Origin: an uncultured Armatimonadia bacterium
Lineage (GTDB): Bacteria > Armatimonadota > Zipacnadia > Zipacnadales > VGFC01
Assembly: GCA_964555935.1 (NCBI GenBank)
Contig: CAZKUN010000005.1
Span: 28,335-92,334, forward strand
DNA length: 64,000 nt
Direction of reading: 5' to 3'
Shown here: positions 1 to 64,000 of the stretch, one piece after another
How the letters are laid out: each line of letters begins with the position of its first letter
Numbering within the stretch: position 1 is the stretch's first letter
Program-made: the position numbers and the translations under genes
Notes under the pieces: generated by a model
What the model saw: only the letters and a program-made list of their open reading frames with translations
Told to the model about the DNA's origin: nothing
Database searches by the model: none

Positions 1-1
1 C

Positions 2-640
2 GCGCCGCTCAGAGGCCGCGATGCTCCCCGACCGACGGCACACGAGTTCCGCTTCACGGATGATGAGGGCAACATCCAAACCGGCACGGCTTACAGCCTC
101 CACCCAAGCTTCGAGGAGGGCGACCGGGTCCCCGTCACGCACGCGGTGGGCAAGCCTCACATCTGCCGTATCGACGGGATGAGCGCCAGCGATACGCCCT
201 GGGAACTTGCGACCGCGGCGCTCGCTATGCTGCCATTCGGCCTGTGGGGGTGCATCCACGGGTCCATCAGCGGTCTCCGCGACCGCGAGCTTCTCATTCG
301 CGGCAAGCTGGGCAAAGCGGAGTTGATCTCGATTGAGCTGGCAGGCGGCGGCATCCACGAGCTTGTCTTCGAGTTCGAGATCGACAGCGGCTACGCCTAT
401 CGCGCCACGGTCGTGACCGAGAACGTCGATGCCCTGCGCGACGACCCGAGGGAGCCGATCCTGTATCTGCCCAGAAACCCGAGACACGCGGCGATGTTTG
501 ATGTACTTCCCGGCAGGCCCGCCATAGACAATGCTGGAAACCTGGAGTGTGGCCCGTACTCGACCGGGGTGTTGGCGCTGGTGTTGCCGGTTTGCGCGGT
601 TGTGGGTTGGCTGATCTCAACGGTCATCTGGATCATATAG
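2..640 (+). CDS. DUF3592-like membrane protein, N-terminus outside the window
   Basis: The frame of the listed 146..640 ORF stays open back to base 2 (...HEFRFTDDEGNIQTGTAYSLHPSFEEGDRVPVTHAVGKPHICRIDGM...), so the GTG at 146 is probably internal. The C-terminal block REPILYLPRNPRHAAMFDVLPGRPAIDNAG plus a hydrophobic helix is paralogous to the end of 654..1739. Confidence 0.55.
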   Translation, partial: APLRGRDAPRPTAHEFRFTDDEGNIQTGTAYSLHPSFEEGDRVPVTHAVGKPHICRIDGMSASDTPWELATAALAMLPFGLWGCIHGSISGLRDRELLIRGKLGKAELISIELAGGGIHELVFEFEIDSGYAYRATVVTENVDALRDDPREPILYLPRNPRHAAMFDVLPGRPAIDNAGNLECGPYSTGVLALVLPVCAVVGWLISTVIWII

Positions 641-653
641 GGAGCGCCGCCGC

Positions 654-1739
654 ATGAATCCCGGACGCGTCACCTGTCCCCACTGCGGGGCGAAGAACCG
701 ACGCTCAGACATCGTCACCACCTGCAGCAAGTGCATGCAGCCGCTCACCGACGGGCCGCCCCAGCCGCAGTTTCCGGCGCCCATCGAGACGCAACAGCCG
801 GAGCCGAGCCCCCGCTGGAGCGCTGACGAGGAGGTCGGGCTCGCCGATGACGACGAGCCGGTCGGGCCTGGCATTCCGCTAGTCCCCCCGCCACGCGAGG
901 TGCCGGGGCTCGTGAAACTGAGCTGCATCTTCGGCGGCGTCTTCGCTCAGATGGGTTGGATCTTCTTCGGCCTGGGGATGGTCTTCGTCTGGGTCTTCGG
1001 CCCGGAAGTCGACCTCAGCCCGTGGTGGACGGCGGCCTACAAGTTCGAGACGACTCAGGGCGTCGTGACCGACGTCCGGTCAAGCAACTTCACCATAAAC
1101 GACCAGCCCGTCTTTGCGCATACCTACGTCTACTTCTCGCCGGCGGGCGGACAATTCACGGGCGTGTCTCACGCTACCGGGCGCAAGCTGGACATCAATG
1201 CCGAGGTGGAGGTCCAGTACGCCACGAGCCGTCCGCTGGTCTCGCGAATCCGAGGGATGCGAGCCAAGCCCGCGCCGATCTGGGTGCTTGCCATGGTCGG
1301 CATCTTCCCGCTGATCGGACTCGTCTTCATCCTCGTGGCTCTTCCGCCCGGCATCCGCGGCGCGAGGCTGCTGTCGACGGGCAGACTGACCGATGGACGG
1401 CTCCTGGATGTGAAGGCCACCGGCACGCGCGTCAACCGCCGCCCGGTCATGAAGATGACCTTCGAGTTCAAAGACGAGGCAGGCCAGCTTCACCAGACGG
1501 TTGCCAAGACTCACGAGGCCGAGAAGCTGCGAGACCAGAAGCGCGAGGCGCTGCTATACGATCCGGCAAAGCCGACCGTTGCCGCTCTGCTGGATAACCT
1601 GCCCGGACGGCCCATCATCGATGAGACCGGCAGCTTCGGACCTGCGAGCACGGGCAAGGCCATCGCGACACTCATTGCTCCAATGCTTGCAATCGATGCG
1701 CAGATTATCTGCCTTATCGTCCGGTGGCTGCTGCGCTGA
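654..1739 (+). CDS. zinc-ribbon protein with two DUF3592-like modules and TM helices
   Basis: N-terminal CPHCGAKN...CSKC zinc ribbon and a Pro-rich linker. Two beta-rich modules follow, each bracketed by hydrophobic helices. It ends with REALLYDPAKPTVAALLDNLPGRPIIDETG plus a TM helix, as in the upstream gene. The gap to the upstream gene is 13 nt. Confidence 0.6.
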   Translation: MNPGRVTCPHCGAKNRRSDIVTTCSKCMQPLTDGPPQPQFPAPIETQQPEPSPRWSADEEVGLADDDEPVGPGIPLVPPPREVPGLVKLSCIFGGVFAQMGWIFFGLGMVFVWVFGPEVDLSPWWTAAYKFETTQGVVTDVRSSNFTINDQPVFAHTYVYFSPAGGQFTGVSHATGRKLDINAEVEVQYATSRPLVSRIRGMRAKPAPIWVLAMVGIFPLIGLVFILVALPPGIRGARLLSTGRLTDGRLLDVKATGTRVNRRPVMKMTFEFKDEAGQLHQTVAKTHEAEKLRDQKREALLYDPAKPTVAALLDNLPGRPIIDETGSFGPASTGKAIATLIAPMLAIDAQIICLIVRWLLR

Positions 1740-1754
1740 TCACAGGAGACCAAC

Positions 1755-4370
1755 ATGACCCGGATGCTCATCATCGGATTCGTGGCACTCGCCTGTGGCG
1801 CTGCTTGCTCCCAGGACGCTGACCTCTTCCCGTTCGTGATTCCCTGGGACGATGACGCGCCGAGCGTCGCCAACGTGAGCGAGTGGAATGAGAAGCCCGC
1901 GGGCAAGAGCGGATTCATCACCGTCAGCGACGGGCATTTCGTCGACGGCAACGGCGAGCGAATTCGCTTCCTGGGCACGAACCTGTGTTTCGCGTCGGCC
2001 TTCCCTCCGCATGATGTGGCCGAGAAAGTCGCGCGGCGGATGGCGAAGTTCGGCATCAACGTGGTGCGCTTCCACCACATGGACAACGCGTACTTCCCGC
2101 GCGGCATCTGGGATGGCGAATACGAGGACAAGCAGCACCTCTCCGCCGAGGCCATCGACCGGCTCGACTACATGATCTTCCAACTCAAAGAGAACGGGAT
2201 CTACGCGAACATCAACCTGCACGTGTCGCGAACGCTGGCGGAGGCGGATGGCATTCAGCAGGCAAGCGAGATGCCGAAATACGGTAAGGGCGTCGACAAC
2301 TTCCATCCCGAGATGATCAGACTGCAACGCAACTACGCGCGCGATCTGCTAACGCACGTCAATGAATACACCGGCAATGCCTACACGGACGAACAGGCCG
2401 TCGCCGCGATTGAGATCAACAATGAGAACTCGCTGACCGCCCAGTGGCGGGGCGGCGCGATCGACACGTGCCCCGAGTACATTCAGGAGATGCTCGACGA
2501 GCGCTGGAACGAGTGGCTGAGCGCGAAGTATGCGGGTACGCCGGCGCTCCAACAGGCATGGGACACGGAGGCCGAACCACTCAACGACGTGGAGATGCTG
2601 GCCAACAGCGACTTCTCGGTCGGCACGGACAACTGGACGGCACAGACGGCCGGCACGTCGGAGGCAACTCTCGAGGTGACCGATGATGGACCGGATGGCT
2701 CGCCGGCACTCAAGCTGACGGTTACCGAGACCTCTGATACGAGCTGGCACGCGCAGCTCTACCAAGCCGGCCTAGCGTTCGAGGAGGGCAAGGCCTACAC
2801 CCTCGCGTTCAAGGCAAGGGCCGAGCCGACCCGGCGAGTGGGTATCAACAGCTTCCGGGCCAAGGAACCGTGGGGCGTGTTAGGCTTCAGCGCCAACATC
2901 GAGGCCGGCGACGAGTGGACGACCCACGAGTTCGCCTTCCGCGCGACCGAGACCGAAGACGTCGCCCGCATCACCTTCACTGGCCTGGGTCTGCAAGAGG
3001 GGGCGCTATGGATCGCCGAGCCGTCGCTGAGGCTGGGCGGCATCGCCGGGCTGCCGGCGGGAGAGACGCTTGAGGCCGGGAACGTCACTCGCCCAAGCCA
3101 CGGCACCATCACCGGACGCAGCGCCAATGGCGCGCGGGATTACGTTGAGTTCCTGCTGGCAGTCGAGACGGAGTACTGGACGGGGATGGTGGATTACCTC
3201 AAGGGCGACCTCGGCGTGAAGCAACCAATCACCGGTACGCAAATGGGATACACGCCGCCCCAAACCCACGCGGCGATGGACTACTACGATGTGCACGCCT
3301 ACTGGCACCACCCATCATTCCCGGGCAAGCCGTGGGACGCGAACAACTGGTTCGTCGCCAACCGGCCGATGACTGATTCCGAGGGAGGCACGCTGCCCCG
3401 TCTCGCCGCCCGCCGAGTGGCGGGGAAACCGTACACCGTGAGCGAGTACAATCACCCGGCGCCCAACGCCTATGGATCCGAGGCGATGCTCCTCCTGTCG
3501 GCTTTCGCGGGGCTGCAAGACTGGGACGGTATCTACCAATTCACCTACAACAGCGGAGACTGGTGGGAGGCGGACCGGCTGGACAGCTACTTCAACATCA
3601 AGGCCCACGCCGCCCAACTCGTGACCCTCCCGGCGGCAGCGGCACTCTTCAGGCGCGGCGACATCCAGCCGGCTCGCCAGGCGACGCTCGTCCGGACGAC
3701 GCCGGAGGAGATCATCGACATGGGGACTCGTGACCCAGCGGCGGGCGCCTACGCAACCGCCCATGGGGTGGAGAGCGCAACGAGCCTGTCACACCGCGTG
3801 GCGATCGCGGTCGGGGACGATGCTGAGGTCGCCGGCCCGACGACCCCGCTCGGCAACGCGCAAGACGGTTGGCGCGCGGACACGGGCGAGTTGCTCTGGT
3901 CGTACTCGGAACGCGATTCCGGTGTCGTGACGATCGACACGAGCAACGTGGTGGCGCGAATCGGGGCGACGGCTGACGCGTGGCAATCCGATAGCGGCGT
4001 CGGGATCACCATCGGGGCGACCCGGCACAACTGGGCAGCCATCACGATCGCCGCAATCGATGGCGATGGCGTCGGAGGTCCCGGTCGCCACCTCATCACC
4101 GCAACGGGGCACTACGCGAACTCCGGCTGGGGATGGGAGGCTGACGGCGATCGAGTCACGCTGGGGCGCGACTGGGGCGAGGCGCCCTACGTGGCCGAGG
4201 GCATTCCGGCGACGATCACGCTGCCCGTTCCCGCCGCGCGCCTGTCGGCGCACGCGCTGGACGCATCCGGCGCGAGGGCTGGCGAGCTGGCGGTGACCGG
4301 TGGCGACCGGGCAACGATTGCCATTGGTCCCGAGCACCAGACACTGTGGTACGAGGTGGTCGTCGACTAG
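1755..4370 (+). CDS. secreted clan GH-A (GH5-like) glycoside hydrolase with CBM4_9-like insert
   Basis: N-terminal signal or lipobox-like MTRMLIIGFVALACGAACSQ. TIM-barrel hallmarks are present (RFLGTNLCF, INVVRFHHMD, IEINNENS with an NE acid/base-type motif). A carbohydrate-binding-like insert follows (ANSDFSVGTDNWTAQTAG...LKLTVTETSDTSWHAQLYQ). Confidence 0.6.
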   Translation: MTRMLIIGFVALACGAACSQDADLFPFVIPWDDDAPSVANVSEWNEKPAGKSGFITVSDGHFVDGNGERIRFLGTNLCFASAFPPHDVAEKVARRMAKFGINVVRFHHMDNAYFPRGIWDGEYEDKQHLSAEAIDRLDYMIFQLKENGIYANINLHVSRTLAEADGIQQASEMPKYGKGVDNFHPEMIRLQRNYARDLLTHVNEYTGNAYTDEQAVAAIEINNENSLTAQWRGGAIDTCPEYIQEMLDERWNEWLSAKYAGTPALQQAWDTEAEPLNDVEMLANSDFSVGTDNWTAQTAGTSEATLEVTDDGPDGSPALKLTVTETSDTSWHAQLYQAGLAFEEGKAYTLAFKARAEPTRRVGINSFRAKEPWGVLGFSANIEAGDEWTTHEFAFRATETEDVARITFTGLGLQEGALWIAEPSLRLGGIAGLPAGETLEAGNVTRPSHGTITGRSANGARDYVEFLLAVETEYWTGMVDYLKGDLGVKQPITGTQMGYTPPQTHAAMDYYDVHAYWHHPSFPGKPWDANNWFVANRPMTDSEGGTLPRLAARRVAGKPYTVSEYNHPAPNAYGSEAMLLLSAFAGLQDWDGIYQFTYNSGDWWEADRLDSYFNIKAHAAQLVTLPAAAALFRRGDIQPARQATLVRTTPEEIIDMGTRDPAAGAYATAHGVESATSLSHRVAIAVGDDAEVAGPTTPLGNAQDGWRADTGELLWSYSERDSGVVTIDTSNVVARIGATADAWQSDSGVGITIGATRHNWAAITIAAIDGDGVGGPGRHLITATGHYANSGWGWEADGDRVTLGRDWGEAPYVAEGIPATITLPVPAARLSAHALDASGARAGELAVTGGDRATIAIGPEHQTLWYEVVVD

Positions 4371-4449
4371 TTCGGCCGCGTGACGCCCGTCACGAATCGC
4401 CATCGGGGACCAACGGAACCGGGAACGGATGCCAGGAGTCCACTTAGTA

Positions 4450-4523
4450 GTGCCGGGCCACAGCAGTCCCCCTGCCGCTCACGGACGGGCCCTGACAGCG
4501 CCTAGGCGGACGTGGCCCGGCAC
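4450..4523. repeat. 12-bp perfect inverted repeat (gtgccgggccac / gtggcccggcac) with 50-nt spacer
   Basis: Read directly: 4450..4461 is the exact reverse complement of 4512..4523. It lies inside a ~745-nt stretch without convincing ORFs. Confidence 0.7.
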
Positions 4524-5115
4524 GATAACATCCCCTCTTCGTAAAACCCATCTCATCCCGAGACGTGCCAGTCGATGTCACCCGAGCCCCGAGTTCAGGC
4601 GTCTGTCAACTGCGCAAGTGAAAACCCCACTCTCCGGTCGGTCGCGGCGCTAAAGTTGAGCGAACACGTCCGGAACCCCCCATAATCACGGAATGTTAAA
4701 GGTTATAGCCAACGGAGCCACCGTTGGAGATAGGGTGTTCGTGTTATTGCAGCAGGCGGATGGCGTTCCTCGTAATGCGGGTGCAGACGAGTGAATGGAC
4801 CGAGGTTGGGCGCCATCATTTCGCCGTCACCCCACACGCTACGGGATCACTTCAGTAGGCAGAGACTGCTCGACATGAGCCGTGTAGCCCGAGGGGTCTG
4901 GGATATTTCAACATTTTACGGTTCACTGGTGAGCGAGAGGAGGAGACGTTAGACGTCTGTCGAACTCCACCCATGGTCAGCCTAGGACCAGCGACGACGG
5001 TGGTCCACTGTATTCGCCCAATCTTAGCGCGACGCAGCGCGGGCGACCGGAACCGTAGCGAGCCGGTGACATCTCACCGGCCGTGAGATCCGGGAAAGTC
5101 GAGGAGGTTCAAAGT

Positions 5116-5820
5116 ATGGGACGCCCCACAGTCTTATATATCGAAGACGAAGAGGCCGCGTGCACAGAAGTCTCGCAAGCGCTGAGCGTCGAAGGGTTCG
5201 ACGTCATCTGCGCGTCAACAGGCCGCGATGGCCTGGCGGAGGCGCGCAAACTGAAGCCGGACCTGATTCTCCTAGACCTGATCCTGCCTGAGATGGACGG
5301 CCTTGAGGTCTGCCGCCAAATCCGCGGCGAACTCAACACGCCCATCATCATGCTGTCGGTCAAAGGAGAAGAGGTCGATCGCGTCGTTGGGCTCGAGATC
5401 GGTGCCGACGACTACATTGCCAAGCCGTTCCGTCCGCGCGAGTTGGTGGCACGGGTGCGAGCCATGTTGCGGCGCTCGTCACTCATCAAGGAGGCGGCGG
5501 AGCGCCAGAAGACGCTCACGTTCCCCGGCCTCTCGATTGATCTGCCGACCCGCACCGTGAAGGTCGACGATGTCGCCGTTCACCTGACGCCGAAAGAGTT
5601 TGATCTACTTTACCACCTGGCATCACAGCCCAGGGTCGTGTTCTCCCGCGAGCAGATCCTGGAGCAGGTCTGGGGATACCAGACCCGCGGCGGCGATCTG
5701 CGCACCGTTGACACCCACATCAAGCGTCTCCGCAAGAAGCTGCAGGAGGATCGCGGCGACCACCCGTGGAGCATGGCAACGGTCTGGGGCGTTGGCTACA
5801 AGTTCGACGTCGCTCCGTAA
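5116..5820 (+). CDS. OmpR/PhoB-family response regulator (receiver + winged-helix)
   Basis: MGRPTVLYIEDEE...DLILLDLILPEMDG receiver domain and C-terminal LTPKEFDLLYHL...VWGVGYKF winged helix. The ATG at 5116 is preceded by gaggaggt, which I prefer over the listed GTG at 5083. Confidence 0.9.
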   Translation: MGRPTVLYIEDEEAACTEVSQALSVEGFDVICASTGRDGLAEARKLKPDLILLDLILPEMDGLEVCRQIRGELNTPIIMLSVKGEEVDRVVGLEIGADDYIAKPFRPRELVARVRAMLRRSSLIKEAAERQKTLTFPGLSIDLPTRTVKVDDVAVHLTPKEFDLLYHLASQPRVVFSREQILEQVWGYQTRGGDLRTVDTHIKRLRKKLQEDRGDHPWSMATVWGVGYKFDVAP

Positions 5821-5893
5821 GCACGCGCGGCTCGACAACCTAAACGGGGGCCCATGCCTGGACGTGGGTCCCCGTTTCCCGTTTTCGTCGGGC

Positions 5894-7039
5894 CTAGCCC
5901 ATCTCCGCCGCGCGCCGGATCGCCTCGGTGTAGACAGTCACGGCCTTGCGGACCTGGTCGATCTCAACCCATTCAAGGCCCGTGTGAGCCTGGGAGATGT
6001 CGCCCGGCCCGATGACCACCGACGCGATGCCCGCCGCCGCGAAATTGCTCGCATCCGTGCCGTAGTGTACCGCCGCCGTCGACGCGTCACAGACCTCACG
6101 CGCGGCCGATAGAACCGCCTGAGCCCATGGCGAGTCGTCATCGACCTCCATCGGCGAATCGACGATCAATGGCTCGACCGACACCGACGCCATCAGCCCG
6201 CGCTCATCCAAGAAGCGCTGCATCGAGTCCACGACATCGGGCAGGTCCTCATCCGGGAGCACGCGCCGATCGATGCTGATCGCGCAGCGGTCCGGCACGC
6301 TGTTGACGGTTTGGCCGCCGCTGATGGTGCCGACGCTGAGCGTCCTCGGGCCCAGCCGGGGATGAGGCGGCTCTTCCTGCAGGTCCTTCGCCCACTGTTC
6401 CAACGCGCCCACAATCCGAGCCATGCGATAGATAGCGTTGTCGCCTTCCCATGGCGTCGCGGAGTGAGCCGGACGCCCCTTGGCGGTGACCCGCCAGCGA
6501 GCCGCGCCCTTGTGGGCGGTCACGACGTCGAGCTTCGTGGGCTCGCCGACGATCGCGTAGTCGGCCGTGAATCCGGAGTCGACCAGCGCCGAGGCGCCGC
6601 CGAAACTGTATTCCTCATCCGCGGCCGCGCAGAGCCAGACATCGACCGGCGCTCCGCCCGCCTGAAGCTCGGCGAGCGTGACCAGCATCGCGGCCAGCGA
6701 CCCCTTCGCGTCACATGAGCCTCGCCCGTGCAGTCTTCCGTCGGCCTGCACGGGATCAAACGGCGCGATCTCCATGTGATCGACGCGCACCGTATCCATG
6801 TGCGTCTCAAGCAGGATCGACACGTCAGAGCGACCGCCCTCGACCTTGGCCAGCACGTTCTCCCGGCCCGGTTGCACCAGTTGACGCTCCGAGCGGATGC
6901 CGTGCTGGGTCAGGAACTCAGTCACGTAGTCCGCGATACGCGCCTCACCGAACTCGTCCCCGACGGCCGGTTCGCCCATTGGGTTCACGCTCGGGATCGA
7001 CACCAGGTCGGCAAGGACCTCGATTACATCAGGCATCAC
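5894..7039 (-). CDS. M20-family metallopeptidase (ArgE/DapE-like deacylase)
   Basis: LETHMDTV, GRGSCDAKG and ADEE motifs typical of acetylornithine deacetylase or succinyl-DAP desuccinylase-type M20 enzymes. Confidence 0.8.
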   Translation of the reverse strand: MMPDVIEVLADLVSIPSVNPMGEPAVGDEFGEARIADYVTEFLTQHGIRSERQLVQPGRENVLAKVEGGRSDVSILLETHMDTVRVDHMEIAPFDPVQADGRLHGRGSCDAKGSLAAMLVTLAELQAGGAPVDVWLCAAADEEYSFGGASALVDSGFTADYAIVGEPTKLDVVTAHKGAARWRVTAKGRPAHSATPWEGDNAIYRMARIVGALEQWAKDLQEEPPHPRLGPRTLSVGTISGGQTVNSVPDRCAISIDRRVLPDEDLPDVVDSMQRFLDERGLMASVSVEPLIVDSPMEVDDDSPWAQAVLSAAREVCDASTAAVHYGTDASNFAAAGIASVVIGPGDISQAHTGLEWVEIDQVRKAVTVYTEAIRRAAEMG

Positions 7040-7153
7040 GCACCTCGTATTATGCTGGGGAAGTCACGGCCGGGCGACGCGCGCCCGAAGCTGCGAGGGG
7101 GATTTCGGATTCGATCGGGCAATGCCCTCCCACGCGCGCTGAATTGCCGGCGG

Positions 7154-8044
7154 CTACTGGCGGCCTTTGCCGCGCTGGCGCTTGTCGGAGTACATCTGCT
7201 GGTCGGCGCGGTGGAGCAACTCGAAGATGGAGCAGGGGTCCTTGGGATCGTAGAACGCCGTGCCCAGACTCACGGACAGCGTGTACGGCCGAGCCTTGCT
7301 CGTGTTGTGCTCAGCCATCGTGCGCAAGAGCCTTCCCGGGAGCCGGTCGGTCTCGTCCGGGGGAAAGTCGACCATCAGCACGGCGAACTCGTCGCCGCCG
7401 AGACGGGCGATGATATCAGAATCCCTGAAGGTCGTGCGGAAGATGTTCGCGACGTCGTTGATGGCCTGGTCACCATGGGCGTGTCCATGAGTGTCGTTGA
7501 TGTCCTTCAACCCATCCATGTCCGCATAGAGCAGCATTAGCGCCTTGCCGTGCCGGTTCGCGAGCTTGAGTTGTTGCTCGGAAAGAACGACGAATCCGCG
7601 CCTGTTGCTGAGGCCCGAGAGGTCGTCTTGGAGCGATTCCTGTCGGGCCTCCACGAGCAACTGGTGCCGGCCCATCGCAAACCGCACCGCTCGCGGCAGG
7701 GGGATCGGGTCCGTCTTGCCCTTGACGATGTAATCCTGGGCGCCCGAATGCAGGGCGTTCATCCCGGCCTCTTCGTCATCCACGCCGGTGAGCACCATGA
7801 CGGGCTTGCCCAGCGCCGCCGAGCACACGCGCGGAACAGCCTCGATCCCCTGCGCGTCCGGATTGTCCAGATCAAGGAGAATCACATCGGGGTCTGCATC
7901 GGTGAAGCCCGCGAGCGCCGAGTCAATGTCCTCGAAGTGAACGACGCGGAACGCGCCGCCCCCTTGCGCCTCCAACACCTCGCGTATGGCAAAGGCATCG
8001 GTGTGGTCTGCCTCGATCAACAGAACGGTAACCGCCTCTGCCAT
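7154..8044 (-). CDS. response regulator-diguanylate cyclase (REC-GGDEF)
   Basis: Receiver domain (VLLIEADHTD...ILLDLDNPD), then SNRRGF and an intact RLGGDEFAVL active site. An RDSD (RxxD) I-site sits five residues upstream of the active site. Confidence 0.9.
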   Translation of the reverse strand: MAEAVTVLLIEADHTDAFAIREVLEAQGGGAFRVVHFEDIDSALAGFTDADPDVILLDLDNPDAQGIEAVPRVCSAALGKPVMVLTGVDDEEAGMNALHSGAQDYIVKGKTDPIPLPRAVRFAMGRHQLLVEARQESLQDDLSGLSNRRGFVVLSEQQLKLANRHGKALMLLYADMDGLKDINDTHGHAHGDQAINDVANIFRTTFRDSDIIARLGGDEFAVLMVDFPPDETDRLPGRLLRTMAEHNTSKARPYTLSVSLGTAFYDPKDPCSIFELLHRADQQMYSDKRQRGKGRQ

Positions 8045-8151
8045 CGCGGGTTCACCTCGCTGGCGGGAACGGTCCGCCGGAGTATCGTGGGCTCGGGCAA
8101 TGCCTCAATTACAACTTCGGCGGGCGCGCCCGAACCCCTGCAAGAGGCGGG

Positions 8152-10989
8152 TCAGCGGGTAACCTCGATGGTGGTTTCCTCGCCCGTCCTCCTGACCACC
8201 ACCGTCTCGCGAACGCCATTGCAGACGACTGCCACCGTGACCGCATCATCGCCGGTGGAAACGGTGACTTGTGGCGGCTCCGCTCCCGGCGCCAGTTCGA
8301 TCACGCTGGCAAACGCTGCCCGTGTCGCGCGCCGACGCGCGATGACCAGAGGGATCTCCTCCGACGGCGGCTGCCCCGGTCCATGCCCGGCGAAGACTTC
8401 CGTGTCCGCAGCGCCCGCCATGGTCAGTCGAACGCGCTTGTCGTCACCAAGCGACCACTCCGCCGACCACGCGTCGGAGGTGGTCGCCGCCCTGGTCGAG
8501 GCGATGTGCTGATAGCCGGACCCGTCGTGGATGGGCTCGGCGAGCGGCTCCAGCGGCAAGCGGACATCCAGCTCGCCCCGGTTGTGCCACGCCCAATCGT
8601 ACACGTGCTCGTCGTCGGATTCAGCGGTGACAACATCCACGAGGTGGTCGCCGATCAGCACGACCGCGCGTCTCAACGCAACGCCCGGGTAGGCTCCGTC
8701 GGTGGAGCCACTCATGGCCTGGTAGCCGTCCCCCACCTCGAACAGATCCAGCGTGCCGTCGGTCGGTTTCTGACTGGTCTGACCGACGACGATCGTATTG
8801 TGCGCGATCGTCTGTCGATACCACGTGCCGTGCAGCGGGACGCCGTATGCCAACCGGCCCGGGTCCGGCGCGATCTCAGAGCCGAGCGCGTAGAGGATCA
8901 GCGTCAGCTTGTCCGGGTGCCCGTGTCCGCCTCCATGCTGTCCGTAGTCGAGGTGGGCGTAGACCGCGTCGGGGCCGGAGCCCTTCCGCAGAATCGCGGC
9001 GCCTAAGCCCCCGAAGTCCCGGCTCTTCAGCTCAGGCAACGGACGTTCCTCGAACTCGTCCGGCCCGAGCAGCAGCGCCTCCAAAGACGTCCGCCCGCCG
9101 AGCGCGGCGACCGTCAAGTAGGCTGGATCATCCCAGCGGATCCCGGCGACCGCGTAGTTCGCTTCCTGATTCGCCAGTTGGAACTTGTCCGAATCGTTCA
9201 CCGCCGGGAAACGTGCGTCCGGCGTTACGTACTCCAGCGGCGCGTCGAACAGCGACCGATAGCGGTCATCGGCATACAGATTGACGCCCGCGTTACGCGC
9301 CATCTCCGAGGTGTAGACCAGCGCGCGAACGCTGTAGAAGTGATACGCGGCGGCTCCCTCGTACCAGAATCCATCGGACAGAATGCTATTGGCCATCTGG
9401 AACCGGAACCCGCTACGACCCTCGATCGCCCACCCCGCAAGCTGGGCATCCCGCAGGCAGAAACCGACCGCGCCGACGCCGGCGTTGTGCCACGTCTGCC
9501 AGTTGCTGATCCCCGCGTTGTGACGCATGATCGTTTCGCATGAGGGTCGCAAGAAGTCGTCCTCGATGCGCGCCCTATCCTCATCGCTGAGGCTGTTGTA
9601 GATCAGGTCATACGCCCACGCGACGCGGATGATGGAGACGGCCTCATCGAGCGTCTGCGCAAACCGGCGTCCGCCGGAGTTGCTCACCTTGCCCCGCGTA
9701 TTATGGATCTCGTAGCCACCGTACTTGTCGGCATACTGGAGGAGAATCTCGCGGGCCGAGTCGGCGTACTTCGCCTCACCCGTCCAGGCGTAGGCGAGCC
9801 CGAGGTCCTGCATCTTCGACGTGTACGCGCTGTGCGTGTAGGTGATCTGCACGTCGTCATAGGGCCAGCCGGTGAAGACCTCACCGTCGACCGGACAGAC
9901 GTGGCGCGTGGGGCCCTCGCCCTTGAGGTGACGGCCGTGGGTCGGGCACGAGTACCAGTGCGACCACTGTCCGCCCTTGTCGGGCACTTCGACGGGGTCG
10001 TCGAGCGCGGCGTCGGCCGCGGCGATGATCTTGTCGTAGATCTTCTTGGCCCAAGGCTGAGCTGCGGCCCGCGCCTTTGCCGCGGCCAGCTCCTCGCTCG
10101 TTGCCAGCAGGCACGGGTACTCCGCCGGCGGCAGGGGCACCATCGCGTTCACGGTGATCGGGGGAACGGTCGCGCCATCGGGTGGGTCCGCGAGCTCCAC
10201 GACACATGCCTCCCGCGTGAGGGGTTTCCGGTTGGACGCCCTGTCTCGGTCCATGCGCAGGACCAGTTCGATCTCGCTCGTCTCGCCCGCGCCCAGCACT
10301 TCCGTCTGCTCGCTAGCCAGCGTGGCTTGGAACGCATCCAGTCCATCGGCGTCGACCTTCAGGCGATACGCCCTCGCCTCATCCCCACGATTCGTGACGG
10401 AAAGCTGCCATGTCGCGGAGTACGTCTCGTCGGTCTGCTCGACGACCGGATTGCTTGACTTGAATGACACGACGTCCCGTTCGAGCGCGACGTCATCGAT
10501 GTACAGCGCGGTGTCGGCCTTCGCCGAGTGATCCCAACCACCCGTGTGGATCCGGAACGAGTCGATCTGATCCCAGCCTCGCGGATTACGGGTAGGCTGG
10601 ATGTCGCCGCCGAGGTGGAGATGGAACTGCTTCCACCCGGCCCAGTCGACGCGGAAGTGATGGAAGTAGTAGTCCCAACCCGCAGCGTCCTCGGGGTCCT
10701 CGGAATCGAGCACGAGGGTCAGCTTGGCGTTGTTGGCCACTGCCGAGTACATCCAGAATGTCAGCCGGGCGTACTCGCTCCAGTCCTTCGGCACGACGTC
10801 GGCCGGGACGACGAGGTTCGGGTTCTCGGGGTGGTTGACCCAGGCGGCCGAGGCCTCCCCCTGTTTGACGAACTCACTGTTTGCCACCGTGCCTTCCCAC
10901 GTCGCGCCCTCCTCAAAGTCGTCGAGCACGAGCCGAGCCGGTCCGCCGAACGCCGTCGTCGTCAGCACCGCCAACGCAATCGCGATCAT
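8152..10989 (-). CDS. secreted heparinase II/III-like (polysaccharide lyase-type) protein
   Basis: HGGGHGHPDKLTLILYA block and an alpha/alpha-toroid-like middle region typical of heparinase II/III or alginate-lyase-type proteins. I prefer the ATG at 10989 (MIAIALAVLTTTAFGG signal peptide) because it forms an ATGA overlap with the stop of the upstream nitroreductase gene. The listed start is 11004. Confidence 0.7.
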   Translation of the reverse strand: MIAIALAVLTTTAFGGPARLVLDDFEEGATWEGTVANSEFVKQGEASAAWVNHPENPNLVVPADVVPKDWSEYARLTFWMYSAVANNAKLTLVLDSEDPEDAAGWDYYFHHFRVDWAGWKQFHLHLGGDIQPTRNPRGWDQIDSFRIHTGGWDHSAKADTALYIDDVALERDVVSFKSSNPVVEQTDETYSATWQLSVTNRGDEARAYRLKVDADGLDAFQATLASEQTEVLGAGETSEIELVLRMDRDRASNRKPLTREACVVELADPPDGATVPPITVNAMVPLPPAEYPCLLATSEELAAAKARAAAQPWAKKIYDKIIAAADAALDDPVEVPDKGGQWSHWYSCPTHGRHLKGEGPTRHVCPVDGEVFTGWPYDDVQITYTHSAYTSKMQDLGLAYAWTGEAKYADSAREILLQYADKYGGYEIHNTRGKVSNSGGRRFAQTLDEAVSIIRVAWAYDLIYNSLSDEDRARIEDDFLRPSCETIMRHNAGISNWQTWHNAGVGAVGFCLRDAQLAGWAIEGRSGFRFQMANSILSDGFWYEGAAAYHFYSVRALVYTSEMARNAGVNLYADDRYRSLFDAPLEYVTPDARFPAVNDSDKFQLANQEANYAVAGIRWDDPAYLTVAALGGRTSLEALLLGPDEFEERPLPELKSRDFGGLGAAILRKGSGPDAVYAHLDYGQHGGGHGHPDKLTLILYALGSEIAPDPGRLAYGVPLHGTWYRQTIAHNTIVVGQTSQKPTDGTLDLFEVGDGYQAMSGSTDGAYPGVALRRAVVLIGDHLVDVVTAESDDEHVYDWAWHNRGELDVRLPLEPLAEPIHDGSGYQHIASTRAATTSDAWSAEWSLGDDKRVRLTMAGAADTEVFAGHGPGQPPSEEIPLVIARRRATRAAFASVIELAPGAEPPQVTVSTGDDAVTVAVVCNGVRETVVVRRTGEETTIEVTR

Positions 10990-11501
10990 GTGGTTGACTC
11001 CCAAGGTGTGCCGAACTGCTCGCTCGAGCAGATCTCACTCATCGGCTTTCTGGGTCGAGCATCCGGGTCAGCATCCGGCACGCCGATTGGCGTCAGGCAG
11101 AGGATCTCAAGCTCGGGCGGGATCCCGAGCACCGCCCTAACCTCGTCCTTGTCCATGGCGCCGATCCAGCACGTTCCATACCCGAAGGCAGTCGCCGCGA
11201 GGACCATATTCTGAAGGGCAATCGAGGCATCGACGCGCTGCCAGTCGCTCTCGGCGGGGAGACCGCAGACACAGACTGTCACATCCGCGTCCGCCATGAA
11301 CATCTGCCCCGCACAGGCTTTCGCAACCGCCTCTCGACGCTCCGGATCGCGCACCACGATGAAGTGCCACGGTTGACGGTTCCTGGCGCTGGGGGCTTGA
11401 CGGCCCGCTTCGAGAATCTGCTCGAGGTGATCGTCGGGGACCGGATCAGGGACGTAAGCCCGGACGCTGCGGCGGTTCCTAATGGCCTGAATGGTGTCCA
11501 T
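10986..11501 (-). CDS. nitroreductase-family protein
   Basis: MDTIQAIRNRRSVRAY...PSARNRQPWHFIVV...LQNMVLAATAFGYGTCWIG is the classical NAD(P)H-flavin nitroreductase fold signature. Confidence 0.85.
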   Translation of the reverse strand: MDTIQAIRNRRSVRAYVPDPVPDDHLEQILEAGRQAPSARNRQPWHFIVVRDPERREAVAKACAGQMFMADADVTVCVCGLPAESDWQRVDASIALQNMVLAATAFGYGTCWIGAMDKDEVRAVLGIPPELEILCLTPIGVPDADPDARPRKPMSEICSSEQFGTPWESTT

Positions 11502-11815
11502 GAGAGGTCTCCTGGCTGGATTCGTGCGGATGGGACACGGGCATCACATCCGCGTCGGCGAACAGGTCTGCGTGGGGTGCTGGCGAGGTAACGGGGGCCT
11601 AGAACGACTCCGTCGCCGCCCAAGCGGTGTTCCCTGGCCGCTCGGCCGACGACGGGGGCTCCTCCCCCGGTTGTCCTTTCGGAAATACCACCAAGGGGCG
11701 AGCGATGAGGCTTCAGCCTGATCGAGCTGTACTTGGATAGACGTACTTCGGGCCGTTTGGTTCTGCGAATGTGACACAGCGCACACTTCCCGACACGCCA
11801 TGGCTTGATTCGCCC

Positions 11816-12334
11816 TCATGCCTCGGCGTCCACGATCTCAAGATTGCCCCCGCACGAGGGGCACTTGTGTCCGGGTTCACGGATTGAATACTCGCTTGCA
11901 CAGTACGAGCATTTCTTCGATTTGCGGATCTCCCGCATCCCGGCGAAGGCGTAGTAGAGGTCGTCTCCGCGGATGAGGTGCTCGGCGAGCCCCTGCTGCA
12001 CGTGCCGCTCCAACGAGGCCGAGGCGTCGGCGACTGGCACCCGCAAGCCGCCGGCGACCTCCCCCACCGTCACCTCGCCACCCGACAGTCGCGCGAGCGC
12101 GAGGACCCGCTCGTCGACGCTCTCAGGTGACGTCTGGGCGAGCTTCGCCAGGTGGCGCACTGTGAAGATCGATCCGGCGGCCCCGATGACCAGCATCGTC
12201 AGCCCGATGACTAGGATGTGCGGTTTGCCGCCGCTCCCAATCATGAACGTGAGACCAACAAGGATCAGGATGATCGCAACGACCAGAAGGCACCCGGCAC
12301 CGAAGTACATCGATGACTTGCTTCCCATCGCCAT
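11816..12334 (-). CDS. membrane-anchored protein with wHTH-like segment and C-terminal zinc ribbon
   Basis: Two N-terminal hydrophobic helices, a helical segment (ERVLALARLSGGEVTVGEVAGGL...) and a C-terminal CSYC...CPSC ribbon. Confidence 0.5.
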   Translation of the reverse strand: MAMGSKSSMYFGAGCLLVVAIILILVGLTFMIGSGGKPHILVIGLTMLVIGAAGSIFTVRHLAKLAQTSPESVDERVLALARLSGGEVTVGEVAGGLRVPVADASASLERHVQQGLAEHLIRGDDLYYAFAGMREIRKSKKCSYCASEYSIREPGHKCPSCGGNLEIVDAEA

Positions 12335-12414
12335 TCCTCCAGGGCCCTCAGGGCCGAAGGTATCGTAGCAGCGTGGATGGAAACGTCTCCGATCTTTGCC
12401 CGAGGAGGGCCGCT

Positions 12415-12891
12415 ATGCCCACAGCAATTCGTCCCGCCGTCGCTGATGACATGCCCAGACTCCAGGAGATCGTCACCCAGATCTGGGCGATCGGATCCGA
12501 CTGGGAACTGGAGGAGAAGTACGGCTCCGTCGGAGACGAATCGTGGGACCGCTGGCTGGTCCCCAAAGTCATGTCCCGCCTCTGGGACGAGATCGCCGCG
12601 ACGCTCGTGACCGAGGTCGATGGCGAGATCGCCGGCTTCATCTCGCACGCGCTCAACAGCGCCCGGCGCGTTGGCTCGATCCACTTCAACGGCGTGGCGC
12701 CTGAGTTTCGCGGAAACGGAATCGGCACCCGCCAAGTCGAGCATGTTCTGGGTCTCATGCGCGAGGCCGGCATGGAGATCGCGGCTGTGGGGACGGGGAT
12801 GAACGACGGCCACGCGCCCGCGCGCCGCGTCTATGAAAAGGCCGGCTTCGAGCCGGTCATCGAGTACCGCATGTACGCTCAACGGCTGTGA
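12415..12891 (+). CDS. GNAT-family N-acetyltransferase
   Basis: MPTAIRPAVADDMPRLQEI... and an acetyl-CoA motif (VAPEFRGNGIGTRQVEHVL). The ATG at 12415 follows gaggaggg. The listed start at 12313 overlaps the convergent neighbour. Confidence 0.8.
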   Translation: MPTAIRPAVADDMPRLQEIVTQIWAIGSDWELEEKYGSVGDESWDRWLVPKVMSRLWDEIAATLVTEVDGEIAGFISHALNSARRVGSIHFNGVAPEFRGNGIGTRQVEHVLGLMREAGMEIAAVGTGMNDGHAPARRVYEKAGFEPVIEYRMYAQRL

Positions 12892-12901
12892 TCCGCTGCC
12901 G

Positions 12902-14233
12902 TCAATCGCCGACCACGCCCGGCAGGTCCAGCGCGCCGCGAGTCTCCGTGGCGAAGCGTCGCAATGTCTTGATGGCCGCGACGGGATTGACGTGTGGCGC
13001 CAAGTCGAGCAATCCCGGGTAGGCCATCAGCAGCTCCGTGTCGGTCTGCGAGGAGAACCGCCGCACGAAGGTGATCAGATCGACCAGGTTCGCTCGTGCG
13101 GCGGTATCCGGAGCCGTCAGCCCGCCCGTGCCCAGAGGATCTCGCATGTGGGCTTCCTTCGGCAGGCCCGCCGCATCCATCGAGACGGCTCTCACCATGC
13201 ATGGGATGCACGCGCCGCACGGTCGTGACATCCGCCCCGCCATCCAGCAGGATACCGCCCCCTGGATTTCCTCAATGCCAAAGTGCTGACTGAGCACGTC
13301 TCGCACCAACTCGCCTTTGGTGTGGTACACGAACGGGTTGGCGACCGCGATGTCGAGGCCGAGCGCGGCAACAAGTTCGCTGAACGCGGAGAGTGTCTGC
13401 GGGCGCGTCCCGGCGGTGGACTGGCCGCCAACGCGCGCCTCGGTGAGTGGCAAGTTCGCCGCCAACAGCCCATTCTCCGGGCAGACCAACTCTCGCGCCC
13501 CGGCCAGGTGGCAGGCGACGGCCCCGAGCGTCAGGTAGAGGAATGAGCGGGCGCGTTGCGAGGTCTCTCGTTCATCCGGCGGCGGGAACGGGTGGGACGT
13601 GTCAGCCGCGCGAGCCGGGCCGCAAGGGACGGCCACGAGCCTTGCGCCTTCGCCGAAGCGGCGCGTGAGGCACCCGTGGACATGCGTCTGCGAGGCCGCC
13701 ACGGTCGCGTTGTGGGGTCGGTGGGCGACGAAGACTGTCTTGCGACCGGCCGCCAGCAGCACCGCTGCGCCGGCGAAAGAGTCGAGGCCGCCCGACAGCA
13801 GCGACACGCAGTCGGCTTCGACCTCCGGCGCGGAAACGCCATCCGAAGCCTCGTCTTCAGCCTCGCGCGCGCAGAAGCCGAAGACATAGGCGTCTTTGCA
13901 CAGCACGTAGAGAAATCGCGCGAGCTGTGGCTCCACGGACGACCAGAAGTCGGGATCTCGCACGGGCACGAGGAACGAAGTCGAGCGGACCCAGTCCTCG
14001 TTCCGCCCGCGCGCAAACGCCAAGTCGGCTGAATAGACGGCCAGCGCGATCTCAAGAAAGTCCCGTAGCCGCGAGGGAATGGCGCCGGGCAGCTCTGCCG
14101 TGATGCGATCCAGGTCAAGCGCCACGTTCCGCCGATCGCCGTCGAAACAGACGGTGAGGTCGGGCTGCGCGTGGCCCGGCGGAGCATCACCCGCTCCGCC
14201 GGCCACGACCACTGTGCGCTGAGAGGGGGTCAT
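12902..14233 (-). CDS. QueC-like PP-loop ATPase with ~150-aa N-terminal extension (QatC-like)
   Basis: PP-loop VSLLSGGLDSFAG and a QueC-type C-terminal Cys cluster (SCW-x8-CGACIPCMVR; compare the SCY...CGKCDSC pattern of QueC). An unrelated ~150-aa domain lies in front. The ATG at 14233 (MTPSQRTVVV) makes an ATGA overlap with the stop of the upstream ORF. No queD/queE/queF genes are nearby. Confidence 0.75.
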   Translation of the reverse strand: MTPSQRTVVVAGGAGDAPPGHAQPDLTVCFDGDRRNVALDLDRITAELPGAIPSRLRDFLEIALAVYSADLAFARGRNEDWVRSTSFLVPVRDPDFWSSVEPQLARFLYVLCKDAYVFGFCAREAEDEASDGVSAPEVEADCVSLLSGGLDSFAGAAVLLAAGRKTVFVAHRPHNATVAASQTHVHGCLTRRFGEGARLVAVPCGPARAADTSHPFPPPDERETSQRARSFLYLTLGAVACHLAGARELVCPENGLLAANLPLTEARVGGQSTAGTRPQTLSAFSELVAALGLDIAVANPFVYHTKGELVRDVLSQHFGIEEIQGAVSCWMAGRMSRPCGACIPCMVRAVSMDAAGLPKEAHMRDPLGTGGLTAPDTAARANLVDLITFVRRFSSQTDTELLMAYPGLLDLAPHVNPVAAIKTLRRFATETRGALDLPGVVGD

Positions 14234-14964
14234 GCGATCCCTCCCAGGGCTCGAAGACTCTCGCCCAGAGCCGTCTTCAGCACGCCGCGATACTGCGAAG
14301 TGCTCGCCGGTCCCGCGTCGGCCGCGCGCCACAAGTCGTCCTCGAGGCCGCCTAGCTCCAACCCACGCGTGGTGCCCTCGCAGATGGCGGAGATGTCGCT
14401 CGTCAGTCTAGCCGCGTCAGCAACAGTTCCCAGACGCCCGCCACCTACGTGCGCCGGGAGGTCGCGCTCGACGAAGTACCTGAAAGCGTAAGACACGTCC
14501 TGAGCGAGGAACGTGCCGGCAAGCTCGGACAGGCGTCGCTCGGCTGCGTAGCGGGCCAATGCGGCGCGAACGGCTTCTGAAGTGTCATCCGCGCCCTGAC
14601 CGACCTCAAGCGCGGACGCGGAGAGCGCGTCCAATGCAATCTCGCCAAAACGCGAAGCCTCGCGCGCATCGATGATCGATCGCTCGGCCGTCGACCTCAG
14701 AGCGGCTGCGAGATCCCAGGAGGCAGGCAATGCGGGGGATACGGAGAGCTGGGCAGCGTCGATCGCGCCCGTGCTGGCGCCCGTCAGCGTACCCATGCAC
14801 CGGGCGACCGCCGCGTCGGCCATCTGCTCGCGCGTCGTAGGAGTTAGCGCGTCGACGATCCCCGAGACGATGGCTTCGGGTGGAGCTTCCGGGTCGGCGT
14901 AAAGCCTCTGGACCCGGTCCCAAGCCGGCGTGCGCGGCGACCTGTGACTAGAGGATGTTCCCAT
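14230..14964 (-). CDS. hypothetical alpha-helical protein coupled to the QueC-like gene (possible QatB analogue)
   Basis: Ala/Leu-rich ORF whose stop overlaps the downstream start (ATGA). I prefer the start at 14964 (MGTSSSHRSP...) because it leaves a ~100-nt divergent promoter gap. An alternative start is the listed 15039. I recognise no motif. Confidence 0.5.
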   Translation of the reverse strand: MGTSSSHRSPRTPAWDRVQRLYADPEAPPEAIVSGIVDALTPTTREQMADAAVARCMGTLTGASTGAIDAAQLSVSPALPASWDLAAALRSTAERSIIDAREASRFGEIALDALSASALEVGQGADDTSEAVRAALARYAAERRLSELAGTFLAQDVSYAFRYFVERDLPAHVGGGRLGTVADAARLTSDISAICEGTTRGLELGGLEDDLWRAADAGPASTSQYRGVLKTALGESLRALGGIA

Positions 14965-15064
14965 TGGTCGATTCTTGGGTGATGTTTCCCCTCTCGATGC
15001 CCAAACCCCTCCGCCACGAAGAGGAGATGCGGCGCGCATCCGGGAAATGCAGGGCCACAGACCA

Positions 15065-15856
15065 ATGGACGATAGACACTCCGGACAAGACAGACCACGC
15101 AGTAACGGGCCCTGCGCTTGCGGCAGCGCGCTGCCGGCGGCGCTGTGCTGCGACGCGCGACGCGCGTTCGCCGGCGAGACTCAGCCCGCGTCCTTCGTCC
15201 CCACCGACGAGGTCGATATCACCGCGGCCCAGTGGGAGCTGTCCATCGCGACGGTGCAGGCGATCGTGACCGTCTTGCCGGACGTTCCCGTTCCGCTGCT
15301 CGGCAACCGCACGCCCAGGGCATTGTGCGCGGCCGGCCCGGAAGAACGAGCCGCAGCCCATGCCTACCTGGATTCCCTGGCCAACACGGCCGAGGCGGTT
15401 GGGATCGAGTTCCCGAGCGGCGACATCGTCCGCGAGATGTTCACGCCCGAGACGCGCAAGCACTCGTGCGACGACCGCGACAATATCACGCTCGCGATGC
15501 TGACGCTCCAGCTTCTGGCGCGCGGCTTTGAGGAGCCGGCAGTGCTCGGCGCGCACAGGCTGTTCCGCGACATCAAGCGCGTGATGGCTGAGCATTTCCG
15601 CAAGCCCAATTCGTTTGCCGCGTCGGTTGACTTCGCGCTGTGCTGGATGCACTTCCGGCCGGAATCGCGCCAGGAGGTCGCCGACATCTACCAGGTCGGC
15701 GACGCAACGGTCGCGAAGCACTTCGGCGCCATGAAACAGGAGCTGAAGCTCGTCTGGTATGACCCCCGCTACGCCGTCCAGGACCCCGAGTGGCAGGAGA
15801 TGCTCGAGCGCCACGCGCAGGCGATGGCCAACGGCGAAGCCGCGGACCCCGAGTAG
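15065..15856 (+). CDS. SEC-C-motif protein, otherwise uncharacterised
   Basis: N-terminal GPCACGSALPAALCC matches the CxCGS-x7-CC SEC-C metal-binding pattern, and the rest is helical. The start is uncertain (15047 or 15065; listed 14975). It is divergent from the QueC-like pair. Confidence 0.5.
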   Translation: MDDRHSGQDRPRSNGPCACGSALPAALCCDARRAFAGETQPASFVPTDEVDITAAQWELSIATVQAIVTVLPDVPVPLLGNRTPRALCAAGPEERAAAHAYLDSLANTAEAVGIEFPSGDIVREMFTPETRKHSCDDRDNITLAMLTLQLLARGFEEPAVLGAHRLFRDIKRVMAEHFRKPNSFAASVDFALCWMHFRPESRQEVADIYQVGDATVAKHFGAMKQELKLVWYDPRYAVQDPEWQEMLERHAQAMANGEAADPE

Positions 15857-15926
15857 ACCCCAGATCAACCACGTCTGGCAGGAAGGTTGCAGGGCACGTG
15901 CCCGTAGGTGCGCCTGAGGGGAGGGT

Positions 15927-16415
15927 GTGCGAGTGGCAGCAAAGCGTCTTCGCAAGCGCAAGCCAAACAGCCGACCGCCGTGGTCGCCTGCGACGCCGGA
16001 TGCGGAAGAGCACGCCGAGCCGTTCATGCTCACCTGCACCGGTTGCGGCCAACCCGTCGAGAGCACTGAGCACGCGTGTCCGAGCTGCACTACGGTCTTC
16101 CACCAACGGCCCGGCACGGCGCCGCGGATTGAGAGTGGCCAGACGCCGCGACAGCTTGACGCCGAGGCTGTTGAGTTCTCCGACCGTATGGACGGGATCG
16201 AGAAGTGGACGCGGATCATCTGCATCCTGATCGGGACACTCGCGGCGATTGCCTTCGTCACGCTGCTGCTGCTTGGCTCGATTCGCGGATCGTTCCTCTT
16301 CGTTGTGATCGCGCTGGTCTGCCTGGCGCGAGGTCTCTACGGCGGCGACAAGGACCTTCACGTGTTGGAGTGGTTCGGCGGGTGGTCGTACGGACGTTGG
16401 CGATTCCGGCGGTAG
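15927..16415 (+). CDS. zinc-ribbon membrane protein, paralogue 1
   Basis: MLTCTGCGQPVESTEHACPSCTTVFHQRPGTAPRI...AVEFSDRMDGIEKW, then two hydrophobic helices. It is clearly paralogous to 16493..16921. Confidence 0.55.
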   Translation: MRVAAKRLRKRKPNSRPPWSPATPDAEEHAEPFMLTCTGCGQPVESTEHACPSCTTVFHQRPGTAPRIESGQTPRQLDAEAVEFSDRMDGIEKWTRIICILIGTLAAIAFVTLLLLGSIRGSFLFVVIALVCLARGLYGGDKDLHVLEWFGGWSYGRWRFRR

Positions 16416-16492
16416 GCATCTGGCCGCTCATGTCCTCTGCCAAGCGCCGCCCGTGACCGGGCGCGCGCTCGGAATGCGTGTGGTGAGAATCC

Positions 16493-16921
16493 ATGTCAGC
16501 ACAGCGTGTCCGTAGGCCGAACGCGTCGCGGGGGTGGCTGCAGTGGCTCGTCCCGCCAAAGCCGGCGGACGCGCCCGAGCGGGCGATGCTAACATGCACG
16601 GCGTGCTTCCGCCCGGTTGAGCCCGCCGAGCACTGCTGCCCAGACTGCGAGACTGTCTTCTATCAGCCGCCCGACACTGCCCCTCGCATCCCGGTGTCTG
16701 ACACGCCGAGCCAGCCCGACGCGAAGACGGCCGAGTTCTCAGAGAGGATGGAGCGGGTGGATGGCTGGCTGCGAGCGGCTTGCCTCACTGGGGTCGGCCT
16801 ATCCGCGGGTGCGCTTGTCGCGGCGCTCGCCACCGACAATGGCCACATGTGGTGGACGCCCGTATCGATCGCCCTGGCCTGCCTGGGTCGATACGCCTTC
16901 ATCGGCAATGCCGACCTCTAA
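16493..16921 (+). CDS. zinc-ribbon membrane protein, paralogue 2
   Basis: MLTCTACFRPVEPAEHCCPDCETVFYQPPDTAPRI...TAEFSERMERVDGW, then two hydrophobic helices. Confidence 0.55.
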   Translation: MSAQRVRRPNASRGWLQWLVPPKPADAPERAMLTCTACFRPVEPAEHCCPDCETVFYQPPDTAPRIPVSDTPSQPDAKTAEFSERMERVDGWLRAACLTGVGLSAGALVAALATDNGHMWWTPVSIALACLGRYAFIGNADL

Positions 16922-16947
16922 GCTTCGGACTGGGCGCCGGTAACCGT

Positions 16948-18228
16948 CTAACCCCCCATCTCCTCCGCCAGGAAACACGCCAACACCTTGCAGACATTGA
17001 CGAGGCTGTCGATCTCGACGTGCTCGTCGGGCGAGTGCGCGAAGCCTGATTTGCCCGGCCCAAACAGCACCGTCGGTGTGCCCGCGTGATGCGCGTAGTA
17101 GCAGGCATCGCTCCAACCGACCATGTGATTGAACTCCGGCGTCGTCCCGATCATCTCGCCATGCATCGTCGCCAGCCGCTGGATCGCCGGCGCGTCTTCA
17201 GGCACGCTGAAGGGCACGAGGTCTTTCACCCACTCGACTCGCGATGGGTGCCCGCTGAGCCACTCGTCCCCCGCGTCCGCACCAGCGATTGCCGCCTCGA
17301 AGCCCTCTCGGATCGGCCCCGCGCCAAACGAATGCCCGGCTTGCTCGGCGGAGAGCGCCTCGTCGTAGTGGTAGACCATGTTCAGCGACATCCGCGCCTT
17401 GCCCGGCACGACGGCCGGGTGGACACCGCAATCCAATATGCCGATGTTCGTCCGACAGTCCGGGCGCGCCGCGAGGCGGCCGTTGCCGAAGTCGTCGATG
17501 GCTGACTTGACGATCAGCGCTTTGTCGAGCGCCGACACCCCCGTGCCATACGCCGCGTGGCCTTCCTGGCCGGTCACGTGCACGTCCGCGGTCAGGCATC
17601 CATAGCACCCCAGCGTCATCGCCCCATCATTGCCGTCGAGGAAGATCGCCAGGTCGCCCGTGTAGCCTGCGTCGACACAGGCCACCGTCCCCGCGCCGCT
17701 GCCGTTGCACTCCTCATCGACCACGCTCTCGAAGATGATCTTGCCGTTCAGCTCGATCCCGGATTGAGCCAACGCCTCAAGCGCGCAGAGACCGACGGTC
17801 AGCCCGCCTTTGCAGTCCGTCGGACCGCGACCCCAGATCTGGTCGCCGCGAATCTCGGCCGCGAACGGATCGCAGTTCATATCGGCCGCGCCGACGGTGT
17901 CCATGTGCCCGTTGAGGATGATCGTCGGTCCGCCCGAGCCGTACTCGATCTCGCCGACGAGGTTAGGCCGGTCGGTGAAGTCGCGTCCTTGCGGCCCGAT
18001 GACGCTCATGCGTTCATAGATGTCCGGCGGCGGCTCAAACAGCGTCACCTTCGCGCCAAGCGCCTCCAGCTTCGGCACGAGATGCTCCTGCCCGGCCTTC
18101 TCTCCCGCCGCGTTCGGGTCGCCGCTGTAAGGGTTGACCGTGTTGATGTTCACGAGCCCTCGGCATGTTTCGACGATCCGATCTCGCATCGCGTCAACGC
18201 GCGCCGCTAGTGCTTCTCGCATTGGCAC
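16948..18228 (-). CDS. M20-family metallopeptidase (ArgE/DapE/Acy1-like)
   Basis: LNGHMDTVGAA, WGRGPTDCKGG and VVDEECNGSG motifs. Confidence 0.8.
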   Translation of the reverse strand: MPMREALAARVDAMRDRIVETCRGLVNINTVNPYSGDPNAAGEKAGQEHLVPKLEALGAKVTLFEPPPDIYERMSVIGPQGRDFTDRPNLVGEIEYGSGGPTIILNGHMDTVGAADMNCDPFAAEIRGDQIWGRGPTDCKGGLTVGLCALEALAQSGIELNGKIIFESVVDEECNGSGAGTVACVDAGYTGDLAIFLDGNDGAMTLGCYGCLTADVHVTGQEGHAAYGTGVSALDKALIVKSAIDDFGNGRLAARPDCRTNIGILDCGVHPAVVPGKARMSLNMVYHYDEALSAEQAGHSFGAGPIREGFEAAIAGADAGDEWLSGHPSRVEWVKDLVPFSVPEDAPAIQRLATMHGEMIGTTPEFNHMVGWSDACYYAHHAGTPTVLFGPGKSGFAHSPDEHVEIDSLVNVCKVLACFLAEEMGG

Positions 18229-18277
18229 CCTCCGTGTAGGAGCTGCTTCAGCTGCGACATGTCCACCGTCGTCTATC

Positions 18278-21076
18278 TCACCCGGCCCACTCCAACTTCG
18301 GCTCGCCCCACACGGCCCAATCCCAGCCAGAGTTGCCGAGGGAGTCCGTCACCAACGAGACCAACACCGTGTCTCCGCGGCCATGGATATTGACCTCGCC
18401 GTCCACCCACCCCTTCGGCGCATCGAAACGCTCGCGCCACGCGGACTGACCATTGATCTCCACCCCCATCGATGCCTGCTTGCCGCCATCCCTGAGGCCG
18501 CATGAGAAGGCGAGTTTCACCGGCTCTCGCGGGAGCTTCAGCACCCAGTCCAGACGCGTCTCTCCCTGCCAGGGCGGGTGCGCGCTGATGCCGCGAATCG
18601 ACCGCCCGCCGATCTCGAACTCGTCCACCATCCCCGCGCCCCAGACGCTATGCTCGACGACCCGCCCGCCGACGGAGATGTTCGTGGTGAAGGGCAGATC
18701 GATGAGCGATACTGGCCCGCCGACATCCGCCACTTCGTAGGCGTGGATGAGCGTCCAAGGGTCGATGCCCTCGATCACGGCGACGGGCTCGCGATCCGTT
18801 TGGATGGTTGCGCTGATGGGATCGGCGCGCGGCAAGCCGACGACGATGCGCGGCTCGGCGATGGCGGCCCAGTCGTATCCAGCGTCGCCAAGTTCGCCGG
18901 GATCAACCGACAGCTCGAGTTCGACCGTTTGACCGGCGAACGCTGCTAGATCAACATCCCGGTCGGCCCACCGCCGCGAGGCATGTTGCCACTGCGCCAG
19001 ACGGTCACCATCCACGCGGACCGTGGCGCGAATCCCATCGCCGGGCGCTTCGCCGCGCTGGCGAGCCGGGAGGTCGCGAAGGCCGGTGGCGAGTCGCAGC
19101 CAGAGCGGCTGGCGGTCTGGGAGCCGGAGCCGCCAGCGCAGCACGGTTTCGGCCTCGGGCGTCGCTCCCTCGTCGAATTGCCAGGGCGGGTGAACCAGTA
19201 TCGCGTCGCGCTCGTCCCCGCCGCAGATCGCCGAGGCCGGAGCGACCTGGGCCCCATGCCCGATGGCAAGCTCTGCACCGTCAACTCGGATGAAGAACAC
19301 GGGCGGCTGGCGCAGGAGATCAACAACTATCTCGGGCGCGGGCTTCAGCCGCGCGAAGGCGCGCTGCGCGTTCTCGCCGGCGGTCACTCGCACGGGTTCG
19401 GAGCAATCGGTGAGGCCGAATCCGGAGCGGCCCGCGTCGCCTTCGGGCAAGTACACGTGCTCGGGCCAGAGGCCGAAAGCCGTGCCGTTGCGCCACGCCC
19501 TCCAGTGCGGAATCGGCTCATTCGACGTGGCCGCGCCTTCGACGATCTGCGTCGCGTCCGCCAGCGCCATGCGCGTCCCCGGCTCATCCGCGTTTAACGC
19601 CTTGTGGATCGTCAGCCCCGGCAGCGCGCCGATGCAGTCGTGGACGCCTTGGAACGTGAACCACGCGCGCCGATCCCAGTGGGTCCCCACCTGCGTCGGC
19701 ACGGCCAAATGGTGGTAGGTCTGCGAGTAGTCCTGGAAGATGAAGCTGCTGACGGGATGGTGGTCGCCATGCTTGGCGTCCATGTTGTCCATCGCCGCCG
19801 CGCCGCTTTGCACGAAGCTCGCGCCGAGCAGGTTGTGGCTCTGCGCCTCGACGCTCAACGCGACCTCGGGAAGCGCCTCGCGAATCTCACGCACCAGCAA
19901 CTCGGCGCCGCGAGCGGGATTGATGCCACCTACCGGGCCGGGGAGCGAGTTATTGAACGCGGGGTAATCGAGGTGGATCGCATCGAAGGGCGTGTCCGCG
20001 TAAGCTGCGGCGTAGGCATCGACGAACAGGCGCCGGACCTCGGGGAAGGCGGGGTTGAGCATGACGATCTCAGTCGGCGCGCCGCTGCCGAGCATCCACC
20101 CCACGATGTTCCCATTCTGAGGGTAGCGCTCGGCGAATCTCTCGTATTGGGGGTACAGCTCGTGCCTTGGCCCAATGCCGAGCAGATTGCCATGGACCAT
20201 CACCCGGAAGCCCATCTCTCGAGCCGCCGGGATCAGCTCGCGAGCATGCGCCGAGGGCGTGAAGTCCGGGTAGTCGACGTCGTATGGAAGCTCGCGCCAG
20301 TGGGGATAGTAGAGCACGGCCCGGGGCGGATCCGCGACCTGCGCAAATCGCCTGAGCGCATCGATGTCGACGTCGCCGGCAAGCTCTGCGACGCGCGTGA
20401 TCCGCGCCCCCCAGGCCGGCGAATTCGGCGGCTGGCGCTCGGACCGACGCAGCGCCTCGCGGTAGATTCCAGCGCCGACTTGCCACTCTCCCTCGTACCC
20501 GAGAAAGCGCCACGTCGGGCCAGCGATCTCGATGACTTCCTCCCACGGCGGATCCGCCTGGCGCCTCAGCGCGAACGAGACCACTCCCGCCGCGCGCTGC
20601 GCTTCGATCGACACGAAGGGGTAACTCGCGTCGTCCGCATAGATGAGCACTCCGCCCGCCGCTCCCTGAACGAGCACCATCGGCGCCTCAAGGCCCCATG
20701 CCGAGTAGGCATAGTCCTCGCGCCATGGCTTGCAGTCGCCATCAATCTCGATGCCGCCCATAGCGGGGATGATGAGTCGGACCTCGTCTAGCCCAAACGG
20801 CCCGACGACGATGCGCGACTCCGTCAGCAGACCTTCGCCTTTACGCGCTGTAGCTGTCGCCGTGACCGCATCACCATCCACCGCCAACGTAACGTCCGTC
20901 AACTCATCCATGGCGGGCAACGTGGCAAATGGATCCGGGTCGACCGCGGCATAGTTCTCGCCGGTGATCCGGTTGGAAACAGCAGCGATGCGGCCGTCGG
21001 TCAGGTCGAGGGAAACGGTGCGACTCTCGAGGGGAGCGGCGGCGGCGACTCCAGCGCAGAGGAGCGCTGCGATCAT
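18278..21076 (-). CDS. large secreted protein, central glycoside-hydrolase-like TIM-barrel region suspected
   Basis: Signal peptide MIAALLCAGVAAAAP. The central segment (YYPHWRELPYDVDYPDFTP...GFRVMVHGNLLG...AIHLDYP) resembles sugar-processing barrels, but I recognise no named family. Its start overlaps the XPB stop (ATGA). Confidence 0.45.
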   Translation of the reverse strand: MIAALLCAGVAAAAPLESRTVSLDLTDGRIAAVSNRITGENYAAVDPDPFATLPAMDELTDVTLAVDGDAVTATATARKGEGLLTESRIVVGPFGLDEVRLIIPAMGGIEIDGDCKPWREDYAYSAWGLEAPMVLVQGAAGGVLIYADDASYPFVSIEAQRAAGVVSFALRRQADPPWEEVIEIAGPTWRFLGYEGEWQVGAGIYREALRRSERQPPNSPAWGARITRVAELAGDVDIDALRRFAQVADPPRAVLYYPHWRELPYDVDYPDFTPSAHARELIPAAREMGFRVMVHGNLLGIGPRHELYPQYERFAERYPQNGNIVGWMLGSGAPTEIVMLNPAFPEVRRLFVDAYAAAYADTPFDAIHLDYPAFNNSLPGPVGGINPARGAELLVREIREALPEVALSVEAQSHNLLGASFVQSGAAAMDNMDAKHGDHHPVSSFIFQDYSQTYHHLAVPTQVGTHWDRRAWFTFQGVHDCIGALPGLTIHKALNADEPGTRMALADATQIVEGAATSNEPIPHWRAWRNGTAFGLWPEHVYLPEGDAGRSGFGLTDCSEPVRVTAGENAQRAFARLKPAPEIVVDLLRQPPVFFIRVDGAELAIGHGAQVAPASAICGGDERDAILVHPPWQFDEGATPEAETVLRWRLRLPDRQPLWLRLATGLRDLPARQRGEAPGDGIRATVRVDGDRLAQWQHASRRWADRDVDLAAFAGQTVELELSVDPGELGDAGYDWAAIAEPRIVVGLPRADPISATIQTDREPVAVIEGIDPWTLIHAYEVADVGGPVSLIDLPFTTNISVGGRVVEHSVWGAGMVDEFEIGGRSIRGISAHPPWQGETRLDWVLKLPREPVKLAFSCGLRDGGKQASMGVEINGQSAWRERFDAPKGWVDGEVNIHGRGDTVLVSLVTDSLGNSGWDWAVWGEPKLEWAG

Positions 21077-22770
21077 CAGGAATCCTCCAGCAACCCGGGC
21101 GGAAGGCCCGTGCTGATGGTGTAGCTGTAGCCTTGCTCGGTCAGGAAGAGCTGGCGGTTCGCGCTGAACTCCTGCTCGCGAGTGTCCTTGGTGACCAGCG
21201 TGTAGAACCGCGCCTGGCCGCCATCCGCCTTCGGACGCAAGATGCGCCCCAGGCGCTGCGCCTCCTCCTGGCGCGAGCCGAAGGTGCCCGAGACCTGGAT
21301 GGCGACGTTCGCGTCGGGGAGATCGATCGCGAAGTTGGCGACCTTCGAGACCACCAGCTGCTTCAGCTCGCCTCGGCGGAACTGCCCGTATAGCCTCTCG
21401 CGTTCCTTGTTCGGCGTCCGCCCGGTGATGATCGGGGCCTTGACGACATCCGCGATCGCGTCGAGCTGAGAGAGATACTGCCCGATGATCAGCACTTGGT
21501 CATCGCAATGCCTGGCGAGGAGTTCAAGCAGGATCGGAATCTTGGCTGGATTCTCAGCGGCGAGGCGGTACTGGATCCCCCGCGTCGCGACCGAGTACTC
21601 GACCCGCGATTCCGTCGGCATCGGCACGCGGATCTCCGCGCAGAGCGCCTGCGCGATCCAACCTTTTGACTCAAGGTCCTTCCACGGAATGTCGTAGCGC
21701 TTCGGCCCGATCAGCGAGAAGACTTCGCTCTCGCGTCCGTCCTCACGCACGAGCGTCGCCGTCAGCCCGAGCCGCCGTCGCGCCTGGATGTCGGTGGTCG
21801 CGCGGAACACGGGGGCGGGCAGCAGATGCACCTCGTCGTAGATGATGAGCCCCCAGTTATTCTCAGTCATCAGCTTCAGGTGCGGGAAGTCGGCCTTCTT
21901 GCTCGGCCGCCAGGTCATGCACTGGTACGTGGTGATCGTGACGGGCCGGACTTCCTTCTTGTCGCCGGTGTACTCGCCGATCTCATCCTCGCCTAGCGTT
22001 GACTTGTCGCGCAACTCGTCTATCCACTGACGGACCGCAACCGTGTTCGTCGAGATGATCAGAGTCCAGCACTTCAGCGCCGCTATCGCGCCCATGCCGA
22101 CCATCGTCTTGCCCGCTCCACATGGCATCACGATGACGCCGTTCCCGCCGTAGACCGTGCCGCCCGCGTGAAACGCGCCGACCGCGTCGGTCTGGTAGTC
22201 GCGCAACCCAAACTCCCCACCCGATCGCGAGACATCCAGCAACCCCACCTCAAGCGGCTCGCCGGGCGTGTACCCGGCGAGGTCTTCGACGGGCCATCCG
22301 AGCTTGACGAGCTTCTGTTTGATCTGTCCGCGCGCCGCCGGGTCGATGAGAATTGCCTGCGGGCTGATGCGGTGGGCCAGCACCGAGTAGAGGTCGCGCT
22401 GTCCCTCGAGTTCTGTCAGCAGCAATTCGTCCTCGGAGACCAGCAGGAGGTGCCCGTTCTTGCGGATCAGCTTCAGCCGGCCGTAACGGCTCATGTAGTC
22501 GCGAACGTCCTCCAGCACGTTGCCGGGGACGTCGTACTTGCTCAGGTCCTCAAGCGCCTCGGTGATCTGCGGGGGGGCCATGCCTGTCGCGGCCGCATTC
22601 CACAGCGACAGCGGACTGATCCGATAGGTGTGGACGTACTCGGGCGACTTCACAACCTCTGCAAACCGCGCGAGTCGATCCCGCGCCTCTTCGTATCGAG
22701 GGTTTTGCACCTCTAGCAATATCGTACCGTCGCTCTGCACGATGAGCGGGTTCGCGGGGTCCATGGTCAC
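21076..22770 (-). CDS. XPB/Ssl2 (ERCC3)-type superfamily-2 DNA helicase
   Basis: N-terminal PLIVQSDGTILLEV...HTYRISPLSLWNA damage-recognition-like domain, Walker A MPCGAGKT, DEVH box (IIYDEVHLLPA) and the XPB-specific RED motif (ATLVREDGRE). Confidence 0.9.
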   Translation of the reverse strand: MTMDPANPLIVQSDGTILLEVQNPRYEEARDRLARFAEVVKSPEYVHTYRISPLSLWNAAATGMAPPQITEALEDLSKYDVPGNVLEDVRDYMSRYGRLKLIRKNGHLLLVSEDELLLTELEGQRDLYSVLAHRISPQAILIDPAARGQIKQKLVKLGWPVEDLAGYTPGEPLEVGLLDVSRSGGEFGLRDYQTDAVGAFHAGGTVYGGNGVIVMPCGAGKTMVGMGAIAALKCWTLIISTNTVAVRQWIDELRDKSTLGEDEIGEYTGDKKEVRPVTITTYQCMTWRPSKKADFPHLKLMTENNWGLIIYDEVHLLPAPVFRATTDIQARRRLGLTATLVREDGRESEVFSLIGPKRYDIPWKDLESKGWIAQALCAEIRVPMPTESRVEYSVATRGIQYRLAAENPAKIPILLELLARHCDDQVLIIGQYLSQLDAIADVVKAPIITGRTPNKERERLYGQFRRGELKQLVVSKVANFAIDLPDANVAIQVSGTFGSRQEEAQRLGRILRPKADGGQARFYTLVTKDTREQEFSANRQLFLTEQGYSYTISTGLPPGLLEDS

Positions 22771-25421
22771 CTGCGTTCCTGTTTGCCGGCGCCGGATACG
22801 TCATCAGGCCACTGCGCCGGCTCGTCAAGCAGCACGATTCGGTCCATCCGACCAACGTCGAAGGTGCGATGCGATTCCCGCGAGTGGCAATACGCCTGCA
22901 GGCGCTCCTGCCCCCATCGAGATCGCTCCAACACGCGCGGGCTGAGCGTCCACTCGCTTGGATGCTCGCCCTTCAGGACCGACTGGTATAGCACCAGCAC
23001 TCGCTGTCCGGACTCGACCGCGTCGTTGACGAGCTGCGTCCGCTCAGCCTCAGCGTCGCCGGCTTCCCAACGTCTGCGTCCCCATGCCTGCGCCGCGGCC
23101 GACCGCGTCTGAACGAGACTGACGGGCACGTCGTCGGTCGATGTTGGCATCGCGCCGATATCCACGCCCGCGTCGTTCAGGAACTCGCGAAGGTCTTCCG
23201 CTAGCTCCGGTTTCACCACAAACACAGACCCGCCAAGGGAGCCCACGACCGCCTCGCGGACACGCGGCACGCTGAGCACGTCAGCCACCGCATCCGGCGG
23301 CAGCGACAGGACCGTGACCTCGTCGAGCTGAGCGTCGCCATAGCGTCCGAGCCAGCCTCGGATCTTCAGCACTTGCTCCGCGCTGGGAGCGCCCTCGACG
23401 CCCGCCTCCAGAAAGCCCTCTACGTCCCGCGGATCGACGCCGAGGTCAAGTCCCCGACGAACCGCGTCGCGACTCAGTTGGTAATGCCCCGTCGCCTCAT
23501 CCAAGTCGGCGACATGCCCAAGCAGGTGAGAGACATACCAGTGCCACTTGGCCTCAATGGGCTCGGCCTGCATCGACAGCCCGAGGCGAAACGCGTCCGC
23601 GACGCCCGCCGCGTGATCGACAACCCGCGCGTCCATCCTCTCGGCGAGCTGTTCCTCGATGCGGTCGCGTCCACCGGCCAAGACGCGGGCGGCTGTGGGG
23701 CCGAGCCTCTCCAGGCAATCCGCGTCAAACTCATCAAGTTCCTCGGGCGTGTCCGCCTCGAGAATCCACGCGCCGTGGCGCAGCTCGTAACGCTCGAACG
23801 CGTCGACCCACTCGTCGATCGAGAAGGCCACATTCTGCGGCACGGTCACGCGCCCATGGTCGTTGAGCGTCGTCGTGATCTGCTCGCGGGTCATGCCGCC
23901 TTCGAAGCCCGCCGTCACTGAGGCCTGCGTGATGTGAAGCATCGCCGCGCGGTCGAAGGACGTCAGCTCGGCCACTCGCGACAACCGCCAGACCGTCCCA
24001 ATGTTGTCACCGCCGCCGTCGGCGATGATCTCGAAGTTCGGCTGCACGAAGAACCGACCGGGCGCGTCGTCAGGCTCATCGATGGGCGCGTCGTCGGACG
24101 ATAGCGCTGCCGCCCCCAGTTCGGTGATCCGGAAGACGACGCCGTCCGCCCCGTCTCCCACCTCAACCAGCCCGATCCGCGCCAGGGCCTCGACAATGAA
24201 CTGCTCGATGAAGACGCCTTCGACCGCGGACCAGCCGTCCCACATCCCGACCGGCTCCGGATCGCTGGCGCCGAGGCTGAGGATCCCGCGATACTCGGGC
24301 TCGGTGACCGCGCCGTTCCACCTCGGCGCGTGGCGGCGGATGAGGAAATCCGGATTCGCGCGCATCATGCCCTCGGCGAACGCGCCGACGCTGTGCCACG
24401 TGCCAGGTGTCGCGATGCGGGCCAGGACGTCCACGAGCTTCCGCCGCGCCCCCACTCGCCGCCCGGGACCTGGCAGATCGCTGCCGTCGCGCGAGAGCGC
24501 CGGTGGCTTCTCAAGCACGACCGACGCGGAGGTCTCCAGCTCACCCCAACGCGTCTGAGCGATGGCCGCGTCGAGCAACCAGGAGGCCTGTCGCTGCAGT
24601 CCGACCGAGAAGAACTCGTCGGCATGGGCGCATGGCCGCAGCCGCTGCTCCGAGATCGCCGCGACCTCCGCCTGCAGCGCGATCGCAACCAACCACATCA
24701 GGCCCGGCGCTTCCTCAAGCCTGCGCGCGTGCTTGTACCGGTCGCCATCGTCTACGGCCGCCGCGAGGTCCACAAAATCGGTCTGGCCCAGGCTTCGGGA
24801 CGTGCTCAGCACCTCGGGGCGTCGCTCGTCGATGAACCGCGCCAGCAGGAACAACTCGCGGATTACCTCGCCCGGCGCCGCGCGACGTTTCTCATGCGAT
24901 CCCGGCGCGACGGGCAGGGGCGGCTCCGGCTCAATGTCTACGGCCTTTGCCGCGATCTCGTCGGGCACCCACAGCCTGCCCGCGGGAAGCAGCGTCCACT
25001 CGGGGTCGAGGCCGGCATCATCATCGTTCGAATCTCTCGTCGGCTTGCTCGTCGAGGCGACATGAAACACCAGCCCCCGCTCGACCAGCGACTGCAGCGT
25101 CGTGCTGGGCTCGGCTCCGCCACGACGCCTGAGCCACCAGTCCACCGCGCCGATTCTCGGCTGGCCGCCCGCTCGCGCCATGAACGCCAGCAGGGCTAGC
25201 TCGCCACCGTCGGCGCCGGCCAGCATCGCGTCGACGCGCTCAGGCCGCAGCAGAGCCTCCGCGAGTTTCGGGATCATTTTCTCGCGCTGAGCAGGCAGGC
25301 GCTTGCCGGCCTGCTTCTTGAGCAGGCACAGCAACTCGTCCGGGTAGCCATCGATCACCCAATCAAGGCTCTCACGCATCGTGCCCGAGTCGTGCATGCG
25401 CGGGTTCTCCGGTGCTCCCAA
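22767..25421 (-). CDS. XPB-associated large protein (helicase-associated, C-terminal WYL-like beta region)
   Basis: 4-nt overlap with the XPB start. It is an 884-aa acidic, helical protein. Its C-terminus (RVLVLYQS...EWTLSPRVLE...LQAYCHSRESHRTFDVGRMDRIVLL) resembles WYL-type ligand-sensing folds. The start is uncertain (25421, 25397 or 25379). Confidence 0.55.
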   Translation of the reverse strand: MGAPENPRMHDSGTMRESLDWVIDGYPDELLCLLKKQAGKRLPAQREKMIPKLAEALLRPERVDAMLAGADGGELALLAFMARAGGQPRIGAVDWWLRRRGGAEPSTTLQSLVERGLVFHVASTSKPTRDSNDDDAGLDPEWTLLPAGRLWVPDEIAAKAVDIEPEPPLPVAPGSHEKRRAAPGEVIRELFLLARFIDERRPEVLSTSRSLGQTDFVDLAAAVDDGDRYKHARRLEEAPGLMWLVAIALQAEVAAISEQRLRPCAHADEFFSVGLQRQASWLLDAAIAQTRWGELETSASVVLEKPPALSRDGSDLPGPGRRVGARRKLVDVLARIATPGTWHSVGAFAEGMMRANPDFLIRRHAPRWNGAVTEPEYRGILSLGASDPEPVGMWDGWSAVEGVFIEQFIVEALARIGLVEVGDGADGVVFRITELGAAALSSDDAPIDEPDDAPGRFFVQPNFEIIADGGGDNIGTVWRLSRVAELTSFDRAAMLHITQASVTAGFEGGMTREQITTTLNDHGRVTVPQNVAFSIDEWVDAFERYELRHGAWILEADTPEELDEFDADCLERLGPTAARVLAGGRDRIEEQLAERMDARVVDHAAGVADAFRLGLSMQAEPIEAKWHWYVSHLLGHVADLDEATGHYQLSRDAVRRGLDLGVDPRDVEGFLEAGVEGAPSAEQVLKIRGWLGRYGDAQLDEVTVLSLPPDAVADVLSVPRVREAVVGSLGGSVFVVKPELAEDLREFLNDAGVDIGAMPTSTDDVPVSLVQTRSAAAQAWGRRRWEAGDAEAERTQLVNDAVESGQRVLVLYQSVLKGEHPSEWTLSPRVLERSRWGQERLQAYCHSRESHRTFDVGRMDRIVLLDEPAQWPDDVSGAGKQERR

Positions 25422-25432
25422 AAAAGCGCGCG

Positions 25433-25666
25433 TTACGCGTCGCCTCGCGTCGAGTCATCGTCCGTCGTTATTCGTGGGGTGAACCCGGCTCGCGACAGAC
25501 CCTCTCGGAGGGTCTCGACGCGTCGGTGGTCGATCCACGCCACCGTGGATGATAGCCGGGGACCGATGCACAGGCGGCCGGCGTCGGTGGCCTGCGCCTC
25601 GGCGAGGGCGTCGTCGTCCCTTGTCACCAACACAGCAGCATTCTTGTGTAGCTTTATCATGGCCAT
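25433..25666 (-). CDS. small hypothetical protein heading the XPB operon
   Basis: MAMIKLHKNAAVLVTRDDDALAEAQATDAGRLCIGPRLSS..., 11 nt upstream of the 884-aa gene. The start could be 25687, 25666 or 25660. Confidence 0.4.
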   Translation of the reverse strand: MAMIKLHKNAAVLVTRDDDALAEAQATDAGRLCIGPRLSSTVAWIDHRRVETLREGLSRAGFTPRITTDDDSTRGDA

Positions 25667-25672
25667 TCCGGT

Positions 25673-25684
25673 CCGGAATTCCGG
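25673..25684. promoter_or_regulatory. 12-bp perfect palindrome ccggaattccgg at the 5' end of the XPB operon
   Basis: Read directly. It sits just upstream of the internal ATGs of the small ORF (or inside its first codons). This is a candidate operator only. Confidence 0.25.
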
Positions 25685-25780
25685 CATCCATTAGTGCCGA
25701 ACCAAGGTAGCCCAGTTCGCGGGCAATCTGAGTTTGCCCTCTGTGATTTCAGGGGAAATCCGTGATCAGGATTACGGAGG

Positions 25781-26614
25781 TCAGTCATCGACTCGCCCAG
25801 CGACGCTCGCCAACCACTCGCGGGCGCGCCGACGCTGCGGGCTGTCCTTGCACATCCAGAGATCGGTGTGAGGATGGATAACCTTGCCTTCGGGGATATC
25901 GAACAACTCCGTCACCGGGACATCGAGGAACGAGAACTCGCCGAGATCGACGTGTGGCTGAAGGTAATCTCTGACCACCCTTGTGCTTCCGCCCTGACAG
26001 ATCAGCTGCGGGCGCCCGGCCAGGCGCTCAAGCCTCTCAAGCGCGGATGCTCTGTCGCAGCCCGCGTGCGGCCATTCGAGGATGCCGTCGTAGTGATCGT
26101 GGGTGATGAAGCCCTTCCACAGGCTCGCGATCTCCTCGTCCGCGAGGCCCAGGTAGTTGCAGCCAATAGCGCCTCGAGAGAACCCACATAGGACGATGCT
26201 GTCGGGATCGCCGCCGAACTGGTCACAGACGCGAGGGAGGTTGACCTTGCAGTACTCGAGCGTTGCCTCGAGGTCGCCCCACCACGTCACCGCGTTCCGC
26301 TGGCGCCCCTGCTCGACATACGCCATGCCGACCCAGATGAAGCCCGTTCCGCCACTAAGCCCATAGCCCAGATTCGCCCCACGCACTTCGCCCGTCGAGC
26401 CGCACGCCGTGAACAGGTTGCCCGTATACTCCACGAGCACGGGGTACGTCTCTCCCTCGCGCCAATCCGTCGGCAGGTAGACCGAGTGGTAGACCTCAGT
26501 GCCCTCGTATTCGGGCGCGACCTGGCGAACGCGTTTGCCTGGCGCCGGCGCGTCGTCGGTCATCTCGGGCGTCACGAGAACGGCATCATTCGGCCTTCGT
26601 GGACATGGCAGCAC
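25781..26614 (-). CDS. alpha/beta-hydrolase (esterase/dienelactone-hydrolase-like)
   Basis: Nucleophile-elbow-like CGFSRGA, YPVLVEYTGN and a C-terminal HPHTD-type His region. The start is uncertain (26614 or 26563). Confidence 0.55.
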   Translation of the reverse strand: MLPCPRRPNDAVLVTPEMTDDAPAPGKRVRQVAPEYEGTEVYHSVYLPTDWREGETYPVLVEYTGNLFTACGSTGEVRGANLGYGLSGGTGFIWVGMAYVEQGRQRNAVTWWGDLEATLEYCKVNLPRVCDQFGGDPDSIVLCGFSRGAIGCNYLGLADEEIASLWKGFITHDHYDGILEWPHAGCDRASALERLERLAGRPQLICQGGSTRVVRDYLQPHVDLGEFSFLDVPVTELFDIPEGKVIHPHTDLWMCKDSPQRRRAREWLASVAGRVDD

Positions 26615-26668
26615 CTCCCGCTAACACGCAACCCGCTGTCCGTAGGAACACTCTCCGGTTCATTCTCC

Positions 26669-26708
26669 CAATCCCTCGTAGGAGCGGCTTCACCCACCTC
26701 GCAGACGC
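26669..26708. repeat. degenerate third copy of the REP-like unit
   Basis: ccaatccctcgtaggagcggcttcaccc... aligns with ccaatccccgtaagaggggctttagcccc at 26769. Confidence 0.5.
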
Positions 26709-26768
26709 TGGCGAGTCCCTGGACCCTCCCATCGGTTTCGTCGCCACCCACCCCATGCCCGTCTTGCG

Positions 26769-26865
26769 CCAATCCCCGTAAGAGGGGCTTTAGCCCCGAC
26801 GCCGTTGCTTCTGCGGGTACCGGCGTTTACAGCGTCGGGGCTAAAGCCCCTCTTACAGGGATTGG
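26769..26865. repeat. REP/MITE-like long inverted repeat (34-nt arms, 1 mismatch, 29-nt loop)
   Basis: 26769..26802 (ccaatccccgtaagaggggctttagccccgacgc) is the reverse complement of 26832..26865 apart from one base. Each arm also contains its own ggggct/agcccc mini-hairpin. Confidence 0.8.
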
Positions 26866-27039
26866 GCAAATGAGAGCGCAGGGCGGTGCGTGCGGCACGC
26901 GCTCTTCGCCGGACGCCACGCGCTCGCGGAGTTGCTCAAGCATGTCATCGCGGACGAACAACACGGGTCGACGCGGACCATCATCCGCGCGGACCGCGCC
27001 AGCCGCGAGAAAACATGCGCTTAGCAACAGTGCCCGCAT
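26827..27039 (-). pseudogene. possible N-terminal stub of a secreted protein truncated at the inverted repeat
   Basis: The ATG at 27039 follows gagga. It encodes a signal peptide (MRALLLSACFLAAGAVRA) plus about 35 ordinary residues. The last ~12 codons and the stop are supplied by the right arm of the repeat. Confidence 0.3.
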
Positions 27040-27112
27040 TTCGTTCCTCATTCGCAGCAGCGCCCGACCCTCCCGAGCCGGGCGCCACATTCATTGATCC
27101 GTTTGCTGTGAG

Positions 27113-27865
27113 TTACTCGCCGCCGGCCGGCGGGCCGGGAGGTTGCGGCCGCTGCGCGCCACCCTTCCCACCGCCGCCGCCCTTGCCGCCCATGCCCCGC
27201 ATCCCGCCGCCTCCAGGACCACCGGGACCTCCACCCATGCCGCCACCAGGGCCGCCCATGCCGCCTCCCGGACCGCCGCGTCCCCCACGCCCTCCGCCGC
27301 GCCCGCCACGTCCGCCGGAGGCGTTCGTGTCCAGCAACCCGGCAACCGTGAGAGCGGCCTTCAGCCTCGGCCGATTCGCCAGATCAAGATCGGTGACCAA
27401 CCCATCCCGCGATGTCTTCAACTCGGAGGTGGCCGACTGCGCCGCTGTGTCATACGCGGCAAGCGCCTGGGCGATCTTCTCGTCACTCGCGCTCTCGTCG
27501 GTCAGCGCCTCGCGCAGCGCGGTTTGCGCCTCGCGGACCGGCGTCTGCGTGGACCGGCGCGCCTCCACATATGCCGTTAGCTTCTCGCCGTCCTCGGGAG
27601 TGCCGCCGGCGCCCTCCAGCATCTGCGTCCATCCCTGGCCACCTTGACCGCCGCCGCCCATGCCCGGACCGCCGCCTGGAGGCATGCCGCCGCCGGGGCC
27701 GCCTGGTCCGCCCATGCCCGACATCCCGCCTCCGGGGCCGCCCATTCCGGTCGGAGGCCCGGCGGCAGGGGGCGTCTTCGCCTTCCCCATCGTGAACACG
27801 ACTGCCCCGATCGTTGCGAGGACCAACATGAACACAACCAATCCGATGAGCGAGCCACGTGACAT
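27113..27865 (-). CDS. membrane-anchored protein with Gly/Pro/Met-rich low-complexity arms around a helical core
   Basis: N-terminal TM (LIGLVVFMLVLATIGAVVF). GGPGGGM-type tracts lie on both sides of a helical core (LTAYVEARRSTQTPVREAQTALREALTDESASDEKIAQALAAYD...). Confidence 0.55.
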   Translation of the reverse strand: MSRGSLIGLVVFMLVLATIGAVVFTMGKAKTPPAAGPPTGMGGPGGGMSGMGGPGGPGGGMPPGGGPGMGGGGQGGQGWTQMLEGAGGTPEDGEKLTAYVEARRSTQTPVREAQTALREALTDESASDEKIAQALAAYDTAAQSATSELKTSRDGLVTDLDLANRPRLKAALTVAGLLDTNASGGRGGRGGGRGGRGGPGGGMGGPGGGMGGGPGGPGGGGMRGMGGKGGGGGKGGAQRPQPPGPPAGGE

Positions 27866-27977
27866 ATCGATGCTCCTGGACCGCGCGCGTCGCGGGCATC
27901 CGCAGGTAACGTCCGCTGCTGTGGCGAACGCAGGCGTCGCGCCGGCTGATTCAACCTGAGCACGAGAGGTTAGCGAA

Positions 27978-28544
27978 ATGCGATCGGTTCTCCTGCTGGT
28001 TTGCTGTGTGATTGTGGCCGCTCTCCTGTCCGGATGCCCGCTGAAACGCGTCGCTCAGCCTCCCGAGCCAAGCCCAAGCGGCGGGGGTCTCGTTGCCGAT
28101 CCGCAGCCCGCTGATGGTGACATCGAGATCACCAGACCCGAATCCGACACGGACGATGACTTCACCGAACTCGACGATCCGGACGATTACGTGGAGCCCG
28201 ACACCGGCGGCGAGTTCGAGGTCGATCTCAGCAACATCCCACCGCTGGACGAACCAATCGCGACGTCGATCATCCTGCACTTCTTCGATGAGGAGCCGTA
28301 CTCGCCCCTGAGACCCCACCTCGAAGGGACGTGGCTTCCGTACGAAGATTCGCTTGACCTCGGGCCGGAGGACATGCCCGACGACGCTATCATCTACAAG
28401 AAAGTCGAGCAGGACGCGTACCTTGAGGTTCTCTTCGGTCCGCCGTTCAGCGAGTTCTACATCGCCGCTCATCTCGGCGCGCTCGACGACGGCGACTGGG
28501 AAGTTATCGAGATAGTCCCATACGATGCATACGATGGCGAGTAG
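27978..28544 (+). CDS. acidic lipoprotein, unknown function
   Basis: Lipobox (VAALLSGC), then a strongly acidic sequence. Confidence 0.6.
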   Translation: MRSVLLLVCCVIVAALLSGCPLKRVAQPPEPSPSGGGLVADPQPADGDIEITRPESDTDDDFTELDDPDDYVEPDTGGEFEVDLSNIPPLDEPIATSIILHFFDEEPYSPLRPHLEGTWLPYEDSLDLGPEDMPDDAIIYKKVEQDAYLEVLFGPPFSEFYIAAHLGALDDGDWEVIEIVPYDAYDGE

Positions 28545-28604
28545 CGCCACGGCCCATCGTGCCACGGGCTGCCTAGCCCGTGGAGGAACCACCTGGAGGC
28601 AGTC

Positions 28605-29948
28605 ATGAACGTAATTGTCATCGTCGTTGATACGCTTCGCGCCGATCACCTCGGGTGTTACGGCTACGGCCGCGACACGTCGCCCGCGCTTGATGCCCTC
28701 GCCGCCAACGGCGCGCTGTATGAGAGCTTCTGGTCGCCATGCATCCCAACCCACCCGGGATTCACAAGCATCTTCAGCGGCGTCCATGGCGTGAACCATG
28801 GGATCGTGTCGCAGGGCCGCAGTGGCGCGAAGCTCCGCGACGGCATCCAGATGCTCCCCGAGATGCTCCGCGGGCACCGCGGTATCAACACGGTCGCCAT
28901 TGACTCGCTCGGGCCCGGGCATTCGTGGTTCTATCGCGGGTACGATCACTACAACCTCACCCGCAGCGGCACGGCGGCGCATGTCACGGAGCAGGCGACC
29001 AAGTGGCTCAGGGCCTATGGCGACGAGCCGTTCTTCATGTTCATGCACCCGTGGGACCCGCACAGCCCGTACCTCCCGCCCGAGGAGTACAAGGGCATGT
29101 TCACCGACGCGGATCCGCACGAACACGATGAGGAAGAGTGGGCGGCCGTCACCAACCAGCTCGTCTACCCGTTCTTCAAGGGCTTCCTCTACGACCGCAT
29201 GGGCGACTGCAAGAACCCGGATTACCTCGAGGGGATGTACGACGCGGAGATCCGCTCGTGCGACGATCGGCTCGGCGAGTTCTTCAATTCGCTGAAGGAC
29301 ATGAACCTCTGGGATGACACGGCCATCCTCGTCACCGCCGACCACGGCGAGAGCATGACGGAGCATCATGTCTACTTTGAGCACCACGCGATCTACGACT
29401 GCGTCCTGCATATCCCGATGATCATGCGCGTGCCCGGCGTCACCGAGCCCGGCAGGCGCGTGAGCGGCATGTTCCAGCACATCGACATCGCGCCGACGGT
29501 CTGCGACATCATGGAGCGCGACCACCACCCGCAGTTCATGGGCAAGAGCATGATGCAATCGGACGCGGGGCATGAGGCCATCTACGCGACTGAGGCGTCG
29601 CGCGTCGCGCGGTGGGCCGTCCGGACGCCGGAGTGGAAGCTGATGAAGCTCGTCGATCCCGGCCAATACCACGTCGACTACGACGAGCTGTTCCATGTCT
29701 CCGAGGACCCGAACGAGACGAAGAACGTGATCAACGACTACCCGAAGATCGCAACCGAGCTTGAGCTTCAGTTGCTGCATTGGAAGGAAGCCCAACTCGG
29801 GCACAGACCCGATCCCGTGCGCGTCGAGATGGCGACGGGCTCGCCCATGGAGGCCTCGCGTCAGGACGGTTTGCAGCATGTGGGCATGAGCTTCGACGAG
29901 TGGATTGCATATTACCAGGAGCGTTTCTGCGAGCCGGGACAGGCCTGA
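28605..29948 (+). CDS. sulfatase-family (alkaline-phosphatase superfamily) hydrolase with non-canonical C-x-P-x-H site
   Basis: MNVIVIVVDTLRADHLG metal-site start and TADHGE. The nucleophile region is SPCIPTHPGFTS (Cys codon at 28740..28742), where His replaces the Arg of the CxPxR signature. No signal peptide. Confidence 0.7.
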   Translation: MNVIVIVVDTLRADHLGCYGYGRDTSPALDALAANGALYESFWSPCIPTHPGFTSIFSGVHGVNHGIVSQGRSGAKLRDGIQMLPEMLRGHRGINTVAIDSLGPGHSWFYRGYDHYNLTRSGTAAHVTEQATKWLRAYGDEPFFMFMHPWDPHSPYLPPEEYKGMFTDADPHEHDEEEWAAVTNQLVYPFFKGFLYDRMGDCKNPDYLEGMYDAEIRSCDDRLGEFFNSLKDMNLWDDTAILVTADHGESMTEHHVYFEHHAIYDCVLHIPMIMRVPGVTEPGRRVSGMFQHIDIAPTVCDIMERDHHPQFMGKSMMQSDAGHEAIYATEASRVARWAVRTPEWKLMKLVDPGQYHVDYDELFHVSEDPNETKNVINDYPKIATELELQLLHWKEAQLGHRPDPVRVEMATGSPMEASRQDGLQHVGMSFDEWIAYYQERFCEPGQA

Positions 29949-30036
29949 TAGAGACCGCGAAGCAAGAGAATGGGAGAGCCGGGCTGGAATAGTCGACTGT
30001 TGAGATGGAGGAGCGCGACGTCCTGGAGGGTGCGAA

Positions 30037-31146
30037 ATGCCGAGGTGGGACTTTGAGAGACGGCGAGAACTCGGGTTCGGCGGACTACATACTTGCGCCA
30101 CCGTTTTGCGGCAGCACATCGACACGTATGGGGACGACTACGGCGCGCAGCATTACTCCGTTCTGCGGAACGCTCTGACGTCCCAGGTGGGCTACGAATT
30201 CGGCCCGACCGATCAAGCCTACGAGAACGTATTCCGCAACTACGAACGCCTCTTCGCCGGATTTGCCATTGCCACGGCTAAGGGCGGGCGCCTCAGACTG
30301 CTTCGGACTGGACTATGGTTGATCGAGAGACAACCCAATGAACAGCAGTTCTATTGGCATATCGTGGATACCTTCCGGTACCCTAACCCAGTGTTCGCGA
30401 GCCACCAGACCTGGGTGGACACGGGCCGCCAGTTGTCTCCGTTCAAACTTGTACTGCGGGCGATGGCCGCGTTAGCCGAGTCAGGAGCGGACGGGCAGCT
30501 CACTCCACTCGAGATTCTGACCGTTCTCTACCATGCCCACGACGACATCCCCGGCGACGTGCTGGCAGAGGCAGTCGTGCGTCTGCGACAAGGGAAACCG
30601 GGAATGGCGCCCCTGCTCCAGACCTCCCCGGCGATGATTGCCGGGGAACCCGACAGGCGTCAGACACGGGAGGTGCTTGCATTCCTGCGCGCAGGCGGCC
30701 TGATCCGCGGTGGGCCGCATAACATCCAGATGGGTGCCCGGTACAGCCTCACGGATGCCGGCGCGGCAGCACTCGCGCCGACGACGGCCGACGTGGTGGA
30801 TGAGGCCGAAGACCAGGACGCGGACAACAGCGGCCGCTTCGTGCTCATCGAGGGCGACATTCACCAAGAGACGCGCCGGACGCGCAGACGCAACCCGAAG
30901 CTGCGCCGTCTGGCGCTGGATCACTACGAGTTGCGGTGCCCAGTGTGCAAAGACGACTACTCGCGCCTCGGCGATAGAGGCTCCTCAGTGGTTGATGTGC
31001 ACCACCTCAACCCGTTGGCCAGCGCTGATTCGCCCCGAGAGATCACCGTGGATGACGTGCGTGTCGTATGCGCAACGTGCCACCGGTTAGTGCATACGGA
31101 GGATCCTCCCTTGACCCCCGAAGAGGCGGCGGAGATTGCCGGTTGA
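30037..31146 (+). CDS. HNH-family restriction endonuclease candidate
   Basis: C-terminal CPVC...VVDVHHLNPL...VCATCHRLVH (HNH/His-Me finger with a Cys4 zinc site). A ~270-aa N-terminal domain of unknown specificity precedes it. It lies beside a C5 methyltransferase. Confidence 0.7.
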   Translation: MPRWDFERRRELGFGGLHTCATVLRQHIDTYGDDYGAQHYSVLRNALTSQVGYEFGPTDQAYENVFRNYERLFAGFAIATAKGGRLRLLRTGLWLIERQPNEQQFYWHIVDTFRYPNPVFASHQTWVDTGRQLSPFKLVLRAMAALAESGADGQLTPLEILTVLYHAHDDIPGDVLAEAVVRLRQGKPGMAPLLQTSPAMIAGEPDRRQTREVLAFLRAGGLIRGGPHNIQMGARYSLTDAGAAALAPTTADVVDEAEDQDADNSGRFVLIEGDIHQETRRTRRRNPKLRRLALDHYELRCPVCKDDYSRLGDRGSSVVDVHHLNPLASADSPREITVDDVRVVCATCHRLVHTEDPPLTPEEAAEIAG

Positions 31147-31154
31147 CGGGTGGC

Positions 31155-31817
31155 CTATGAGGACGCGGACAGGCAGCACGAGTTGAGAGGGCATCGCTCG
31201 CAGGCGGGGTCTCGGGGGCGGCAGCGGGCGGCGGCGAGGTCGATGATCGCCCAATTCCAATTGCGGTGGGCGCGTGGCGGAAGGACGTGTTGGGCGGCTT
31301 CCCATATCTCCCTGGGAGGGCGCCTGCGAGGGTGACACTCCGTCAACCCCAAGATGCGCGACAGCACCCGCCAGACGTTGCGGTCGACGATAGCCACCCT
31401 CTCACCGAAGGCGAAACACCGAACGGCGTTGGCCCCGTACGGTCCCACCCCCGGCAGGGAGAGCAGGTCAGCCGGATCAGCCGGGACCTCCCCCTCGAAG
31501 CGATCCACTAGCTCGCGACCGATCGACCGGAGCCACTCCGCGCGTTTGAATAGCCCCAGCGGCGCGACGAGGCGTGCCATGGTCCTTACACGACCGCGCG
31601 CCAGCGCCCGGGGCCTCGGGTATCGCTGGATGAACTGCTCGAAGATCTCCGCAACCTGGGGCCCGGTGGTTTTCTGCAGCAGAACTTCCGAGACCAGGAT
31701 GCGGTAGGGGGATGCGTCGGATCGCCAGGGGAAGGTCCGTCTGCAACGACCATACCAGCGCAACAGATGCCCATTCAGTTCCCGGCACAGGGCCTGGTCG
31801 GGCAGACGCGCACTCAC
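31155..31817 (-). CDS. HhH-GPD DNA glycosylase of the MutY/Mig type, no MutT-like C-terminal domain
   Basis: WYGRCRRTFPWR...PYRILVSEVLLQKT, HhH (LLSLPGVGPYGANAV), catalytic-Asp context (IVDRNVWRV) and a 4Fe-4S loop (CRPRDPACERCPLNSCC). Its GTG start overlaps the methyltransferase stop (GTGA). Confidence 0.8.
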   Translation of the reverse strand: MSARLPDQALCRELNGHLLRWYGRCRRTFPWRSDASPYRILVSEVLLQKTTGPQVAEIFEQFIQRYPRPRALARGRVRTMARLVAPLGLFKRAEWLRSIGRELVDRFEGEVPADPADLLSLPGVGPYGANAVRCFAFGERVAIVDRNVWRVLSRILGLTECHPRRRPPREIWEAAQHVLPPRAHRNWNWAIIDLAAARCRPRDPACERCPLNSCCLSASS

Positions 31818-33028
31818 GTCTCGGCGTCGTCGTACAACAGTTCAGGCTCGCGTTCCGCCGTGACCCGCAGCAGCTCGCGTGTCGCCTCACCGGCGGACAG
31901 CCTATCCAGCCATGAGGGCTCAAGCAGAGAGCGATCGGGCACGGGTACGGAGAACGCGCTGGCGAGGAGCGACCGCGCCACATGCTCGGCGAGGAGCGGC
32001 GGGACGGCATTGCCAACCTGCGTGAACTGACGGCCCATCGGCCCCGTGAAGAAATACTCGTCGGGAAACGTCTGCAGCCTCGCGCACTCTCTCACCGTCA
32101 TGGTGCGCGCGGCGAAGGGATGCAAGTGACTTCGGCCGCCCCCGGAATCGCCGCCCGCGATCACCGTCTTTGACGGGAGCCTCGGGTCCAGCCGATCGAC
32201 GCGACCGAGTTTCTCGCGGCGCCCGGAACGCAGCTGCTTGTAACGTTCGATGGACTCCGGCCTGTGGCGTCTGGCCACGTGGTTGGGGCAGTCATGCGGG
32301 AAGTTCTGGAGGGCCTGGGCAGCGGCTCGCCAGCACAGATGCCGATCGAGAGTCGCCGCGGATGCATGCGTGGGATTGGGCAGTGACGGAGCCTGCGCTC
32401 CCAAGCGACCCACAATGAACACCCTCTCGCGCAGCTGGGGCACTCCGTAGTCGGCGGCCTGAAGCAACTGGGGCTCCGCGATGCTATATCCGTCTGCCCG
32501 GAGCGTCGTCATGAACTCGCGCAACTGCAGCCCGCCGTCAACCTGGGCCAAACCGGGCACGTTCTCAATACAGAAAGCCGCCGGTCGGACCTCCAGCAGA
32601 AGCCTCACCAACTCACCGAGCAGCGATCCCCGTCTCGCGTCACCAAACCCCGTTCGCTTGAATCGCGAGTCTCCTCGTAGGAACCTCTGGTTCGCCGCCA
32701 CGCTGAACGGTTGGCACGGGGGGCCGCCGAAGATGACATCCGGTCGGCGCCCTCCCATCTGCTCAAGAAGGCGATCGCCGGACATCTCGCGGACATCGCC
32801 CGTGCTATGTGGCGGGCCAAGCACCACGGCCTCGGGCGCGTTGTGGCGCTGCGTGTAGCATGCGTGCTCCAACGTGTCCGCTCTGAGCGCGACGTCGATT
32901 CCCGCAGCCTCGAAGCCAATATCCATGCCACCGGCGCCGGAGAACAGGCTCCAGCCAGTGACGACCGGCGACGAGCCACGGCGGGCAGGGGCATCTTCTA
33001 GCGAGGCAGCGGTTGCTTGTGTTTCCAT
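31814..33028 (-). CDS. DNA (cytosine-5)-methyltransferase
   Basis: Motifs I (FSGAGGMDIGF), IV (GGPPCQPFS), VI (ENVPGL), VIII (QLRERVFIVG), IX (RECARLQTFPDEY) and X (GNAVPPLLA). Confidence 0.95.
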   Translation of the reverse strand: METQATAASLEDAPARRGSSPVVTGWSLFSGAGGMDIGFEAAGIDVALRADTLEHACYTQRHNAPEAVVLGPPHSTGDVREMSGDRLLEQMGGRRPDVIFGGPPCQPFSVAANQRFLRGDSRFKRTGFGDARRGSLLGELVRLLLEVRPAAFCIENVPGLAQVDGGLQLREFMTTLRADGYSIAEPQLLQAADYGVPQLRERVFIVGRLGAQAPSLPNPTHASAATLDRHLCWRAAAQALQNFPHDCPNHVARRHRPESIERYKQLRSGRREKLGRVDRLDPRLPSKTVIAGGDSGGGRSHLHPFAARTMTVRECARLQTFPDEYFFTGPMGRQFTQVGNAVPPLLAEHVARSLLASAFSVPVPDRSLLEPSWLDRLSAGEATRELLRVTAEREPELLYDDAET

Positions 33029-33476
33029 GGGGCGTCCGGAATTCAGGTGTTGTTTTCTCTCATGCGCCTACGTACGTGTGGCTCTGACTTCTCGGTGCGG
33101 CCCCTCAAAACCTGCAAGGCACCAGAGGTCACTTCGACAACCCATAGGGTGAGCGGAGTCACACTGACGAGCGAGTGGCTCGGCGTCCACCTCGTTCCGG
33201 GCCACATCCGTGCGTTCGAGGTCGCCCGGCGGGCCATCGCGGGAGAGGGCCTGCATGAGGGCGCCTGCCGCCCAGATCCGAGGCGCCATTCCGGTGGACG
33301 GAAGCTCCATCGGGCTCGTTGGCGAGCCGTCCCGGACCTGCAATAACAGGCAACAATCGGGAAGGTGTTCTGGCAGGAACGCCGAAGGAAGGCGCAAATA
33401 ACGATGGGTGCGGGTTGCGCGACGACGCAGAGAACATGATCTGCGGGCGTAATCACGTGCCAGGAGGCGGGTTCGT

Positions 33477-36400
33477 ATGTACTCAGCCAGGGGATTGTCA
33501 GCAAGGTTCGTCCACACGTTTGGCGCTATCGCCCTCGTGTCGGGCGCAGTATCGATTGCTCTCTTCATTACATCCACCGTACCGGCCTATGCCGTTCCGG
33601 CAGCGCCAGCCGTGGTGACTCTCACACAGCCCGATGGCCGGACGATTCAAGCGAGGCTGTATGGTGACGAGTGGCAGCACTATACGCGAACGCTGGACGG
33701 CCGGATCATCGAGCAGAACGCTCAGGGCGAGTGGGTGACGGTCGGGTCCGGCAAGCCGATGCCGAGCCCGAAGAGTCGCGAGCGCGCGGCCGTAGCGGAT
33801 TCACCGCAGGTGGTCCCGCCATTCGGCACGGCAAACGTGCCGGTGCTCTGCATCAACTTCTCCGACACCTCCACGCAGTTCGCCACAGGCGATTTTGACA
33901 CGTTGCTCTTCAACGGCTCGAGCAGCATGACGGCCTTCTACACTGAGAACTCGTACGGTCAGTTCACCGTGGCCGCCGGTCCCAGTGGCATCGGCGGATG
34001 GTATACGGCGTCAGACACCCACGATCATTACGGCACGAACGGCGCCGGCTTCGACGACTTCCCGGCCGAGCTGGTCATTGAGGCCGTCGAGGCCGCAGAT
34101 GCCGCGGGCTTCGACTTCGGCCCGTACGATTCCGACGGCGACGGGAACGTAGATGTCGTGGCGATCATCCACCAGGGAACCGACGAGGCGGCTGGCGGCC
34201 CGTCCACGGACATCTGGTCTCACCGATCGAGCCTCACCAGCAGGCAGTTCTTCGCCAACGACGGCACGGGCCCCGTTACGACGGGAAGCGGAAAGGTTGT
34301 CGACGACTACATCATCATGCCCGAGCACGACCCCGGGGACAATCTCGCCACTATTGGCGTTTTCGCCCACGAATACGGTCACGCGCTGGGGCTGCCGGAC
34401 TTTTACGACCGAGACTCCTCCTCAAATGGTCTGGGCAGTTGGTCGCTTATGGCCGCGGGCGCGTGGAACGGCAACGCAGGCGACACGCCGGCCCATTTCG
34501 ACGCCTGGTGCAAGGTGCAACTCGGGTGGGTCACGCCGGTTGTGGCGACGAGCAGTATCCTCAACGCGCCACTGCCGGAAGTCGAAACCAATCAGGTCAT
34601 CTATCAGGTCTTCGCCCCGGGCTCCACTACCGAGTACTTCCTCGTAGAAAACCGACAACTCACGGGCTTCGACTCGGCGCTGCCGGCCTCAGGAGCGTTG
34701 ATCTACCATGTTGACGACACGCAGGCGCTGAGCCAGAACGACAACGAATGGAGACCCGGCCTTACAGGCAGCGGAAACTACCAGTGCGCGATCGAGCAGG
34801 CCGACGGGATGTGGCAACTCGAGCGGTTTAGGTTCGACACGCCGCCCGGCAACAACGGAGACGCAGGCGACCCCTATCCTGGCACGTCGGGCAACCGCGC
34901 CTACGATGATGTATCCACCCCCAGCGCGACGCTCTATGACGGCAGCGACTTCCCGCTTGTCGTGAGAAACATCTCACCGTCGAGCGCCGCGATGACGATC
35001 GATATCGTCGATACGATGGTGCCACTGGTGCCCAGGTCGATCATGGCGTCGGACACGCTGGGCGATGAGGGCGGGAGCATTACGGTGACGTGGAGCCGAT
35101 CGGGCGACGACGGCCGCGGCGCGGACGATGTCGCTGAATACGACGTCATGCGCAGCCTTGCCGATACGGGTCCGTTTGCGGTCATCGACACCGTGCCGGC
35201 GGGCACGACGGCCGTTTTCGACACCAACGTGGTCGACGGACCTCCCGGCTATTACTACAAGGTTGTCACGAGAGACACGTCGGGGCTGACGTCCGAGACG
35301 AAGGTCGTCGGGCCGGCAACCTCACGAGACGACCTGAAACCGCCGGCCGTGGACATGTTGCTCGTGAAGGACAGCCAGGCCGACAACGGTCGTTCGATGA
35401 CGCTGACGTGGGCGGGCTACCAAGCCCCGGCGGACCTCGTGAGCTTCAGGGTCTACCGCTCGACCGCACCGTTCACTGACGTCAACGCGACGGACGTCGA
35501 CCGCATCGCCACCGTTACGGAACTCGGCGACGACGAGGCTCCATCCGTGGCGATCACCGACCCGGCCGCGCGTAGTTACATCGACAAGGCGGCCGATGTC
35601 ACCGACCCAACGTCGGCTCCGCTCGACCTCACCGCCTACTGGTACGCGGTGACAGGACTGGACGAGGTCGGAAACGAGATCACCGCCGTGCAGGCCGTTG
35701 GCCCGACCGAGTGCGCGCCGAACCTGTCGATCAACTACACGTCCGGGCTCCAGTTCATCACGCTGCCGGCCCTGCCCGTCAACCCGGCACCGATGTCCGT
35801 ACTGGGCCTGAGCGATCCATCCGACGCCAGCCTCGCGAGATACAATCCGCTCACCAAGGGCTATAACACGCTCTCGATGAACCCGGACGATCCGTTCATC
35901 CAGATGCTGCCGGGACGGGGCTTCTGGCTGGAGAGGTTCTTCCCCACGTTCATCGCGGTGGCCGGAAGCTTGGTTGAAGATGCCGAGTACGAAGTCCCTC
36001 TGGAAACCGGCTGGAATGCCGTCGGTTCGCCGTATGACGGGTACTACGGCTTCGATGCGATCATGGTTCGCCCGTCGCTTGGAACCGACGAGCCAATCAG
36101 AACGTCCAACGCATTGAAGAACTACGGTTGGTATTACGACGCGTTCGAGCGCAGCTACAAGCTCGTATCGGCCATCGGGCCGCCGCTCGGAGTCACGACA
36201 CTGCCAAAGCTGCAGGCCATGTGGATCAACGTTCTCGAGCCGGGCGCGGCGCTCGTGTTCAATAGCGCCGCATCCAGTCCGGTTCCGCTGGGCGATATCA
36301 CAACAGCCGATGCGCCCGCGCTCGACGGCTGGCAGATCCAGCTCATAGCTACGGCGGGCGACGCAGCCGACACAGACAACTACATTGGCGTCTCAAACGC

Positions 36401-37040
36401 CGCCGCCGCGATCGGCAAGATCGCCGGGCCGCCGGCGGCCATAGGCGGCGTCGATCTGTACCTGACGGACGCGGGCAGCGATCGGATCGCCGTCGACTTG
36501 GTTGACGGTCTGAAGCCCGGCGCGAAGTGGGAGGCGGTGGTCGAGTGCGGGACTCCCGACACAAACGTCCAGATCAGTTGGCCGGACCTGACGAATGTCC
36601 CGCATGACGTCCGACCGGTCTTGACGGATCTCGCCTCGGGTCGCTCGGTCTACATGCGAACCGCGGCCAATTACTCGTTCCGCTCACGCAACGCAGGTGA
36701 CGCCAGGCAGTTTGAGATCACCTTCGCAGACGCTGATGCGGGGCCGGTTGTCAGCAGCCTCAGCGCAGTCCCGACCAGGGGTGGAGGAGCGGAGCTGCTC
36801 CTGACCTTGGGCCGGGCGCCGGAGTCGGTGACAGTTGAGATCCGCAACGTGGCCGGAATGGTCGTGCAGACCGTGCCGGTGAACAACGCTGAGATCGGCC
36901 TGAACCGCGTCCTCTGGAACGGCATGGGCGCCACTGGCACGAAGATGCCGAACGGGCGCTACATCATGGCCGTTACGGCGGTCGCGCTAGACAACCAGGA
37001 GACGGCTCGGGCCATCTCCTCCGTGACAATCGAACGATAG
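33477..37040 (+). CDS. secreted M6 (immune inhibitor A-like) metalloprotease with FN3-like repeats and FlgD-Ig/T9SS-CTD-like C-terminus
   Basis: Signal peptide, DSDGDGNVDVVAIIHQG and the zinc site HEYGHALGLPDFYD. Two FN3-like repeats follow (DEGGSITVTWSRSGDDG...; GRSMTLTWAGY...FRVYRS). The terminal beta-sandwich is VTVEIRNVAGMVVQTV...NGRYIMAV. Confidence 0.85.
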   Translation: MYSARGLSARFVHTFGAIALVSGAVSIALFITSTVPAYAVPAAPAVVTLTQPDGRTIQARLYGDEWQHYTRTLDGRIIEQNAQGEWVTVGSGKPMPSPKSRERAAVADSPQVVPPFGTANVPVLCINFSDTSTQFATGDFDTLLFNGSSSMTAFYTENSYGQFTVAAGPSGIGGWYTASDTHDHYGTNGAGFDDFPAELVIEAVEAADAAGFDFGPYDSDGDGNVDVVAIIHQGTDEAAGGPSTDIWSHRSSLTSRQFFANDGTGPVTTGSGKVVDDYIIMPEHDPGDNLATIGVFAHEYGHALGLPDFYDRDSSSNGLGSWSLMAAGAWNGNAGDTPAHFDAWCKVQLGWVTPVVATSSILNAPLPEVETNQVIYQVFAPGSTTEYFLVENRQLTGFDSALPASGALIYHVDDTQALSQNDNEWRPGLTGSGNYQCAIEQADGMWQLERFRFDTPPGNNGDAGDPYPGTSGNRAYDDVSTPSATLYDGSDFPLVVRNISPSSAAMTIDIVDTMVPLVPRSIMASDTLGDEGGSITVTWSRSGDDGRGADDVAEYDVMRSLADTGPFAVIDTVPAGTTAVFDTNVVDGPPGYYYKVVTRDTSGLTSETKVVGPATSRDDLKPPAVDMLLVKDSQADNGRSMTLTWAGYQAPADLVSFRVYRSTAPFTDVNATDVDRIATVTELGDDEAPSVAITDPAARSYIDKAADVTDPTSAPLDLTAYWYAVTGLDEVGNEITAVQAVGPTECAPNLSINYTSGLQFITLPALPVNPAPMSVLGLSDPSDASLARYNPLTKGYNTLSMNPDDPFIQMLPGRGFWLERFFPTFIAVAGSLVEDAEYEVPLETGWNAVGSPYDGYYGFDAIMVRPSLGTDEPIRTSNALKNYGWYYDAFERSYKLVSAIGPPLGVTTLPKLQAMWINVLEPGAALVFNSAASSPVPLGDITTADAPALDGWQIQLIATAGDAADTDNYIGVSNAAAAIGKIAGPPAAIGGVDLYLTDAGSDRIAVDLVDGLKPGAKWEAVVECGTPDTNVQISWPDLTNVPHDVRPVLTDLASGRSVYMRTAANYSFRSRNAGDARQFEITFADADAGPVVSSLSAVPTRGGGAELLLTLGRAPESVTVEIRNVAGMVVQTVPVNNAEIGLNRVLWNGMGATGTKMPNGRYIMAVTAVALDNQETARAISSVTIER

Positions 37041-37092
37041 TTGCCTCGCCCGTCGCCAGCAGCCCTCGGCCGACAGGCAGGGCGGCTGCTAA

Positions 37093-40000
37093 ATGAGAAA
37101 CGGGCAGGCGAGCATGCCAAAGAGCACCGCAGCACAATCGATGCGCAGAGCAACTAGAACGAGCCACTGTCGCCGGACACTTAGTCCGCGCAGTGGCTCG
37201 TTCTTTTTGCTAGGCCTCCTGGCCCTGGGCGCCTCAGTCGCCGGCGCCCAAGCCCACGGACGATTCCCGAAGGTGGTCGAACTCCCTGGGCGCGTCTATC
37301 GCAGCGTCGACGAACGGGGACGAGTCCAGGTCCGCCCCCTGCAGGCAGTCGCGGACCGCTTGATCGTTCGCCTACGCCCGGGGGCCACCCTAGCCAGCGG
37401 CCAAGCGGCGGCGGCGCGAGTCGGCGGGCGACTCTCGCGCTACATCCCGCGCTCTCGCATAGCGATCGTTGACTTCGCCGCCGGCACACCGCTCAACCAG
37501 GCGGACGCGGCTCTGTCCACGCAATCGGTCTTCGAATTCGCAGAGCCCGACATTCTGATGTACCCAGCGGCGATCCCCACCGACGACCGGTACGCCGACC
37601 AATGGCATCACCCGGTGATTCGCTCGCCCGAGGCCTGGGACGTGTCCACCGGGTCGATCAACACGGTCATCGCCGTGATCGATTCGGGCCTCGACCTCGA
37701 TCACCCCGATATCGCCTCGAAGGTCTACACGAATCCGGGCGAGATTGCCGGCAATGGCGTCGATGACGACAACAACGGCTACACTGACGACGTGAACGGT
37801 TGGAACTTCCTCGACGACAACAACGACGTCGTGCCCAAGCCCGACGGCATCGACAACGACGGCAACGGGCTCATCGACGACCAGGTCCGCCACGGGACGC
37901 TTGTTTCGGGGCTCGCCGCGGCAGCGGCCAACAACGGGGGAGCCGTCGGCATGGACTGGGGGGCGAGAATCCTCCCACTGAAGGTCTTCGCGGACGATGG
38001 GGGGACGCAGATCTCCACGGTCGTCGAGGCCATGGCCTACGCGGTCAACATGGGCGCCGACGTCATCAACCTGAGCCTCGGCGGCGGGTTCTCCGACGCG
38101 TTCAACGTTCCGGTTGCCGACGCCCATTCGGCCGGCGTTCTGGTCGTCGCCGCCTCGGGCAACTCCGACGTGGAGTTTACCCAGAACCCATCAACCTGGT
38201 CGTCGCCGGCGTGCAACGACGGCCCTAATGTTGGCGTCGACAACTTCGTTCTCGGCGTGAGCGCGACCGACCAGACAGACCGACGAGCATCGTTCAGCAA
38301 CTACGACAGCTCGGGCTACAAGTTCGTGGACGTATCCGCGCCCGGCCAGGCGGTGTTCGGGCCGGGCTTCCAAGACGACGCGATCCCGATGTTCACCGTG
38401 TTCTACGCCAAAGGCAACGGGACGTCGTTCTCCTCTCCGATCGTGGCGGGGCTCGCGGGCCTGCTCATGGCCCAGACACCGGGCATCACGCACGACCAGA
38501 TCATCCAACGCATCCGAGACACTGCAGACGACGTTGACTCCACAAACCCAGGATTCGTTGGGAAGCTTGGAACCGGCCGCATCAACGTCGCGCGGAGTCT
38601 CGGCGTCGATCTGCCTCCCCAGCCTGTCACGAACCTCCGCGCGACCGACACCTCGGGCGATGAGGGCGGATCCATAACGCTGCGGTGGTTCAGGTCGCGA
38701 GATGACGGCTCCGGCGCCAACGACGTGGTGAAGTACGTGGTCCAGCGCTCCGAGGTGCCCGACGGGACGTTCGAGGAGCGCGGCGAGGTCGCGGCGGGGA
38801 CCGATACATTCGCGGACACGGCCGTTGATGGCGTGGATCACTACTACGTGGTTGAGACGCACGATGCCGGCGGCCAAGACGTTACGTCCGATGTCGTCGG
38901 CCCCGCGACGGCCGCCGATGACACGCCCCCGCCCGCCGTTGCCGGCGTGACCGCGATCGATAGACCGGGTGACGGCGGCGGCGCCATCCAGCTATCATGG
39001 GATCCATACTCGGACCCCGGCGACTTTGTAAGCTTCCGCGTCTACCGGGCCGAATTCCGCTACGTGTCGGTAGACGGGATGATCCCAGCGGCGATCATCC
39101 ACGATGACACGGCGGCCGGCTACCTCGACAACAATGTCGTCGATGGGGTCGACTATTGGTACGCGGTGACCGCGGCAGACGAGGTCCCGAATCAGATCGC
39201 CGACGTCGCCTCGATCGGACCCGTCCAGGCGTTCGCCAATCAGGGCCTTACGATCAACCCAGGGATGCACTTCCTGACCGCGCCCATCGTCTCGCCAAAC
39301 CGAAATCCGGCTGACTACTTCGCCATCCCGCCGCAGGAGCTGGTGTACGGGCGGTGGGATCCGTCGCGCGCGCAGGGCCAAGGTCAGTACCTCTTCTACC
39401 ACATGGCGCCGACAGACCCGTTTCTGGCTCTCGCGCACGGTCGCGGCTTCTGGCTGGGAGTGACGCAGCAGATATTCATCGATCCGGCCGGCGAGGTGAC
39501 GCCAAGCGGCCCATTCGCCATCGACTTGCAGCCCGGGTGGCGACAGCTCGGAAACCCGTTCCTCGGTCAGTTCCGCTTCTCTCGGTCGACCGTTGAGTAC
39601 CAGGGCGTGACGATGGACCTCGCCAGCGCGTCTGCCTCGGGCATTATCAACCGCTTCGCTTGGGTCTACGACTCCGCCGCCGGCGATTACGATCTGATCG
39701 ATGAATCCATCGCGGCGGATAACGACGACGGAGTCATCAACCCGTGGCAGGGGTTCTGGGTGCAAGTTCTGAAGCCATGCCAACTCGTGCTTGACAGGGG
39801 CATAGGCATATCGCCGGGGTCGGTCAGCACGGCATCGGTCAAGCCGCCCCAGCCGGACTGGCACGTGCGCGTCGTGGCCCGCGCGGAGAATTCGCAAGAC
39901 ACATCGAACTACTTCGGTGTCGCATCCGAGCCGAGCCGATTCGACGTTCAGGCGCCTCCCGCGGTCGGCAACGGCGTCCGGCTCGATTTTCACTCGCAGG

Positions 40001-40566
40001 GCGCGGATGCCACGCCATACGCCGCATCATTCCGCCAGCCGTCGGCCACCGGGGCGGCGTGGGACTTCACGGTCTTTACGCCAGGCCCAGGCAATGTTAT
40101 AGTTACTACGCCTGACCTATCGCCCGTTCCGCCCGAGTACGGGGTTCTTCTGTCAGACCTTGATGCCGGGCGAAATGTCGAGTTGCGCACCACGGCCTTG
40201 TACAGCTTCACGGCCGCGGAGCAGCCCGGGGAGCGGCATTTCAAGCTCACGGTCCGGCGCAAGACGCGAGGGCTGGCGGTGACCGCGCTTAGCGCGACGC
40301 CGACTCGTGGGGGGGGCGGAGAAATCCGCTTCTCGCTTACGTCGGATGCCGCATGCGATCTGCATGTCATGAACATCGCCGGTCGGCGCGTGCGTGAAGT
40401 TGTGACTTCGCGCGTTTGTACGTCAGGTCAGCAGGTCATTTCGTGGAGTGGGCGAAATGACAACGGTGTACAAGTGCCATCGGGCGTCTACCTCGTCCGG
40501 GTAAACGCTCGGTCGGCTGATGGTGAGACCGTACAGGCGCTATCATCGATTTCTGTTCACAGGTGA
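37093..40566 (+). CDS. secreted S8 subtilisin-like serine protease with the same C-terminal module set
   Basis: Catalytic triad contexts VIAVIDSGLDLDHPD, HGTLVSG and GTSFSSPIVAG. FN3-like repeats follow (DEGGSITLRWFRSRDDG...; GGGAIQLSWDPY...FRVYRA). The terminal beta-sandwich is CDLHVMNIAGRRVREV...SGVYLVRV. Several start codons are possible before the signal peptide. Confidence 0.85.
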   Translation: MRNGQASMPKSTAAQSMRRATRTSHCRRTLSPRSGSFFLLGLLALGASVAGAQAHGRFPKVVELPGRVYRSVDERGRVQVRPLQAVADRLIVRLRPGATLASGQAAAARVGGRLSRYIPRSRIAIVDFAAGTPLNQADAALSTQSVFEFAEPDILMYPAAIPTDDRYADQWHHPVIRSPEAWDVSTGSINTVIAVIDSGLDLDHPDIASKVYTNPGEIAGNGVDDDNNGYTDDVNGWNFLDDNNDVVPKPDGIDNDGNGLIDDQVRHGTLVSGLAAAAANNGGAVGMDWGARILPLKVFADDGGTQISTVVEAMAYAVNMGADVINLSLGGGFSDAFNVPVADAHSAGVLVVAASGNSDVEFTQNPSTWSSPACNDGPNVGVDNFVLGVSATDQTDRRASFSNYDSSGYKFVDVSAPGQAVFGPGFQDDAIPMFTVFYAKGNGTSFSSPIVAGLAGLLMAQTPGITHDQIIQRIRDTADDVDSTNPGFVGKLGTGRINVARSLGVDLPPQPVTNLRATDTSGDEGGSITLRWFRSRDDGSGANDVVKYVVQRSEVPDGTFEERGEVAAGTDTFADTAVDGVDHYYVVETHDAGGQDVTSDVVGPATAADDTPPPAVAGVTAIDRPGDGGGAIQLSWDPYSDPGDFVSFRVYRAEFRYVSVDGMIPAAIIHDDTAAGYLDNNVVDGVDYWYAVTAADEVPNQIADVASIGPVQAFANQGLTINPGMHFLTAPIVSPNRNPADYFAIPPQELVYGRWDPSRAQGQGQYLFYHMAPTDPFLALAHGRGFWLGVTQQIFIDPAGEVTPSGPFAIDLQPGWRQLGNPFLGQFRFSRSTVEYQGVTMDLASASASGIINRFAWVYDSAAGDYDLIDESIAADNDDGVINPWQGFWVQVLKPCQLVLDRGIGISPGSVSTASVKPPQPDWHVRVVARAENSQDTSNYFGVASEPSRFDVQAPPAVGNGVRLDFHSQGADATPYAASFRQPSATGAAWDFTVFTPGPGNVIVTTPDLSPVPPEYGVLLSDLDAGRNVELRTTALYSFTAAEQPGERHFKLTVRRKTRGLAVTALSATPTRGGGGEIRFSLTSDAACDLHVMNIAGRRVREVVTSRVCTSGQQVISWSGRNDNGVQVPSGVYLVRVNARSADGETVQALSSISVHR

Positions 40567-40618
40567 ACTCGGCGCGATGCCGGGCGCCAGTGTAATTGAG
40601 GAAAGGGCTGAGGGAAGC

Positions 40619-41656
40619 ATGCACCGAGGCCACGCGTTAAGGGTTGTCCTGATAATCTCGATCGTCGCACCCATCGTAATGCTCGCAGGCTGTGGAGGCG
40701 CAAAGGGCCCGCCCCTTCCGGGAGTCATCCCGCCGGGCGGTGGAGGCGGAGGAGGCGGGGGAGGCGGCGGAGCCACCGCCACCATCACCGGCACCGTAAT
40801 TGACGCGCAGAGCATCGGGACCAGGCTCGTTGGCGCGCTCATTGCCGTGCTGGGCTTCGGCCAACCGGTCCTGACCGACGCCGCGGGGAACTTCACGATC
40901 AGCGGCGCGCCTACTGGCCAGGTCACGCTGGACGTCTCCTTCCCATCAACGGGCCTGTACCAGGCGATGCGAATCACGATCGACACGACGGCCGGCCAGA
41001 CTACCACAGTGACGATCGCGGCGCTCGGGACGAACGTAAACGTGCCGAACTCCGTGACGATCACGCCGTCAAGCCCGACAGTCGACGTCGGCGGCGAGAT
41101 CGCCTTCACGGCCGATGCCCGGTCTCTCGGCGTTCCGGCCAATGTGGCTCCGACCTACTCAGTGCTCGGGGGCATCGGCACGATCCTCCCGGACGGACGC
41201 TTTACCGCGCTCGCGACGGGCACGGGAACGGTAACCGCGCACTTCCCGGACGCGGCGGCGGCGGCAACCGTCACGGTAGAGGGAGCGCGCGCGCCGAACC
41301 TGGGCGTTCTCAACGTGTCGCCTAACGCGCTGCCTAGCGATGGCGGAAACGTTCGCGTCGCGATAACGGCGACCGACGGCGACGGGATCAAGAGCGCGAA
41401 GGCACAGATTGAACTGCCCAACCGCACGCTGGTCATGATGACACTCACCCGCGAGTCGGGAACAACCAAGGACGGCTCTTGGGGCGGGACCTATAACGCG
41501 GGAGCCAACACCAACCCGCCGGGTCCGGACGGCAAGCAGCTCGAGCAGCGCTACAGCGTTCGAGTGATCGTTGAGGATAACTCCGGCGCAATCACCAACT
41601 CGGTTTGGACCGACTTCGTGGTAGCCAGCGTCGACGCCCCACCCCCACCTCCGTGA
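40619..41656 (+). CDS. lipoprotein: poly-Gly linker, CarboxypepD_reg-like and Big_2-like Ig domains, poly-Pro C-terminus
   Basis: The ATG at 40619 gives MHRGHALRVVLIISIVAPIVMLAGC (lipobox). A G-run of about 11 follows, then ITGTVIDAQS...AAGNFTISGAPTG (carboxypeptidase-regulatory-like) and a Big_2-like segment. The protein ends ...SVDAPPPPP. Confidence 0.65.
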   Translation: MHRGHALRVVLIISIVAPIVMLAGCGGAKGPPLPGVIPPGGGGGGGGGGGGATATITGTVIDAQSIGTRLVGALIAVLGFGQPVLTDAAGNFTISGAPTGQVTLDVSFPSTGLYQAMRITIDTTAGQTTTVTIAALGTNVNVPNSVTITPSSPTVDVGGEIAFTADARSLGVPANVAPTYSVLGGIGTILPDGRFTALATGTGTVTAHFPDAAAAATVTVEGARAPNLGVLNVSPNALPSDGGNVRVAITATDGDGIKSAKAQIELPNRTLVMMTLTRESGTTKDGSWGGTYNAGANTNPPGPDGKQLEQRYSVRVIVEDNSGAITNSVWTDFVVASVDAPPPPP

Positions 41657-41684
41657 CGAGTCGCGCGGCACGAGATCGAATCAC

Positions 41685-41720
41685 AAAGAGCGCCACCCTT
41701 CCGGGGGGCGCTCTTTTCAT
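41685..41720. terminator. bidirectional rho-independent terminator
   Basis: 10-bp stem aaagagcgcc / ggcgctcttt (41685..41694 and 41707..41716). It has a T-run on the plus strand and an A-run (U-run on the minus strand) on the other side. It lies between convergent ORFs. Confidence 0.75.
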
Positions 41721-41740
41721 GTCTGTCCGATACGCGGGCG

Positions 41741-41860
41741 TTACTTCGGCAGCACGGCAACGCCGCTTACCGCCAGCCAACTCAGTGCAATCACCGCGAG
41801 GATGAGCGCATCCTTCCAACTCCAATGCGATCTCTCGACTCGTTGCTGGTGCGTCGCCAT
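41741..41860 (-). CDS. 39-aa single-TM small protein (candidate)
   Basis: The ATG at 41860 is preceded by ggaggt 7-8 nt upstream. It encodes MATHQQRVERSHWSWKDALILAVIALSWLAVSGVAVLPK and ends just before the terminator. Confidence 0.35.
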   Translation of the reverse strand: MATHQQRVERSHWSWKDALILAVIALSWLAVSGVAVLPK

Positions 41861-41987
41861 GTCAGCTACCTCCGTGATGCCTGAACGCTTACAGAGTTCG
41901 TACCACACTTCCCCGGCGCTGCATTGCACATTATGTCCTGGCGTCCGCGGCAGGCGCGGGCACTGACAATGCGGAAACGCTGCTGTC

Positions 41988-43949
41988 ATGCAGCGCCACC
42001 CCACAGCGAAGGGCCTAACGCGTCGCGCAATCGTGCTTGCGCTGGCGTGCGTGGTCGGCCTGGCGATGCTGACGCCGTACCTTGAGATCGTGCTGCAAGG
42101 AACGCAGATCGGCTCGTTTGCGCCACCGGCTGGCGCGCTGCTCGTATTATTCTCTCTCTGCGCGCTCATCGACCCCATCTTGCGTTTGGTCACGCGACGC
42201 AAACACGGACTCGAGCGCCGCGAACTGCTGGCCGTCTACATCGCGCTTCTCGCCGCCGCCACGCTGCCGTCGTGCCAGTTCGCCGGTTGGTTGCCGACGA
42301 TCACCTCCGGCCCGTTCTACTTCGCGTCCGAGGTGAATCACTGGGGCGATGCCTGGCGGCATATACCCGAATGGTGGGGACCGCGCGCTCCGGGAGACGC
42401 CGAGGCTATCCGGCAGTTCTACGAGGGCCTGAGTCCCGGTGCGGGCATCCAATGGGGCGTGTGGCTGAAGCCGCTGGCCTCGTTCGGACCGATGGTGCTG
42501 GCCCTCTACGCGGCGTTCATGGCGCTCAGCGTCGTGCTCGGGCGACAGTGGGTCGATCGCGAGAAGCTCTCGTTTCCCCTCGCGCAACTCCCGCTGGAGT
42601 TGACGGAGCGCTCGTCCGAGCAACCGCTTTGGACAGGCTTCTTCCGGAGCCGAATGATGTGGCTCGGCGCCCTGGTGCCGATGGCGTGTCACACCGTCAA
42701 TGGCCTGCACCGCTTCTTCCCCGCCGTTCCGGAAATCCCGCTGCGCGGCATCACCTTCGGGTCCTTATTCGCCGCGAAACCGTGGGTCGCGGCTCAACCG
42801 GTCCGTATCGACATCTACTTCGGCCTGGTAGGGTTCGCGTTCCTGTGCAGTCGCGATGTGCCGATGAGCATCTGGGTCTTCTGGGCGCTTGCCAAACTCG
42901 AGGCTGTGTTCGGGTGCGCCCTCGGCTGGAATCCCGGCCCTCCCGGACGCGCGCTGCGGGACACGCAGTTCCCCGTGATCGTCGCCCAGCAGGTGGGCGC
43001 GTCGCTCATGTTCCTGGGGCTGATGCTCTGGGCCGCGCGGGCGCACCTCAGGGAGGTGTGGCTCGAAGCGCGGACCCAGACGCGCGACGGACGGCGTTAC
43101 CGCCTGGCGCTTGGCACTGTGGCGGTCTCGTTCGTGGTTCTGTGCGCGTGGTCGGTGCTGGGCGGCATGCAATGGTGGGTCGCGATATGTCTGTGGGCCC
43201 TGACGCTTGCGTTCATGCTCGTCGTGCACCGCATGATGGCCGAGGGCGGCGTGAACCTCCTTTGGGCATCTCAGAGCGCGCCAAACTACTTGCTCTACAC
43301 GTTTGACGGGGGGCGTTTCCTAGGGCCACGGACGTGGATGCAGCTCGTAAGTCTCCCCTACTTCATCTGGCATTTCAAAGGCGCGGTCGGGCCACACAGT
43401 TTCGAGGGACTCAAGCTCGCGTCCGAGGCGGGGCTCAGCCGACGGGGTCTGTTCTGGCTGATGGGCGGATCGATGGTCGCGGCGGCCGTCGTTGGGTACG
43501 CGTCCACGATTTTCCTCGTGATGCGCAACGGCGGCGGCGTCGCGTTGGATCCGTATCGGTTCGTGCATGTGGGGCACAGGCCGCTGCAGGAGTTCGTCGC
43601 CGTCACCGGCACACCTGAGCCGATCCGGTGGCAGAAGATCGCGGGCATGCTGGCGTCCGGAGGCCTAACGTGGGGACTGTCGTGGATGCGATGGCAGTTC
43701 TCGTGGTGGCGGTTGCACCCGATCGGCTACGTGATCTCGACGGTGGCGGTCAACTGGTACCTATGGTCGAGCTGCTTCATCGGATCGACGCTCAACGCGG
43801 TCGTCCACCGTTACGCCGGACACAAGGGATACCGCGGCGCGCGGCCGTTCTTCTTGGGCCTGATCTTCGGCGACATGCTGATGCTGGGAATCTGGACCGT
43901 GGTAACGGCCATCACGGGCGAGCGGGGGTTCATGTTGTTTGCCGCGTGA
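41988..43949 (+). CDS. polytopic inner-membrane protein, unknown function
   Basis: 653 aa with more than 12 hydrophobic segments and Trp-rich loops. I recognise no transporter signature. Confidence 0.6.
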   Translation: MQRHPTAKGLTRRAIVLALACVVGLAMLTPYLEIVLQGTQIGSFAPPAGALLVLFSLCALIDPILRLVTRRKHGLERRELLAVYIALLAAATLPSCQFAGWLPTITSGPFYFASEVNHWGDAWRHIPEWWGPRAPGDAEAIRQFYEGLSPGAGIQWGVWLKPLASFGPMVLALYAAFMALSVVLGRQWVDREKLSFPLAQLPLELTERSSEQPLWTGFFRSRMMWLGALVPMACHTVNGLHRFFPAVPEIPLRGITFGSLFAAKPWVAAQPVRIDIYFGLVGFAFLCSRDVPMSIWVFWALAKLEAVFGCALGWNPGPPGRALRDTQFPVIVAQQVGASLMFLGLMLWAARAHLREVWLEARTQTRDGRRYRLALGTVAVSFVVLCAWSVLGGMQWWVAICLWALTLAFMLVVHRMMAEGGVNLLWASQSAPNYLLYTFDGGRFLGPRTWMQLVSLPYFIWHFKGAVGPHSFEGLKLASEAGLSRRGLFWLMGGSMVAAAVVGYASTIFLVMRNGGGVALDPYRFVHVGHRPLQEFVAVTGTPEPIRWQKIAGMLASGGLTWGLSWMRWQFSWWRLHPIGYVISTVAVNWYLWSSCFIGSTLNAVVHRYAGHKGYRGARPFFLGLIFGDMLMLGIWTVVTAITGERGFMLFAA

Positions 43950-43970
43950 TGGGGAGAGGAGCGATGCGGG

Positions 43971-44903
43971 TCAGGCGTCGAACAGCGACAGATCCCATTC
44001 GTCCATCCACTCGATGACCAGGCGCCCATCGCGGAACTGAATCGGTAGCCAGACATAGCGCCCGTCGATGGCGTTCTCAGGCCTCCAGCGGTCCGCCATG
44101 AAGATGAACGCGCCCGGCTTGCCCCTGACAGGCAGCACGTACGTGCTCTGCGCGAGGAAAGTCAACTCCGCGTGCGGGCCGACGCACGGATTGCCCAACT
44201 CCTCCCACGGTCCCCAGATGCTGTCGGCCACGGCCGAGCGCGCCTCATTCGGAGCCCAGCCGGTGCAGCCCGAGGCGATGAAGTAGTAGCGACCCCCGTG
44301 CCGAAGAATGGCCGGGGCCTCCATCGAGCGATTCTCGAACACGCGCTTGAATTCGCCCGACGGCGCTCGGTAATCGTCGGTGAGACGCGAGATGTGGAGC
44401 GTCGCGTTCTCCTCGGATGCGTAGATGTGGTAGGCCGCCTGATCCCCGTCGACGTGCAGCGTCATGTCGCGGCTCATGCTCTCGTCGGGGCGCATGCTGC
44501 CGAGGTACGTGTACGGGCCGGTAGGGCAATCACTCACAGCCACACCGGCGCGCGCGGCCGTGTAGCCCTGGTCTTTCAGCTCGAGGTGGAACCACATCAC
44601 GTACTCGCCGGTGGTCTGATTGCGGATGACCTTCGGGCGCTCGAGGACGCAGCCCTGGGTCAGTTCGTGGTCGGGATGGTCCATCACCACGGGGAGCGCG
44701 ATGCCCTCGTTCTCCCAGCTACAAAGGTCGGTGGACGAGTAGCAACCCACGCCGACCATAGCCTTGTTGCCCAGTCGGCCCTCAACCTTGTGCTCGCCAA
44801 ACCAGTAATACACGCCGTCGTCGCGCAGCACCCCGCCGCCGTGGGCGTTGATGTGCGCGCCGTCCGTGTCCGGCCAAATCTCGCCGGGCCTGAAGCTGCC
44901 CAC
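43971..44903 (-). CDS. glycoside hydrolase family 43
   Basis: Five-bladed-propeller motifs (GEIWPDTDGAHINAHGGG, YYWFGEHK, MEAPAILRHGGRYYFIASGCTGW). The GTG at 44903 shares its G with the upstream stop (TAGTG). The listed 438-aa form runs through the upstream gene. Confidence 0.8.
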   Translation of the reverse strand: MGSFRPGEIWPDTDGAHINAHGGGVLRDDGVYYWFGEHKVEGRLGNKAMVGVGCYSSTDLCSWENEGIALPVVMDHPDHELTQGCVLERPKVIRNQTTGEYVMWFHLELKDQGYTAARAGVAVSDCPTGPYTYLGSMRPDESMSRDMTLHVDGDQAAYHIYASEENATLHISRLTDDYRAPSGEFKRVFENRSMEAPAILRHGGRYYFIASGCTGWAPNEARSAVADSIWGPWEELGNPCVGPHAELTFLAQSTYVLPVRGKPGAFIFMADRWRPENAIDGRYVWLPIQFRDGRLVIEWMDEWDLSLFDA

Positions 44904-45988
44904 TAGGTGTTGTCCTTGAGCCACTGGATGGCGTCTTCGGCCTGCTTCTCGCTGGCCGCGTGCGTGCAGTACATGACCTTCTCGGGCTTGAGCTGGCTGT
45001 GGAAGAACGGGATGTCGTCGATGGACGTGTGGATCTCCAGCCCCTTGCCAAGTGACTGGATCTTCTGGAACATCTCGATCCAATTCTTGTGGCCCGGGTT
45101 GCCGGCTCCCGGCACCCAACTGATGACGTCGAGGTCGGGGATGGAGCAGATGTCCTCCAGGTGGACCAACGCCTCCGGCCCGTCGTAGTGGTAGACGGAG
45201 TGATCGAGGAAGCTGGCCTCTTCCTCGAGGGCGGGGATGACCCAGCGCCGGCCCATCTCGGGGGAGAGCAGGCAGATGAAATCGCACTGGATGAAATTCA
45301 TGCGGCCCTCACCGTAAAACGGCGCCCAGCCGAGCGAGCCGTAGCGATCCATCTTCCCGGCGTAGTAGACACCCGAGTAGACCTCGTAGTAGATGGCGCG
45401 GACGTTCATCATCGCCTCGGTGATGAGGTCGGGGCAATCGTACAGATCAAAGCACAGCCGCTCCGGGAGACGCATCGCCGCCAGGGCGTCGAAGTTCGAG
45501 TGCAGGTCGAGGTTGGAGATGAGCACTTGGCCCTCGCAGCGATCGGCGAGGACTCGCACGAACTCGAGCATGCGCCGCCAGAGCGGGTTGTGGGCATCGA
45601 GGCGGATCGGGAGCACGTCCTCCCAGTTCTCGACAATCGGCATCGACCAGCTCGTGCTCGTGCTGTCTGGGGAGTGCTCGAGCGGGACGCCCAGGAATCC
45701 GGAGAACTGGTCCGGGCCGAAGCTCGGGTTGTAGCACGGAACTGCCTCGCCGCCGTAGTACGTTCCCGCAGCGTTCGCCAGCACCATGTCGGCGACGGCG
45801 TCGTATTCGCCATCGGCGCCCGCCATATACGCGGGCCCGGGCTTCTGTTCGGCGCCCTCTTTGGGCGCGCGAACCATGATCGCCGGGCGGTCGATGATCT
45901 CGCCTGCCCAGAAGGCGCGCCAGTATTTCCTGGCCTCCGCGAAGTCCGGCTTGAACTTGAGGCTATCGGGGATCCCAGCAGCTTCCAT
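44903..45988 (-). CDS. hypothetical TIM-barrel-like protein, possibly URO-D/methyltransferase-like
   Basis: The ATG at 45988 follows gggaggg (MEAAGIPDSLKFKPDFAEARKYW...). Size and spacing resemble the neighbouring URO-D-family protein, but the motifs are weak. Confidence 0.4.
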   Translation of the reverse strand: MEAAGIPDSLKFKPDFAEARKYWRAFWAGEIIDRPAIMVRAPKEGAEQKPGPAYMAGADGEYDAVADMVLANAAGTYYGGEAVPCYNPSFGPDQFSGFLGVPLEHSPDSTSTSWSMPIVENWEDVLPIRLDAHNPLWRRMLEFVRVLADRCEGQVLISNLDLHSNFDALAAMRLPERLCFDLYDCPDLITEAMMNVRAIYYEVYSGVYYAGKMDRYGSLGWAPFYGEGRMNFIQCDFICLLSPEMGRRWVIPALEEEASFLDHSVYHYDGPEALVHLEDICSIPDLDVISWVPGAGNPGHKNWIEMFQKIQSLGKGLEIHTSIDDIPFFHSQLKPEKVMYCTHAASEKQAEDAIQWLKDNT

Positions 45989-46194
45989 GTCGCCCTCCCA
46001 GGCTGTGTTTCGGTTCAAGCGCGAGAGTTCGTTGCGCGTGGGCTGCGTGCCTCCTGGGCTGACCGCAAGAACGACGCCGAGTTGGGGACCTCGGACCGCG
46101 CGACGACAACCAAGGGCCGCCGCTTGCATCGTTGCCGAGCGGCCCCTATAATTGGTGGGCCGCCTCCTAATACGATGACAGGTGAGATGCGTCC

Positions 46195-47223
46195 ATGAGC
46201 TACGAACGCGGTTGGGCCGCGATCAACCTTGAGATGCCGGACCAGATCCCGCACACCGAGTACATCAGCCACCGCCGGTTCATCCAGAAAGTCACTGGGA
46301 TCGATCCCGAGGGTGAGGGCGGCGGAGCGTCCGCGCCGGCGTTGGCACGGGCGCTGGACTTCGACCTGATCTGGTCGTGCTACGGGCGCGACTGGGGCAC
46401 GCCTCGCGCCGACATGGGGCGAGCGAAGTTCTACGAGACGGAGACGCCGTGGGAGTCGAACTACGCGCTGAAGACCGTCGAGGATGTGTTGAGCTTCGAT
46501 CCGACCGCATCGGCGAAACTGCCCAGTATGGACGAGCTGACCCAGAGCGTCCGCCAGTCGTATGAGAACGGGCAGAAGACCTACCCGGAGGCGGTGTACC
46601 CCGGAGGGTTCTACAACACCGTCTTCACGTGGCCGATCGTGACCTTCGGCTGGGACCTGTTCATCTTGGCGGCTATGGATGACCCCGAGCGCTTCGACAA
46701 GGTCCTCGAGGGCTTCACTGAGATCAGCATGATGGTCGTCGAGGCGCACGTGAAAGCGGAAGTCCCGGTCTTTCTTTGCCACGACGACATCGTCTGGGCG
46801 TCAGGCACCGTCTTCGCGCCCGAGTGGATGCGCAAGCACGTCTTCCCGCGGCACAAGCGGCTTTGGGCGCCGCTGCTGGAGGCCGGGATCAAGGTGTTGT
46901 TCTGCTCGGACGGAAACTTCGATGAGTACATCGACGACATTGCCGAGGCCGGCGCGGAGGGCTTCATCTTCGAGCCGCTCACAGACCTCGAATACATCGC
47001 CAGGAAGTATGGCCAGACGCACGTGATCGTGGGCAACATCGACTCGCGCATACTTCAGAACGGGACGCCTGAACAGATCCGCGCCGATGTCAAACGGTGC
47101 GCGGACCTGGGGCGCGACTGCCCCGGCTTCTTCTTCGCCGTGGGCAATCACATCCCGTTCGTCGTTCCCATTCCGAGCGTCGAGTGCTACCTCGAAGCCA
47201 TCGACGAGATGGGGCGGCGCTAG
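46195..47223 (+). CDS. uroporphyrinogen-decarboxylase (URO-D)-family protein
   Basis: FLCHDDIVWASG...FCSDGNFDEYIDDIAEAGAEGFIFEP...GNIDSRILQNGTPEQIRADVKRC is typical of URO-D/MtaA-like barrels found outside haem operons. Confidence 0.6.
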   Translation: MSYERGWAAINLEMPDQIPHTEYISHRRFIQKVTGIDPEGEGGGASAPALARALDFDLIWSCYGRDWGTPRADMGRAKFYETETPWESNYALKTVEDVLSFDPTASAKLPSMDELTQSVRQSYENGQKTYPEAVYPGGFYNTVFTWPIVTFGWDLFILAAMDDPERFDKVLEGFTEISMMVVEAHVKAEVPVFLCHDDIVWASGTVFAPEWMRKHVFPRHKRLWAPLLEAGIKVLFCSDGNFDEYIDDIAEAGAEGFIFEPLTDLEYIARKYGQTHVIVGNIDSRILQNGTPEQIRADVKRCADLGRDCPGFFFAVGNHIPFVVPIPSVECYLEAIDEMGRR

Positions 47224-47260
47224 CCGCGTCTCGCCTAGTCTAGGAAGGTATAAGCCCATT

Positions 47261-49753
<2,493 letters not shown>

Positions 49754-49766
49754 AGGGGGCGGGCCA

Positions 49767-50009
49767 TTGGACCACGTAGCCGTCGTGGAGATCGTCACCA
49801 ACAAAGTCGCCCAGCGTCTCAACCGTCGGCCCGAAGAGGTCAAGCCCGAGTGCAGCTTCTACGAGGATCTGCAGGCAGACCCGTTGGAGCTGACGGAGGT
49901 CATCATGGCCCTCCAAGAGGAGTTTGGCATCCGGGCCGAGTGCGAGGTGAGCGACGTCCGGACCGTTGCCGACGCGATCCGCTACGTTGAGACGCGACTT
50001 TACGAATAG
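49767..50009 (+). CDS. acyl-carrier-protein homologue lacking the conserved Ser
   Basis: It aligns by eye with AcpP (SFYEDLQADPLELTEVIMALQEEFGI vs [26 protein letters not shown]). The DSL serine is replaced by Pro (codon CCG). The start codon is TTG. Confidence 0.6.
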   Translation: MDHVAVVEIVTNKVAQRLNRRPEEVKPECSFYEDLQADPLELTEVIMALQEEFGIRAECEVSDVRTVADAIRYVETRLYE

Positions 50010-50064
50010 CCGTCTTCCCCCGGTATCGCCTCAAAACTCCATCCCCCCAACCGGAGCCACCAGC

Positions 50065-51534
50065 ATGAGTCTCCCCTCGTCTCGCCCGCCCAATGTCATC
50101 TCCATCATGGCCGACGATATCGGGATCGGCGACTTCGGATGCTACAACTCCGAGTCGCGCGTCCCGACGCCAAGCATCGACCGGCTTGCGGCGGAAGGCG
50201 TGCGGTTCACGGACGCGCACTCAGCGTCGGCCGTGTGCACGCCGTCTCGATACGGCGTGCTGACGGGCCGGTACTGCTGGCGATCTCAACTCGAGTACAG
50301 CGTCCTGTTTGGGTACGAGCCGCCGCTGATCGAGCCGGCTCGGATTACGGTTGCGAGCCTGCTGAAACAGGCGGGTTACTCGACGGCCTGCATCGGGAAG
50401 TGGCACCTGGGCTTGGGCTACTCCGCAAAGCCCGGCGAGGATGTCGACTTCACCGCGCCGCTGCCGTGGCCGAGCCAGACGGCGCGGGAGTTTGAGGAGA
50501 AGATAGACCTCACGCAACCCGTCACCGGCGGGCCGACCGAACTCGGCTTCGACTACTTCTACGGCACGTCCGGGTGTCCGACATGCCAGCCCCCGTATGG
50601 CTTCATTGAGAACGATCGCTTCGTCATCACCCCGACGGAGTACCGCGAGACGCAACCGTTTGCCGGCCGCTCCGGCTACCACGCGCCCGGCTGGGAGCAC
50701 AGGGACGCCGACCCGAAGATCGCGGCGAAGGCGGTGGAGTGGATTGAGGGGCAGGCGGATTCAGACGAGCCGTTCTTCCTCTACCTCGCGTCGGATGCGG
50801 CGCATGAGCCATGTGTCGAAGAGGTCGTGCCGGAGTTCGCGCGAGGCCAAAGCGACGCCGGCCACCGAGGCGATCTCGTCTGGCTGTATGACTGGATGGT
50901 CGGCGAGGTGATGCATGCGCTCGACCGAACGGGTCAGGCCGACAACACGCTGGTCATGGTCACGAGCGACAACGGCGCGCTTCCCGGCGATCGGTTTGGC
51001 GATGGGGCGGGCGACTTCGCGGGCTACCATACGTATGGGCACAGGTCGTGCGGCGACTGGCGCGGGTACAAAGCACACATCTGGGAGGGCGGGCATCGCG
51101 AGCCGCTCATCGCGCGCTGGCCCGGACAGATCGAGGCGGGCTCAACGTGCGACGAGTTGGTGGCGTTGAATGATCTCATGGCCACGTGCGCGGCGGCCAC
51201 CGATCAGGAGCTGCCTCCCGACGCGGGACCTGACAGCGTCAACATATTGCCAGCGCTGCTCGGCGAGACAACTCACGAGCCGCTGCGCGAGAGCCTCGTC
51301 CACCACTCCGGACAGGGGGTCTTCTCGTTGCGCGCTGGCCGATGGAAGCTCATCCACGAGAGTCTCGGCTCGGGCGGATGGCCGCCACCGACGGGCGAGC
51401 GACCCGTGCCCGGCGGACCGGGCCAACTCTACGATCTGAGCGAGGATCCAGCGGAGGGGACGAACCTCTGGCATGAGCGGCAAGACATCGTGAGGGGGCT
51501 GCGCGCGCACCTGGATGAGTTAAGGGCGCGATGA
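50065..51534 (+). CDS. arylsulfatase (formylglycine-type)
   Basis: PPNVISIMADDIG and the canonical CTPSRYGVLTGRY signature, plus SDNG and GGHREP blocks. The ATG at 50065 is preferred. Confidence 0.85.
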   Translation: MSLPSSRPPNVISIMADDIGIGDFGCYNSESRVPTPSIDRLAAEGVRFTDAHSASAVCTPSRYGVLTGRYCWRSQLEYSVLFGYEPPLIEPARITVASLLKQAGYSTACIGKWHLGLGYSAKPGEDVDFTAPLPWPSQTAREFEEKIDLTQPVTGGPTELGFDYFYGTSGCPTCQPPYGFIENDRFVITPTEYRETQPFAGRSGYHAPGWEHRDADPKIAAKAVEWIEGQADSDEPFFLYLASDAAHEPCVEEVVPEFARGQSDAGHRGDLVWLYDWMVGEVMHALDRTGQADNTLVMVTSDNGALPGDRFGDGAGDFAGYHTYGHRSCGDWRGYKAHIWEGGHREPLIARWPGQIEAGSTCDELVALNDLMATCAAATDQELPPDAGPDSVNILPALLGETTHEPLRESLVHHSGQGVFSLRAGRWKLIHESLGSGGWPPPTGERPVPGGPGQLYDLSEDPAEGTNLWHERQDIVRGLRAHLDELRAR

Positions 51535-51544
51535 GGAGTGAGCG

Positions 51545-52498
51545 CTACTGCTCCGGTGAGGGTTCGGGCGGAGTCTCATCTTCCTCGGGTGGCTTCTCGT
51601 CTTCGTCAGGAGTCTCCGGCGCGGGTTCGTCGGTTGTCTCGTCGTCTTTCTTCGGCTTGTTGAAGATGCCGGTGAAGCCGCCCGTGGCCTCCAGACGTTC
51701 GTCCTCGATGTGGATGACGACGGTGGGCGCTTCGCCCGAGTCACCGTTGTCCTGCGTGAACTCGACCGGATCTCCGGTTAGGGTCAGCGTGTCTTCTTCT
51801 TTGAGGTGGACGGCTTTGTCGGCATAGACGGTCTTGTCTTCCTGCACCGCCACCACGTTGCCCTCGGCAACCGCGCGGCCTTCCTCATACCAGCTCGTGA
51901 GCTTCTCGCAAGTCACGACCGTCTTCTTCTCCGCGGCCTCGGCCTTCCTGTCCTTCTCCTCGGTCTCCACCGGCTCGGCGTCGGCGCCTTCCTGGGCGTC
52001 GTCCTTCGTCTTCTGATACACCATCCGGACGTTGCCGGTGACGACAGCCTTTTCCTCATCGAAGTCCGCGGTCAGGAGGTCGCCCGTGACGGTCGTGTCG
52101 GGTTGCTCCATCAGCAGGTTGCCCACGCAACGGGCCGTGTCGTCGCCGGCGTTGTAGACGCACTCGTCGCAGTAGAGTTCTGCGTCCTTGTGGCGGATAT
52201 GCACGTTCCCGTTGAGGTAGTAGAGCCCCTTGTCCTGGTTCTCCGGGTCTTCCGGGTCCGGCTCGCGGCGGGCGTGGTCGGCCCATTCGATGTAGATCGG
52301 CTCGTCGTCTTCCTCATCTTCCGTCGCCGGGGCATCGTCGGCAGCGGGAGCCTCTTCGGTCGCCTTAATATCGGGGGGAGGATCGTCGACGGGCGTATCG
52401 CCATCTTGCGCCGCCGAGATAGCGAGGCAAAGCAAGGCGGCCAGCGCCGCCGCCAGCACCCAAAAACCGAACGTCTTCCGCTGCGCTCTGTCCCCCAT
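51545..52498 (-). CDS. OstA/LptA-like periplasmic protein with acidic low-complexity tails
   Basis: Signal peptide and repeated LptA-style strands (LNGNVHIRHKDAELYCDECVY..., VTGNVRMVYQ, AEGNVVAVQEDKTVYADKAVHL). The N- and C-terminal tails are Asp/Glu/Pro-rich. It starts 2 nt after the LptC-like stop. Confidence 0.55.
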   Translation of the reverse strand: MGDRAQRKTFGFWVLAAALAALLCLAISAAQDGDTPVDDPPPDIKATEEAPAADDAPATEDEEDDEPIYIEWADHARREPDPEDPENQDKGLYYLNGNVHIRHKDAELYCDECVYNAGDDTARCVGNLLMEQPDTTVTGDLLTADFDEEKAVVTGNVRMVYQKTKDDAQEGADAEPVETEEKDRKAEAAEKKTVVTCEKLTSWYEEGRAVAEGNVVAVQEDKTVYADKAVHLKEEDTLTLTGDPVEFTQDNGDSGEAPTVVIHIEDERLEATGGFTGIFNKPKKDDETTDEPAPETPDEDEKPPEEDETPPEPSPEQ

Positions 52499-52500
52499 CG

Positions 52501-53205
52501 CTATCGTCCGGTCCTCTCCTGAGCCTCGGCAACGTCGACCACCATCTGAACGTCATCGAGCGTGAACGCGCCGGTGTCGAGCGGGTACTTCAGGTTCTTG
52601 CCGATGCAATCGCTCCGGCCGGTGTCCATCCGCACTTGGTTTGGCGCGTAGACGGTCTGCGTGTCGGTATCGAACTTCATCCCCGCAGTCGTCACGGTCA
52701 CCCTGTCCTTCGTCCGAAGCACGACGCGCCCTGGCGTCGTCAACATCCGCGACCTGTTGTCCCAATGGATCTTGTCCGTCGTGATGATCGCGCCCTTCGG
52801 CGAAACCACGCGGACGCGCCCCTTCATATCAAAGTCATAAGACACCGTATCGTAGTTGACGTGTTCAGCCGTGACGCGCACGGCGGGCTTTCCGTCCCTG
52901 CCGTAGATGAGCCCTTCCTTCAGGCGGGTCGCGCTGATCGCCTTGCCGCCTGTCTCCACCGCCAGGTTGCTCAACCGCACCTTCCAAGCCGGGCGTCCCC
53001 GCTCGCTATGTTGGAGCGTGAAGTCTTCAATCGCGAGCATCGGCCGAGGCTCGGGGGCGGCGCCAATCTCACCATTGCCGCCGTTGGCGTGGTCACCGTT
53101 GCCATTCGCCGTGGCCGCTTCTCGACGCACGTAGATAGCCGCAAGCACGATTGTGCCCACGAGGATGATGGCAATGATCGTTGCGGCGAGCGCCCTGGTC
53201 GACAT
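52501..53205 (-). CDS. LptC-like membrane-anchored OstA-fold protein
   Basis: Single N-terminal TM (ALAATIIAIILVGTIVLAAIYV), then a beta-jellyroll-like repeat pattern (VRVTAEHVNYD..., GRVRVVSPKGAIITTDKIHWD..., VVLRTKDRVTVTTAGMKFD). Confidence 0.5.
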   Translation of the reverse strand: MSTRALAATIIAIILVGTIVLAAIYVRREAATANGNGDHANGGNGEIGAAPEPRPMLAIEDFTLQHSERGRPAWKVRLSNLAVETGGKAISATRLKEGLIYGRDGKPAVRVTAEHVNYDTVSYDFDMKGRVRVVSPKGAIITTDKIHWDNRSRMLTTPGRVVLRTKDRVTVTTAGMKFDTDTQTVYAPNQVRMDTGRSDCIGKNLKYPLDTGAFTLDDVQMVVDVAEAQERTGR

Positions 53206-53266
53206 GGTGCGTGGTTCTCTTCCCACTTAGACAACGCGCGGAGCGGGCCGCCAGGTCCCCTGCGGC

Positions 53267-53893
53267 CTAGATCGGCGGCGGCGGCGGGCCGAAGGAGAGA
53301 AACAGCGTGCCAATGTTGAGAATCTGACCAGCCGCAACCGTGCCGGGATGCCATGCTGTTGCGCCCGTGGACGGGTCCTGAGCCGTAACCTGGACAGCGC
53401 CGACGTTCACGTTGTAGAGGGTGAACCGGCCCGTGCCGTCACTGCGCGTCTTGGCCGTGCTCCCTCCGCCTCCGACGTTTGCGCCGTCGACCGCCGCGCC
53501 ACTCGCAAGCGCGACCGTTCCGGTGATGTGCCCTCGTCCGCCATTGCGCGTCGGCGGGAGATAGACCGTGCCCGCCTGATTCTGGCCGCCAACGACGTTC
53601 AGCGGCACGTCAACGCGCTCGTGACCCGCCGCGGTGACCGTCAGCGTCTGCGCGCCCTGGCCCACGCCGGTCAGCGTGAACTGGCCCGTCGTCCCCGTCG
53701 TCGTCGTAACGCTGCCCGCCGTGACGGTGGCGCCGGTAACGAGCAGCATGCTTCCGTCATCCAACACCACTCCAAGGATGGTTGTCCCGCCACCACCACC
53801 ACCGCCTCCGCCACCAAGTCCACCGCCGCCCCCACAACCCGTAAGCGTGATGGCCGCGGCAAGCAGCAAGGTGGCTGCAATTCGTGCTCTCAT
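53267..53893 (-). CDS. lipoprotein: poly-Gly linker, two CarboxypepD_reg-like domains, poly-Pro C-terminus
   Basis: The ATG at 53893 gives MRARIAATLLLAAAITLTGC (lipobox). Then come GGGGGLGGGGGGGGGG and beta-sandwich repeats (TGQFTLTGVGQGAQTLTVTA; GRFTLYNVNVGAVQVTA). The protein ends ...LSFGPPPPPI. Confidence 0.65.
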   Translation of the reverse strand: MRARIAATLLLAAAITLTGCGGGGGLGGGGGGGGGGTTILGVVLDDGSMLLVTGATVTAGSVTTTTGTTGQFTLTGVGQGAQTLTVTAAGHERVDVPLNVVGGQNQAGTVYLPPTRNGGRGHITGTVALASGAAVDGANVGGGGSTAKTRSDGTGRFTLYNVNVGAVQVTAQDPSTGATAWHPGTVAAGQILNIGTLFLSFGPPPPPI

Positions 53894-53966
53894 GGTCAAC
53901 CTTCTCTCATTCAGCGCGCCCAAAACGCCGGCGCTATGGTCTGGGAACGTTGTCTCACCCTCGTCT

Positions 53967-54326
53967 TCAGCCGCTCAGCCCATAGTAATACCCGATCCGC
54001 ATGACGGCAGTGGCGGGGACTGGCTTGCGCGTGACGATCCGACCGATCTGCCGGACCGAGTCCATCTCGATCCCCTCGCGCCATTCTGTCCCGTCCACAG
54101 TCACTACGAGCGCCTGCCGGACGATCTGCGTCTGGCCGTCAATAATCGCCGTCGAGCCGTCGGTCAGGATTGGGCTGAAGCGCACGTCGAACGGTCCGGT
54201 CGTGCCGGCGCCGGTGAACACGTCTTCCTGGAAGCGGGCGGTGTCGACAGCCGCGCCCCCTCCCCCGCACCCCAACGCTACGACTGCAAGAGACAGCAAG
54301 ACCACACCCAGCACTAGTAGTCTCAT
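53967..54326 (-). CDS. small lipoprotein, paralogue of an internal segment of the 1191-aa envelope protein
   Basis: The ATG at 54326 follows gaggtgg. It has a lipobox (VVALGC). The mature part (ARFQEDVFTGAGTTGPFDVRFSPILTDG...ATAVMRIGYYY) matches residues of 58610..62185 almost position for position. Confidence 0.65.
   Translation of the reverse strand: MRLLVLGVVLLSLAVVALGCGGGGAAVDTARFQEDVFTGAGTTGPFDVRFSPILTDGSTAIIDGQTQIVRQALVVTVDGTEWREGIEMDSVRQIGRIVTRKPVPATAVMRIGYYYGLSG
53981..54243. repeat. dispersed coding repeat, copy A (~263 bp)
   Basis: Aligns without gaps to 61057..61319. It includes an identical 26-nt run, attgggctgaagcgcacgtcgaacgg. Confidence 0.8.
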
Positions 54327-54360
54327 CTTCGCCCACCTCGCCCTTGCCACGCGCCGGAAC

Positions 54361-55545
54361 TTATGGCGCTGTGATCTGGAAATCCACGCCTGTCAACGCC
54401 CGGCCCGCACCACCGAGTGTCACCGTCTTGGCGATGCTGACCGTCTGGAAGCTGACTTCGATCCGATATTGGCCCGGCGGCACGAAGAGTCCATAGTTCC
54501 CGTCCGCGTCCGTGACTACCTCGTCGGTCGTCTGACCGGTAGCCACGAGAATCGCCTTGACGGTCGCGCCGCTGCTGTCCACTTTGTTCAGGATCGTCAC
54601 CTTGCCACTGATGGTCGCCGGCCCTCCGGGCGGCCCCGCCTGGGTCGGCGCAAGCTCAAACTGCAGTTCCGGAAGCCCCGGCAGGACGGTGATATTTCGA
54701 ACGATCGGATCGTAGCCCGGAGCGCTGACATTGACGATCTGATCGCCCACGGGCACGTCAATCAGCTCAAACGTGCCGTCGGCGCCGCTCTGGACGAGGG
54801 CCTCGGCTCCGACCTCCACGGTCGCGTCCTGAATGGGGGCGCGAGTGATGAGATCTATCACGCGCCCGCGAACCGTGGCCTTACTCGTCGTCGCGACGAG
54901 CTGGTAGTCCTCGACAGTGCCGGCCCCGCTCGAATCCTGGATCGAAAGGAAGCTGCGGGTCGTGCTGAGGAAGCCATCCGCGGAGACGACGGCAATCGTG
55001 TTGCCGGTGGGTGTCCCACCGATCGCGTACTGCCCGTCTTTGTCGGTTGCGCCCTCCACGGCGATCGGCGTTCCGGCGACATCGGGCTTGAGATTCAGGC
55101 GGACGTTGGCAATGCCCGTGCCGTCATCAGCGTTCGTAACCGTCCCAGTGACGCTACCCGTCAGATCGAGATCCGCCGCGTCAAGCTCGACCTCCACATC
55201 GGTCGGGCCGCTGACGTTCAGCGTGAGCTGCAGGAGGCGCGTGACGAACCCGCGGGCCGTGACAGTGAGCGGCTGGACAGGCTGGTTGGGCGATGTGAAG
55301 TCACCAAAGGGCACGTCCGGAATCGTGATCGTCTGCTCGCCGGCAGCGATGGTCGCCCGCTCGCCACCGACAATGACGATGACCTCGACCCCGGTGGCCG
55401 CGAGCGTGTCGGCGCTGACGACGGTAACCACCACCGTGCCTGTCGACGATGATCCCGTGCCCGGCGCGGTGACGCGGATCGAACTCGCGCTGCAGCCGAC
55501 GAGCACGGCCGTGGCCAGGGACGCTACGACCCAGATTGCCCTCAT
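54361..55545 (-). CDS. lipoprotein built from ~4 CarboxypepD_reg-like beta-sandwich repeats
   Basis: The ATG at 55545 follows gaggagcgg. It has a lipobox (AVLVGC). Repeats: VTGTVTNADDGTGIANVRLNL, VRGRVIDLITRAPIQDATVEV, ISGKVTILNK... Confidence 0.65.
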   Translation of the reverse strand: MRAIWVVASLATAVLVGCSASSIRVTAPGTGSSSTGTVVVTVVSADTLAATGVEVIVIVGGERATIAAGEQTITIPDVPFGDFTSPNQPVQPLTVTARGFVTRLLQLTLNVSGPTDVEVELDAADLDLTGSVTGTVTNADDGTGIANVRLNLKPDVAGTPIAVEGATDKDGQYAIGGTPTGNTIAVVSADGFLSTTRSFLSIQDSSGAGTVEDYQLVATTSKATVRGRVIDLITRAPIQDATVEVGAEALVQSGADGTFELIDVPVGDQIVNVSAPGYDPIVRNITVLPGLPELQFELAPTQAGPPGGPATISGKVTILNKVDSSGATVKAILVATGQTTDEVVTDADGNYGLFVPPGQYRIEVSFQTVSIAKTVTLGGAGRALTGVDFQITAP

Positions 55546-55569
55546 ACTTCCGCTCCTCACCAGTGGCTC

Positions 55570-58500
55570 CTATCGCGCAACCGAGATCCTACCGACCGCG
55601 CGACTGACTTGACCATCGTCTGACCGAGCGGTGAGATCGATGATGTACGTCCCGCTCGGCACGAGCGCGCCGGTGGCGCTTCTGAGGTCCCACATGAGAG
55701 ACGATCGCCCGGCCGATTGCACGCGCTCCTGCACGATGTCGCGGACGGGTCGGCCCGCGATGTTGAGCACCCGCGCCGTCACGGCCGCGTCGGCCGATAG
55801 CGAATAGGTGATCTCCGCGCCCTGGTGAGTCTGCAGTCCGAGGACGCCGATCACAGCGAGCGCTCCCTGGTTCGCGGGCCTCAGTTCGATCTCAAACTCG
55901 CGCGGCACGTCCGATCCTGTGAACTCATACGCTGACGTCGTCCGCATCGACAACTCCCGTCCGGTCTGGAGATCCTTGAGCACGGGCCTGAGGTCCGCCG
56001 GCACGCCCGTCAGATCCGGCCAGCGCAGGCTGGCTCGGTCGCCAGGGCGGACCCCTCGAGCGCGAAGCCTCCACGGGCCTCGCGCCGCCTTGCCGCGTAT
56101 GTCGGTGGCGTAATCGCCGGAATCGCGATCCCAGTCGGCGTTGACGAAGCCGAGACTCGGTTGGTCGCCGAAGCCCGGCGGCGCCTGCAAGTCGTAGCGC
56201 GAGTCGTACCCAGCCTTCGCCCCGCCCGCCGTGCCGAGAATCGCCTGACCCCGCCGGTCGCCGCACTCCATCATGACCAAGGCCTGCCACTCCGTGCCCG
56301 CAAGCGCGGAGTAGGGCTGCCTCGTGGCGCCGGCGGTGTCCGCTCCCGTGATCGTCGTGCTCGGAGCCGGGAACACCAGCAGAGCGCCGTCAGCCAACAG
56401 GCAGCGCACCCAGTACCCCTCGAACGGGTCGAACTGCGAGGCCAGGCCGTAGCCGGCCAGTTGGTTGTATCCCCACACGCCCGACTGCACCCAGCCGGCC
56501 GCGGCCGCATCCGCGAAGGTCTTCGTGTCCGCCGCCCCACGCTGAATCAGAACGTCGTCGATATCGACCACCCGGTTCCGCCCGGTGCCGACCATGTTCC
56601 AGCCCGCATACATCTGCGTCCGCACGTCCCGAGAGGCGTTGGCCTCAAGCCCGTCCACGGCCACCGTAACATCCTGCAGCACCCGGAGCCAGAAGCCGCG
56701 CCCCGGCCTGAAGAGATCGATGGTCGGGTAGATCTGATACTGCCCGCCGCCCGGCGCGTTCGGCTTCCAGCGCGCGAGGAGAAGCTGGTCGGCGGGAATC
56801 CCCAATGCCGACGCGTGGTCGTCGATGACCGGCGTGACGGGCAGAGACATCAGGTACAGCCCGTTCGCGCCGAGGGGGAAGTTCTTCGCGACGCCCACGC
56901 GCGATTCAGCTGTCAGGAGGACGTCGTAAGTGTCGAACGCCACGTTCACCTGTCGAGTGACGACGTTGTTCTGCGCGTCCGTGAAGGTTATCTGGAGTTT
57001 AGCCGGCGACATCGCCGTCGTGCTGATGCTGGCGCCCCACACCCCCCGCTCGACCTTCACATCCGTCAGTCCACCGAGGCCCGCCACATCGATCGTGCCG
57101 TCGCTGGGGCCGATGATCGCGCCGTAGAGATTGTTGTCGCCCGGATCGAACCCACGCACGCCGTACGGGAAGGGGTACTGGGCAAACAGCCCGTTCACAT
57201 CCATCTGAACCGTGATCCGCTGCGGCCCGCCAACGTTGAAGAACGTCGGGATGAGAAAGCCCTCACCCGCCGCCGCCCCCGTCGCGGGGATCGTGATCTC
57301 GTTGCCTTCCTGGGCGAAGAGCGTCAGCGTGAAGTCGTGGTTGAAGTACGAGGTCCGCGCCGTCCCGCCTCTCGGCAACTCGTCGCCGTTGGTCGTCGTA
57401 TCGTAATGCTCAACGATCAGGGCGACCGCATCGAAGAGAGGGATGTTCCACGTGTAGAGTTTGGGGCCAACCGAGGTGCTCGTGTCGAGCGCGTATTGCT
57501 GCCGATACCAGCCGAAGAATGACTGTCCTTCCATCGACGGGAGGACACCTTGGCAGATCTCAAGCAGGCTCGGCGTGTCGCCGCGAAGCGCATCTTGCTC
57601 CGGGGCGCTGAGCCCGTTGAGCAAGGCGTAATATTGAGTGTTGAAGCGGCGGAAGAACTGGGAGTCTTCGGTGTAGCACTTGAACCACGCCGCGCGCGCC
57701 TGCGCGATTCTCCACACCAGCATTCCCGAGAAGCCCGAGTCCGGGAACCACGTGCTGTTCCCGAGACCGGGTTGGTTCATTGCGTCATATACGGAGCCGC
57801 TGTAGAAGGGTCCGGGGTTGGCCGGATCGTAACCAGGCGACACGCCCGGCGAGATCTGCACGGCGGTCGCCGCGGAACCGATGAATCCGTGCTCCCAGCT
57901 GTCGAAGAACAGTCCCACGTCATCGTGGAACGCGTTGAGCACGAGCAGCATGAGCACGAAGGTGTCTTCGGGGAAGTTGCCGCTCATCGGCGGCAGGCGC
58001 AGCTCGTTGGTGGTCATGTCGTACGTGCCGCCCTGCAGCTCGCTGAGCGTGTCGTCCCTGATGACCTTGACGGTGATGTCAAACGCCGGTGGGCCGTAGA
58101 TGACCCGTGCGATCGGCATGGCGTCCTGCAGGTAGTTCGCCAGGTCGGCTTCGTCGGCGGCCGACCAGCCGTCGAAATCGAAGGTGATGTTGTTCGCCGC
58201 GTCGCCGATCGCCGTGCCCGTATCGCGGGCGCGGGCGAGGTCGGGCAGGATCAGCGAGGTGCCCTGCAGATGCACCACCGTGCGCGGAACGCGGACCTTC
58301 GCGTCACGGGTCTTGATCCCGTTCCGTCGCATGAACTCCATCGCCACGGAGGCCTGGCTGAGGCCCTGCTCGGAGTGTTGCGAGTCGGTCGCTGTCTGCA
58401 CCACGCGAGCGGCGCTCGATCGATCGGTCGTCCACATCCGGCCGCGATGCTGAACAACAATCGCGCCCTGGGGCCCGTTGCTTGTGGCTGCGTGCGGCGT

Positions 58501-58608
58501 GTTGCGGAGGTTGGTGAAGGGGTTCTGACCCGCATGAGCCACGCCGCAGGCGACGAGTGCCCCGATTACGCACAGGATGGATAACGCGGTCTTCGCCTGT
58601 GAGCGCAT
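55570..58608 (-). CDS. 1013-aa secreted protein, unknown N-terminal region, shared C-terminal module and FlgD-Ig/T9SS-CTD-like end
   Basis: The ATG at 58608 lies 1 nt after the upstream stop (MRSQAKTALSILCVIGALVACGVAHA signal). The C-terminal third matches the M6 and S8 proteins (GRGFWLRV..., DLRPVLKDLQTGRELSMRTTSAYEF, VTARVLNIAGRPVRDI...SGTYIIDL). The listed 1210-aa form reads the upstream gene's repeat in another frame. Confidence 0.7.
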   Translation of the reverse strand: MRSQAKTALSILCVIGALVACGVAHAGQNPFTNLRNTPHAATSNGPQGAIVVQHRGRMWTTDRSSAARVVQTATDSQHSEQGLSQASVAMEFMRRNGIKTRDAKVRVPRTVVHLQGTSLILPDLARARDTGTAIGDAANNITFDFDGWSAADEADLANYLQDAMPIARVIYGPPAFDITVKVIRDDTLSELQGGTYDMTTNELRLPPMSGNFPEDTFVLMLLVLNAFHDDVGLFFDSWEHGFIGSAATAVQISPGVSPGYDPANPGPFYSGSVYDAMNQPGLGNSTWFPDSGFSGMLVWRIAQARAAWFKCYTEDSQFFRRFNTQYYALLNGLSAPEQDALRGDTPSLLEICQGVLPSMEGQSFFGWYRQQYALDTSTSVGPKLYTWNIPLFDAVALIVEHYDTTTNGDELPRGGTARTSYFNHDFTLTLFAQEGNEITIPATGAAAGEGFLIPTFFNVGGPQRITVQMDVNGLFAQYPFPYGVRGFDPGDNNLYGAIIGPSDGTIDVAGLGGLTDVKVERGVWGASISTTAMSPAKLQITFTDAQNNVVTRQVNVAFDTYDVLLTAESRVGVAKNFPLGANGLYLMSLPVTPVIDDHASALGIPADQLLLARWKPNAPGGGQYQIYPTIDLFRPGRGFWLRVLQDVTVAVDGLEANASRDVRTQMYAGWNMVGTGRNRVVDIDDVLIQRGAADTKTFADAAAAGWVQSGVWGYNQLAGYGLASQFDPFEGYWVRCLLADGALLVFPAPSTTITGADTAGATRQPYSALAGTEWQALVMMECGDRRGQAILGTAGGAKAGYDSRYDLQAPPGFGDQPSLGFVNADWDRDSGDYATDIRGKAARGPWRLRARGVRPGDRASLRWPDLTGVPADLRPVLKDLQTGRELSMRTTSAYEFTGSDVPREFEIELRPANQGALAVIGVLGLQTHQGAEITYSLSADAAVTARVLNIAGRPVRDIVQERVQSAGRSSLMWDLRSATGALVPSGTYIIDLTARSDDGQVSRAVGRISVAR

Positions 58609-58609
58609 C

Positions 58610-61600
58610 TTAGATATCCCGCATGTCGTCGATCGGAAAAGCATCGGTCCCTCCCACCTCGCTCCACGGATCCCCAAGTGTCGGCTGCGAAACCACTGTC
58701 CGTTGCGGACGTCCCATCTGCGGCGCGCCGGGATCCTGTCCGAGCGGCCCGGACGTGCCCCAACCATCCGCGTAGCCAGGACCATACGTTCCCGGCTGGC
58801 CCTGATCGAAGCCCTCGAGTCCGGTGAACTCGCCGCTGCCCCGGCTGCCCGAGTATGGGTTGTAATTGCCACCATAGTTGCCGCCACCATAGTTGCCGCC
58901 ACCATAGTTGCCGCCACCATAGTTACCGCCACCATAGTTGCCGCCACCGTAGCTGCCGCCACCATAGCTGCCGCCGCCATAGCTGCCGCCGCCATAGCTG
59001 CCGCCGCCGTAGCTGCCGCCGCCGAAGCCCGACGATCCCCCGCCGGACCGGCCAAACTGCCCGTAGCCGCCGTAGGAATTGGTATACCCGCCTCCCATCG
59101 ACCCGCCCCTGGACCCACCGTACATCCCGCCCTGGCCGCCCAACATCTGGAAGCTCTGATTGCGGTTGCCGAGCGAGGAGAGTCCACCAGTGAATCCGCC
59201 ACCGAAACCGCCGCCCCCGCCGCCGCCGCCGAAGATGCCGCCGCCAGGCCTGATCGACTGGTTCATGTTGCCGGCGTCACGACGACGATCGCCGCTGACC
59301 GATCCCTGGAAATTCGTGGAGAGAGACAGCATGAGGAGATTGGTCGTGTAGTCCTGGCCCGCAGCGGTGACGCCCGGGATCGTCGTATCGCTCTGCGGGA
59401 GTCGCGAGTCATTGCGGATGAGTTGCCACCCGAAGTTCAGCCCCATGCTGGGGGTCAGCTCGTAGTTCAGGGCGATCTCAGCCGTCTGCTTGGCGAAGTC
59501 CGAGTAGCCGCTCACGAAGTCACTGAACCCCACGCGCCCGGTGATCCGCGACCGATCGTTCAACTCGTACTGAACGTCGGTCACGACATCGAGCAGGCTC
59601 GTGTCCGTCAGCGTGGCGATCTCGTTCTCGCCCGTTCCAGCGAAGTCCGGACTCACGCCCCACTGCTTGTTGACGTTGAAGCGGTAACTCAACGCGCTCT
59701 TCTCGGGGCGGTAGCTGGCGCCAAGACTGAAGCTGTTGTTGAGCACTCCGCCGCGGTCCTCGTCGAGGAACTGCAGCAGGTCCGAACCGACCGATGCGTT
59801 CAGCGACCACTCCCTAGTAGGCAGCCAGCTCAGACCGATGTTCCCGTAGCGCTGGTCGCTGTCGGCAAGATACCCCACGGAGCCGGCGCTCTCGTACTTG
59901 CGCATGCCCAAACTCGCATCGACGTTGATCTTGTCGCTCGGTTGCCACGACAGTCCAAGCCGGGAGGTCGAGTCGGTGTACCGGCTGAGTTCGGGCTCGT
60001 CCTCATCCGGCAACGGATCGCCGCCGCCGATCTGCAGCGGCATGAGCGTGCCGGAAAGGCCGAACGGAACCCCGCCGATGTTCCCGCCGTAACCGCCGCC
60101 CAGACCCGAGGAGTACCCGCCGAACCCGATTCCGCCGCCATAGAAGCCACTCGTCACGGCGCCGATCGCCTCGGTCCGCGACCAGTCGAGGTTGAGGTCG
60201 AGGTTGTCCATCACGCGCCAACGCGTGCTGACCTGAAGATTCTCAGAGTCGCCGCGCTGCGCCTGGAAGTTGCTGGCCGAGTTGTTCTGGCTGTAGTTTG
60301 TGGCGAATGACAGCGAGTCGCTCGGCGTCCACGAGGCCGCCATCGTGAGCGTCTTGGTGCTGCTGGACTGAGCCGATCCCAACGGATCCGTGTCGTCGGC
60401 GTCCGCAAAGCCTGCGTAGTTCTGCTGCGTGTCCATCACGCCGATGCGGAAGGTGTATGGCTTCTTGGCTGGCGCGTAGTCGAGATTGATGTTCATCGTC
60501 TCGAGCAAACTGTTGGCCTGACTCCCGCCGGTGTTTTCCATCGTCTGGCGGGAGAGGCTGAGATTCGGCCAGCCCGGATAGTTCAACATTAGCATCGAGT
60601 CGTTGCGCGTGGCTCGAACACCCAGCGTTGGCGTCGTTGCGGGGTCTTGGTAGGCCCGGTCCAGGCTGGTATCAGCCCCAAAGCCCGTTCCGCCCGTGTA
60701 GCCGCTATAGCCATACGCGTAGCCCGAGTCGGTCTTGACGTCGGAGAAGCGGTGGGTGAAGGAGATCTTGTCGGATGGTCGATACCCGAACGCGGCCGTC
60801 AGGCCTTTCTCGTTCCGGAAGAACCCGACCGTGTCAATGTAGCTGTAGGTGGGGTCGACGTCACGATACTGCAAGTCTATGTCGAACTTGCGCCCGCGCC
60901 GATAACGCGCGCCCGTGCTCAGCGCCACGCCAGTCTCGCCGCCACTTTCGCTCTGAGCCGCCGTGAGGTCCCATTGGAGATCATCATCCAATCGGTGCCT
61001 GAGAGTAAGCCCCGTCACCGTGGTATCCCCAAGCGAGCTGCCGCTCGGCCCAACCTGATAGTAGTACCGAACGCGCACGACGGCCGTGGCGGGGACTGGT
61101 CTGCGCGTGATGATCCGGCCGATCTGCCGGATCGAGTCCATCTCGATGCCCTCGCGCCACTCTGTCTCGTCGACCAGGAACACGAGCGCCTGCCGGATGA
61201 TCTGCTCTTGGCCGTCAATGGTCGCCGTCGCGCCGTCGGCCAGAATTGGGCTGAAGCGCACGTCGAACGGACCCGTCGTACCTGATCCGGTGAACAGGTC
61301 TTCCTGGAAGCGCGCCGTGCTGTTGCTGCCCCCCGCGCTCGTCGCGTGCTCGAGTCGCGTGACGGACAGTTGCAGGTCGTCGTGCAGCAGCGCGCTCTCA
61401 AGCTGCCAACCGGAGGTGGTGCCGCCGGTCTCGTAGTTGGTCGCCGACTGGTAGCTGACTGACACCACGCTCGTGCTGGGAATGATCGTCGGCGGCTGGC
61501 CGGGCGGCTCGAACCAGAGCTGCCCCGTGTCGTAGTCGAGGGTGTAGTCCTCGCCAAAGCGCATGGGCCGCTCGTCGATCTTCACGAGTTCGGAGCCATC

Positions 61601-62185
61601 GACAACCGGCGTGAACGTCAGGAAGTACGGACCAGAGGTGTTGTTGCCGGGGAACGTCTGGCGCCGGACGAGGCCCTTCTCCTGCGACGTGAAAGCCCGG
61701 AAGAGCATGTTGTCGTTGATGCGGTGATCGAGTTGCAGCCCCTCGAGGCTCTTCGAGTATGACGCGAACTGGTTCCCGCCGATGTTGACATTCAGGTCGC
61801 CCCAAAGCAGCGCCGTGTTCTTGCTTTGGTAGCCAACGACGAACTGGTTGTTGTTGAAGCCATACCCGCTGTTGGCAATGTGGGCGCGCAAACCGAAGTT
61901 GCCGTAGATAGGTCCCACGATGTCGAAGCTCGTGGTCGCCTGCATCGGCGACGTGTTCCAAAACTGCGACTGATACGCTTCCTCGGAGCCGGCGGTGAAG
62001 TTCTGCCGGAGGGAAAACTCGCCTCGGCCAGAGATCTGAAGTCCGTCGAAGAGATCGCCCGTCGCGTCGTCCGCCTTATCGAACCATCGCGAAACAGCGT
62101 CGAACAGATCCGCGTTGGCCAGCGGGCCTATGGCAAGCCCGCCGATGACCAAACCCAATCTCAGTGCGGCGCCCCATGCACGCAA
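58610..62185 (-). CDS. 1191-aa putative outer-membrane beta-barrel-type protein with Gly/Tyr-rich C-terminal tail
   Basis: Signal peptide (LGLVIGGLAIGPLANA). Long stretches show alternating aromatic/polar beta-strand patterns (ALNYELTPSMGLNFGWQL, LGLSWQPSDKINVDASLGM, ...). An inserted soluble-looking domain is present (ARFQEDLFTGSG...RVRYYY). The final ~170 aa are G/Y/S/N low complexity. Confidence 0.55.
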   Translation of the reverse strand: MRAWGAALRLGLVIGGLAIGPLANADLFDAVSRWFDKADDATGDLFDGLQISGRGEFSLRQNFTAGSEEAYQSQFWNTSPMQATTSFDIVGPIYGNFGLRAHIANSGYGFNNNQFVVGYQSKNTALLWGDLNVNIGGNQFASYSKSLEGLQLDHRINDNMLFRAFTSQEKGLVRRQTFPGNNTSGPYFLTFTPVVDGSELVKIDERPMRFGEDYTLDYDTGQLWFEPPGQPPTIIPSTSVVSVSYQSATNYETGGTTSGWQLESALLHDDLQLSVTRLEHATSAGGSNSTARFQEDLFTGSGTTGPFDVRFSPILADGATATIDGQEQIIRQALVFLVDETEWREGIEMDSIRQIGRIITRRPVPATAVVRVRYYYQVGPSGSSLGDTTVTGLTLRHRLDDDLQWDLTAAQSESGGETGVALSTGARYRRGRKFDIDLQYRDVDPTYSYIDTVGFFRNEKGLTAAFGYRPSDKISFTHRFSDVKTDSGYAYGYSGYTGGTGFGADTSLDRAYQDPATTPTLGVRATRNDSMLMLNYPGWPNLSLSRQTMENTGGSQANSLLETMNINLDYAPAKKPYTFRIGVMDTQQNYAGFADADDTDPLGSAQSSSTKTLTMAASWTPSDSLSFATNYSQNNSASNFQAQRGDSENLQVSTRWRVMDNLDLNLDWSRTEAIGAVTSGFYGGGIGFGGYSSGLGGGYGGNIGGVPFGLSGTLMPLQIGGGDPLPDEDEPELSRYTDSTSRLGLSWQPSDKINVDASLGMRKYESAGSVGYLADSDQRYGNIGLSWLPTREWSLNASVGSDLLQFLDEDRGGVLNNSFSLGASYRPEKSALSYRFNVNKQWGVSPDFAGTGENEIATLTDTSLLDVVTDVQYELNDRSRITGRVGFSDFVSGYSDFAKQTAEIALNYELTPSMGLNFGWQLIRNDSRLPQSDTTIPGVTAAGQDYTTNLLMLSLSTNFQGSVSGDRRRDAGNMNQSIRPGGGIFGGGGGGGGFGGGFTGGLSSLGNRNQSFQMLGGQGGMYGGSRGGSMGGGYTNSYGGYGQFGRSGGGSSGFGGGSYGGGSYGGGSYGGGSYGGGSYGGGNYGGGNYGGGNYGGGNYGGGNYGGNYNPYSGSRGSGEFTGLEGFDQGQPGTYGPGYADGWGTSGPLGQDPGAPQMGRPQRTVVSQPTLGDPWSEVGGTDAFPIDDMRDI
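58868..59017. repeat. 10 x 15-bp tandem repeat (gccaccatagttgcc / gccgccatagctgcc)
   Basis: Read directly, with exact 15-nt period. Five units have agtt and five have agct. On the minus strand they encode (SYGGG)x5 then (NYGGG)x5. Confidence 0.9.
61057..61319. repeat. dispersed coding repeat, copy B (~263 bp)
   Basis: Counterpart of 53981..54243, inside the 1191-aa gene. Confidence 0.8.
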
Positions 62186-62306
62186 GCTAGTGCCCTCCGC
62201 ATTCGGTGATCTGCCGTTCGACGATTGACGGGCCCCGGGTGGTAGATGCTTCCCCTGGCTGGGGACGCGGTGTTTCGACTCTCGCTGAGTGGGATTTGTT
62301 CCGGGG

Positions 62307-63383
62307 TCAGAGGCCGAATCTGGTAATCAGTTCCTCGACCATGTCGAGGTTCCTCTCGGCGGCGGCCCTCAGGCGGTCGGCCCGCGTCTCGAGCGAGTCC
62401 CCGCTTGCGTCTCGATCCGCCCAGGCGTCCGATATGACCTGGACCACTTCGTCCTCCGACGCGCTCCGGTCCAGCCACGTCGCGTCGACGCTCTCCGCGA
62501 ACGCGGCGACCTTTGGATCGTACGACAGGGCCACGAAATCCACGCCCTGCGCGGCGGCGAAGATCGCCGAGTGCAGGCGCATCGCCACGACCAGGTCGAG
62601 GCTTCTGACAAGGCCGATCCACCGTTGGGGAGACAGTTCGTCATCCGCCCCGACGACGCGTCCGCCCGCCTCGGCGGCAACGCGCTCGGCAATCCTCGCA
62701 TCGACCGGCCGGTGCAGGGCCAACGGGACAATGCTCGCCTCGGCGGACAACTCGCCCGCCGCCCGAAGCGCTCCGTCGACCAACGCCTCGCATCCGCTCA
62801 CGTCACGAAGCGCCAGGCCTAGCCGCGGACCCTCGCTCGCGGGCGGGAGCAGATGAGCCACATCTTCGGGAGGAGACGGTTCGGCCAAAGGCGCCGGGTC
62901 AGCGGCGACGAGCACGCGCTCGCGGTCCACGCCAAGGCTGACCAGCAAGTCCGCCGATGCCTCGTCACGGACGGTGATGGCGGCCGCCTTGCGCGCGGCG
63001 CGTCCGGTGAACAGTCTCGCGAGGGAGCCCGTGAGCGGTCCGATGCCCTGGGCGTAGAAGGCGTATGGCGTTCGCCGCCACGTGGCCGCTTCGAGGATTG
63101 CCAGGTAATAGGCCGCCGACTTGGCGCTGGTCGCGTCCTGCAGCAACCCTCCCCCGCCCTGGAGCACGAGGTCAGCCCAGCCGATTGCTCGCCAGACAGC
63201 CGCCTTGTCCCAGCGGTCCTCGGCTTGGACGCCATGCCCGCCGCGGGTGGCGGCGGGGTCGTTCGACAAGACCGCCAACTCGCAGTCCGGGACACGCCGC
63301 CGAAGGCCATCAAGCGTTCCCGCCAGAATCGCCTCGTCGCCCGCGTTGCCGAAACCGTAGTAGCCTGAGATCAGTATCCGCAT
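62307..63383 (-). CDS. csaB: polysaccharide pyruvyl transferase CsaB
   Basis: The ATG at 63383 gives MRILISGYYGFGNAGDEAILAG, the hallmark CsaB N-terminus. The remainder is collinear with pyruvyl transferases. The listed 401-aa start overlaps the upstream gene. Confidence 0.8.
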   Translation of the reverse strand: MRILISGYYGFGNAGDEAILAGTLDGLRRRVPDCELAVLSNDPAATRGGHGVQAEDRWDKAAVWRAIGWADLVLQGGGGLLQDATSAKSAAYYLAILEAATWRRTPYAFYAQGIGPLTGSLARLFTGRAARKAAAITVRDEASADLLVSLGVDRERVLVAADPAPLAEPSPPEDVAHLLPPASEGPRLGLALRDVSGCEALVDGALRAAGELSAEASIVPLALHRPVDARIAERVAAEAGGRVVGADDELSPQRWIGLVRSLDLVVAMRLHSAIFAAAQGVDFVALSYDPKVAAFAESVDATWLDRSASEDEVVQVISDAWADRDASGDSLETRADRLRAAAERNLDMVEELITRFGL

Positions 63384-63399
63384 GAGATCGCCGCGCCGT

Positions 63400-64000
63400 C
63401 TACTCCCCGCCATCCCGCGGCGACCCAGACGCGAGCCTCCGCCAGCAGGTCTCGCCGATCTCGCAGATCGCGTAGAGCACGACGCCAAGGGCGGCGCCGA
63501 GCCACAGGCCATGGAGCGCGCGCGATAGCGAGATCTCGACGGGGGTGTGGAGGTGGCTGAACGTGTTCACGAGCGACACGAGCCCGACCGTGCCAACCGA
63601 CAGGATGATCCATCGCCCGGCCTGTTTCCCAGCCAACATGCGCGCCAGCCCAAGAACCAGGAACGGGTATCCGATGAGGACTTCCTTCGTCCTCGGCCGC
63701 ACGCCAAATGCCCGGTCCATCAACGCGCGAAACTTCAGCTCAACCACCGACACGCCCAGTCCGCTGTCGTTGCCGCTTCGCATGATGAGGACGGCCATGC
63801 CGGCAACGCCGATGAGCAGCGCCGCAACGTGCCAGTACCGCACCACGCCCTCGGCCGCCTTGCGCCAGCCACGCATCAGGACGCGCCACCGAGATTCGTC
63901 GTCGCCCGCTCCGTCGGCGCCGAGGTCCCACCCCATCAGAATCAGCAAGACGGCCACGAGCGGCACGAACTGTGAGGGCTTCACGCCGCGGAACTGGTCG
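63400..64000 (-). CDS. polytopic membrane protein, C-terminal part only (of the kind often found upstream of csaB)
   Basis: The frame remains open to the window edge (...DQFRGVKPSQFVPL...). It has 5-6 hydrophobic helices and its stop is 16 nt before the csaB start. The family assignment (DUF5693-like) comes from memory of csaB neighbourhoods only. Confidence 0.45.
   Translation of the reverse strand, partial: DQFRGVKPSQFVPLVAVLLILMGWDLGADGAGDDESRWRVLMRGWRKAAEGVVRYWHVAALLIGVAGMAVLIMRSGNDSGLGVSVVELKFRALMDRAFGVRPRTKEVLIGYPFLVLGLARMLAGKQAGRWIILSVGTVGLVSLVNTFSHLHTPVEISLSRALHGLWLGAALGVVLYAICEIGETCWRRLASGSPRDGGE

What the first reader, a model, noticed from the sequence alone, without database searches (positions are those of the whole stretch)
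12902..14964. Stand-alone QueC-like + partner pair: a minimal QatB/QatC-type module?
The 443-aa protein has a PP-loop (SGGLDS) and the QueC-type Cys cluster (SCW...CGACIPCMVR). It also carries a ~150-aa unrelated N-terminal domain and sits far from any queuosine genes. It is translationally coupled (ATGA) to a ~245-aa helical protein of unknown function. QueC-like enzymes with this layout are known from anti-phage systems: QatC in QatABCD and Cap9 in type IV CBASS. In QatABCD the gene before qatC (qatB) is of similar size. Here there is no ATPase (QatA), TatD nuclease (QatD), CD-NTase or TGT-like gene. The downstream gene is convergent and the upstream gene is divergent. This could therefore be a reduced or new QueC-based system. 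If the start at 14964 is right, the partner begins Met-Gly. That would matter if the QueC-like enzyme modifies its partner's N-terminus, which is pure speculation.
Basis: partly seen in the sequence, partly recalled or inferred. Interest (0 to 1): 0.75.

Follow-up and report, generated by a model that had tools for sequence, protein, structure and literature searches.

The report
Natural two-gene QatB–QatC module
This is a naturally minimal version of the Qat anti-phage system: a QueC-like enzyme (QatC type) and the helical partner whose N-terminal glycine it most likely modifies. It has no QatA or QatD, belongs to a divergent Armatimonadota lineage that current defence-finder models miss, and has an altered enzyme pocket and a conserved TFIIB-like neighbour gene.

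Summary
On the minus strand, a 244-aa ORF (14230-14964) overlaps by ATGA a 443-aa QueC-like ORF (12902-14233). The enzyme belongs to the QatC family, not housekeeping QueC: QatC models score 196-221 bits and QueC models 17-30 bits.

The partner matches no QatB model. It does start with MGTSSSHRSPRTPAW, the published QatB N-terminal signature (MGTS plus P-x-W). Its confident AlphaFold model finds QatB as the only meaningful PDB fold match (9y01_A, TM about 0.5).

The pair is co-conserved and tightly coupled in 27 of 27 species-level genomes with readable downstream sequence, nearly all Armatimonadota. No QatA, QatD or CBASS gene appeared in the searches I could read, either in these flanks or in the 64-kb window.

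Two new points emerged:
- The window's clade has a fixed change in the putative substrate pocket (STRTTHP to ST[AG][GS]xRP, and RR to RA).

Most likely mechanism: ATP-dependent conjugation, possibly deazaguanylation, onto Gly2 of the partner, by analogy with published QatBC. An anti-phage role is inferred, not shown. This is a new variant of a known kind, of moderate interest.

The parts
12902..14233 (-). QatC-like QueC-family PP-loop enzyme, 443 aa, with QatC-type N- and C-terminal extensions
   Evidence: PADLOC QatC E=1.9e-58. NCBIfam NF041925 QatC scores 221.5 bits, below the 280-bit equivalog cut-off. phmmer to solved QatC 9vlk/9zee gives E=6.5e-35 and 1e-32.
13778..13795 (-). PP-loop SGGLDS (ATP pyrophosphate-binding motif), residues 147-152
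   Evidence: Read from the sequence. Aligns with S156-S161 of P. aeruginosa QatC. Invariant across the family.
13400..13420 (-). Putative substrate-pocket motif STAGTRP (residues 272-278). Canonical QatC has STRTTHP (T278, T280, H282 in P. aeruginosa).
   Evidence: Alignments. All 20 clade-A sequences have ST[AG][GS][TAV]RP. None of the other 64 aligned relatives has that form; nearly all keep the canonical ...HP motif, apart from five degenerate sequences.
13196..13249 (-). Four-Cys zinc cluster C-x9-C-x2-C-x2-C followed by VRA. The loop is shorter than the canonical C-x19-C, and canonical RR is RA here.
   Evidence: Motif definitions from PMC13329287 and PMC13279940.
14230..14964 (-). QatB-like partner, 244 aa, all-alpha, N-terminus MGTSSSHRSPRTPAW. 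Predicted protein substrate of the enzyme.
   Evidence: N-terminal motif conserved. AF2 pLDDT 92.4. Foldseek top PDB hit is QatB 9y01_A, prob 1.00, TM 0.49/0.54. No hit to QatB sequence models.
14920..14964 (-). Codons for MGTSSSHRSPRTPAW: the Gly2 acceptor motif plus the P-x-W element
   Evidence: M1, G2, T3, S4, R8, S9, P10, T12 and W15 are invariant in 17 full-length homologues. Published QatB has MGTS plus Pro16/Trp18 (PMC13279940).
14230..14233 (-). ATGA stop/start overlap (translational coupling)
   Evidence: In the 18 GTDB loci where I read it off, the gap between the two genes is -4 to +15 nt.
15065..15856 (+). Divergently transcribed TFIIB-like protein, 263 aa, with an N-terminal GPCxCGSxLPxxLCC knuckle and two cyclin-like repeats. 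Candidate regulator or third component in this subclade.
   Evidence: 47-57% identical orthologues sit divergently next to the pair in L007, L015 and L017 despite different outer flanks. The family has 29 clusters, at least 10 on the same contigs as QatB/C homologues. AF2 pLDDT 84.5. The top Foldseek hits (ranks 1-32) are all TFIIB/TFB/Brf. Pfam TFIIB repeat E=0.008, below threshold.
12415..12891 (+). Convergent GNAT acetyltransferase. It recurs directly after the QatC-like gene in other loci and is probably a synteny marker rather than a component.
   Evidence: Pfam Acetyltransf_1 E=5.5e-14. Present downstream in 8 loci at 61-73% identity, so it evolves more slowly than QatB/C.

Best explanation
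This is a naturally minimal QatBC module. The 443-aa protein is a QatC-family PP-loop enzyme, and the 244-aa protein translated just before it is a very divergent QatB-type substrate protein. The proposed steps are as follows. (i) The two are made in 1:1 coupled fashion and form a complex. (ii) Methionine aminopeptidase removes Met1 of the partner and exposes Gly2. (iii) The enzyme uses ATP to adenylate a carboxylate donor. In canonical systems this is 7-carboxy-7-deazaguanine (CDG). (iv) The Gly2 alpha-amine of the partner, positioned by the conserved SP-x-TP-x-W segment, attacks the activated donor and forms an N-terminal amide adduct (deazaguanylation or a related modification). (v) The modified complex restricts phage by an unknown step that needs no QatA ATPase or QatD nuclease. 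Shown here: family membership of the enzyme, the QatB-type N-terminal motif and fold of the partner, strict gene coupling and co-conservation, and no QatA/QatD/CBASS gene found in the searches I could read. Inferred from the literature: steps ii-iv and the defence role. Speculative: the clade-specific pocket change (R279A/G, T280G/S, H282R, RR to RA) alters donor specificity, and the TFIIB-like divergent gene regulates or partners the pair.
For: Enzyme: PADLOC QatC E=1.9e-58, NCBIfam QatC 221.5 bits, solved QatC E=6.5e-35. D63-equivalent D58, SGGLDS, H180-equivalent, RxRxxxY, ENG, P-x4-TK and four Zn cysteines are all present. Partner: the invariant MGTS..RSP.T..W N-terminus matches the published QatB MGTS/P16/W18 motif. 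The AF2 model (pLDDT 92.4) has QatB 9y01_A as its top hit among 350,542 PDB chains, with prob 1.00 and TM ~0.5, while the remaining listed hits have TM of at most 0.28. Linkage: ATGA overlap. QatB-like is followed directly by QatC-like in 27/27 GTDB loci with readable downstream sequence and in four metagenome contexts with unrelated flanks. Two remote family members (191-aa MGTS... and 260-aa MGH...) also sit directly upstream of QatC-family enzymes. Literature: truncated qatBC alone defends against lambda-vir, and QatB G2D abolishes defence (PMC13279940). QatBC alone protects against lambda and P1 (PMC13434339). An NDG-modified GTSKAY peptide of QatB was found by LC-MS/MS (PMC13639016). The pair evolves faster than its syntenic neighbours (QatB 32-61% and QatC 38-60% identity against GNAT 61-73% in the same loci), as immune genes often do.
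Against: No experiment exists on this lineage. The helical domain of the partner shows no significant sequence or profile similarity to canonical QatB. The Foldseek E-value alone is weak (0.064). The partner's predicted flexible tail is only ~12 residues, against 30-90 in canonical QatB (PMC13279940). One of the two 'invariant' threonines (T280) and the conserved His282 are replaced, and T278A/T280A kills P. aeruginosa Qat, so the chemistry may differ. The locus is not in an obvious mobile or defence island: no tRNA, integrase or flanking repeats, GC like the surroundings, and synteny with GNAT or dnaA conserved across species. That pattern would also fit a lineage-specific housekeeping modification. 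Whether the genome can supply CDG is unknown.
Confidence: 0.7

Rival explanations
1. It is a lineage-specific housekeeping or regulatory protein-modification module of Armatimonadota. The enzyme still modifies the partner's N-terminal glycine, but the purpose is cellular (for example regulation through the TFIIB-like DNA-binding protein) rather than anti-phage immunity.
For: The pair sits in conserved chromosomal neighbourhoods across species: GNAT downstream in 8 loci, dnaA-dnaN-recF upstream in 5, and DHDPS-167aa-145aa upstream in 6-7. There are no integrases, tRNAs or flanking repeats. GC is not atypical. Immediate neighbours give no defence hits. The putative donor pocket is altered.
Against: Every characterised member of the QatC family is an anti-phage component (PMC13279940, PMC13376578, PMC13639016, PMC13329287). 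The pair diverges faster than its neighbours. Some relatives sit beside defence-type or mobile genes: a STAND NTPase in L008, a FokI-domain nuclease in L047, and integrase/recombinase at smpB in L045. The pattern search found the pair in only 30 species genomes, so it is not universal in the phylum.
Confidence: 0.2
2. It is a decaying remnant of a qatABCD operon that lost qatA and qatD and no longer functions.
For: QatA and QatD were not found. The enzyme falls below the NCBIfam QatC equivalog cut-off. One 'invariant' Thr and the His are substituted.
Against: Both ORFs are intact and tightly coupled. The pair is conserved in at least 30 species with catalytic motifs preserved, and the pocket change is fixed in 20/20 clade members rather than random. 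Truly degenerate relatives look different: P0060 has lost RxR and the ENG glutamate.
Confidence: 0.05
3. It is the housekeeping QueC (preQ0 synthase) fused to extra domains, with an unrelated upstream gene.
For: Pfam QueC matches the C-terminal third at 29.6 bits. Some sources annotate homologues as 7-cyano-7-deazaguanine synthase.
Against: QueC models score only 17-30 bits against 196-221 bits for QatC models. In canonical QatC the substrate-recognising Tyr/Asp of QueC/Cap9 are replaced by Thr, and here the aligned positions are Thr/Gly (PMC13279940); the other QueC motifs were not inspected. E. coli QatC cannot complement a queC deletion (PMC13329287). The partner is strictly co-conserved.
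Confidence: 0.02
4. It is a Cap9-type enzyme of a type IV CBASS whose CD-NTase and Cap10 lie elsewhere.
For: It shares the QueC fold and the logic of N-terminal glycine conjugation (PMC13279940).
Against: At 443 aa with QatC extensions it does not resemble Cap9, which is ~185 aa (PMC13329287). No CD-NTase family appeared in the full PADLOC scans of 17 genes around the pair or in the precomputed Pfam annotation of the locus flanks; no direct CD-NTase or TGT query was run. The partner is helical and QatB-like, not a nucleotidyltransferase.
Confidence: 0.01

Closest known systems
QatB-QatC core of the QatABCD anti-phage system (E. coli, P. aeruginosa; PDB 9y01, 9zee, 9vll, 9WVJ)
   Same: The enzyme carries the QatC-specific N- and C-terminal extensions, the PP-loop, the Zn-Cys cluster, and the D63, R233 and F/Y237 equivalents. 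The partner gene lies immediately upstream and is translationally coupled. The partner starts MGTS with a downstream P-x-W and has an all-alpha fold whose best PDB match is QatB. Engineered qatBC alone is sufficient for defence against some phages.
   Different: There is no qatA (KAP NTPase) or qatD (TatD), whereas one survey found 98.1% of detected Qat clusters to be full qatABCD (PMC13434339). The partner is invisible to PF28083 and to the three PADLOC QatB models. Its tail is ~12 aa rather than 30-90 aa. The pocket motif is ST[AG][GS]xRP rather than STRTTHP. The Zn loop is C-x9-C rather than C-x19-C, and RR is RA. A TFIIB-like divergent gene is conserved next to the pair. Inheritance in Armatimonadota appears chromosomal and vertical.
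Cap9-CD-NTase (type IV CBASS deazaguanylation; PDB 9NTO)
   Same: A QueC-family enzyme conjugates a donor to the N-terminal Gly (after Met removal) of a partner protein encoded nearby, by ATP-dependent activation.
   Different: Cap9 is minimal (~185 aa) and keeps the QueC Tyr/Asp CDG-binding residues. Its substrate is a CD-NTase with an MGGS start, and it needs Cap10 (TGT-like). None of these is present here.
Housekeeping QueC (7-cyano-7-deazaguanine synthase, PF06508 / TIGR00364)
   Same: Rossmann-like PP-loop ATP pyrophosphatase core, SGGxDS motif and a four-Cys zinc site.
   Different: It scores far below the QueC model cut-offs (19.7 bits against 150.3 for TIGR00364). It carries extra N- and C-terminal domains, the QueC substrate motifs are not evident, and it is always paired with a protein substrate candidate.

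Membership tests
QatC (Qat QueC-like protein) | Significant match to QatC-specific profile models, stronger than to QueC models | tested here: met
   PADLOC PDLC02214 E=1.9e-58 against QueC 8.7e-4. phmmer to solved QatC gives E=6.5e-35.
QatC (Qat QueC-like protein) | Reaches the NCBIfam NF041925 equivalog cut-off (280 bits) | tested here: not met
   221.5 bits. It is therefore a divergent subfamily, which explains why sources call homologues 'hypothetical' or 'QueC'.
QatC (Qat QueC-like protein) | SGGxDS PP-loop, adenine-binding R233/F237, D63, ExG, P-x4-TK and four Zn cysteines | tested here: met
   SGGLDS, RARSFLY, D58, ENG, PFVYHTK and C329/C339/C342/C345 are present. The Cys spacing is shorter (C-x9-C).
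QatC (Qat QueC-like protein) | Invariant T278 and T280 plus the HP motif (STRTTHP) in the putative substrate pocket, and CxxRR after the Zn knuckle | tested here: not met
   The motif here is STAGTRP. T278 and P283 are kept, T280 is Gly, H282 is Arg, and RR is RA. This is fixed in 20/20 clade-A sequences and absent from all 64 others.
QatC (Qat QueC-like protein) | QatC-specific N-terminal and C-terminal extensions around the QueC core | tested here: met
   The QatC HMM covers residues 56-410. Length is 443 aa, against ~220 for QueC. Basic-patch residues for QatB binding were not mapped.
QatB | Match to QatB sequence models (PF28083; PADLOC PDLC02211-02213) | tested here: not met
   No hit even at E=10. 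The precomputed Pfam field shows '-', whereas Vibrio QatB shows PF28083. As a positive control, Vibrio QatB hits the PADLOC models at 1.3e-36. hhalign aligns only the N-terminal 15 residues.
QatB | Conserved N-terminal MGTS motif with downstream Pro/Trp (G2 acceptor) | tested here: met
   MGTSSSHRSPRTPAW. M1, G2, T3, S4, P10 and W15 are invariant and P13 nearly so in 17 homologues. Compare P. aeruginosa MGTSKGYGGPSSGLVPSW and the motif described in PMC13279940.
QatB | Globular ~10-helix fold of QatB | tested here: inconclusive
   The AF2 model has 11 helices and pLDDT 92.4. Its best PDB match is QatB 9y01_A with prob 1.00, but TM is only 0.49/0.54, rmsd 6.0 and E 0.064.
QatB | Encoded immediately upstream of qatC and forms a 1:1 complex with it | tested here: met
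   Gene order and coupling are met in 27/27 loci. Complex formation cannot be tested here because no multimer prediction is available.
QatABCD system | Presence of QatA (KAP NTPase, PF07693) and QatD (TatD, PF01026) in the operon | tested here: not met
   tblastn with Vibrio QatA and QatD found nothing in the window or in 34 related loci. Precomputed Pfam shows neither within +/-10 kb. Neither appears in the window-wide Pfam and PADLOC lists. Those two lists were truncated to 25 families, so weak hits could be hidden.
Type IV CBASS (Cap9) | Adjacent CD-NTase with an MGGS N-terminus and a Cap10 TGT-like protein | tested here: not met
   No such genes in the +/-10 kb annotation or the PADLOC scans.
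Housekeeping QueC | Reaches the TIGR00364 / PF06508 full-length thresholds and functions in preQ0 synthesis | tested here: not met
   TIGR00364 scores 19.7 bits against a cut-off of 150.3. Pfam QueC covers only model positions 133-206. Function was not tested.

The most novel reading that the evidence does not exclude
The window's clade is a distinct three-gene system: a TFIIB-like protein, a QatB-like protein and a remodelled QatC. The remodelled pocket (Arg279 to Ala/Gly, Thr280 to Gly/Ser, His282 to Arg, RR to RA) would conjugate a donor other than 7-carboxy-7-deazaguanine onto Gly2 of the partner. The bacterial TFIIB-like protein would be a functional component, as sensor, regulator or target, that takes the place of QatA/QatD.
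Probability: 0.2. Interest if true: 0.75.

Novelty: new variant of a known kind. Interest (0 to 1): 0.55.

Why it matters
Published work shows that an artificially truncated qatBC operon still defends, yet a survey of detected Qat loci reports that nearly all are full qatABCD. That leaves open what QatBC does on its own and what QatC's first substrate is. This lineage shows that nature maintains QatA/QatD-less QatBC pairs over long evolutionary times, in at least 30 species. Their QatB is so divergent that PADLOC and Pfam models miss it, so such systems are systematically under-counted. The broader 'MG(T/H)...P.T..W' helical family has 295 representative clusters, and both remote members I checked sit next to QatC-type enzymes. 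This gives a handle for finding them. The fixed pocket substitutions offer a natural experiment on donor specificity. The minimal pair is also a simple system for working out the effector step. The co-conserved bacterial TFIIB-like protein is an unusual fold for bacteria and worth a look in its own right.

Tried and rejected
- Sequence and profile links between the partner and canonical QatB all failed or caught only the first 15 residues. I tried phmmer and an A1 profile against PDB, BLASTP against Vibrio QatB, phmmer and jackhmmer of Vibrio QatB against 186 family members, and hhalign of A2 against a 3-sequence canonical QatB alignment rebuilt from PDB hit alignments. That last alignment is thin, so the negative result is weak.
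It worked with A2.
- The divergent intergenic region (14965-15064) showed no conserved operator when aligned with three orthologous regions. No sigma-70-like promoter was found either.
- No tRNA genes and no meaningful direct or inverted repeats flank the locus, so there is no evidence for a mobile island.
- The window-wide PADLOC and Pfam scans through an alignment id list only 25 families. They can exclude strong QatA/QatD hits but not weak ones.
- I guessed that the C5 methyltransferase lay at 54361-55560. That was wrong. It is at 31814-33028.
- I considered whether the 268-aa gene after the QatC-like gene in L010 was related to the TFIIB-like gene. It is not.
Full report
**1. What is in the sequence**

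On the minus strand, a 244-aa ORF (14230-14964) ends in a TGA that overlaps the ATG of a 443-aa ORF (12902-14233) as ATGA. The longer mechanical ORF for the enzyme, from a GTG at 14332, is not supported. Homologues are 440-451 aa, and gene callers on six identical public contigs aa and 244 aa.

The enzyme has SGGLDS (13795-13778) and SCW-x7-PCGACIPC (13249-13196). The partner starts MGTSSSHRSPRTPAW. GC content around the locus (0.67) matches the rest of the window (0.62-0.68).

**2. The enzyme is QatC-family, not housekeeping QueC**

- PADLOC QatC gives E=1.9e-58 (196 bits), against E=8.7e-4 for its QueC model.
- NCBIfam QatC (NF041925) gives 221.5 bits, against 19.7 bits for TIGR00364 QueC.
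- Pfam QueC matches only the last third of its model, at 29.6 bits.
- phmmer against PDB sequences finds only QatC chains: 9vlk_A at E=6.5e-35 and 9zee_B at 1e-32, aligned over residues 58-355.

Most residues known to matter are present:
- D58, equivalent to E. coli D63
- S147/D151/S152, equivalent to S156/D160/S161
- the His equivalent to H180
- R-A-R-S-F-L-Y, equivalent to R233/F237
- ENG and P-x4-TK
- four zinc cysteines

The score is below NCBIfam's equivalog cut-off of 280 bits. That explains why public records name the homologues "hypothetical protein" or "7-cyano-7-deazaguanine synthase".

**3. A clade-specific change in the putative donor pocket**

In canonical QatC the motif STRTTHP contains T278 and T280. 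These replace the Tyr/Asp that bind CDG in QueC and Cap9, and mutating them (T278A/T280A) abolishes defence (PMC13279940).

Here the aligned segment is STAGTRP. I aligned 84 QatC-type sequences:
- All 20 sequences at least 52% identical to the window protein carry ST[AG][GS][TAV]RP and end the zinc knuckle with RA.
- None of the other 64, including annotated QatC, has that form. Nearly all carry [ST]T[RHK]x[TA]HP and RR; the exceptions are five degenerate sequences (P0059-P0063), a few single substitutions, and several clade-B sequences that also end RA.

So T278 and P283 are kept, while R279 becomes A/G, T280 becomes G/S and H282 becomes R. This is a fixed, coordinated change, not random decay. 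It could mean a different donor molecule, but I cannot test that.

**4. The partner is a QatB-type protein that sequence models cannot see**

It has no hit in Pfam, NCBIfam or PADLOC, even at E=10. The precomputed Pfam field shows "-" for it, whereas canonical Vibrio QatB shows PF28083. As a control, Vibrio QatB hits the three PADLOC QatB models at up to 1.3e-36. Direct comparisons with canonical QatB were not significant beyond the first 15 residues.

Three independent features nevertheless identify it.

(a) N-terminal motif. M1, G2, T3, S4, R8, S9, P10, T12 and W15 are invariant in 17 full-length homologues, and this is the most conserved stretch of the protein. [quoted passage not shown] In that work, G2D and deletion of residues 16-22 both abolished defence (PMC13279940). 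Compare:
- P. aeruginosa: MGTSKGYGGPSSGLVPSW
- Vibrio: MGTSQSSNGSPSGVPMVPPW

(b) Fold. The AlphaFold2 model built from the 17-sequence alignment is confident (pLDDT 92.4, pTM 0.90) and all-alpha, with 11 helices. Searched against 350,542 PDB chains, its top hit is 9y01_A, "QatB-QatC complex in qatABCD anti-phage defense", with prob 1.00 and TM 0.49/0.54. The remaining listed hits have TM of at most 0.28. The Foldseek E-value is only 0.064, so I treat the fold match as supportive, not conclusive.

(c) Genomic coupling, described next.

**5. Co-conservation and absence of the other Qat genes**

A pattern search of one genome per GTDB species returned 30 loci. Nearly all are Armatimonadota (Armatimonadia, Candidatus Zipacnadia), and two are labelled candidate division WS1.

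- In all 27 loci where sequence continues beyond the partner gene, a QatC-like gene follows on the same strand. In the 18 loci where I read off the spacing it is -4 to +15 nt. The other three loci end at a contig edge.
- Four metagenome contexts with completely different flanking genes show the same pair.
- tblastn with Vibrio QatA and QatD found nothing in any flank (up to +/-10 kb) or anywhere in the 64-kb window.
- Precomputed Pfam annotations show no KAP_NTPase or TatD_DNase near the pair.
- Window-wide and neighbour PADLOC/Pfam scans show no Qat or CBASS component other than QatC. Caveat: two of these outputs list only the top 25 families.

An exhaustive profile search found 295 representative clusters related to the partner (83 at E<=1e-10). 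The listed full-length members nearly all begin MGTS...SP.T..W or MGH.RLG.LP.T..W; others are truncated or mis-started calls. Both remote members I looked up sit directly upstream of a QatC-family enzyme:
- a 431-aa enzyme flanked by a FokI-domain protein
- a 584-aa enzyme between an integrase and a recombinase next to smpB

**6. The surroundings**

The divergently transcribed gene (15065-15856, 263 aa) is not a bystander. Orthologues at 47-57% identity occupy the same divergent position in L007, L015 and L017, although the outer flanks differ. The family has only 29 clusters. At least ten share contigs with QatB/QatC homologues, judged by matching contig lengths and by consecutive locus tags ACUVX8_18140/18145/18150. 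One clade-A locus (L008) lacks it.

Its N-terminus has an invariant PCxCGSxLPxxLCC knuckle, with a sub-threshold SEC-C match. Its AF2 model (pLDDT 84.5) matches TFIIB, TFB and Brf core domains in all of the top 32 Foldseek hits, with prob up to 1.00, TM 0.26-0.43 and best E 7e-3. This agrees with a sub-threshold Pfam TFIIB-repeat hit (E=0.008). The presence of this gene coincides with the altered-pocket clade. A regulator of the divergent promoter is the simplest reading, but I found no conserved operator.

Downstream, a convergent GNAT acetyltransferase recurs right after the QatC-like gene in 8 loci, at 61-73% identity. A 172-aa zinc-ribbon/membrane protein recurs in 5 loci. Other subclades have dnaA-dnaN-recF or DHDPS-167aa-145aa upstream. 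In the same genome pairs the neighbours are more conserved than QatB-like (32-61%) and QatC-like (38-60%).

This pattern indicates a chromosomal, largely vertically inherited locus in which the pair evolves fast. No tRNA, integrase or flanking repeats are present.

**7. Mechanism**

By analogy with published QatBC and Cap9-CdnD work, the proposed sequence is:
- Met1 of the partner is removed, which is established behaviour of methionine aminopeptidase before Gly.
- The QatC-like enzyme activates a carboxylate donor with ATP.
- The Gly2 amine attacks, giving an N-terminal conjugate.

For E. coli QatB, an NDG-modified GTSKAY peptide has been seen by LC-MS/MS (PMC13639016). Edman sequencing shows Gly as the first residue (PMC13376578). 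Truncated qatBC alone protects against lambda-vir, and against lambda and P1 (PMC13279940, PMC13434339). How modified QatB stops phage is unknown for any system.

Two differences here may matter. The predicted flexible tail is short (~12 residues before helix 1, against 30-90). The pocket is altered (section 3).

**8. Comparison with what is known, and novelty**

The module works like QatBC and its enzyme is a QatC-family member, but it fails several membership criteria of the QatABCD system:
- no QatA or QatD
- no match to QatB models
- below the NCBIfam QatC equivalog cut-off
- pocket motif not conserved

The literature is split. One survey of detected Qat loci found 98.1% to be full qatABCD and lists no natural qatBC-only form (PMC13434339). 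A QueC-superfamily network analysis found that only ~34% of QatC-cluster genes have qatA or qatD nearby, and did not characterise the rest (PMC13329287). This locus is a concrete, well-conserved example of that uncharacterised remainder.

I rate it a new variant of a known kind. A specialist would find it useful rather than astonishing.

**9. Limits**

- No multimer prediction was available.
- I could not examine the rest of the genome for the CDG pathway or a housekeeping queC.
- The defence role is inferred.
- The fold match for the partner is borderline by TM-score and E-value.

Noticed in passing
window 15065-15856 (+); also L007 9113-9922 (-), L015 ~1271-2011 (-), L017 ~7017-7763 (-): A bacterial TFIIB-like protein: an N-terminal PCxCGSxLPxxLCC knuckle plus two cyclin-like repeats. 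Foldseek hits are almost exclusively TFIIB/TFB/Brf. It was found only next to clade-A QatBC pairs (29 clusters).
   Followed up: partly
window 15927-16415 (+) and 16493-16921 (+): Two tandem paralogous small proteins (43% identical). Each has an N-terminal CxxC...CxxC zinc ribbon and a C-terminal hydrophobic segment. They have no family hits and were not found in related loci.
   Followed up: partly
window 12415-12891 (+) and 11816-12334 (-): A GNAT acetyltransferase and a 172-aa membrane/zinc-ribbon protein recur directly downstream of the QatC-like gene in 8 and 5 loci. The GNAT is more conserved (61-73%) than QatB/C. This is probably ancestral synteny, but a functional link is not excluded.
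   Followed up: partly
window 31155-33028 (-): A C-5 cytosine DNA methyltransferase (31814-33028; FSGAGG, PCQ and ENV motifs; PF00145 E=3.7e-55) overlaps by 4 nt a 220-aa ORF (31155-31817). That ORF is probably the protein behind the PADLOC 'type II nicking endonuclease' hit, which would make this a likely R-M pair ~17 kb from the locus.
   Followed up: partly
window 21076-25421 (-): An XPB/ERCC3-like helicase (564 aa, with weak PADLOC PbeA hits) is translationally coupled to an 884-aa Helicase_C_3 + WYL-domain protein. A 932-aa protein without any family hit follows (18278-21076).
   Followed up: no
L008 11988-13997 (-): In one clade-A locus, a STAND NTPase (AAA_16/NACHT/nSTAND1 + HEAT repeats) lies convergent immediately after the QatC-like gene. 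It is inserted between that gene and the usual GNAT neighbour, which gives this locus a defence-island flavour.
   Followed up: no
L047 190-3637; L045 5003-10275: Remote QatB-like proteins define other architectures. One is FokI-cleavage-domain protein + 191-aa MGTS protein + 431-aa QatC + 204-aa unknown. The other is a 260-aa MGH.RLG.LP.T..W protein + 584-aa QatC with a C-terminal extension, between an integrase and a serine recombinase beside smpB.
   Followed up: partly
proteins P0059-P0063 (relatives of the window enzyme, 46-49% identity): A small subgroup of QatC-like proteins has lost the S-T of the pocket motif ([SA]xTGIQP). At least P0060 has also lost the RxR and the ENG glutamate. 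These may be catalytically dead versions.
   Followed up: no
L018, L019, L023, L025, L042 (upstream of the pair): In one subclade the QatB/QatC-like pair lies divergent to dnaA-dnaN-recF, next to the presumed replication-origin region.
   Followed up: no

Follow-up and report, generated by a model that had tools for sequence, protein, structure and literature searches.

Gene content of the locus

The window, by which we mean the whole 64,000-nucleotide stretch of DNA that was analyzed, comes from a Zipacnadia-like member of the Armatimonadota and ends in a run of nine genes on the minus strand. The initial annotation had described nine co-directional genes at 51545–64000, and all nine open reading frames were present at the positions claimed, separated by intergenic gaps of only 1–121 nt. 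The features are as follows.

63400..64000, minus strand: DUF5693 polytopic membrane protein, C-terminal 199 aa, cut by the window end
62307..63383, minus strand: CsaB polysaccharide pyruvyl transferase, 358 aa (TIGR03609, PF04230)
58610..62185, minus strand: predicted giant outer-membrane beta-barrel, 1191 aa (AF2 model)
58868..59020, minus strand: 15-nt x 10.2 tandem repeat within the barrel gene, source of the (GGS/NYG)n stretch of the tail (Tandem Repeats Finder)
55570..58608, minus strand: partner protein, 1012 aa, with C-terminal FlgD_ig (AF2, Foldseek, homologs)
54361..55560, minus strand: lipoprotein, 399 aa, with four CarboxypepD_reg/transthyretin-like repeats (PF13620)
53967..54350, minus strand: lipoprotein, 127 aa, free copy of barrel insert domain B (65% identity)
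53267..53923, minus strand: poly-Gly/poly-Pro lipoprotein, 208–218 aa (PF13620)
52501..53226, minus strand: LptC homolog, 241 aa (TIGR04409, PF06835)
51545..52498, minus strand: LptA/OstA-family protein, 317 aa, last gene of the run (PF13100, PF03968)

The gene 3′ of the LptA-like gene is a convergent sulfatase, not lptB.

The giant barrel

The AF2 model of the 1191-aa protein (pLDDT 77, pTM 0.70) contains ~35 long strands, giving a predicted barrel of ~34–36 strands, and hydrophobicity alternates between faces in 24/35 of them. The model and this amphipathicity uphold the earlier prediction that the protein is an outer-membrane barrel. The N-terminus consists of a signal peptide and then a short helix; in the model, a 17-residue helix stands alone before the first strand. 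Two small beta domains are inserted at aa ~180–250 (A) and ~288–380 (B) and are homologous to each other (hhalign probability 96%). The last strand ends in the beta-signal-like ..LSTNF (F959), and after it comes a 230-aa Gly/Ser/Tyr tail that ends PIDDMRDI. The Gly/Tyr tail noted at the outset is real, and part of it is encoded by the 15-nt x 10 tandem repeat at 58868–59020 (94% matches, score 229).

Barrel homologs formed 63 clusters, in which every organism-named match was from Armatimonadota. Searches with Pfam and NCBIfam profiles assigned the barrel to no Pfam family and gave a weak EpsL match, and a profile search of PDB sequences found no match. When 37 family members were searched, they matched only generic outer-membrane barrel families, and weakly. 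Foldseek likewise returned generic large-barrel matches only: the best E-values were to full-length LptD (2e-8, at a TM of only ~0.2, a generic resemblance), the best TM-scores were to Deinococcus SlpA (0.32), and TMq against SprA was 0.31. The claim that barrel and partner match no named family or system was borne out.

Several specific assignments were rejected. An N-terminal OstA jellyroll (PF03968) gave no Pfam or NCBIfam match and was not detected when aa 43–182 and 43–285 were aligned to LptA/LptC profiles with hhalign (probability <1%, compared with 90% for an LptA versus LptC control), and PF04453 was found in 0/37 family members at E<=1. These results exclude the barrel from the LptD homologs and leave LptA without an obvious docking edge. 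As an OmpM/SlpA connector it lacks both SLH (PF00395) and a coiled coil, and as a TonB-dependent/SusC receptor it lacks the plug (PF07715) and any TonB_dep_Rec match. Since LptD-type jellyroll, SLH, plug and POTRA domains are all missing, it belongs to none of these families.

The partner protein and its C-terminal module

A single nucleotide separates the barrel stop codon (58610–58612) from the partner ATG (58608), confirming the spacing given in the initial annotation. The partner is Sec-exported, with an SPase-I type signal that contains no conserved Cys. Its N-domain (aa ~30–370) is a gluzincin-like alpha/beta fold without HExxH, followed by beta-sandwich domains. When the AF2 model (pLDDT 87) was searched with Foldseek, it matched aminopeptidase N with probability 1.0 over 387 columns and otherwise Ig arrays. 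Homologs (n = 154) are 41–66% identical with a core of ~740 aa, and sizes across loci range from 740 to 1010 aa. A FlgD_ig match lies at aa 930–997 (PF13860, 29.6 bits against a cutoff of 27) and recurs in 32/40 partner orthologs. The T9SS type-A sorting domain PF18962 was found in only 2/40 (E ~0.23). What had been called a T9SS-CTD-like domain is, by family threshold, FlgD_ig and not T9SS type-A.

FlgD_ig is the last part of a three-domain module of 430 aa (aa 582–1012). The C-terminal 430 aa of an M6 and an S8 peptidase encoded in the same window are 28–30% identical to it (E 2e-31 and 9e-44). In 888 representative proteins (E<=1e-30) the module forms the very C-terminus, while their N-terminal parts are diverse (S8, M6, PD40, Big-like, CarboxypepD_reg arrays); the two that carry an organism name are both from Armatimonadota. 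In the related loci it was found in the partner gene and in no other, and ~1/4 of partner orthologs are without its last two domains, FlgD_ig included. The partner had been described as a cargo. It behaves rather as a subunit: its conservation exceeds that of the barrel, the two occur 1:1, and their translation is coupled. The part of the cargo idea that stands is that its C-terminal module is common to genuinely cargo-like enzymes.

The shared module raises the question of protein export. The cluster could be a protein export and/or surface-attachment device, a non-homologous analogue of the type IX translocon, although we think this unlikely. The barrel would then be the conduit or dock for proteins ending in the FlgD_ig-terminated module, and the partner a resident processing/anchoring subunit comparable to PorU/PorZ in T9SS. 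The likeness of the partner's module to the C-termini of the window's peptidases, its terminal position on so many varied proteins, the two Armatimonadota names and a barrel in the SprA size class all speak for such a device. So does a DUF6785/DUF6784 membrane protein, which is the last of the window's M6-S8-CarboxypepD_reg run and is also found 3′ of the barrel cluster in Thermosaccharophagus. However, neither a motor nor an energy-coupling gene lies in the cluster, the barrel bears no signature of the SprA family, the module is confined to the partner gene in related loci and truncated in a quarter of partner orthologs, and we know of no protein-export role for LptC/LptA.

Lipoproteins and neighboring envelope genes

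The 399-aa lipoprotein matches PF13620 over three stretches (E 3.5e-30), with a fourth transthyretin-like repeat at 315–373, and its lipobox L-x-G-C-G-G is kept in orthologs. The 127-aa lipoprotein is 65% identical to barrel aa 290–376 (E 6e-50), in keeping with the earlier view that it was copied from the barrel insert; as a separate gene it occurs only in the window and in related loci L005/L079. The poly-Gly/poly-Pro lipoprotein has poly-Gly behind a lipobox that is kept in 17 orthologs, CarboxypepD_reg domains (PF13620, E 6.6e-15) and a C-terminal PPPPPI.

CsaB scores 254.4 bits against TIGR03609 (equivalog cutoff 213.1) and E 9.5e-39 against PF04230, and the exact 358-aa product is on record, with the start as in public gene calls. 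The DUF5693 fragment covers profile positions 437–608/609 of Pfam PF18949 (E 1.4e-55), and its full-length ortholog in L079 has 664 aa. The two genes adjoin each other in the window, in L005/L079, in L006 and in the Fimbriimonadales loci L073 and L075. CsaB/DUF5693 have a known separate role in the pyruvylation of a cell-wall polymer for SLH anchoring, and they probably serve that pyruvylation here too. They would then be neighboring envelope housekeeping genes, acting in SLH/OmpM tethering and standing outside the machine.

The LptC-like protein exceeds both the TIGR04409 equivalog cutoff (44.9 bits vs 38) and the PF06835 cutoff (35.1 bits vs 21). It has an OstA-fold and an N-terminal membrane anchor in the hydrophobic stretch ALAATIIAIILVGTIVLAAIYV, and its orthologs are in the same position in 22+ loci. 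The LptA-like protein starts with a signal peptide, and its N- and C-terminal tails are acidic; PF13100 OstA_2 (42.3 bits) and PF03968 LptD_N (33.6 bits) exceed their cutoffs, and TIGR03002 (34.8 bits) is below its equivalog cutoff of 71.7. In distant clades the two are fused in the same place (Thermosaccharophagus L068-71, L072, Fimbriimonas L075). As first described, lptB/F/G are not neighbors of the pair in the window; the same holds at six related loci. Outgroup matches have the canonical order kdsD-lptC-lptA-lptB-rpoN. We saw no sign that the OstA-fold pair works in something other than LPS transport, as had been proposed. LptC exceeds its NCBIfam equivalog cutoff, and the window plus 1.25 Mb of related loci yielded no other OstA-fold ORF, so the simplest view is that these are the lineage's housekeeping LptC/LptA.

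Conservation of the cluster in Armatimonadota

Synteny in relatives had been anticipated, and dozens of related loci do share the gene order. The conservation is unequal, so the nine genes are not one unit as originally drawn. The barrel, the partner and the four-repeat CarboxypepD_reg lipoprotein form an invariant core in 70+ related loci (counts of 53/55 and 39/41 loci), with the lipoprotein gene after the partner in 39/41. Among the 33 loci with enough downstream DNA, 21–23 have the order barrel, partner, CarboxypepD_reg lipoprotein, LptC, LptA. The pair is 3′ of the core in about two-thirds of loci and missing within 10 kb at 9–10/33. CsaB/DUF5693 adjoin the core only in a few lineages. 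The encoded proteins are only 28–60% identical, and the same order in dozens of loci at that divergence is far from chance. We explain the cluster best as an envelope operon that is specific to the phylum Armatimonadota and has been conserved by vertical descent. It is new and uncharacterized, and the functions proposed for it are predictions.

Unequal linkage also fits a reading in which there is no single machine, which we regard as rather unlikely. The barrel, its partner and the lipoprotein would make up a complex in the outer membrane with another role, such as large-solute uptake, a structural/surface-layer element or an outer-membrane-to-wall connector with a Gly-rich tail, that merely sits in an envelope-biogenesis super-operon beside housekeeping lptC-lptA and csaB. 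In Proteobacteria, bamA, skp and lpx genes cluster in a similar way. The loci without LptC/LptA and the rarity of CsaB linkage agree with this, as does the housekeeping context in the closest relative, where the neighboring genes are rpsB-tsf-pyrH-frr-uppS...prfB. The barrel's best TM-scores are to a 30-strand connector barrel, Deinococcus SlpA, and its Gly/Ser/Tyr tail is of periplasm length with a conserved terminal peptide. On the other hand, LptC/LptA linkage persists to the deepest sampled branches, where the two are fused, and SLH, OmpA-C, plug and TonB-box domains are all absent from the barrel. Armatimonadetes also already have OmpM-type tethers (bioRxiv 10.1101/2021.05.31.446380; PMC9388160).

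A possible outer-membrane station for the Lpt bridge

The reading that we prefer, with a probability of roughly 40%, is that the barrel complex is a non-canonical outer-membrane acceptor, or station, for the Lpt bridge. LptC would be anchored in the inner membrane, presumably docked on an LptB/F/G transporter encoded elsewhere, and LptA would be the periplasmic OstA-fold bridge. The LPS glycolipid would pass to the giant barrel, which has no LptD-type jellyroll of its own. The partner may act as a plug or cap, a functional but non-homologous analogue of LptE, and the lipoproteins may be periplasmic struts. The analysis shows which parts are present, how they are predicted to fold, how well they are conserved and how their genes are linked; from this we infer that LptA touches the barrel, what the substrate is, and which roles the partner and lipoproteins play.

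Points in favor of an Lpt station are the gene order, the LptC-LptA fusion, the bona fide LptC and LptA family members and the single-copy OstA-fold ORFs, together with the uncoupling of the pair from lptB, the confident barrel model, the housekeeping context and the LPS literature. Core LPS synthesis genes are present in Armatimonadetes (PMC5007114), and lptD/lptE were reported as undetectable in "atypical diderms" that keep lptA/B/C/F/G (PMC8871954). Points against it are that the barrel has neither a jellyroll nor a PF04453 match and that LptC/LptA linkage is not universal. The cluster itself contains neither LPS synthesis genes nor lptB/F/G. The module common to the partner and many exported enzymes favors protein display over lipid transport. 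Furthermore, diderm Firmicutes have a small LptD with a jellyroll and a 16-strand barrel (PMC13018214), so an ordinary, divergent LptD could sit elsewhere in Armatimonadota genomes.

Lipid and protein functions might also be combined, which we consider improbable. A trans-envelope machine made of the OstA-fold bridge and the ~36-strand barrel would export module-ended proteins and fix them to a surface glycolipid, with the partner as resident processing subunit and DUF6785/DUF6784 as inner-membrane component. If true, glycolipid delivery would be coupled to protein display in a secretion and attachment system of a new kind.

Comparison with known systems

The cluster resembles LptD/LptE in that it brings together genes for a large outer-membrane barrel, a partner made along with it and genuine LptC/LptA family proteins, and in that full-length LptD gives the barrel model's best Foldseek E-values. 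It differs in that the barrel has neither the N-terminal OstA jellyroll nor a PF04453 signal, and lptB/F/G are not adjacent. LptD has 26 strands in the E. coli paradigm, or 16 as in the small LptD of the diderm Firmicute Acetonema longum (PMC13018214), whereas the barrel here has ~34–36. LptE is a ~190-aa lipoprotein, whereas the partner has 740–1010 aa, no conserved lipobox Cys and no LptE family match in Pfam or NCBIfam.

T9SS consists of SprA/Sov, PorV, PorU and PorZ, with cargo that carries a C-terminal Ig-like sorting domain. The similarities are a giant single-chain barrel in the size class of SprA/Sov (36 strands), an Ig-like C-terminal domain common to many exported enzymes, and a resident component, the partner, in which that C-terminal element is combined with a peptidase-like domain. 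However, neither the barrel nor its neighbors matched SprA (SprA_N, TIGR04189), PorV, PorK-N or Por/Gld in Pfam or NCBIfam. The C-terminal element is a 430-aa module ending in FlgD_ig (PF13860) instead of the TIGR04183/PF18962 domain of ~80 aa. The operon includes LptC/LptA, and it belongs to another phylum.

SlpA/OmpM are outer-membrane-to-peptidoglycan connectors of diderm Terrabacteria, with a wall polymer whose pyruvylation depends on CsaB. In common with them, the cluster comes from a Terrabacteria phylum and encodes a very large barrel (with the highest TM-score), csaB adjoins the barrel in some lineages, and the barrel has a long extension of periplasm length. Here, in contrast, the extension is C-terminal, Gly/Ser/Tyr-rich and disordered, and there is an obligatory partner gene. 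SusC/SusD of Bacteroidota also have an exported-partner gene directly after the barrel gene and associated CarboxypepD_reg domains, but our cluster is single-copy, in a housekeeping context and not in polysaccharide-utilization loci, and its CarboxypepD_reg repeats are on separate lipoproteins.

The final outer-membrane step of LPS transport and the passage of large enzymes across the outer membrane are open questions in diderm Terrabacteria. To our knowledge, many of these phyla either lack canonical LptD/LptE, Lol pathway and T9SS genes or have them in a form that cannot be recognized. The cluster is a concrete phylum-wide candidate: its predicted barrel falls in the largest size class known, its partner gene is obligatory, and its LptC/LptA linkage goes as far as fusion. 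In these little-studied bacteria it may supply either the lacking outer-membrane terminus of lipopolysaccharide transport or a new means of exporting surface proteins. In either case a new outer-membrane machine would be gained, along with two new protein families and a new C-terminal module that is widespread, being present on hundreds of exported proteins.

A nine-gene envelope cluster with a conserved core

Reading the ORFs against Pfam and NCBIfam confirmed the initial annotation's observation of nine minus-strand genes at 51545-64000. Intergenic gaps are 1–121 nt, with 1 nt between the stop of the barrel gene and the start of the partner gene and 121 nt ahead of the barrel gene.

Members of the nine-gene run (all minus strand)
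DUF5693 membrane protein, fragment
CsaB
58610-62185, 1191-aa predicted outer-membrane β-barrel protein (barrel), without a Pfam family
55570-58608, 1012-aa exported protein (partner), FlgD_ig at the C-terminus
Lipoprotein with four CarboxypepD_reg repeats
127-aa lipoprotein
Poly-Gly/poly-Pro CarboxypepD_reg lipoprotein
LptC homolog, TIGR04409 score above cutoff
LptA/OstA-family protein with acidic tails

The lipobox is kept in both CarboxypepD_reg lipoproteins, and the 127-aa lipoprotein is a copy of barrel residues 290–376 (65% identical). Promoter and terminator scans gave no signal over shuffled expectation. The window is 65% G+C, and homologs of its proteins were named Armatimonadota, Armatimonadia, Candidatus Zipacnadales or candidate division WS1. 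A literature search on DUF5693, DUF6785 and DUF6784 turned up nothing on these families.

We scanned species-representative genomes, which yielded 72 related loci, and counted gene order over those loci with enough DNA.

Gene order across related loci
Barrel then partner: 53/55 loci
Partner then CarboxypepD_reg lipoprotein: 39/41 loci
LptC and LptA downstream: 21–23/33 loci

Only the window, L004–L006 and the Fimbriimonadales loci L073–L075 have CsaB directly 5' of the barrel; DUF5693 is found upstream of CsaB in the window, L005, L006, L073 and L075. For these two proteins the best explanation is pyruvylation of wall polymer that serves SLH/OmpM tethering, a mechanism described for diderm Terrabacteria, Armatimonadetes among them (bioRxiv 10.1101/2021.05.31.446380; PMC9388160).

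Upstream genes in L079, the closest syntenic relative, are rpsB, tsf, pyrH, frr, uppS, prfB and a 5'-nucleotidase, with rpsB-tsf-pyrH-frr-...-uppS-...-prfB (L079 96-6823) preceding DUF5693-CsaB-barrel. This conserved neighbourhood also precedes bamA and lpx genes in Proteobacteria. A 439-aa protein without a family match and a URO-D-like gene, found in the window at 44903-46222 (−) and 46186-47223 (+), also lie just 3' of the cluster in L079 (21471-23564); in the window, a sulfatase and a glycogen phosphorylase are inserted between lptA and this pair.

The barrel protein

The AlphaFold2 model of the barrel (residues 1–950; 47 homologs; pLDDT 77, pTM 0.70) consists almost throughout of long antiparallel strands, which we estimate at ~34–36 by counting on the DSSP string. 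Two-face alternation of hydrophobicity was seen in 24/35 strands. Two small β domains (residues ~180–250 and ~288–380) are inserted between barrel strands. hhalign shows the two to be mutual homologs (probability 96%), and they form the best-conserved region of the protein. The motif ..LSTNF, with an invariant F959, closes the last strand.

Beyond this strand, all orthologs carry a Gly/Ser/Tyr-rich tail of 130–260 aa, ending in a clade-specific Trp/acidic peptide (PIDDMRDI/V in the window, RRWWQWYD or GLSRWDL..GEWW in other clades). The window tail (58613-59305, −), encoded in part by a 15-nt × 10 tandem repeat, comes after a β-signal-like last strand. It may serve as a tether or for docking.

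Foldseek returned only generic giant-barrel matches, including full-length LptD (E 2e-8, TM ~0.2), Deinococcus SlpA (TM 0.32), SprA (TMq 0.31), MtrB and TonB-dependent receptors; at TM 0.2–0.32, these show no more than a generic likeness among barrels. Among 37 family members searched against Pfam at E ≤ 1, only generic outer-membrane barrel families matched, with zero matches to the LptD family. The N-terminal 140–240 residues showed no kinship to OstA profiles, and the barrel profile had no match among PDB sequences. As a matter of homology, a divergent LptD is ruled out, since the sequence profiles lack both the jellyroll and the PF04453 signal; the barrel may still act as a functional analogue of LptD. 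OmpM/SlpA, TonB-dependent receptors, Omp85 and SprA were rejected because their defining domains are absent. The generic matches and the missing LptD and OstA kinship thus identify the barrel as a new family.

The partner and its C-terminal module

The partner is better conserved than the barrel (154 homologs, 41–66% identity), and the two proteins are new families. A lipoprotein was rejected for the partner, since homologs share an AxA site in the signal peptide but no Cys, not even that of the LVAC present in the window sequence. In the AlphaFold2 model (pLDDT 87), an alpha/beta N-domain resembling aminopeptidase N (probability 1.0, 387 columns) is followed by β-sandwich domains. HExxH is missing, and an invariant FHDD...WExG region (also written FHDD...WEHG) stands in its place. 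For an active gluzincin peptidase, the aminopeptidase N-like predicted fold counts in favour and the missing HExxH against. Against PDB sequences, the partner profile gave FlgD-type matches at the C-terminus only, and about 1/4 of orthologs end at ~740 aa, without the last two domains.

Partner residues 582–1012 align at 28–30% identity with the last 430 aa of two peptidases of the window, M6 and S8 (33453-40566).

Sites of the ~430-aa three-domain module, FlgD_ig last
55573-56883 (−)
35724-37037 (+)
39244-40563 (+)

With a profile of this module, 888 representative proteins were matched at their extreme C-terminus at E ≤ 1e-30, and 9214 at E ≤ 1e-3. Bearers at the stricter threshold are 430–4856 aa long with varied N-terminal parts (S8, M6, PD40, Big-like, CarboxypepD_reg); the two with organism names were both Armatimonadota. 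By these identities and profile matches, the C-terminal domain that had marked the partner as a cargo is the tail end of a far larger module common to the partner and real cargo-like enzymes. The module appears to be an undescribed unit for sorting or anchoring.

The two peptidases, the M6 one InhA-like and the S8 one a subtilase, open a co-directional four-gene run at 33453-43949 (+) that continues with a CarboxypepD_reg protein and closes with a polytopic membrane protein of DUF6785+DUF6784 type.

Linkage to LptC and LptA

The barrel cluster ends with LptA in all contexts read, and lptB/F/G are never next. They probably do not lie just beyond the cluster edges either: a convergent sulfatase is downstream, and the upstream side, which falls outside the window, was judged from L079, where prfB to rpsB occupy it. 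Among the larger window ORFs scanned against Pfam, we found no lptB/F/G, LptD or T9SS genes, and the window holds no further OstA-fold ORF. Weak outgroup matches of the LptA profile showed the canonical kdsD-lptC-lptA-lptB-rpoN order.

In the deepest branches sampled, Thermosaccharophagus and Fimbriimonas, whose barrels are 28–30% identical, LptC and LptA are fused (460–520 aa) at the same position.

LptC-LptA fusions directly after the barrel cluster
L068 18965-20527
L069 18830-20374
L071 18946-20505
L072 6068-7456
L075 17191-18621

DUF6785/DUF6784 membrane proteins right after the fusion (Thermosaccharophagus)
L068 20778-22769
L069 ~20990-22009
L071 ~21127-22704

By adjoining the fusion, the DUF6785/DUF6784 protein is linked to the barrel cluster by neighbourhood. 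In L080 (4411-8196), three tandem ~400-aa paralog-sized genes without a Pfam family follow LptA; they were rejected as LptF/G, having weak STN matches only.

Other features of the window

Genes for an XPB/RAD25-type helicase and a Helicase_C_3 + WYL protein are neighbours, and a C-5 cytosine DNA methylase gene is near (21076-25454, −; 31814-33067, −). G+C composition shifts at ~26–30 kb. The region may be mobile or serve defence. Two sulfatases, a CBM-bearing GH5 cellulase and a protein resembling heparinase/alginate lyase (among 1740-4370, 8152-11034, 28545-29948 and 49966-51534) suggest a sulfated-polysaccharide-degrading lifestyle.

Possible function of the cluster

Far-reaching conservation of barrel, partner, lipoprotein, LptC and LptA, including the LptC/LptA fusion, speaks for the outer-membrane complex being functionally tied to the Lpt bridge. 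Core LPS synthesis genes are reported from Armatimonadetes (PMC5007114), and lptD/lptE are reported to be undetectable in 'atypical diderms' that retain lptA/B/C/F/G (PMC8871954). Together with the conserved linkage, these reports lead us to favour tentatively, at a probability of roughly 0.4, a barrel complex that is a non-canonical outer-membrane acceptor: the Lpt bridge would end there, with the partner as plug or cap.

Counted against an Lpt acceptor are the missing jellyroll and LptD signal, and the ~30% of loci without LptC/LptA linkage. Diderm Firmicutes have a small LptD with a jellyroll and 16-strand barrel (PMC13018214); Armatimonadota genomes could thus encode a conventional LptD at another site, which also speaks against the acceptor. 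So does the partner's module, which is more in keeping with protein display. As the main rival we see a T9SS-like machine that exports or anchors proteins bearing the module. One neighbourhood link supports it: a DUF6785/DUF6784 protein ends the M6-S8-CarboxypepD_reg run of the window, and in Thermosaccharophagus a protein of this kind comes right after the barrel cluster. We regard such an exporter as improbable. A third reading, an unrelated outer-membrane complex within an envelope super-operon, we consider rather unlikely.

The initial annotation's proposal of a dedicated export or attachment machine stands in part: the cluster is real, conserved and without a described counterpart, and its putative function is read from gene linkage and predicted folds. 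It is specific to one phylum and unlike any described system. We tentatively rate it as an Lpt pathway whose outer-membrane end is non-homologous; with a minority probability it is instead a secretion or attachment system of a categorically new kind.

What the first reader, a model, noticed from the sequence alone, without database searches (positions are those of the whole stretch)
58850..59250. Perfect-period 15-bp repeats encode an (S/N)YGGG array within a Gly/Tyr-rich low-complexity C-terminal tail
Ten head-to-tail 15-bp units (58868..59017) encode SYGGG x5 then NYGGG x5. They are embedded in about 170 residues of G/Y/S/N/F-rich sequence (GGIFGGGGGGGGFGGGF..., GGQGGMYGGSRGGSMGGGYTNSYGGYGQFG...) at the C-terminus of the 1191-aa envelope protein. 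The two blocks of five near-identical units suggest recent expansion by slippage, so length may vary between strains. Gly/Tyr arrays of this kind are better known from eukaryotic phase-separating or structural proteins and are rare in bacterial envelope proteins. They could give a gel-like, adhesive or cross-linkable (di-tyrosine) surface layer.
Basis: seen in the sequence. Interest (0 to 1): 0.65.

Follow-up and report, generated by a model that had tools for sequence, protein, structure and literature searches.

The report
Gly/Tyr repeat tail on giant barrel
The ten 15-bp repeats are real and code part of a floppy, glycine-rich, tyrosine-studded tail that one group of Armatimonadota bacteria added to the inner (periplasmic) end of a giant, uncharacterised outer-membrane barrel protein; the tail is kept in composition in all 55 relatives examined but is constantly rebuilt by repeat slippage, and what it does is still inferred, not shown.

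Summary
Observation confirmed. Window 58868-59017 (- strand) holds ten head-to-tail 15-bp units (TRF score 229, 94% match, the strongest tandem repeat in the 64 kb). They encode GSYGG x5 then GNYGG x5, residues 1057-1106 of a 1191-aa protein.

The protein is a signal-peptide-bearing giant outer-membrane beta-barrel of about 36-38 strands (AlphaFold2). It has no Pfam family and is found only in Armatimonadota MAGs.

The repeat lies in a 232-residue disordered tail that follows the barrel's last strand and its ancestral C-terminal Phe (F959). Tail-less distant relatives end exactly there. All 55 aligned homologs carry such a tail:
- 87-263 aa long, 11-41% Gly (18-41% in all but one);
- an aromatic residue about every 5-7 positions, more evenly spaced than in shuffles;
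- always closed by a Pro/acidic/Trp module (here GDPW...FPIDDMRDI).

The interior is not conserved. Relatives carry independent arrays of 9-42 bp, so slippage turnover is shown. Strain-level length variation is not shown.

Strand parity puts the start of the tail at the periplasmic face, against the proposed surface layer.

Best reading, inferred: a cohesive disordered plug or tether at the barrel's periplasmic mouth, latched by its terminal motif. The gene sits in a conserved envelope cluster: CsaB, barrel, large secreted protein, lipoprotein, LptC/LptA.

The parts
58868..59017 (-). Ten head-to-tail 15-bp units encoding GSYGG x5 then GNYGG x5 (residues 1057-1106)
   Evidence: TRF score 229, period 15, 10.2 copies, 94% match. 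Exact unitigs in six metagenomes.
58613..59308 (-). Whole C-terminal tail (residues 960-1191): disordered, Gly-rich, Tyr/Phe-studded, added after the ancestral terminal Phe959
   Evidence: AF2 pLDDT about 25 for residues 964-1191. Tail-less distant relatives end at the homologous Phe.
59193..59250 (-). Poly-Gly/Phe-Gly start of the tail (GGGIFGGGGGGGGFGGGFTGG)
   Evidence: Sequence and translation. GCC/CCG short repeats found by TRF. Many unrelated metagenome unitigs pile up here, which shows low complexity.
58613..58687 (-). Terminal module QPTLGDPWSEVGGTDAFPIDDMRDI: the Pro/acidic/Trp end of the tail
   Evidence: PIDDMRD(V/I) is conserved in the 11 nearest homologs and in 5 metagenome loci. 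Across the family the last 30 residues hold W 9.0% against 0.7% in the rest of the tail, and D+E 20% against 6.6%. A Trp is present in 54 of 54.
58610..62185 (-). Gene for the 1191-aa giant outer-membrane beta-barrel: signal peptide, about 36-38 strands, two small inserted beta domains at residues 180-239 and 300-368
   Evidence: ORF. AF2 pTM 0.69 with barrel pLDDT mostly 80-97. Foldseek finds only generic large barrels: LptD, SlpA, MtrB, SprA, at TM 0.16-0.29. No Pfam match. 61 homologs, all Armatimonadota.
59984..60160 (-). Internal G/Y/F-rich disordered loop B (residues 676-734), on the face opposite the tail
   Evidence: pLDDT 32-45. Composition. Eleven strands lie between it and the C-terminus. 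A G/Y-rich loop B is also present in tail-less distant relatives.
60620..60730 (-). Internal G/Y-rich loop A (residues 486-522), on the same face as loop B
   Evidence: pLDDT <50 for residues 503-514. Family composition G 22%, S 16%, Y 12%.
55570..58608 (-). Gene 2: a 1012-aa secreted multi-domain protein with a FlgD_ig C-terminal domain. Its start codon lies 1 nt after the barrel gene's stop. It is co-inherited with the tail-bearing barrel.
   Evidence: Pfam FlgD_ig. It follows the barrel gene in 40 of 41 species loci and in 0 of 5 tail-less relatives. AF2 pLDDT 89: an alpha/beta domain plus about 7 beta-sandwich domains, with no specific structural match.
54361..55560 (-). Lipoprotein with three CarboxypepD_reg domains, a conserved third gene of the cluster
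   Evidence: Pfam 104.6 bits. Present in 31 of 33 loci long enough to show it. The lipobox LVGC is read from the sequence.
51545..53226 (-). LptC homolog (52501-53226) and LptA/OstA-like protein (51545-52498) at the downstream end of the cluster
   Evidence: TIGR04409 LptC scores 44.9 bits, above its cut-off of 38. LptA scores 34.8 bits, below its cut-off. Pfam LptC, OstA_2 and LptD_N match. An LptC homolog follows the lipoprotein in 20 of 27 loci.
62307..64000 (-). CsaB pyruvyl transferase (62307-63512) and a DUF5693 protein (63400 to the window end) directly upstream
   Evidence: TIGR03609 CsaB scores 254 bits, above its cut-off of 213. DUF5693 matches at 1.4e-55. The same pair lies upstream of the barrel in distant and tail-less relatives.

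Best explanation
Shown:
- The array is a recent in-frame slippage expansion inside a ~230-residue intrinsically disordered tail.
- One Armatimonadota clade appended this tail after the ancestral C-terminal Phe (beta-signal) of a giant outer-membrane beta-barrel.
- The tail has two parts. The first is a Gly-rich spacer with Tyr/Phe about every 5-7 residues. Its composition and even aromatic spacing are conserved, but its sequence and length turn over by birth and decay of short coding repeats. The second is a conserved Pro/acidic/Trp terminal module.

Inferred from topology: the tail starts at the periplasmic rim of the barrel.

Inferred mechanism: the aromatic 'stickers' in a glycine 'spacer' make the tail a cohesive, self-associating chain. 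Together with the G/Y-rich loops A and B of the same barrel, it would occlude or gate the very wide lumen or periplasmic mouth as a soft plug. The terminal Trp/acidic module would latch it to the barrel or to a co-inherited partner, either the gene 2 product or the lipoprotein. On this view selection acts on amount, composition and spacing, which is why slippage arrays such as (S/N)YGGG x10 are tolerated and keep arising.

The confidence given is for the inferred mechanism. I put the descriptive part (real, translated, periplasmic-origin, family-wide disordered tail evolving by slippage) at about 0.9.
For: - Real and translated: and the in-frame conserved terminus.
- Disordered: pLDDT about 25.
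- Family-wide composition: 55 of 55 homologs, tails 87-263 aa, G 11-41% (18-41% in 54 of 55), few aliphatic residues.
- Aromatic spacing is more even than in shuffles in 54 of 55, median z -1.6. A purely entropic linker would not need this.
- Independent arrays of period 9-42 bp in relatives.
- Two-part design with a Trp/acidic end in 54 of 54.
- The tail is an add-on. Distant relatives found by the profile search end at the last strand with ...F.
- Periplasmic start: 11 strands separate loop B from the C-terminus, and all long loops lie on the other face.
- The same G/Y composition occurs in loops A and B of the barrel, also in tail-less relatives, and in the N-terminal (also periplasmic) extensions of some of them. 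This points to a shared environment at or inside the barrel.
- The barrel has about 36-38 strands and only two ~60-residue inserted domains. No folded plug of matching size is predicted.
- My estimate: about 330 disordered residues (~30 kDa) in a lumen of roughly 90 nm3 would give a dense gel-like filling.
Against: - No experiment or structure places the tail in the lumen.
- AlphaFold2 gives no confident contact for the tail or its terminal motif.
- I had no model coordinates, so the strand count (36-38) and the single-barrel geometry are read from DSSP only.
- The gene 2 product or the lipoprotein could be the real plug, as LptE is for LptD.
- Even aromatic spacing is partly an automatic by-product of tandem-repeat origin, and the homologs are not independent samples.
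- Tail length does not compensate for loop length across homologs (Spearman rho about 0.09 and -0.09). A fixed-volume plug might predict such compensation.
- The tail and gene 2 co-occur, but this may reflect a single evolutionary event.
Confidence: 0.35

Rival explanations
1. Pure flexible tether ('fishing line'). The Gly-rich part only supplies reach and flexibility in the periplasm. The working part is the terminal Pro/acidic/Trp motif, which docks to a partner: the gene 2 product, the lipoprotein, the Lpt bridge, the cell wall or a membrane interface. Repeat number only tunes length.
For: - The terminal module is the only conserved sequence in the tail, with subfamily-specific versions: PIDDMRDV, RWWQWYD, DPWDLAGDAVSLY, EGLSRWDL..GEWW.
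- The interior varies freely in sequence and in length, 87-263 aa.
- Tail-bearing barrels are followed by gene 2 in 40 of 41 loci. Tail-less relatives lack gene 2 in 5 of 5.
- Tail-less relatives carry a similar W/acidic/Leu motif ([ET]LWD[AL]L) in N-terminal extensions, which are also periplasmic.
Against: - A mere linker does not explain why Tyr/Phe are kept at 9-21% and evenly spaced in nearly all homologs.
- It also does not explain why the same composition recurs in the barrel's own loops on the opposite face.
- No partner interface could be tested with the tools at hand.
Confidence: 0.3
2. The tail is displayed on the cell surface, threaded back through its own barrel as in inverse autotransporters. 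There it forms an adhesive, gel-like or di-tyrosine cross-linked layer.
For: - A lumen this wide could pass an unfolded Gly-rich chain.
- From established knowledge: in inverse autotransporters (intimin/invasin) the passenger is C-terminal to the barrel.
- The composition resembles extracellular structural proteins such as resilin, silk GGX and plant glycine-rich proteins (my knowledge, not tested here).
- Loops A and B, with the same composition, are predicted on the outer face.
Against: - The tail starts at the periplasmic face.
- No passenger-like folded domain is present, and no oxidase or peroxidase gene was seen among the cluster's neighbours that were scanned.
- The tail ends in a conserved short motif typical of a docking peptide rather than of a matrix protein.
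- Some tail-less relatives place G/Y-rich segments at the N-terminus, which is also periplasmic.
Confidence: 0.1
3. Functionless, tolerated low-complexity sequence. A GC-rich genome plus slippage produces Gly-rich junk between the barrel and a terminal signal, with no selection on the spacer.
For: - The genome is 62-68% G+C, so GGN codons are cheap.
- Arrays are born and decay quickly.
- No sequence conservation in the interior.
Against: - The tail is retained in 55 of 55 homologs down to 32% barrel identity, with similar composition.
- Aromatic spacing is non-random.
- Apart from an internal loop of the same protein, nothing else in 64 kb of the same genome has this composition, so it is not a genome-wide drift product.
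Confidence: 0.12
4. Assembly artefact or untranslated DNA. On this view the array, or its copy number, was created by mis-assembly, or a frameshift upstream keeps it out of the protein.
For: - An earlier assembly of the same organism broke on both sides of this region.
- k=31 unitigs cannot count identical units.
Against: - Every junction of the array is present, mismatch-free, in unitigs of several independent metagenomes from 2017-2025. Depth ratios fit the window's count.
- The frame runs uninterrupted into a terminal motif conserved in relatives.
- The differences between units are synonymous in that frame.
Confidence: 0.03

Closest known systems
Aromatic-sticker / glycine-spacer low-complexity domains of eukaryotes: FUS-type [G/S]Y[G/S] prion-like domains, FG-nucleoporin GLFG/FG domains, and Gly/Tyr structural proteins such as resilin, plant glycine-rich proteins and silk GGX blocks
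   Same: Composition (Gly 11-41%, Tyr/Phe about every 5-7 residues, few charged or aliphatic residues), predicted disorder, even aromatic spacing, and evolution by tandem short repeats. Like FG domains, the tail is anchored to a large pore scaffold. Its start (IFGGGGGGGGFGGGF) and the tails of P0010 and P0011 are literally FG-rich.
   Different: There is no homology; HMMER finds nothing in PDB or Pfam for the tail. The setting is a bacterial periplasm and outer membrane. The tail is a single chain per barrel rather than many chains per pore. It ends in a conserved Trp/acidic motif. Cohesion or phase behaviour is untested. The comparison rests on my knowledge of those families, not on a tool result.
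LptD/LptE lipopolysaccharide translocon
   Same: A large outer-membrane barrel with a cognate lipoprotein gene, in a cluster that includes LptC and an LptA/OstA-like protein. LptD is the top Foldseek hit. Published surveys report that 'atypical' (Terrabacteria) diderms keep lptA/B/C/F/G but lack lptD/lptE (PMC8871954; PMC5007114).
   Different: No LptD or OstA_C Pfam or NCBIfam match and no N-terminal beta-jellyroll. TM-score only 0.16-0.23. About 36-38 strands rather than 26. LptC is absent next to 7 of 27 clusters. LptD has no Gly/Tyr tail. The deepest conserved neighbour is CsaB, not Lpt.
SprA/Sov, the 36-strand type IX secretion translocon with its Plug and PorV partners
   Same: A giant single-chain barrel that needs something to close a very wide lumen. 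The neighbouring gene product and two proteases in the window end in a FlgD_ig, T9SS-CTD-like domain.
   Different: TIGR04189 scores 11.6 bits against a cut-off of 200. TM-score 0.15-0.27. The protein is half the size of SprA. No other T9SS gene was seen. SprA is closed by folded proteins, not by a disordered tail.
Outer-membrane barrels with a periplasmic tethering extension: OmpA C-terminal domain, OmpM/SlpA SLH plus coiled coil
   Same: A barrel joined to a periplasmic appendage. The genomic link to CsaB, the enzyme that makes the pyruvylated cell-wall polymer bound by SLH domains. OmpM-type tethers are reported in Armatimonadetes.
   Different: No SLH, OmpA_C or coiled-coil domain. The appendage is C-terminal, disordered and low-complexity. 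No peptidoglycan-binding module is recognisable.
Predicted 38-stranded barrels of Deinococcus radiodurans (PMC9388160)
   Same: Very large predicted barrels in a deep-branching diderm of the Terrabacteria, function unknown.
   Different: Homology was not tested because the sequences were not at hand. No tail is reported for them.

Membership tests
LptD (OstA) LPS translocon | Match to the LptD barrel model (PF04453 / OstA_C) above its threshold | tested here: not met
   Pfam returned no family at E<=1. NCBIfam returned only EpsL and SprA fragments. PDB sequence search with the family profile returned 0 hits.
LptD (OstA) LPS translocon | N-terminal OstA/LptA-like beta-jellyroll fused to a 26-strand barrel | tested here: not met
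   The AF2 model has a signal peptide, one short helix, and then about 36-38 strands from residue 50. There is no jellyroll. Foldseek to LptD gives TM 0.16-0.23.
LptD (OstA) LPS translocon | Genomic or functional association with Lpt bridge proteins and a plug lipoprotein | tested here: inconclusive
   LptC (44.9 bits, cut-off 38) and an LptA-like protein lie downstream, with a CarboxypepD_reg lipoprotein between them and the barrel. LptC is present in 20 of 27 loci. It is absent near P0031 and near tail-less relatives.
SprA/Sov T9SS translocon | TIGR04189 match above 200 bits and a ~2,300-aa, 36-strand barrel | tested here: not met
   11.6 bits over 86 residues. The protein is 1191 aa. Foldseek TM 0.15-0.27.
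EpsL (XrtB/PEP-CTERM-associated outer-membrane protein) | TIGR03014 match above 275 bits | tested here: not met
   33.4 bits, residues 734-828 only. This is generic beta-hairpin similarity.
OmpM/SlpA-type SLH tethers | N-terminal SLH domain (and coiled coil) joined to the barrel | tested here: not met
   No SLH match in Pfam. AF2 shows no coiled-coil stalk. Foldseek to SlpA gives TM 0.29-0.34, barrel only.
Inverse autotransporter (type Ve) | A 12-strand barrel followed by a folded C-terminal passenger exported through it | tested here: not met
   The barrel has about 36-38 strands. The C-terminal extension has no folded domain, pLDDT about 25, and no Pfam match.
Cohesive aromatic-sticker low-complexity domain (a functional class, not a homology family) | Disorder, Gly/Ser-type spacer, regularly spaced aromatic residues | tested here: met
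   pLDDT about 25. G 38%, Y+F 12% in this protein. Aromatic spacing CV 0.47, z -2.6 against shuffles here; z<0 in 54 of 55 homologs.
Cohesive aromatic-sticker low-complexity domain (a functional class, not a homology family) | Demonstrated self-association, condensation or gel formation that depends on the aromatic residues | not testable with these tools
   This needs the purified tail and Tyr/Phe->Ser variants.
Coding minisatellite evolving by replication slippage | Head-to-tail units whose length is a multiple of 3, high DNA identity between neighbours, different arrays in relatives | tested here: met
   15-bp units at 94% identity, with neighbouring units most alike. Relatives carry arrays of 9-42 bp at the equivalent place.
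Coding minisatellite evolving by replication slippage | Copy-number polymorphism within the population | tested here: inconclusive
   No alternative junctions in 7-8 metagenomes, but k=31 unitigs cannot count units and they drop rare variants.

The most novel reading that the evidence does not exclude
The giant barrel with its lipoprotein is the outer-membrane end of an envelope export route in Armatimonadota. This could be the LPS translocon that LptD/LptE-less Terrabacteria diderms are reported to lack, or an exporter or anchor for CsaB-pyruvylated polysaccharide. On this reading its Gly/Tyr/Phe tail and loops form a nucleoporin-like cohesive gel. The gel would seal a ~6-7-nm pore while letting the cargo through, which would be a bacterial counterpart of the FG permeability barrier.
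Probability: 0.1. Interest if true: 0.9.

Novelty: new variant of a known kind. Interest (0 to 1): 0.55.

Why it matters
Three reasons.

1. Disordered, aromatic-studded glycine-rich domains are textbook material for eukaryotic condensates and the nuclear pore. Here one is a conserved, clade-defining appendage of a bacterial outer-membrane barrel, at the periplasmic face. In my searches of the held paper library I found no description of such a case.

2. The carrier protein belongs to an unannotated superfamily: no Pfam family, and 834 cluster representatives in 1.84 billion proteins. Its members are among the largest predicted single-chain barrels. It is tightly linked to CsaB and often to LptC/LptA, in a phylum whose relatives are reported to lack LptD/LptE. 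It is therefore a concrete candidate for an unsolved part of envelope biogenesis in deep-branching diderms.

3. The locus is a clean natural experiment on how selection on composition, rather than on sequence, lets coding minisatellites arise and decay.

If the tail turns out to be only a linker, the finding reduces to a well-documented but ordinary low-complexity region.

Tried and rejected
- Sequence searches with the tail alone against PDB and Pfam returned nothing. HMMER's composition filters remove such queries.
- A degenerate DNA pattern for (F/Y)PIDDMRD(V/I) in JGI metagenome contigs found 5 true relatives and 2 chance hits, but not the window's own species. No independent full-length assembly was available for counting units.
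- Logan unitigs of 8 DNA runs confirm the k-mers and junctions but cannot resolve copy number or rare alleles. All runs were contigs; no raw reads were on offer.
- Metatranscriptomes gave only three short exact contigs in the gene body and none in the tail. This is weak evidence of expression.
- The fold search for the barrel returned only generic large barrels at TM <= 0.34. The PDB profile search returned nothing.
- AF2 plus Foldseek of gene 2 gave a confident model (pLDDT 89) but only generic Ig/macroglobulin-like matches, so no function follows.
- The test for compensation between tail length and loop lengths found no correlation.
- Literature searches on giant barrels, Gly/Tyr outer-membrane tails, DUF5693/CsaB and Armatimonadota Lpt found no description of this family.
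The strand count and the topology therefore rest on the DSSP string and on the rule that the C-terminus of a bacterial outer-membrane barrel is periplasmic.
Full report
**1. The observation**

The DNA at 58868-59017 is a perfect-period 15-bp array. TRF reports period 15, 10.2 copies, 94% matches, no indels and score 229. It is by far the strongest tandem repeat in the 64-kb window; the runner-up scores 92.

On the - strand the units read five times GGCAGCTAyGGyGGC (Gly-Ser-Tyr-Gly-Gly) and then five times GGyAACTATGGTGGC (Gly-Asn-Tyr-Gly-Gly). Only four positions vary between units. Three are synonymous third positions in this frame. The fourth is the single G->A that turns Ser into Asn, and all five distal units share it. 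A GGC->GGT change is shared by units 4-10. Neighbouring units are therefore the most alike, which is the signature of stepwise slippage or unequal exchange.

The array is residues 1057-1106 of ORF 58610..62185(-), 1191 aa.

**2. Is it translated and is it assembled correctly?**

The frame runs on to ...LGDPWSEVGGTDAFPIDDMRDI*. The nearest homologs are only 56-60% identical overall, yet they end with the same GDPW...(F/Y)PIDDMRD(V/I)* after their own, different, low-complexity stretches. A frameshift in or before the array would destroy this terminus. The next gene starts at ATG 58608, one base after the TAA stop.

Logan unitigs of marine metagenomes sampled in 2017, 2020, 2021 and 2025 tile the array without a mismatch. 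One 97-nt piece (58895-58991) crosses the Ser/Asn block boundary in X1, X2, X4 and X7. The collapsed unit 58883-58924 has 1.5-2.9 times the depth of the flanks. I calculate about 2-3 times from the window sequence.

No alternative junction was seen. However, k=31 unitigs cannot count identical units and they drop rare variants. An earlier assembly of the same organism in the protein database broke on both sides of this DNA: the protein is cut at residue 907 on a 38-kb contig, and gene 2 sits on a separate 5.2-kb contig. The structure of the array is therefore confirmed, but its exact unit number still needs long reads.

Three metatranscriptomes each hold one exact contig from the gene body, which is weak evidence of expression.

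**3. What carries it**

The protein has a typical signal peptide (MRAWGAALRLGLVIGGLAIGPLANA, by inspection). It has no Pfam family and only sub-threshold NCBIfam fragments: EpsL at 33 bits against 275, and SprA at 11.6 bits against 200.

AlphaFold2 with 55 homologs gives pTM 0.69, with barrel strands mostly at pLDDT 80-97. About 36-38 long strands span residues 50 to 962. Two small beta domains are inserted at 180-239 and 300-368. Disordered G/Y-rich loops lie at 486-522 (A) and 676-734 (B). The tail, 964-1191, is fully disordered at pLDDT about 25.

Foldseek finds only generic big barrels (LptD, SlpA, MtrB, SprA) with TM 0.16-0.34. A profile search of PDB sequences finds nothing.

Homologs are 61 proteins in the 5.8-billion set and 61 loci among GTDB species genomes. 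Every named one is an Armatimonadota MAG, including Armatimonadia, 'Zipacnadia' and WS1. A profile search of 1.84 billion cluster representatives finds 834 members at E<=1e-3.

**4. The tail is a clade-specific add-on at the periplasmic end**

Distant relatives (E 1e-40 to 1e-123; 851-1116 aa) align along the barrel and then stop. They end ...LSLSAGF...ELNARF...LNVHF...FNLHF...LTAQF...DLVLRF. This is the classical C-terminal aromatic beta-signal of bacterial outer-membrane barrels (established knowledge). The homologous residue here is the invariant F959, and the tail follows it.

The C-terminus of such barrels is periplasmic. Consistently, eleven strands separate loop B from the C-terminus and eight separate loop A from loop B. 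All long loops (444-458, 486-522, 591-605, 676-734, 928-945) therefore fall on one face, and the tight 2-6-residue turns and the tail fall on the other. The tail thus starts in the periplasm, not on the surface.

**5. The tail is conserved as a design, not as a sequence**

After F959 all 55 aligned homologs have 87-263 residues (median 167). Gly is 11-41% of these residues (18-41% in all but the acid-rich tail of P0018), Tyr+Phe is about 10-20%, and there are few aliphatic or charged residues.

In the Gly-rich part an aromatic residue comes every 5-7 positions. The spacing is more even than in shuffles in 54 of 55 proteins (median z -1.6; this protein -2.6).

The last 30 residues are a different module. 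Trp is 9.0% there against 0.7% in the rest of the tail. Asp+Glu is 20% against 6.6%, Pro is 13%, and Gly falls to 11%. A Trp is present in 54 of 54. The module comes in subfamily-specific versions: PIDDMRD[VI], WWQEDV, RWWQWY[DE], DWWLLGDN..W, EGLSRWDL..GEWW, DPWDLAGDAVSLY, DDLYSIWW.

The interior turns over. Relatives carry their own arrays: SSYYGGG x5-7 (21/42 bp), GFGGGSFGG, GYGTG, YGGG, GYG[AS]G, with periods of 9-42 bp. Most are short or decayed. The window's array is the longest and cleanest.

Nothing else in the 64-kb window has this composition except loop B of the same protein, so it is not a genome-wide effect of 62-68% G+C.

**6. Context**

The barrel gene lies in a conserved envelope cluster on the - strand:
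- DUF5693;
- CsaB pyruvyl transferase (254 bits, above its cut-off);
- the barrel;
- gene 2 (1012 aa, FlgD_ig C-terminal domain);
- a CarboxypepD_reg lipoprotein;
- a small lipoprotein;
- a second CarboxypepD_reg protein;
- LptC (44.9 bits, above its cut-off);
- an LptA/OstA-like protein.

Among species-level loci, gene 2 follows the barrel in 40 of 41, the lipoprotein in 31 of 33, and LptC in 20 of 27. The order holds down to a 32%-identical homolog.

Five tail-less distant relatives were looked up. Four sit directly after CsaB, three of these also with DUF5693, and none has gene 2. CsaB is therefore the deepest conserved neighbour. The tail and gene 2 appear together in one clade. That may be a single evolutionary event, so it is weak evidence of a functional link.

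Gene 2 folds confidently (pLDDT 89) into an alpha/beta domain plus about seven beta-sandwich domains, but it matches only generic Ig/macroglobulin arrays.

Published surveys report that 'atypical' diderms keep lptA/B/C/F/G but lack lptD/lptE (PMC8871954). In diderm Firmicutes no LptD/E could be found, 'or a non-homologous system' is used (PMC5007114). This barrel plus lipoprotein next to LptC/LptA is therefore a candidate worth testing, but no more than that. It fails every LptD membership test I could run.

**7. How it most likely works**

Shown: the tail is a real, translated, disordered, two-part appendage that starts at the periplasmic rim. It is conserved in composition, aromatic spacing and terminal motif, and it is rebuilt by slippage.

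Inferred: because Tyr/Phe are kept and evenly spaced, the spacer is probably more than an entropic linker. Three further points bear on this. The same G/Y composition occurs in loops A and B on the other face of the barrel. It persists in tail-less relatives, some of which also have G/Y-rich N-terminal (periplasmic) extensions. And a barrel this wide has no folded plug of its own.

My preferred reading is therefore a cohesive soft plug or gate at the lumen or periplasmic mouth, latched by the Trp/acidic end (confidence about 0.35). The closest rival is a plain tether that presents the terminal motif to a partner (about 0.3). The two are not exclusive. Surface display (about 0.1), functionless filler (about 0.12) and artefact (about 0.03) are less likely, for the reasons given under rivals.

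A possible extra clue comes from the tail-less relatives. Many carry a [ET]LWD[AL]L motif in their N-terminal extension, which resembles the DPWDL, SRWDL and DWWLL endings of the tails. That would fit a docking motif moved from one periplasmic terminus to the other. I did not test this statistically.

**8. Comparison and novelty**

In kind, the tail is an aromatic-sticker, glycine-spacer low-complexity domain, as in FUS-type and FG-nucleoporin domains. The array is an ordinary coding minisatellite.

What is new is the setting: a phylum-restricted, unannotated superfamily of giant outer-membrane barrels, a periplasmic C-terminal extension beyond the beta-signal, and a conserved terminal motif. 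In my searches of the held paper library I found no description of the family or of such tails. I rate it a new variant of a known kind, with interest 0.55. It is solid and unusual, but its function is inferred.

Noticed in passing
window 53967-54350 (-): A 127-aa lipoprotein (lipobox ALGC) is a stand-alone copy of the barrel's inserted domain 2 (residues ~290-385, ARFQED.FTG.GTTGPFDVRFSPIL...). In all other loci only the barrel itself matches it, so the duplication is specific to this lineage.
   Followed up: partly
window 51545-53226 (-) and related loci L002, L003, L009, L013-L068: LptC (above the NCBIfam cut-off) and an LptA/OstA-like protein with two jellyroll-type matches close the cluster. 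An LptC homolog follows the lipoprotein in 20 of 27 species loci. Papers report that Terrabacteria-type diderms lack lptD/lptE, so the giant barrel plus lipoprotein is a candidate outer-membrane partner.
   Followed up: partly
window 62307-64000 (-); loci L002, L003, L072-L074, L076: CsaB (pyruvyl transferase for the SLH-binding cell-wall polymer), usually with DUF5693, lies directly upstream of the barrel gene even in distant, tail-less relatives. In L076 the two genes overlap by 8 nt. This is the most deeply conserved neighbour of the superfamily.
   Followed up: partly
window 33453-37040 (+) and 37093-40566 (+): An M6 (immune inhibitor A-like) peptidase and an S8 subtilase both end in a FlgD_ig domain, like gene 2. 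In this organism the domain looks like a shared C-terminal tag on secreted proteins.
   Followed up: no
window 27113-27865 (-), repeats at 27234-27743: A single-pass membrane protein has Gly/Pro/Met-rich low-complexity stretches at both ends (GMGGPGGGMSGMGGPGG...; GGRGGRGGGRGG...GGGMGGPGGGMGG) around a helical core. The stretches are coded by 21- and 39-bp repeats. This is a second repeat-built Gly-rich envelope protein, but without aromatic residues.
   Followed up: no
proteins P0233, P0241, P0252, P0262, P0269, P0285 (distant relatives): Tail-less relatives carry N-terminal extensions with one to three copies of a [ET]LWD[AL]L / TIWEKLN motif. Others (P0197, P0206, P0213) have G/Y-rich N-terminal extensions. 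The motif resembles the Trp/acidic/Leu endings of the C-terminal tails.
   Followed up: partly
loci L012, L044, L050/L070, L052, L055, L059, L062-L064, L066/L068, L008: Many MAG contigs end inside this gene. In L008 the contig ends inside the tail itself, and two MAGs hold the gene split over two contigs. The low-complexity loops and tail are frequent assembly break points, so the family is probably under-counted and truncated in databases.
   Followed up: no
window 1740-4370 (+), 8152-11034 (-), 49966-51534 (+): A GH5 cellulase with CBM_4_9, a heparinase II/III / alginate-lyase-like protein and a sulfatase suggest a polysaccharide-degrading lifestyle for this marine Armatimonadota organism.
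   Followed up: no
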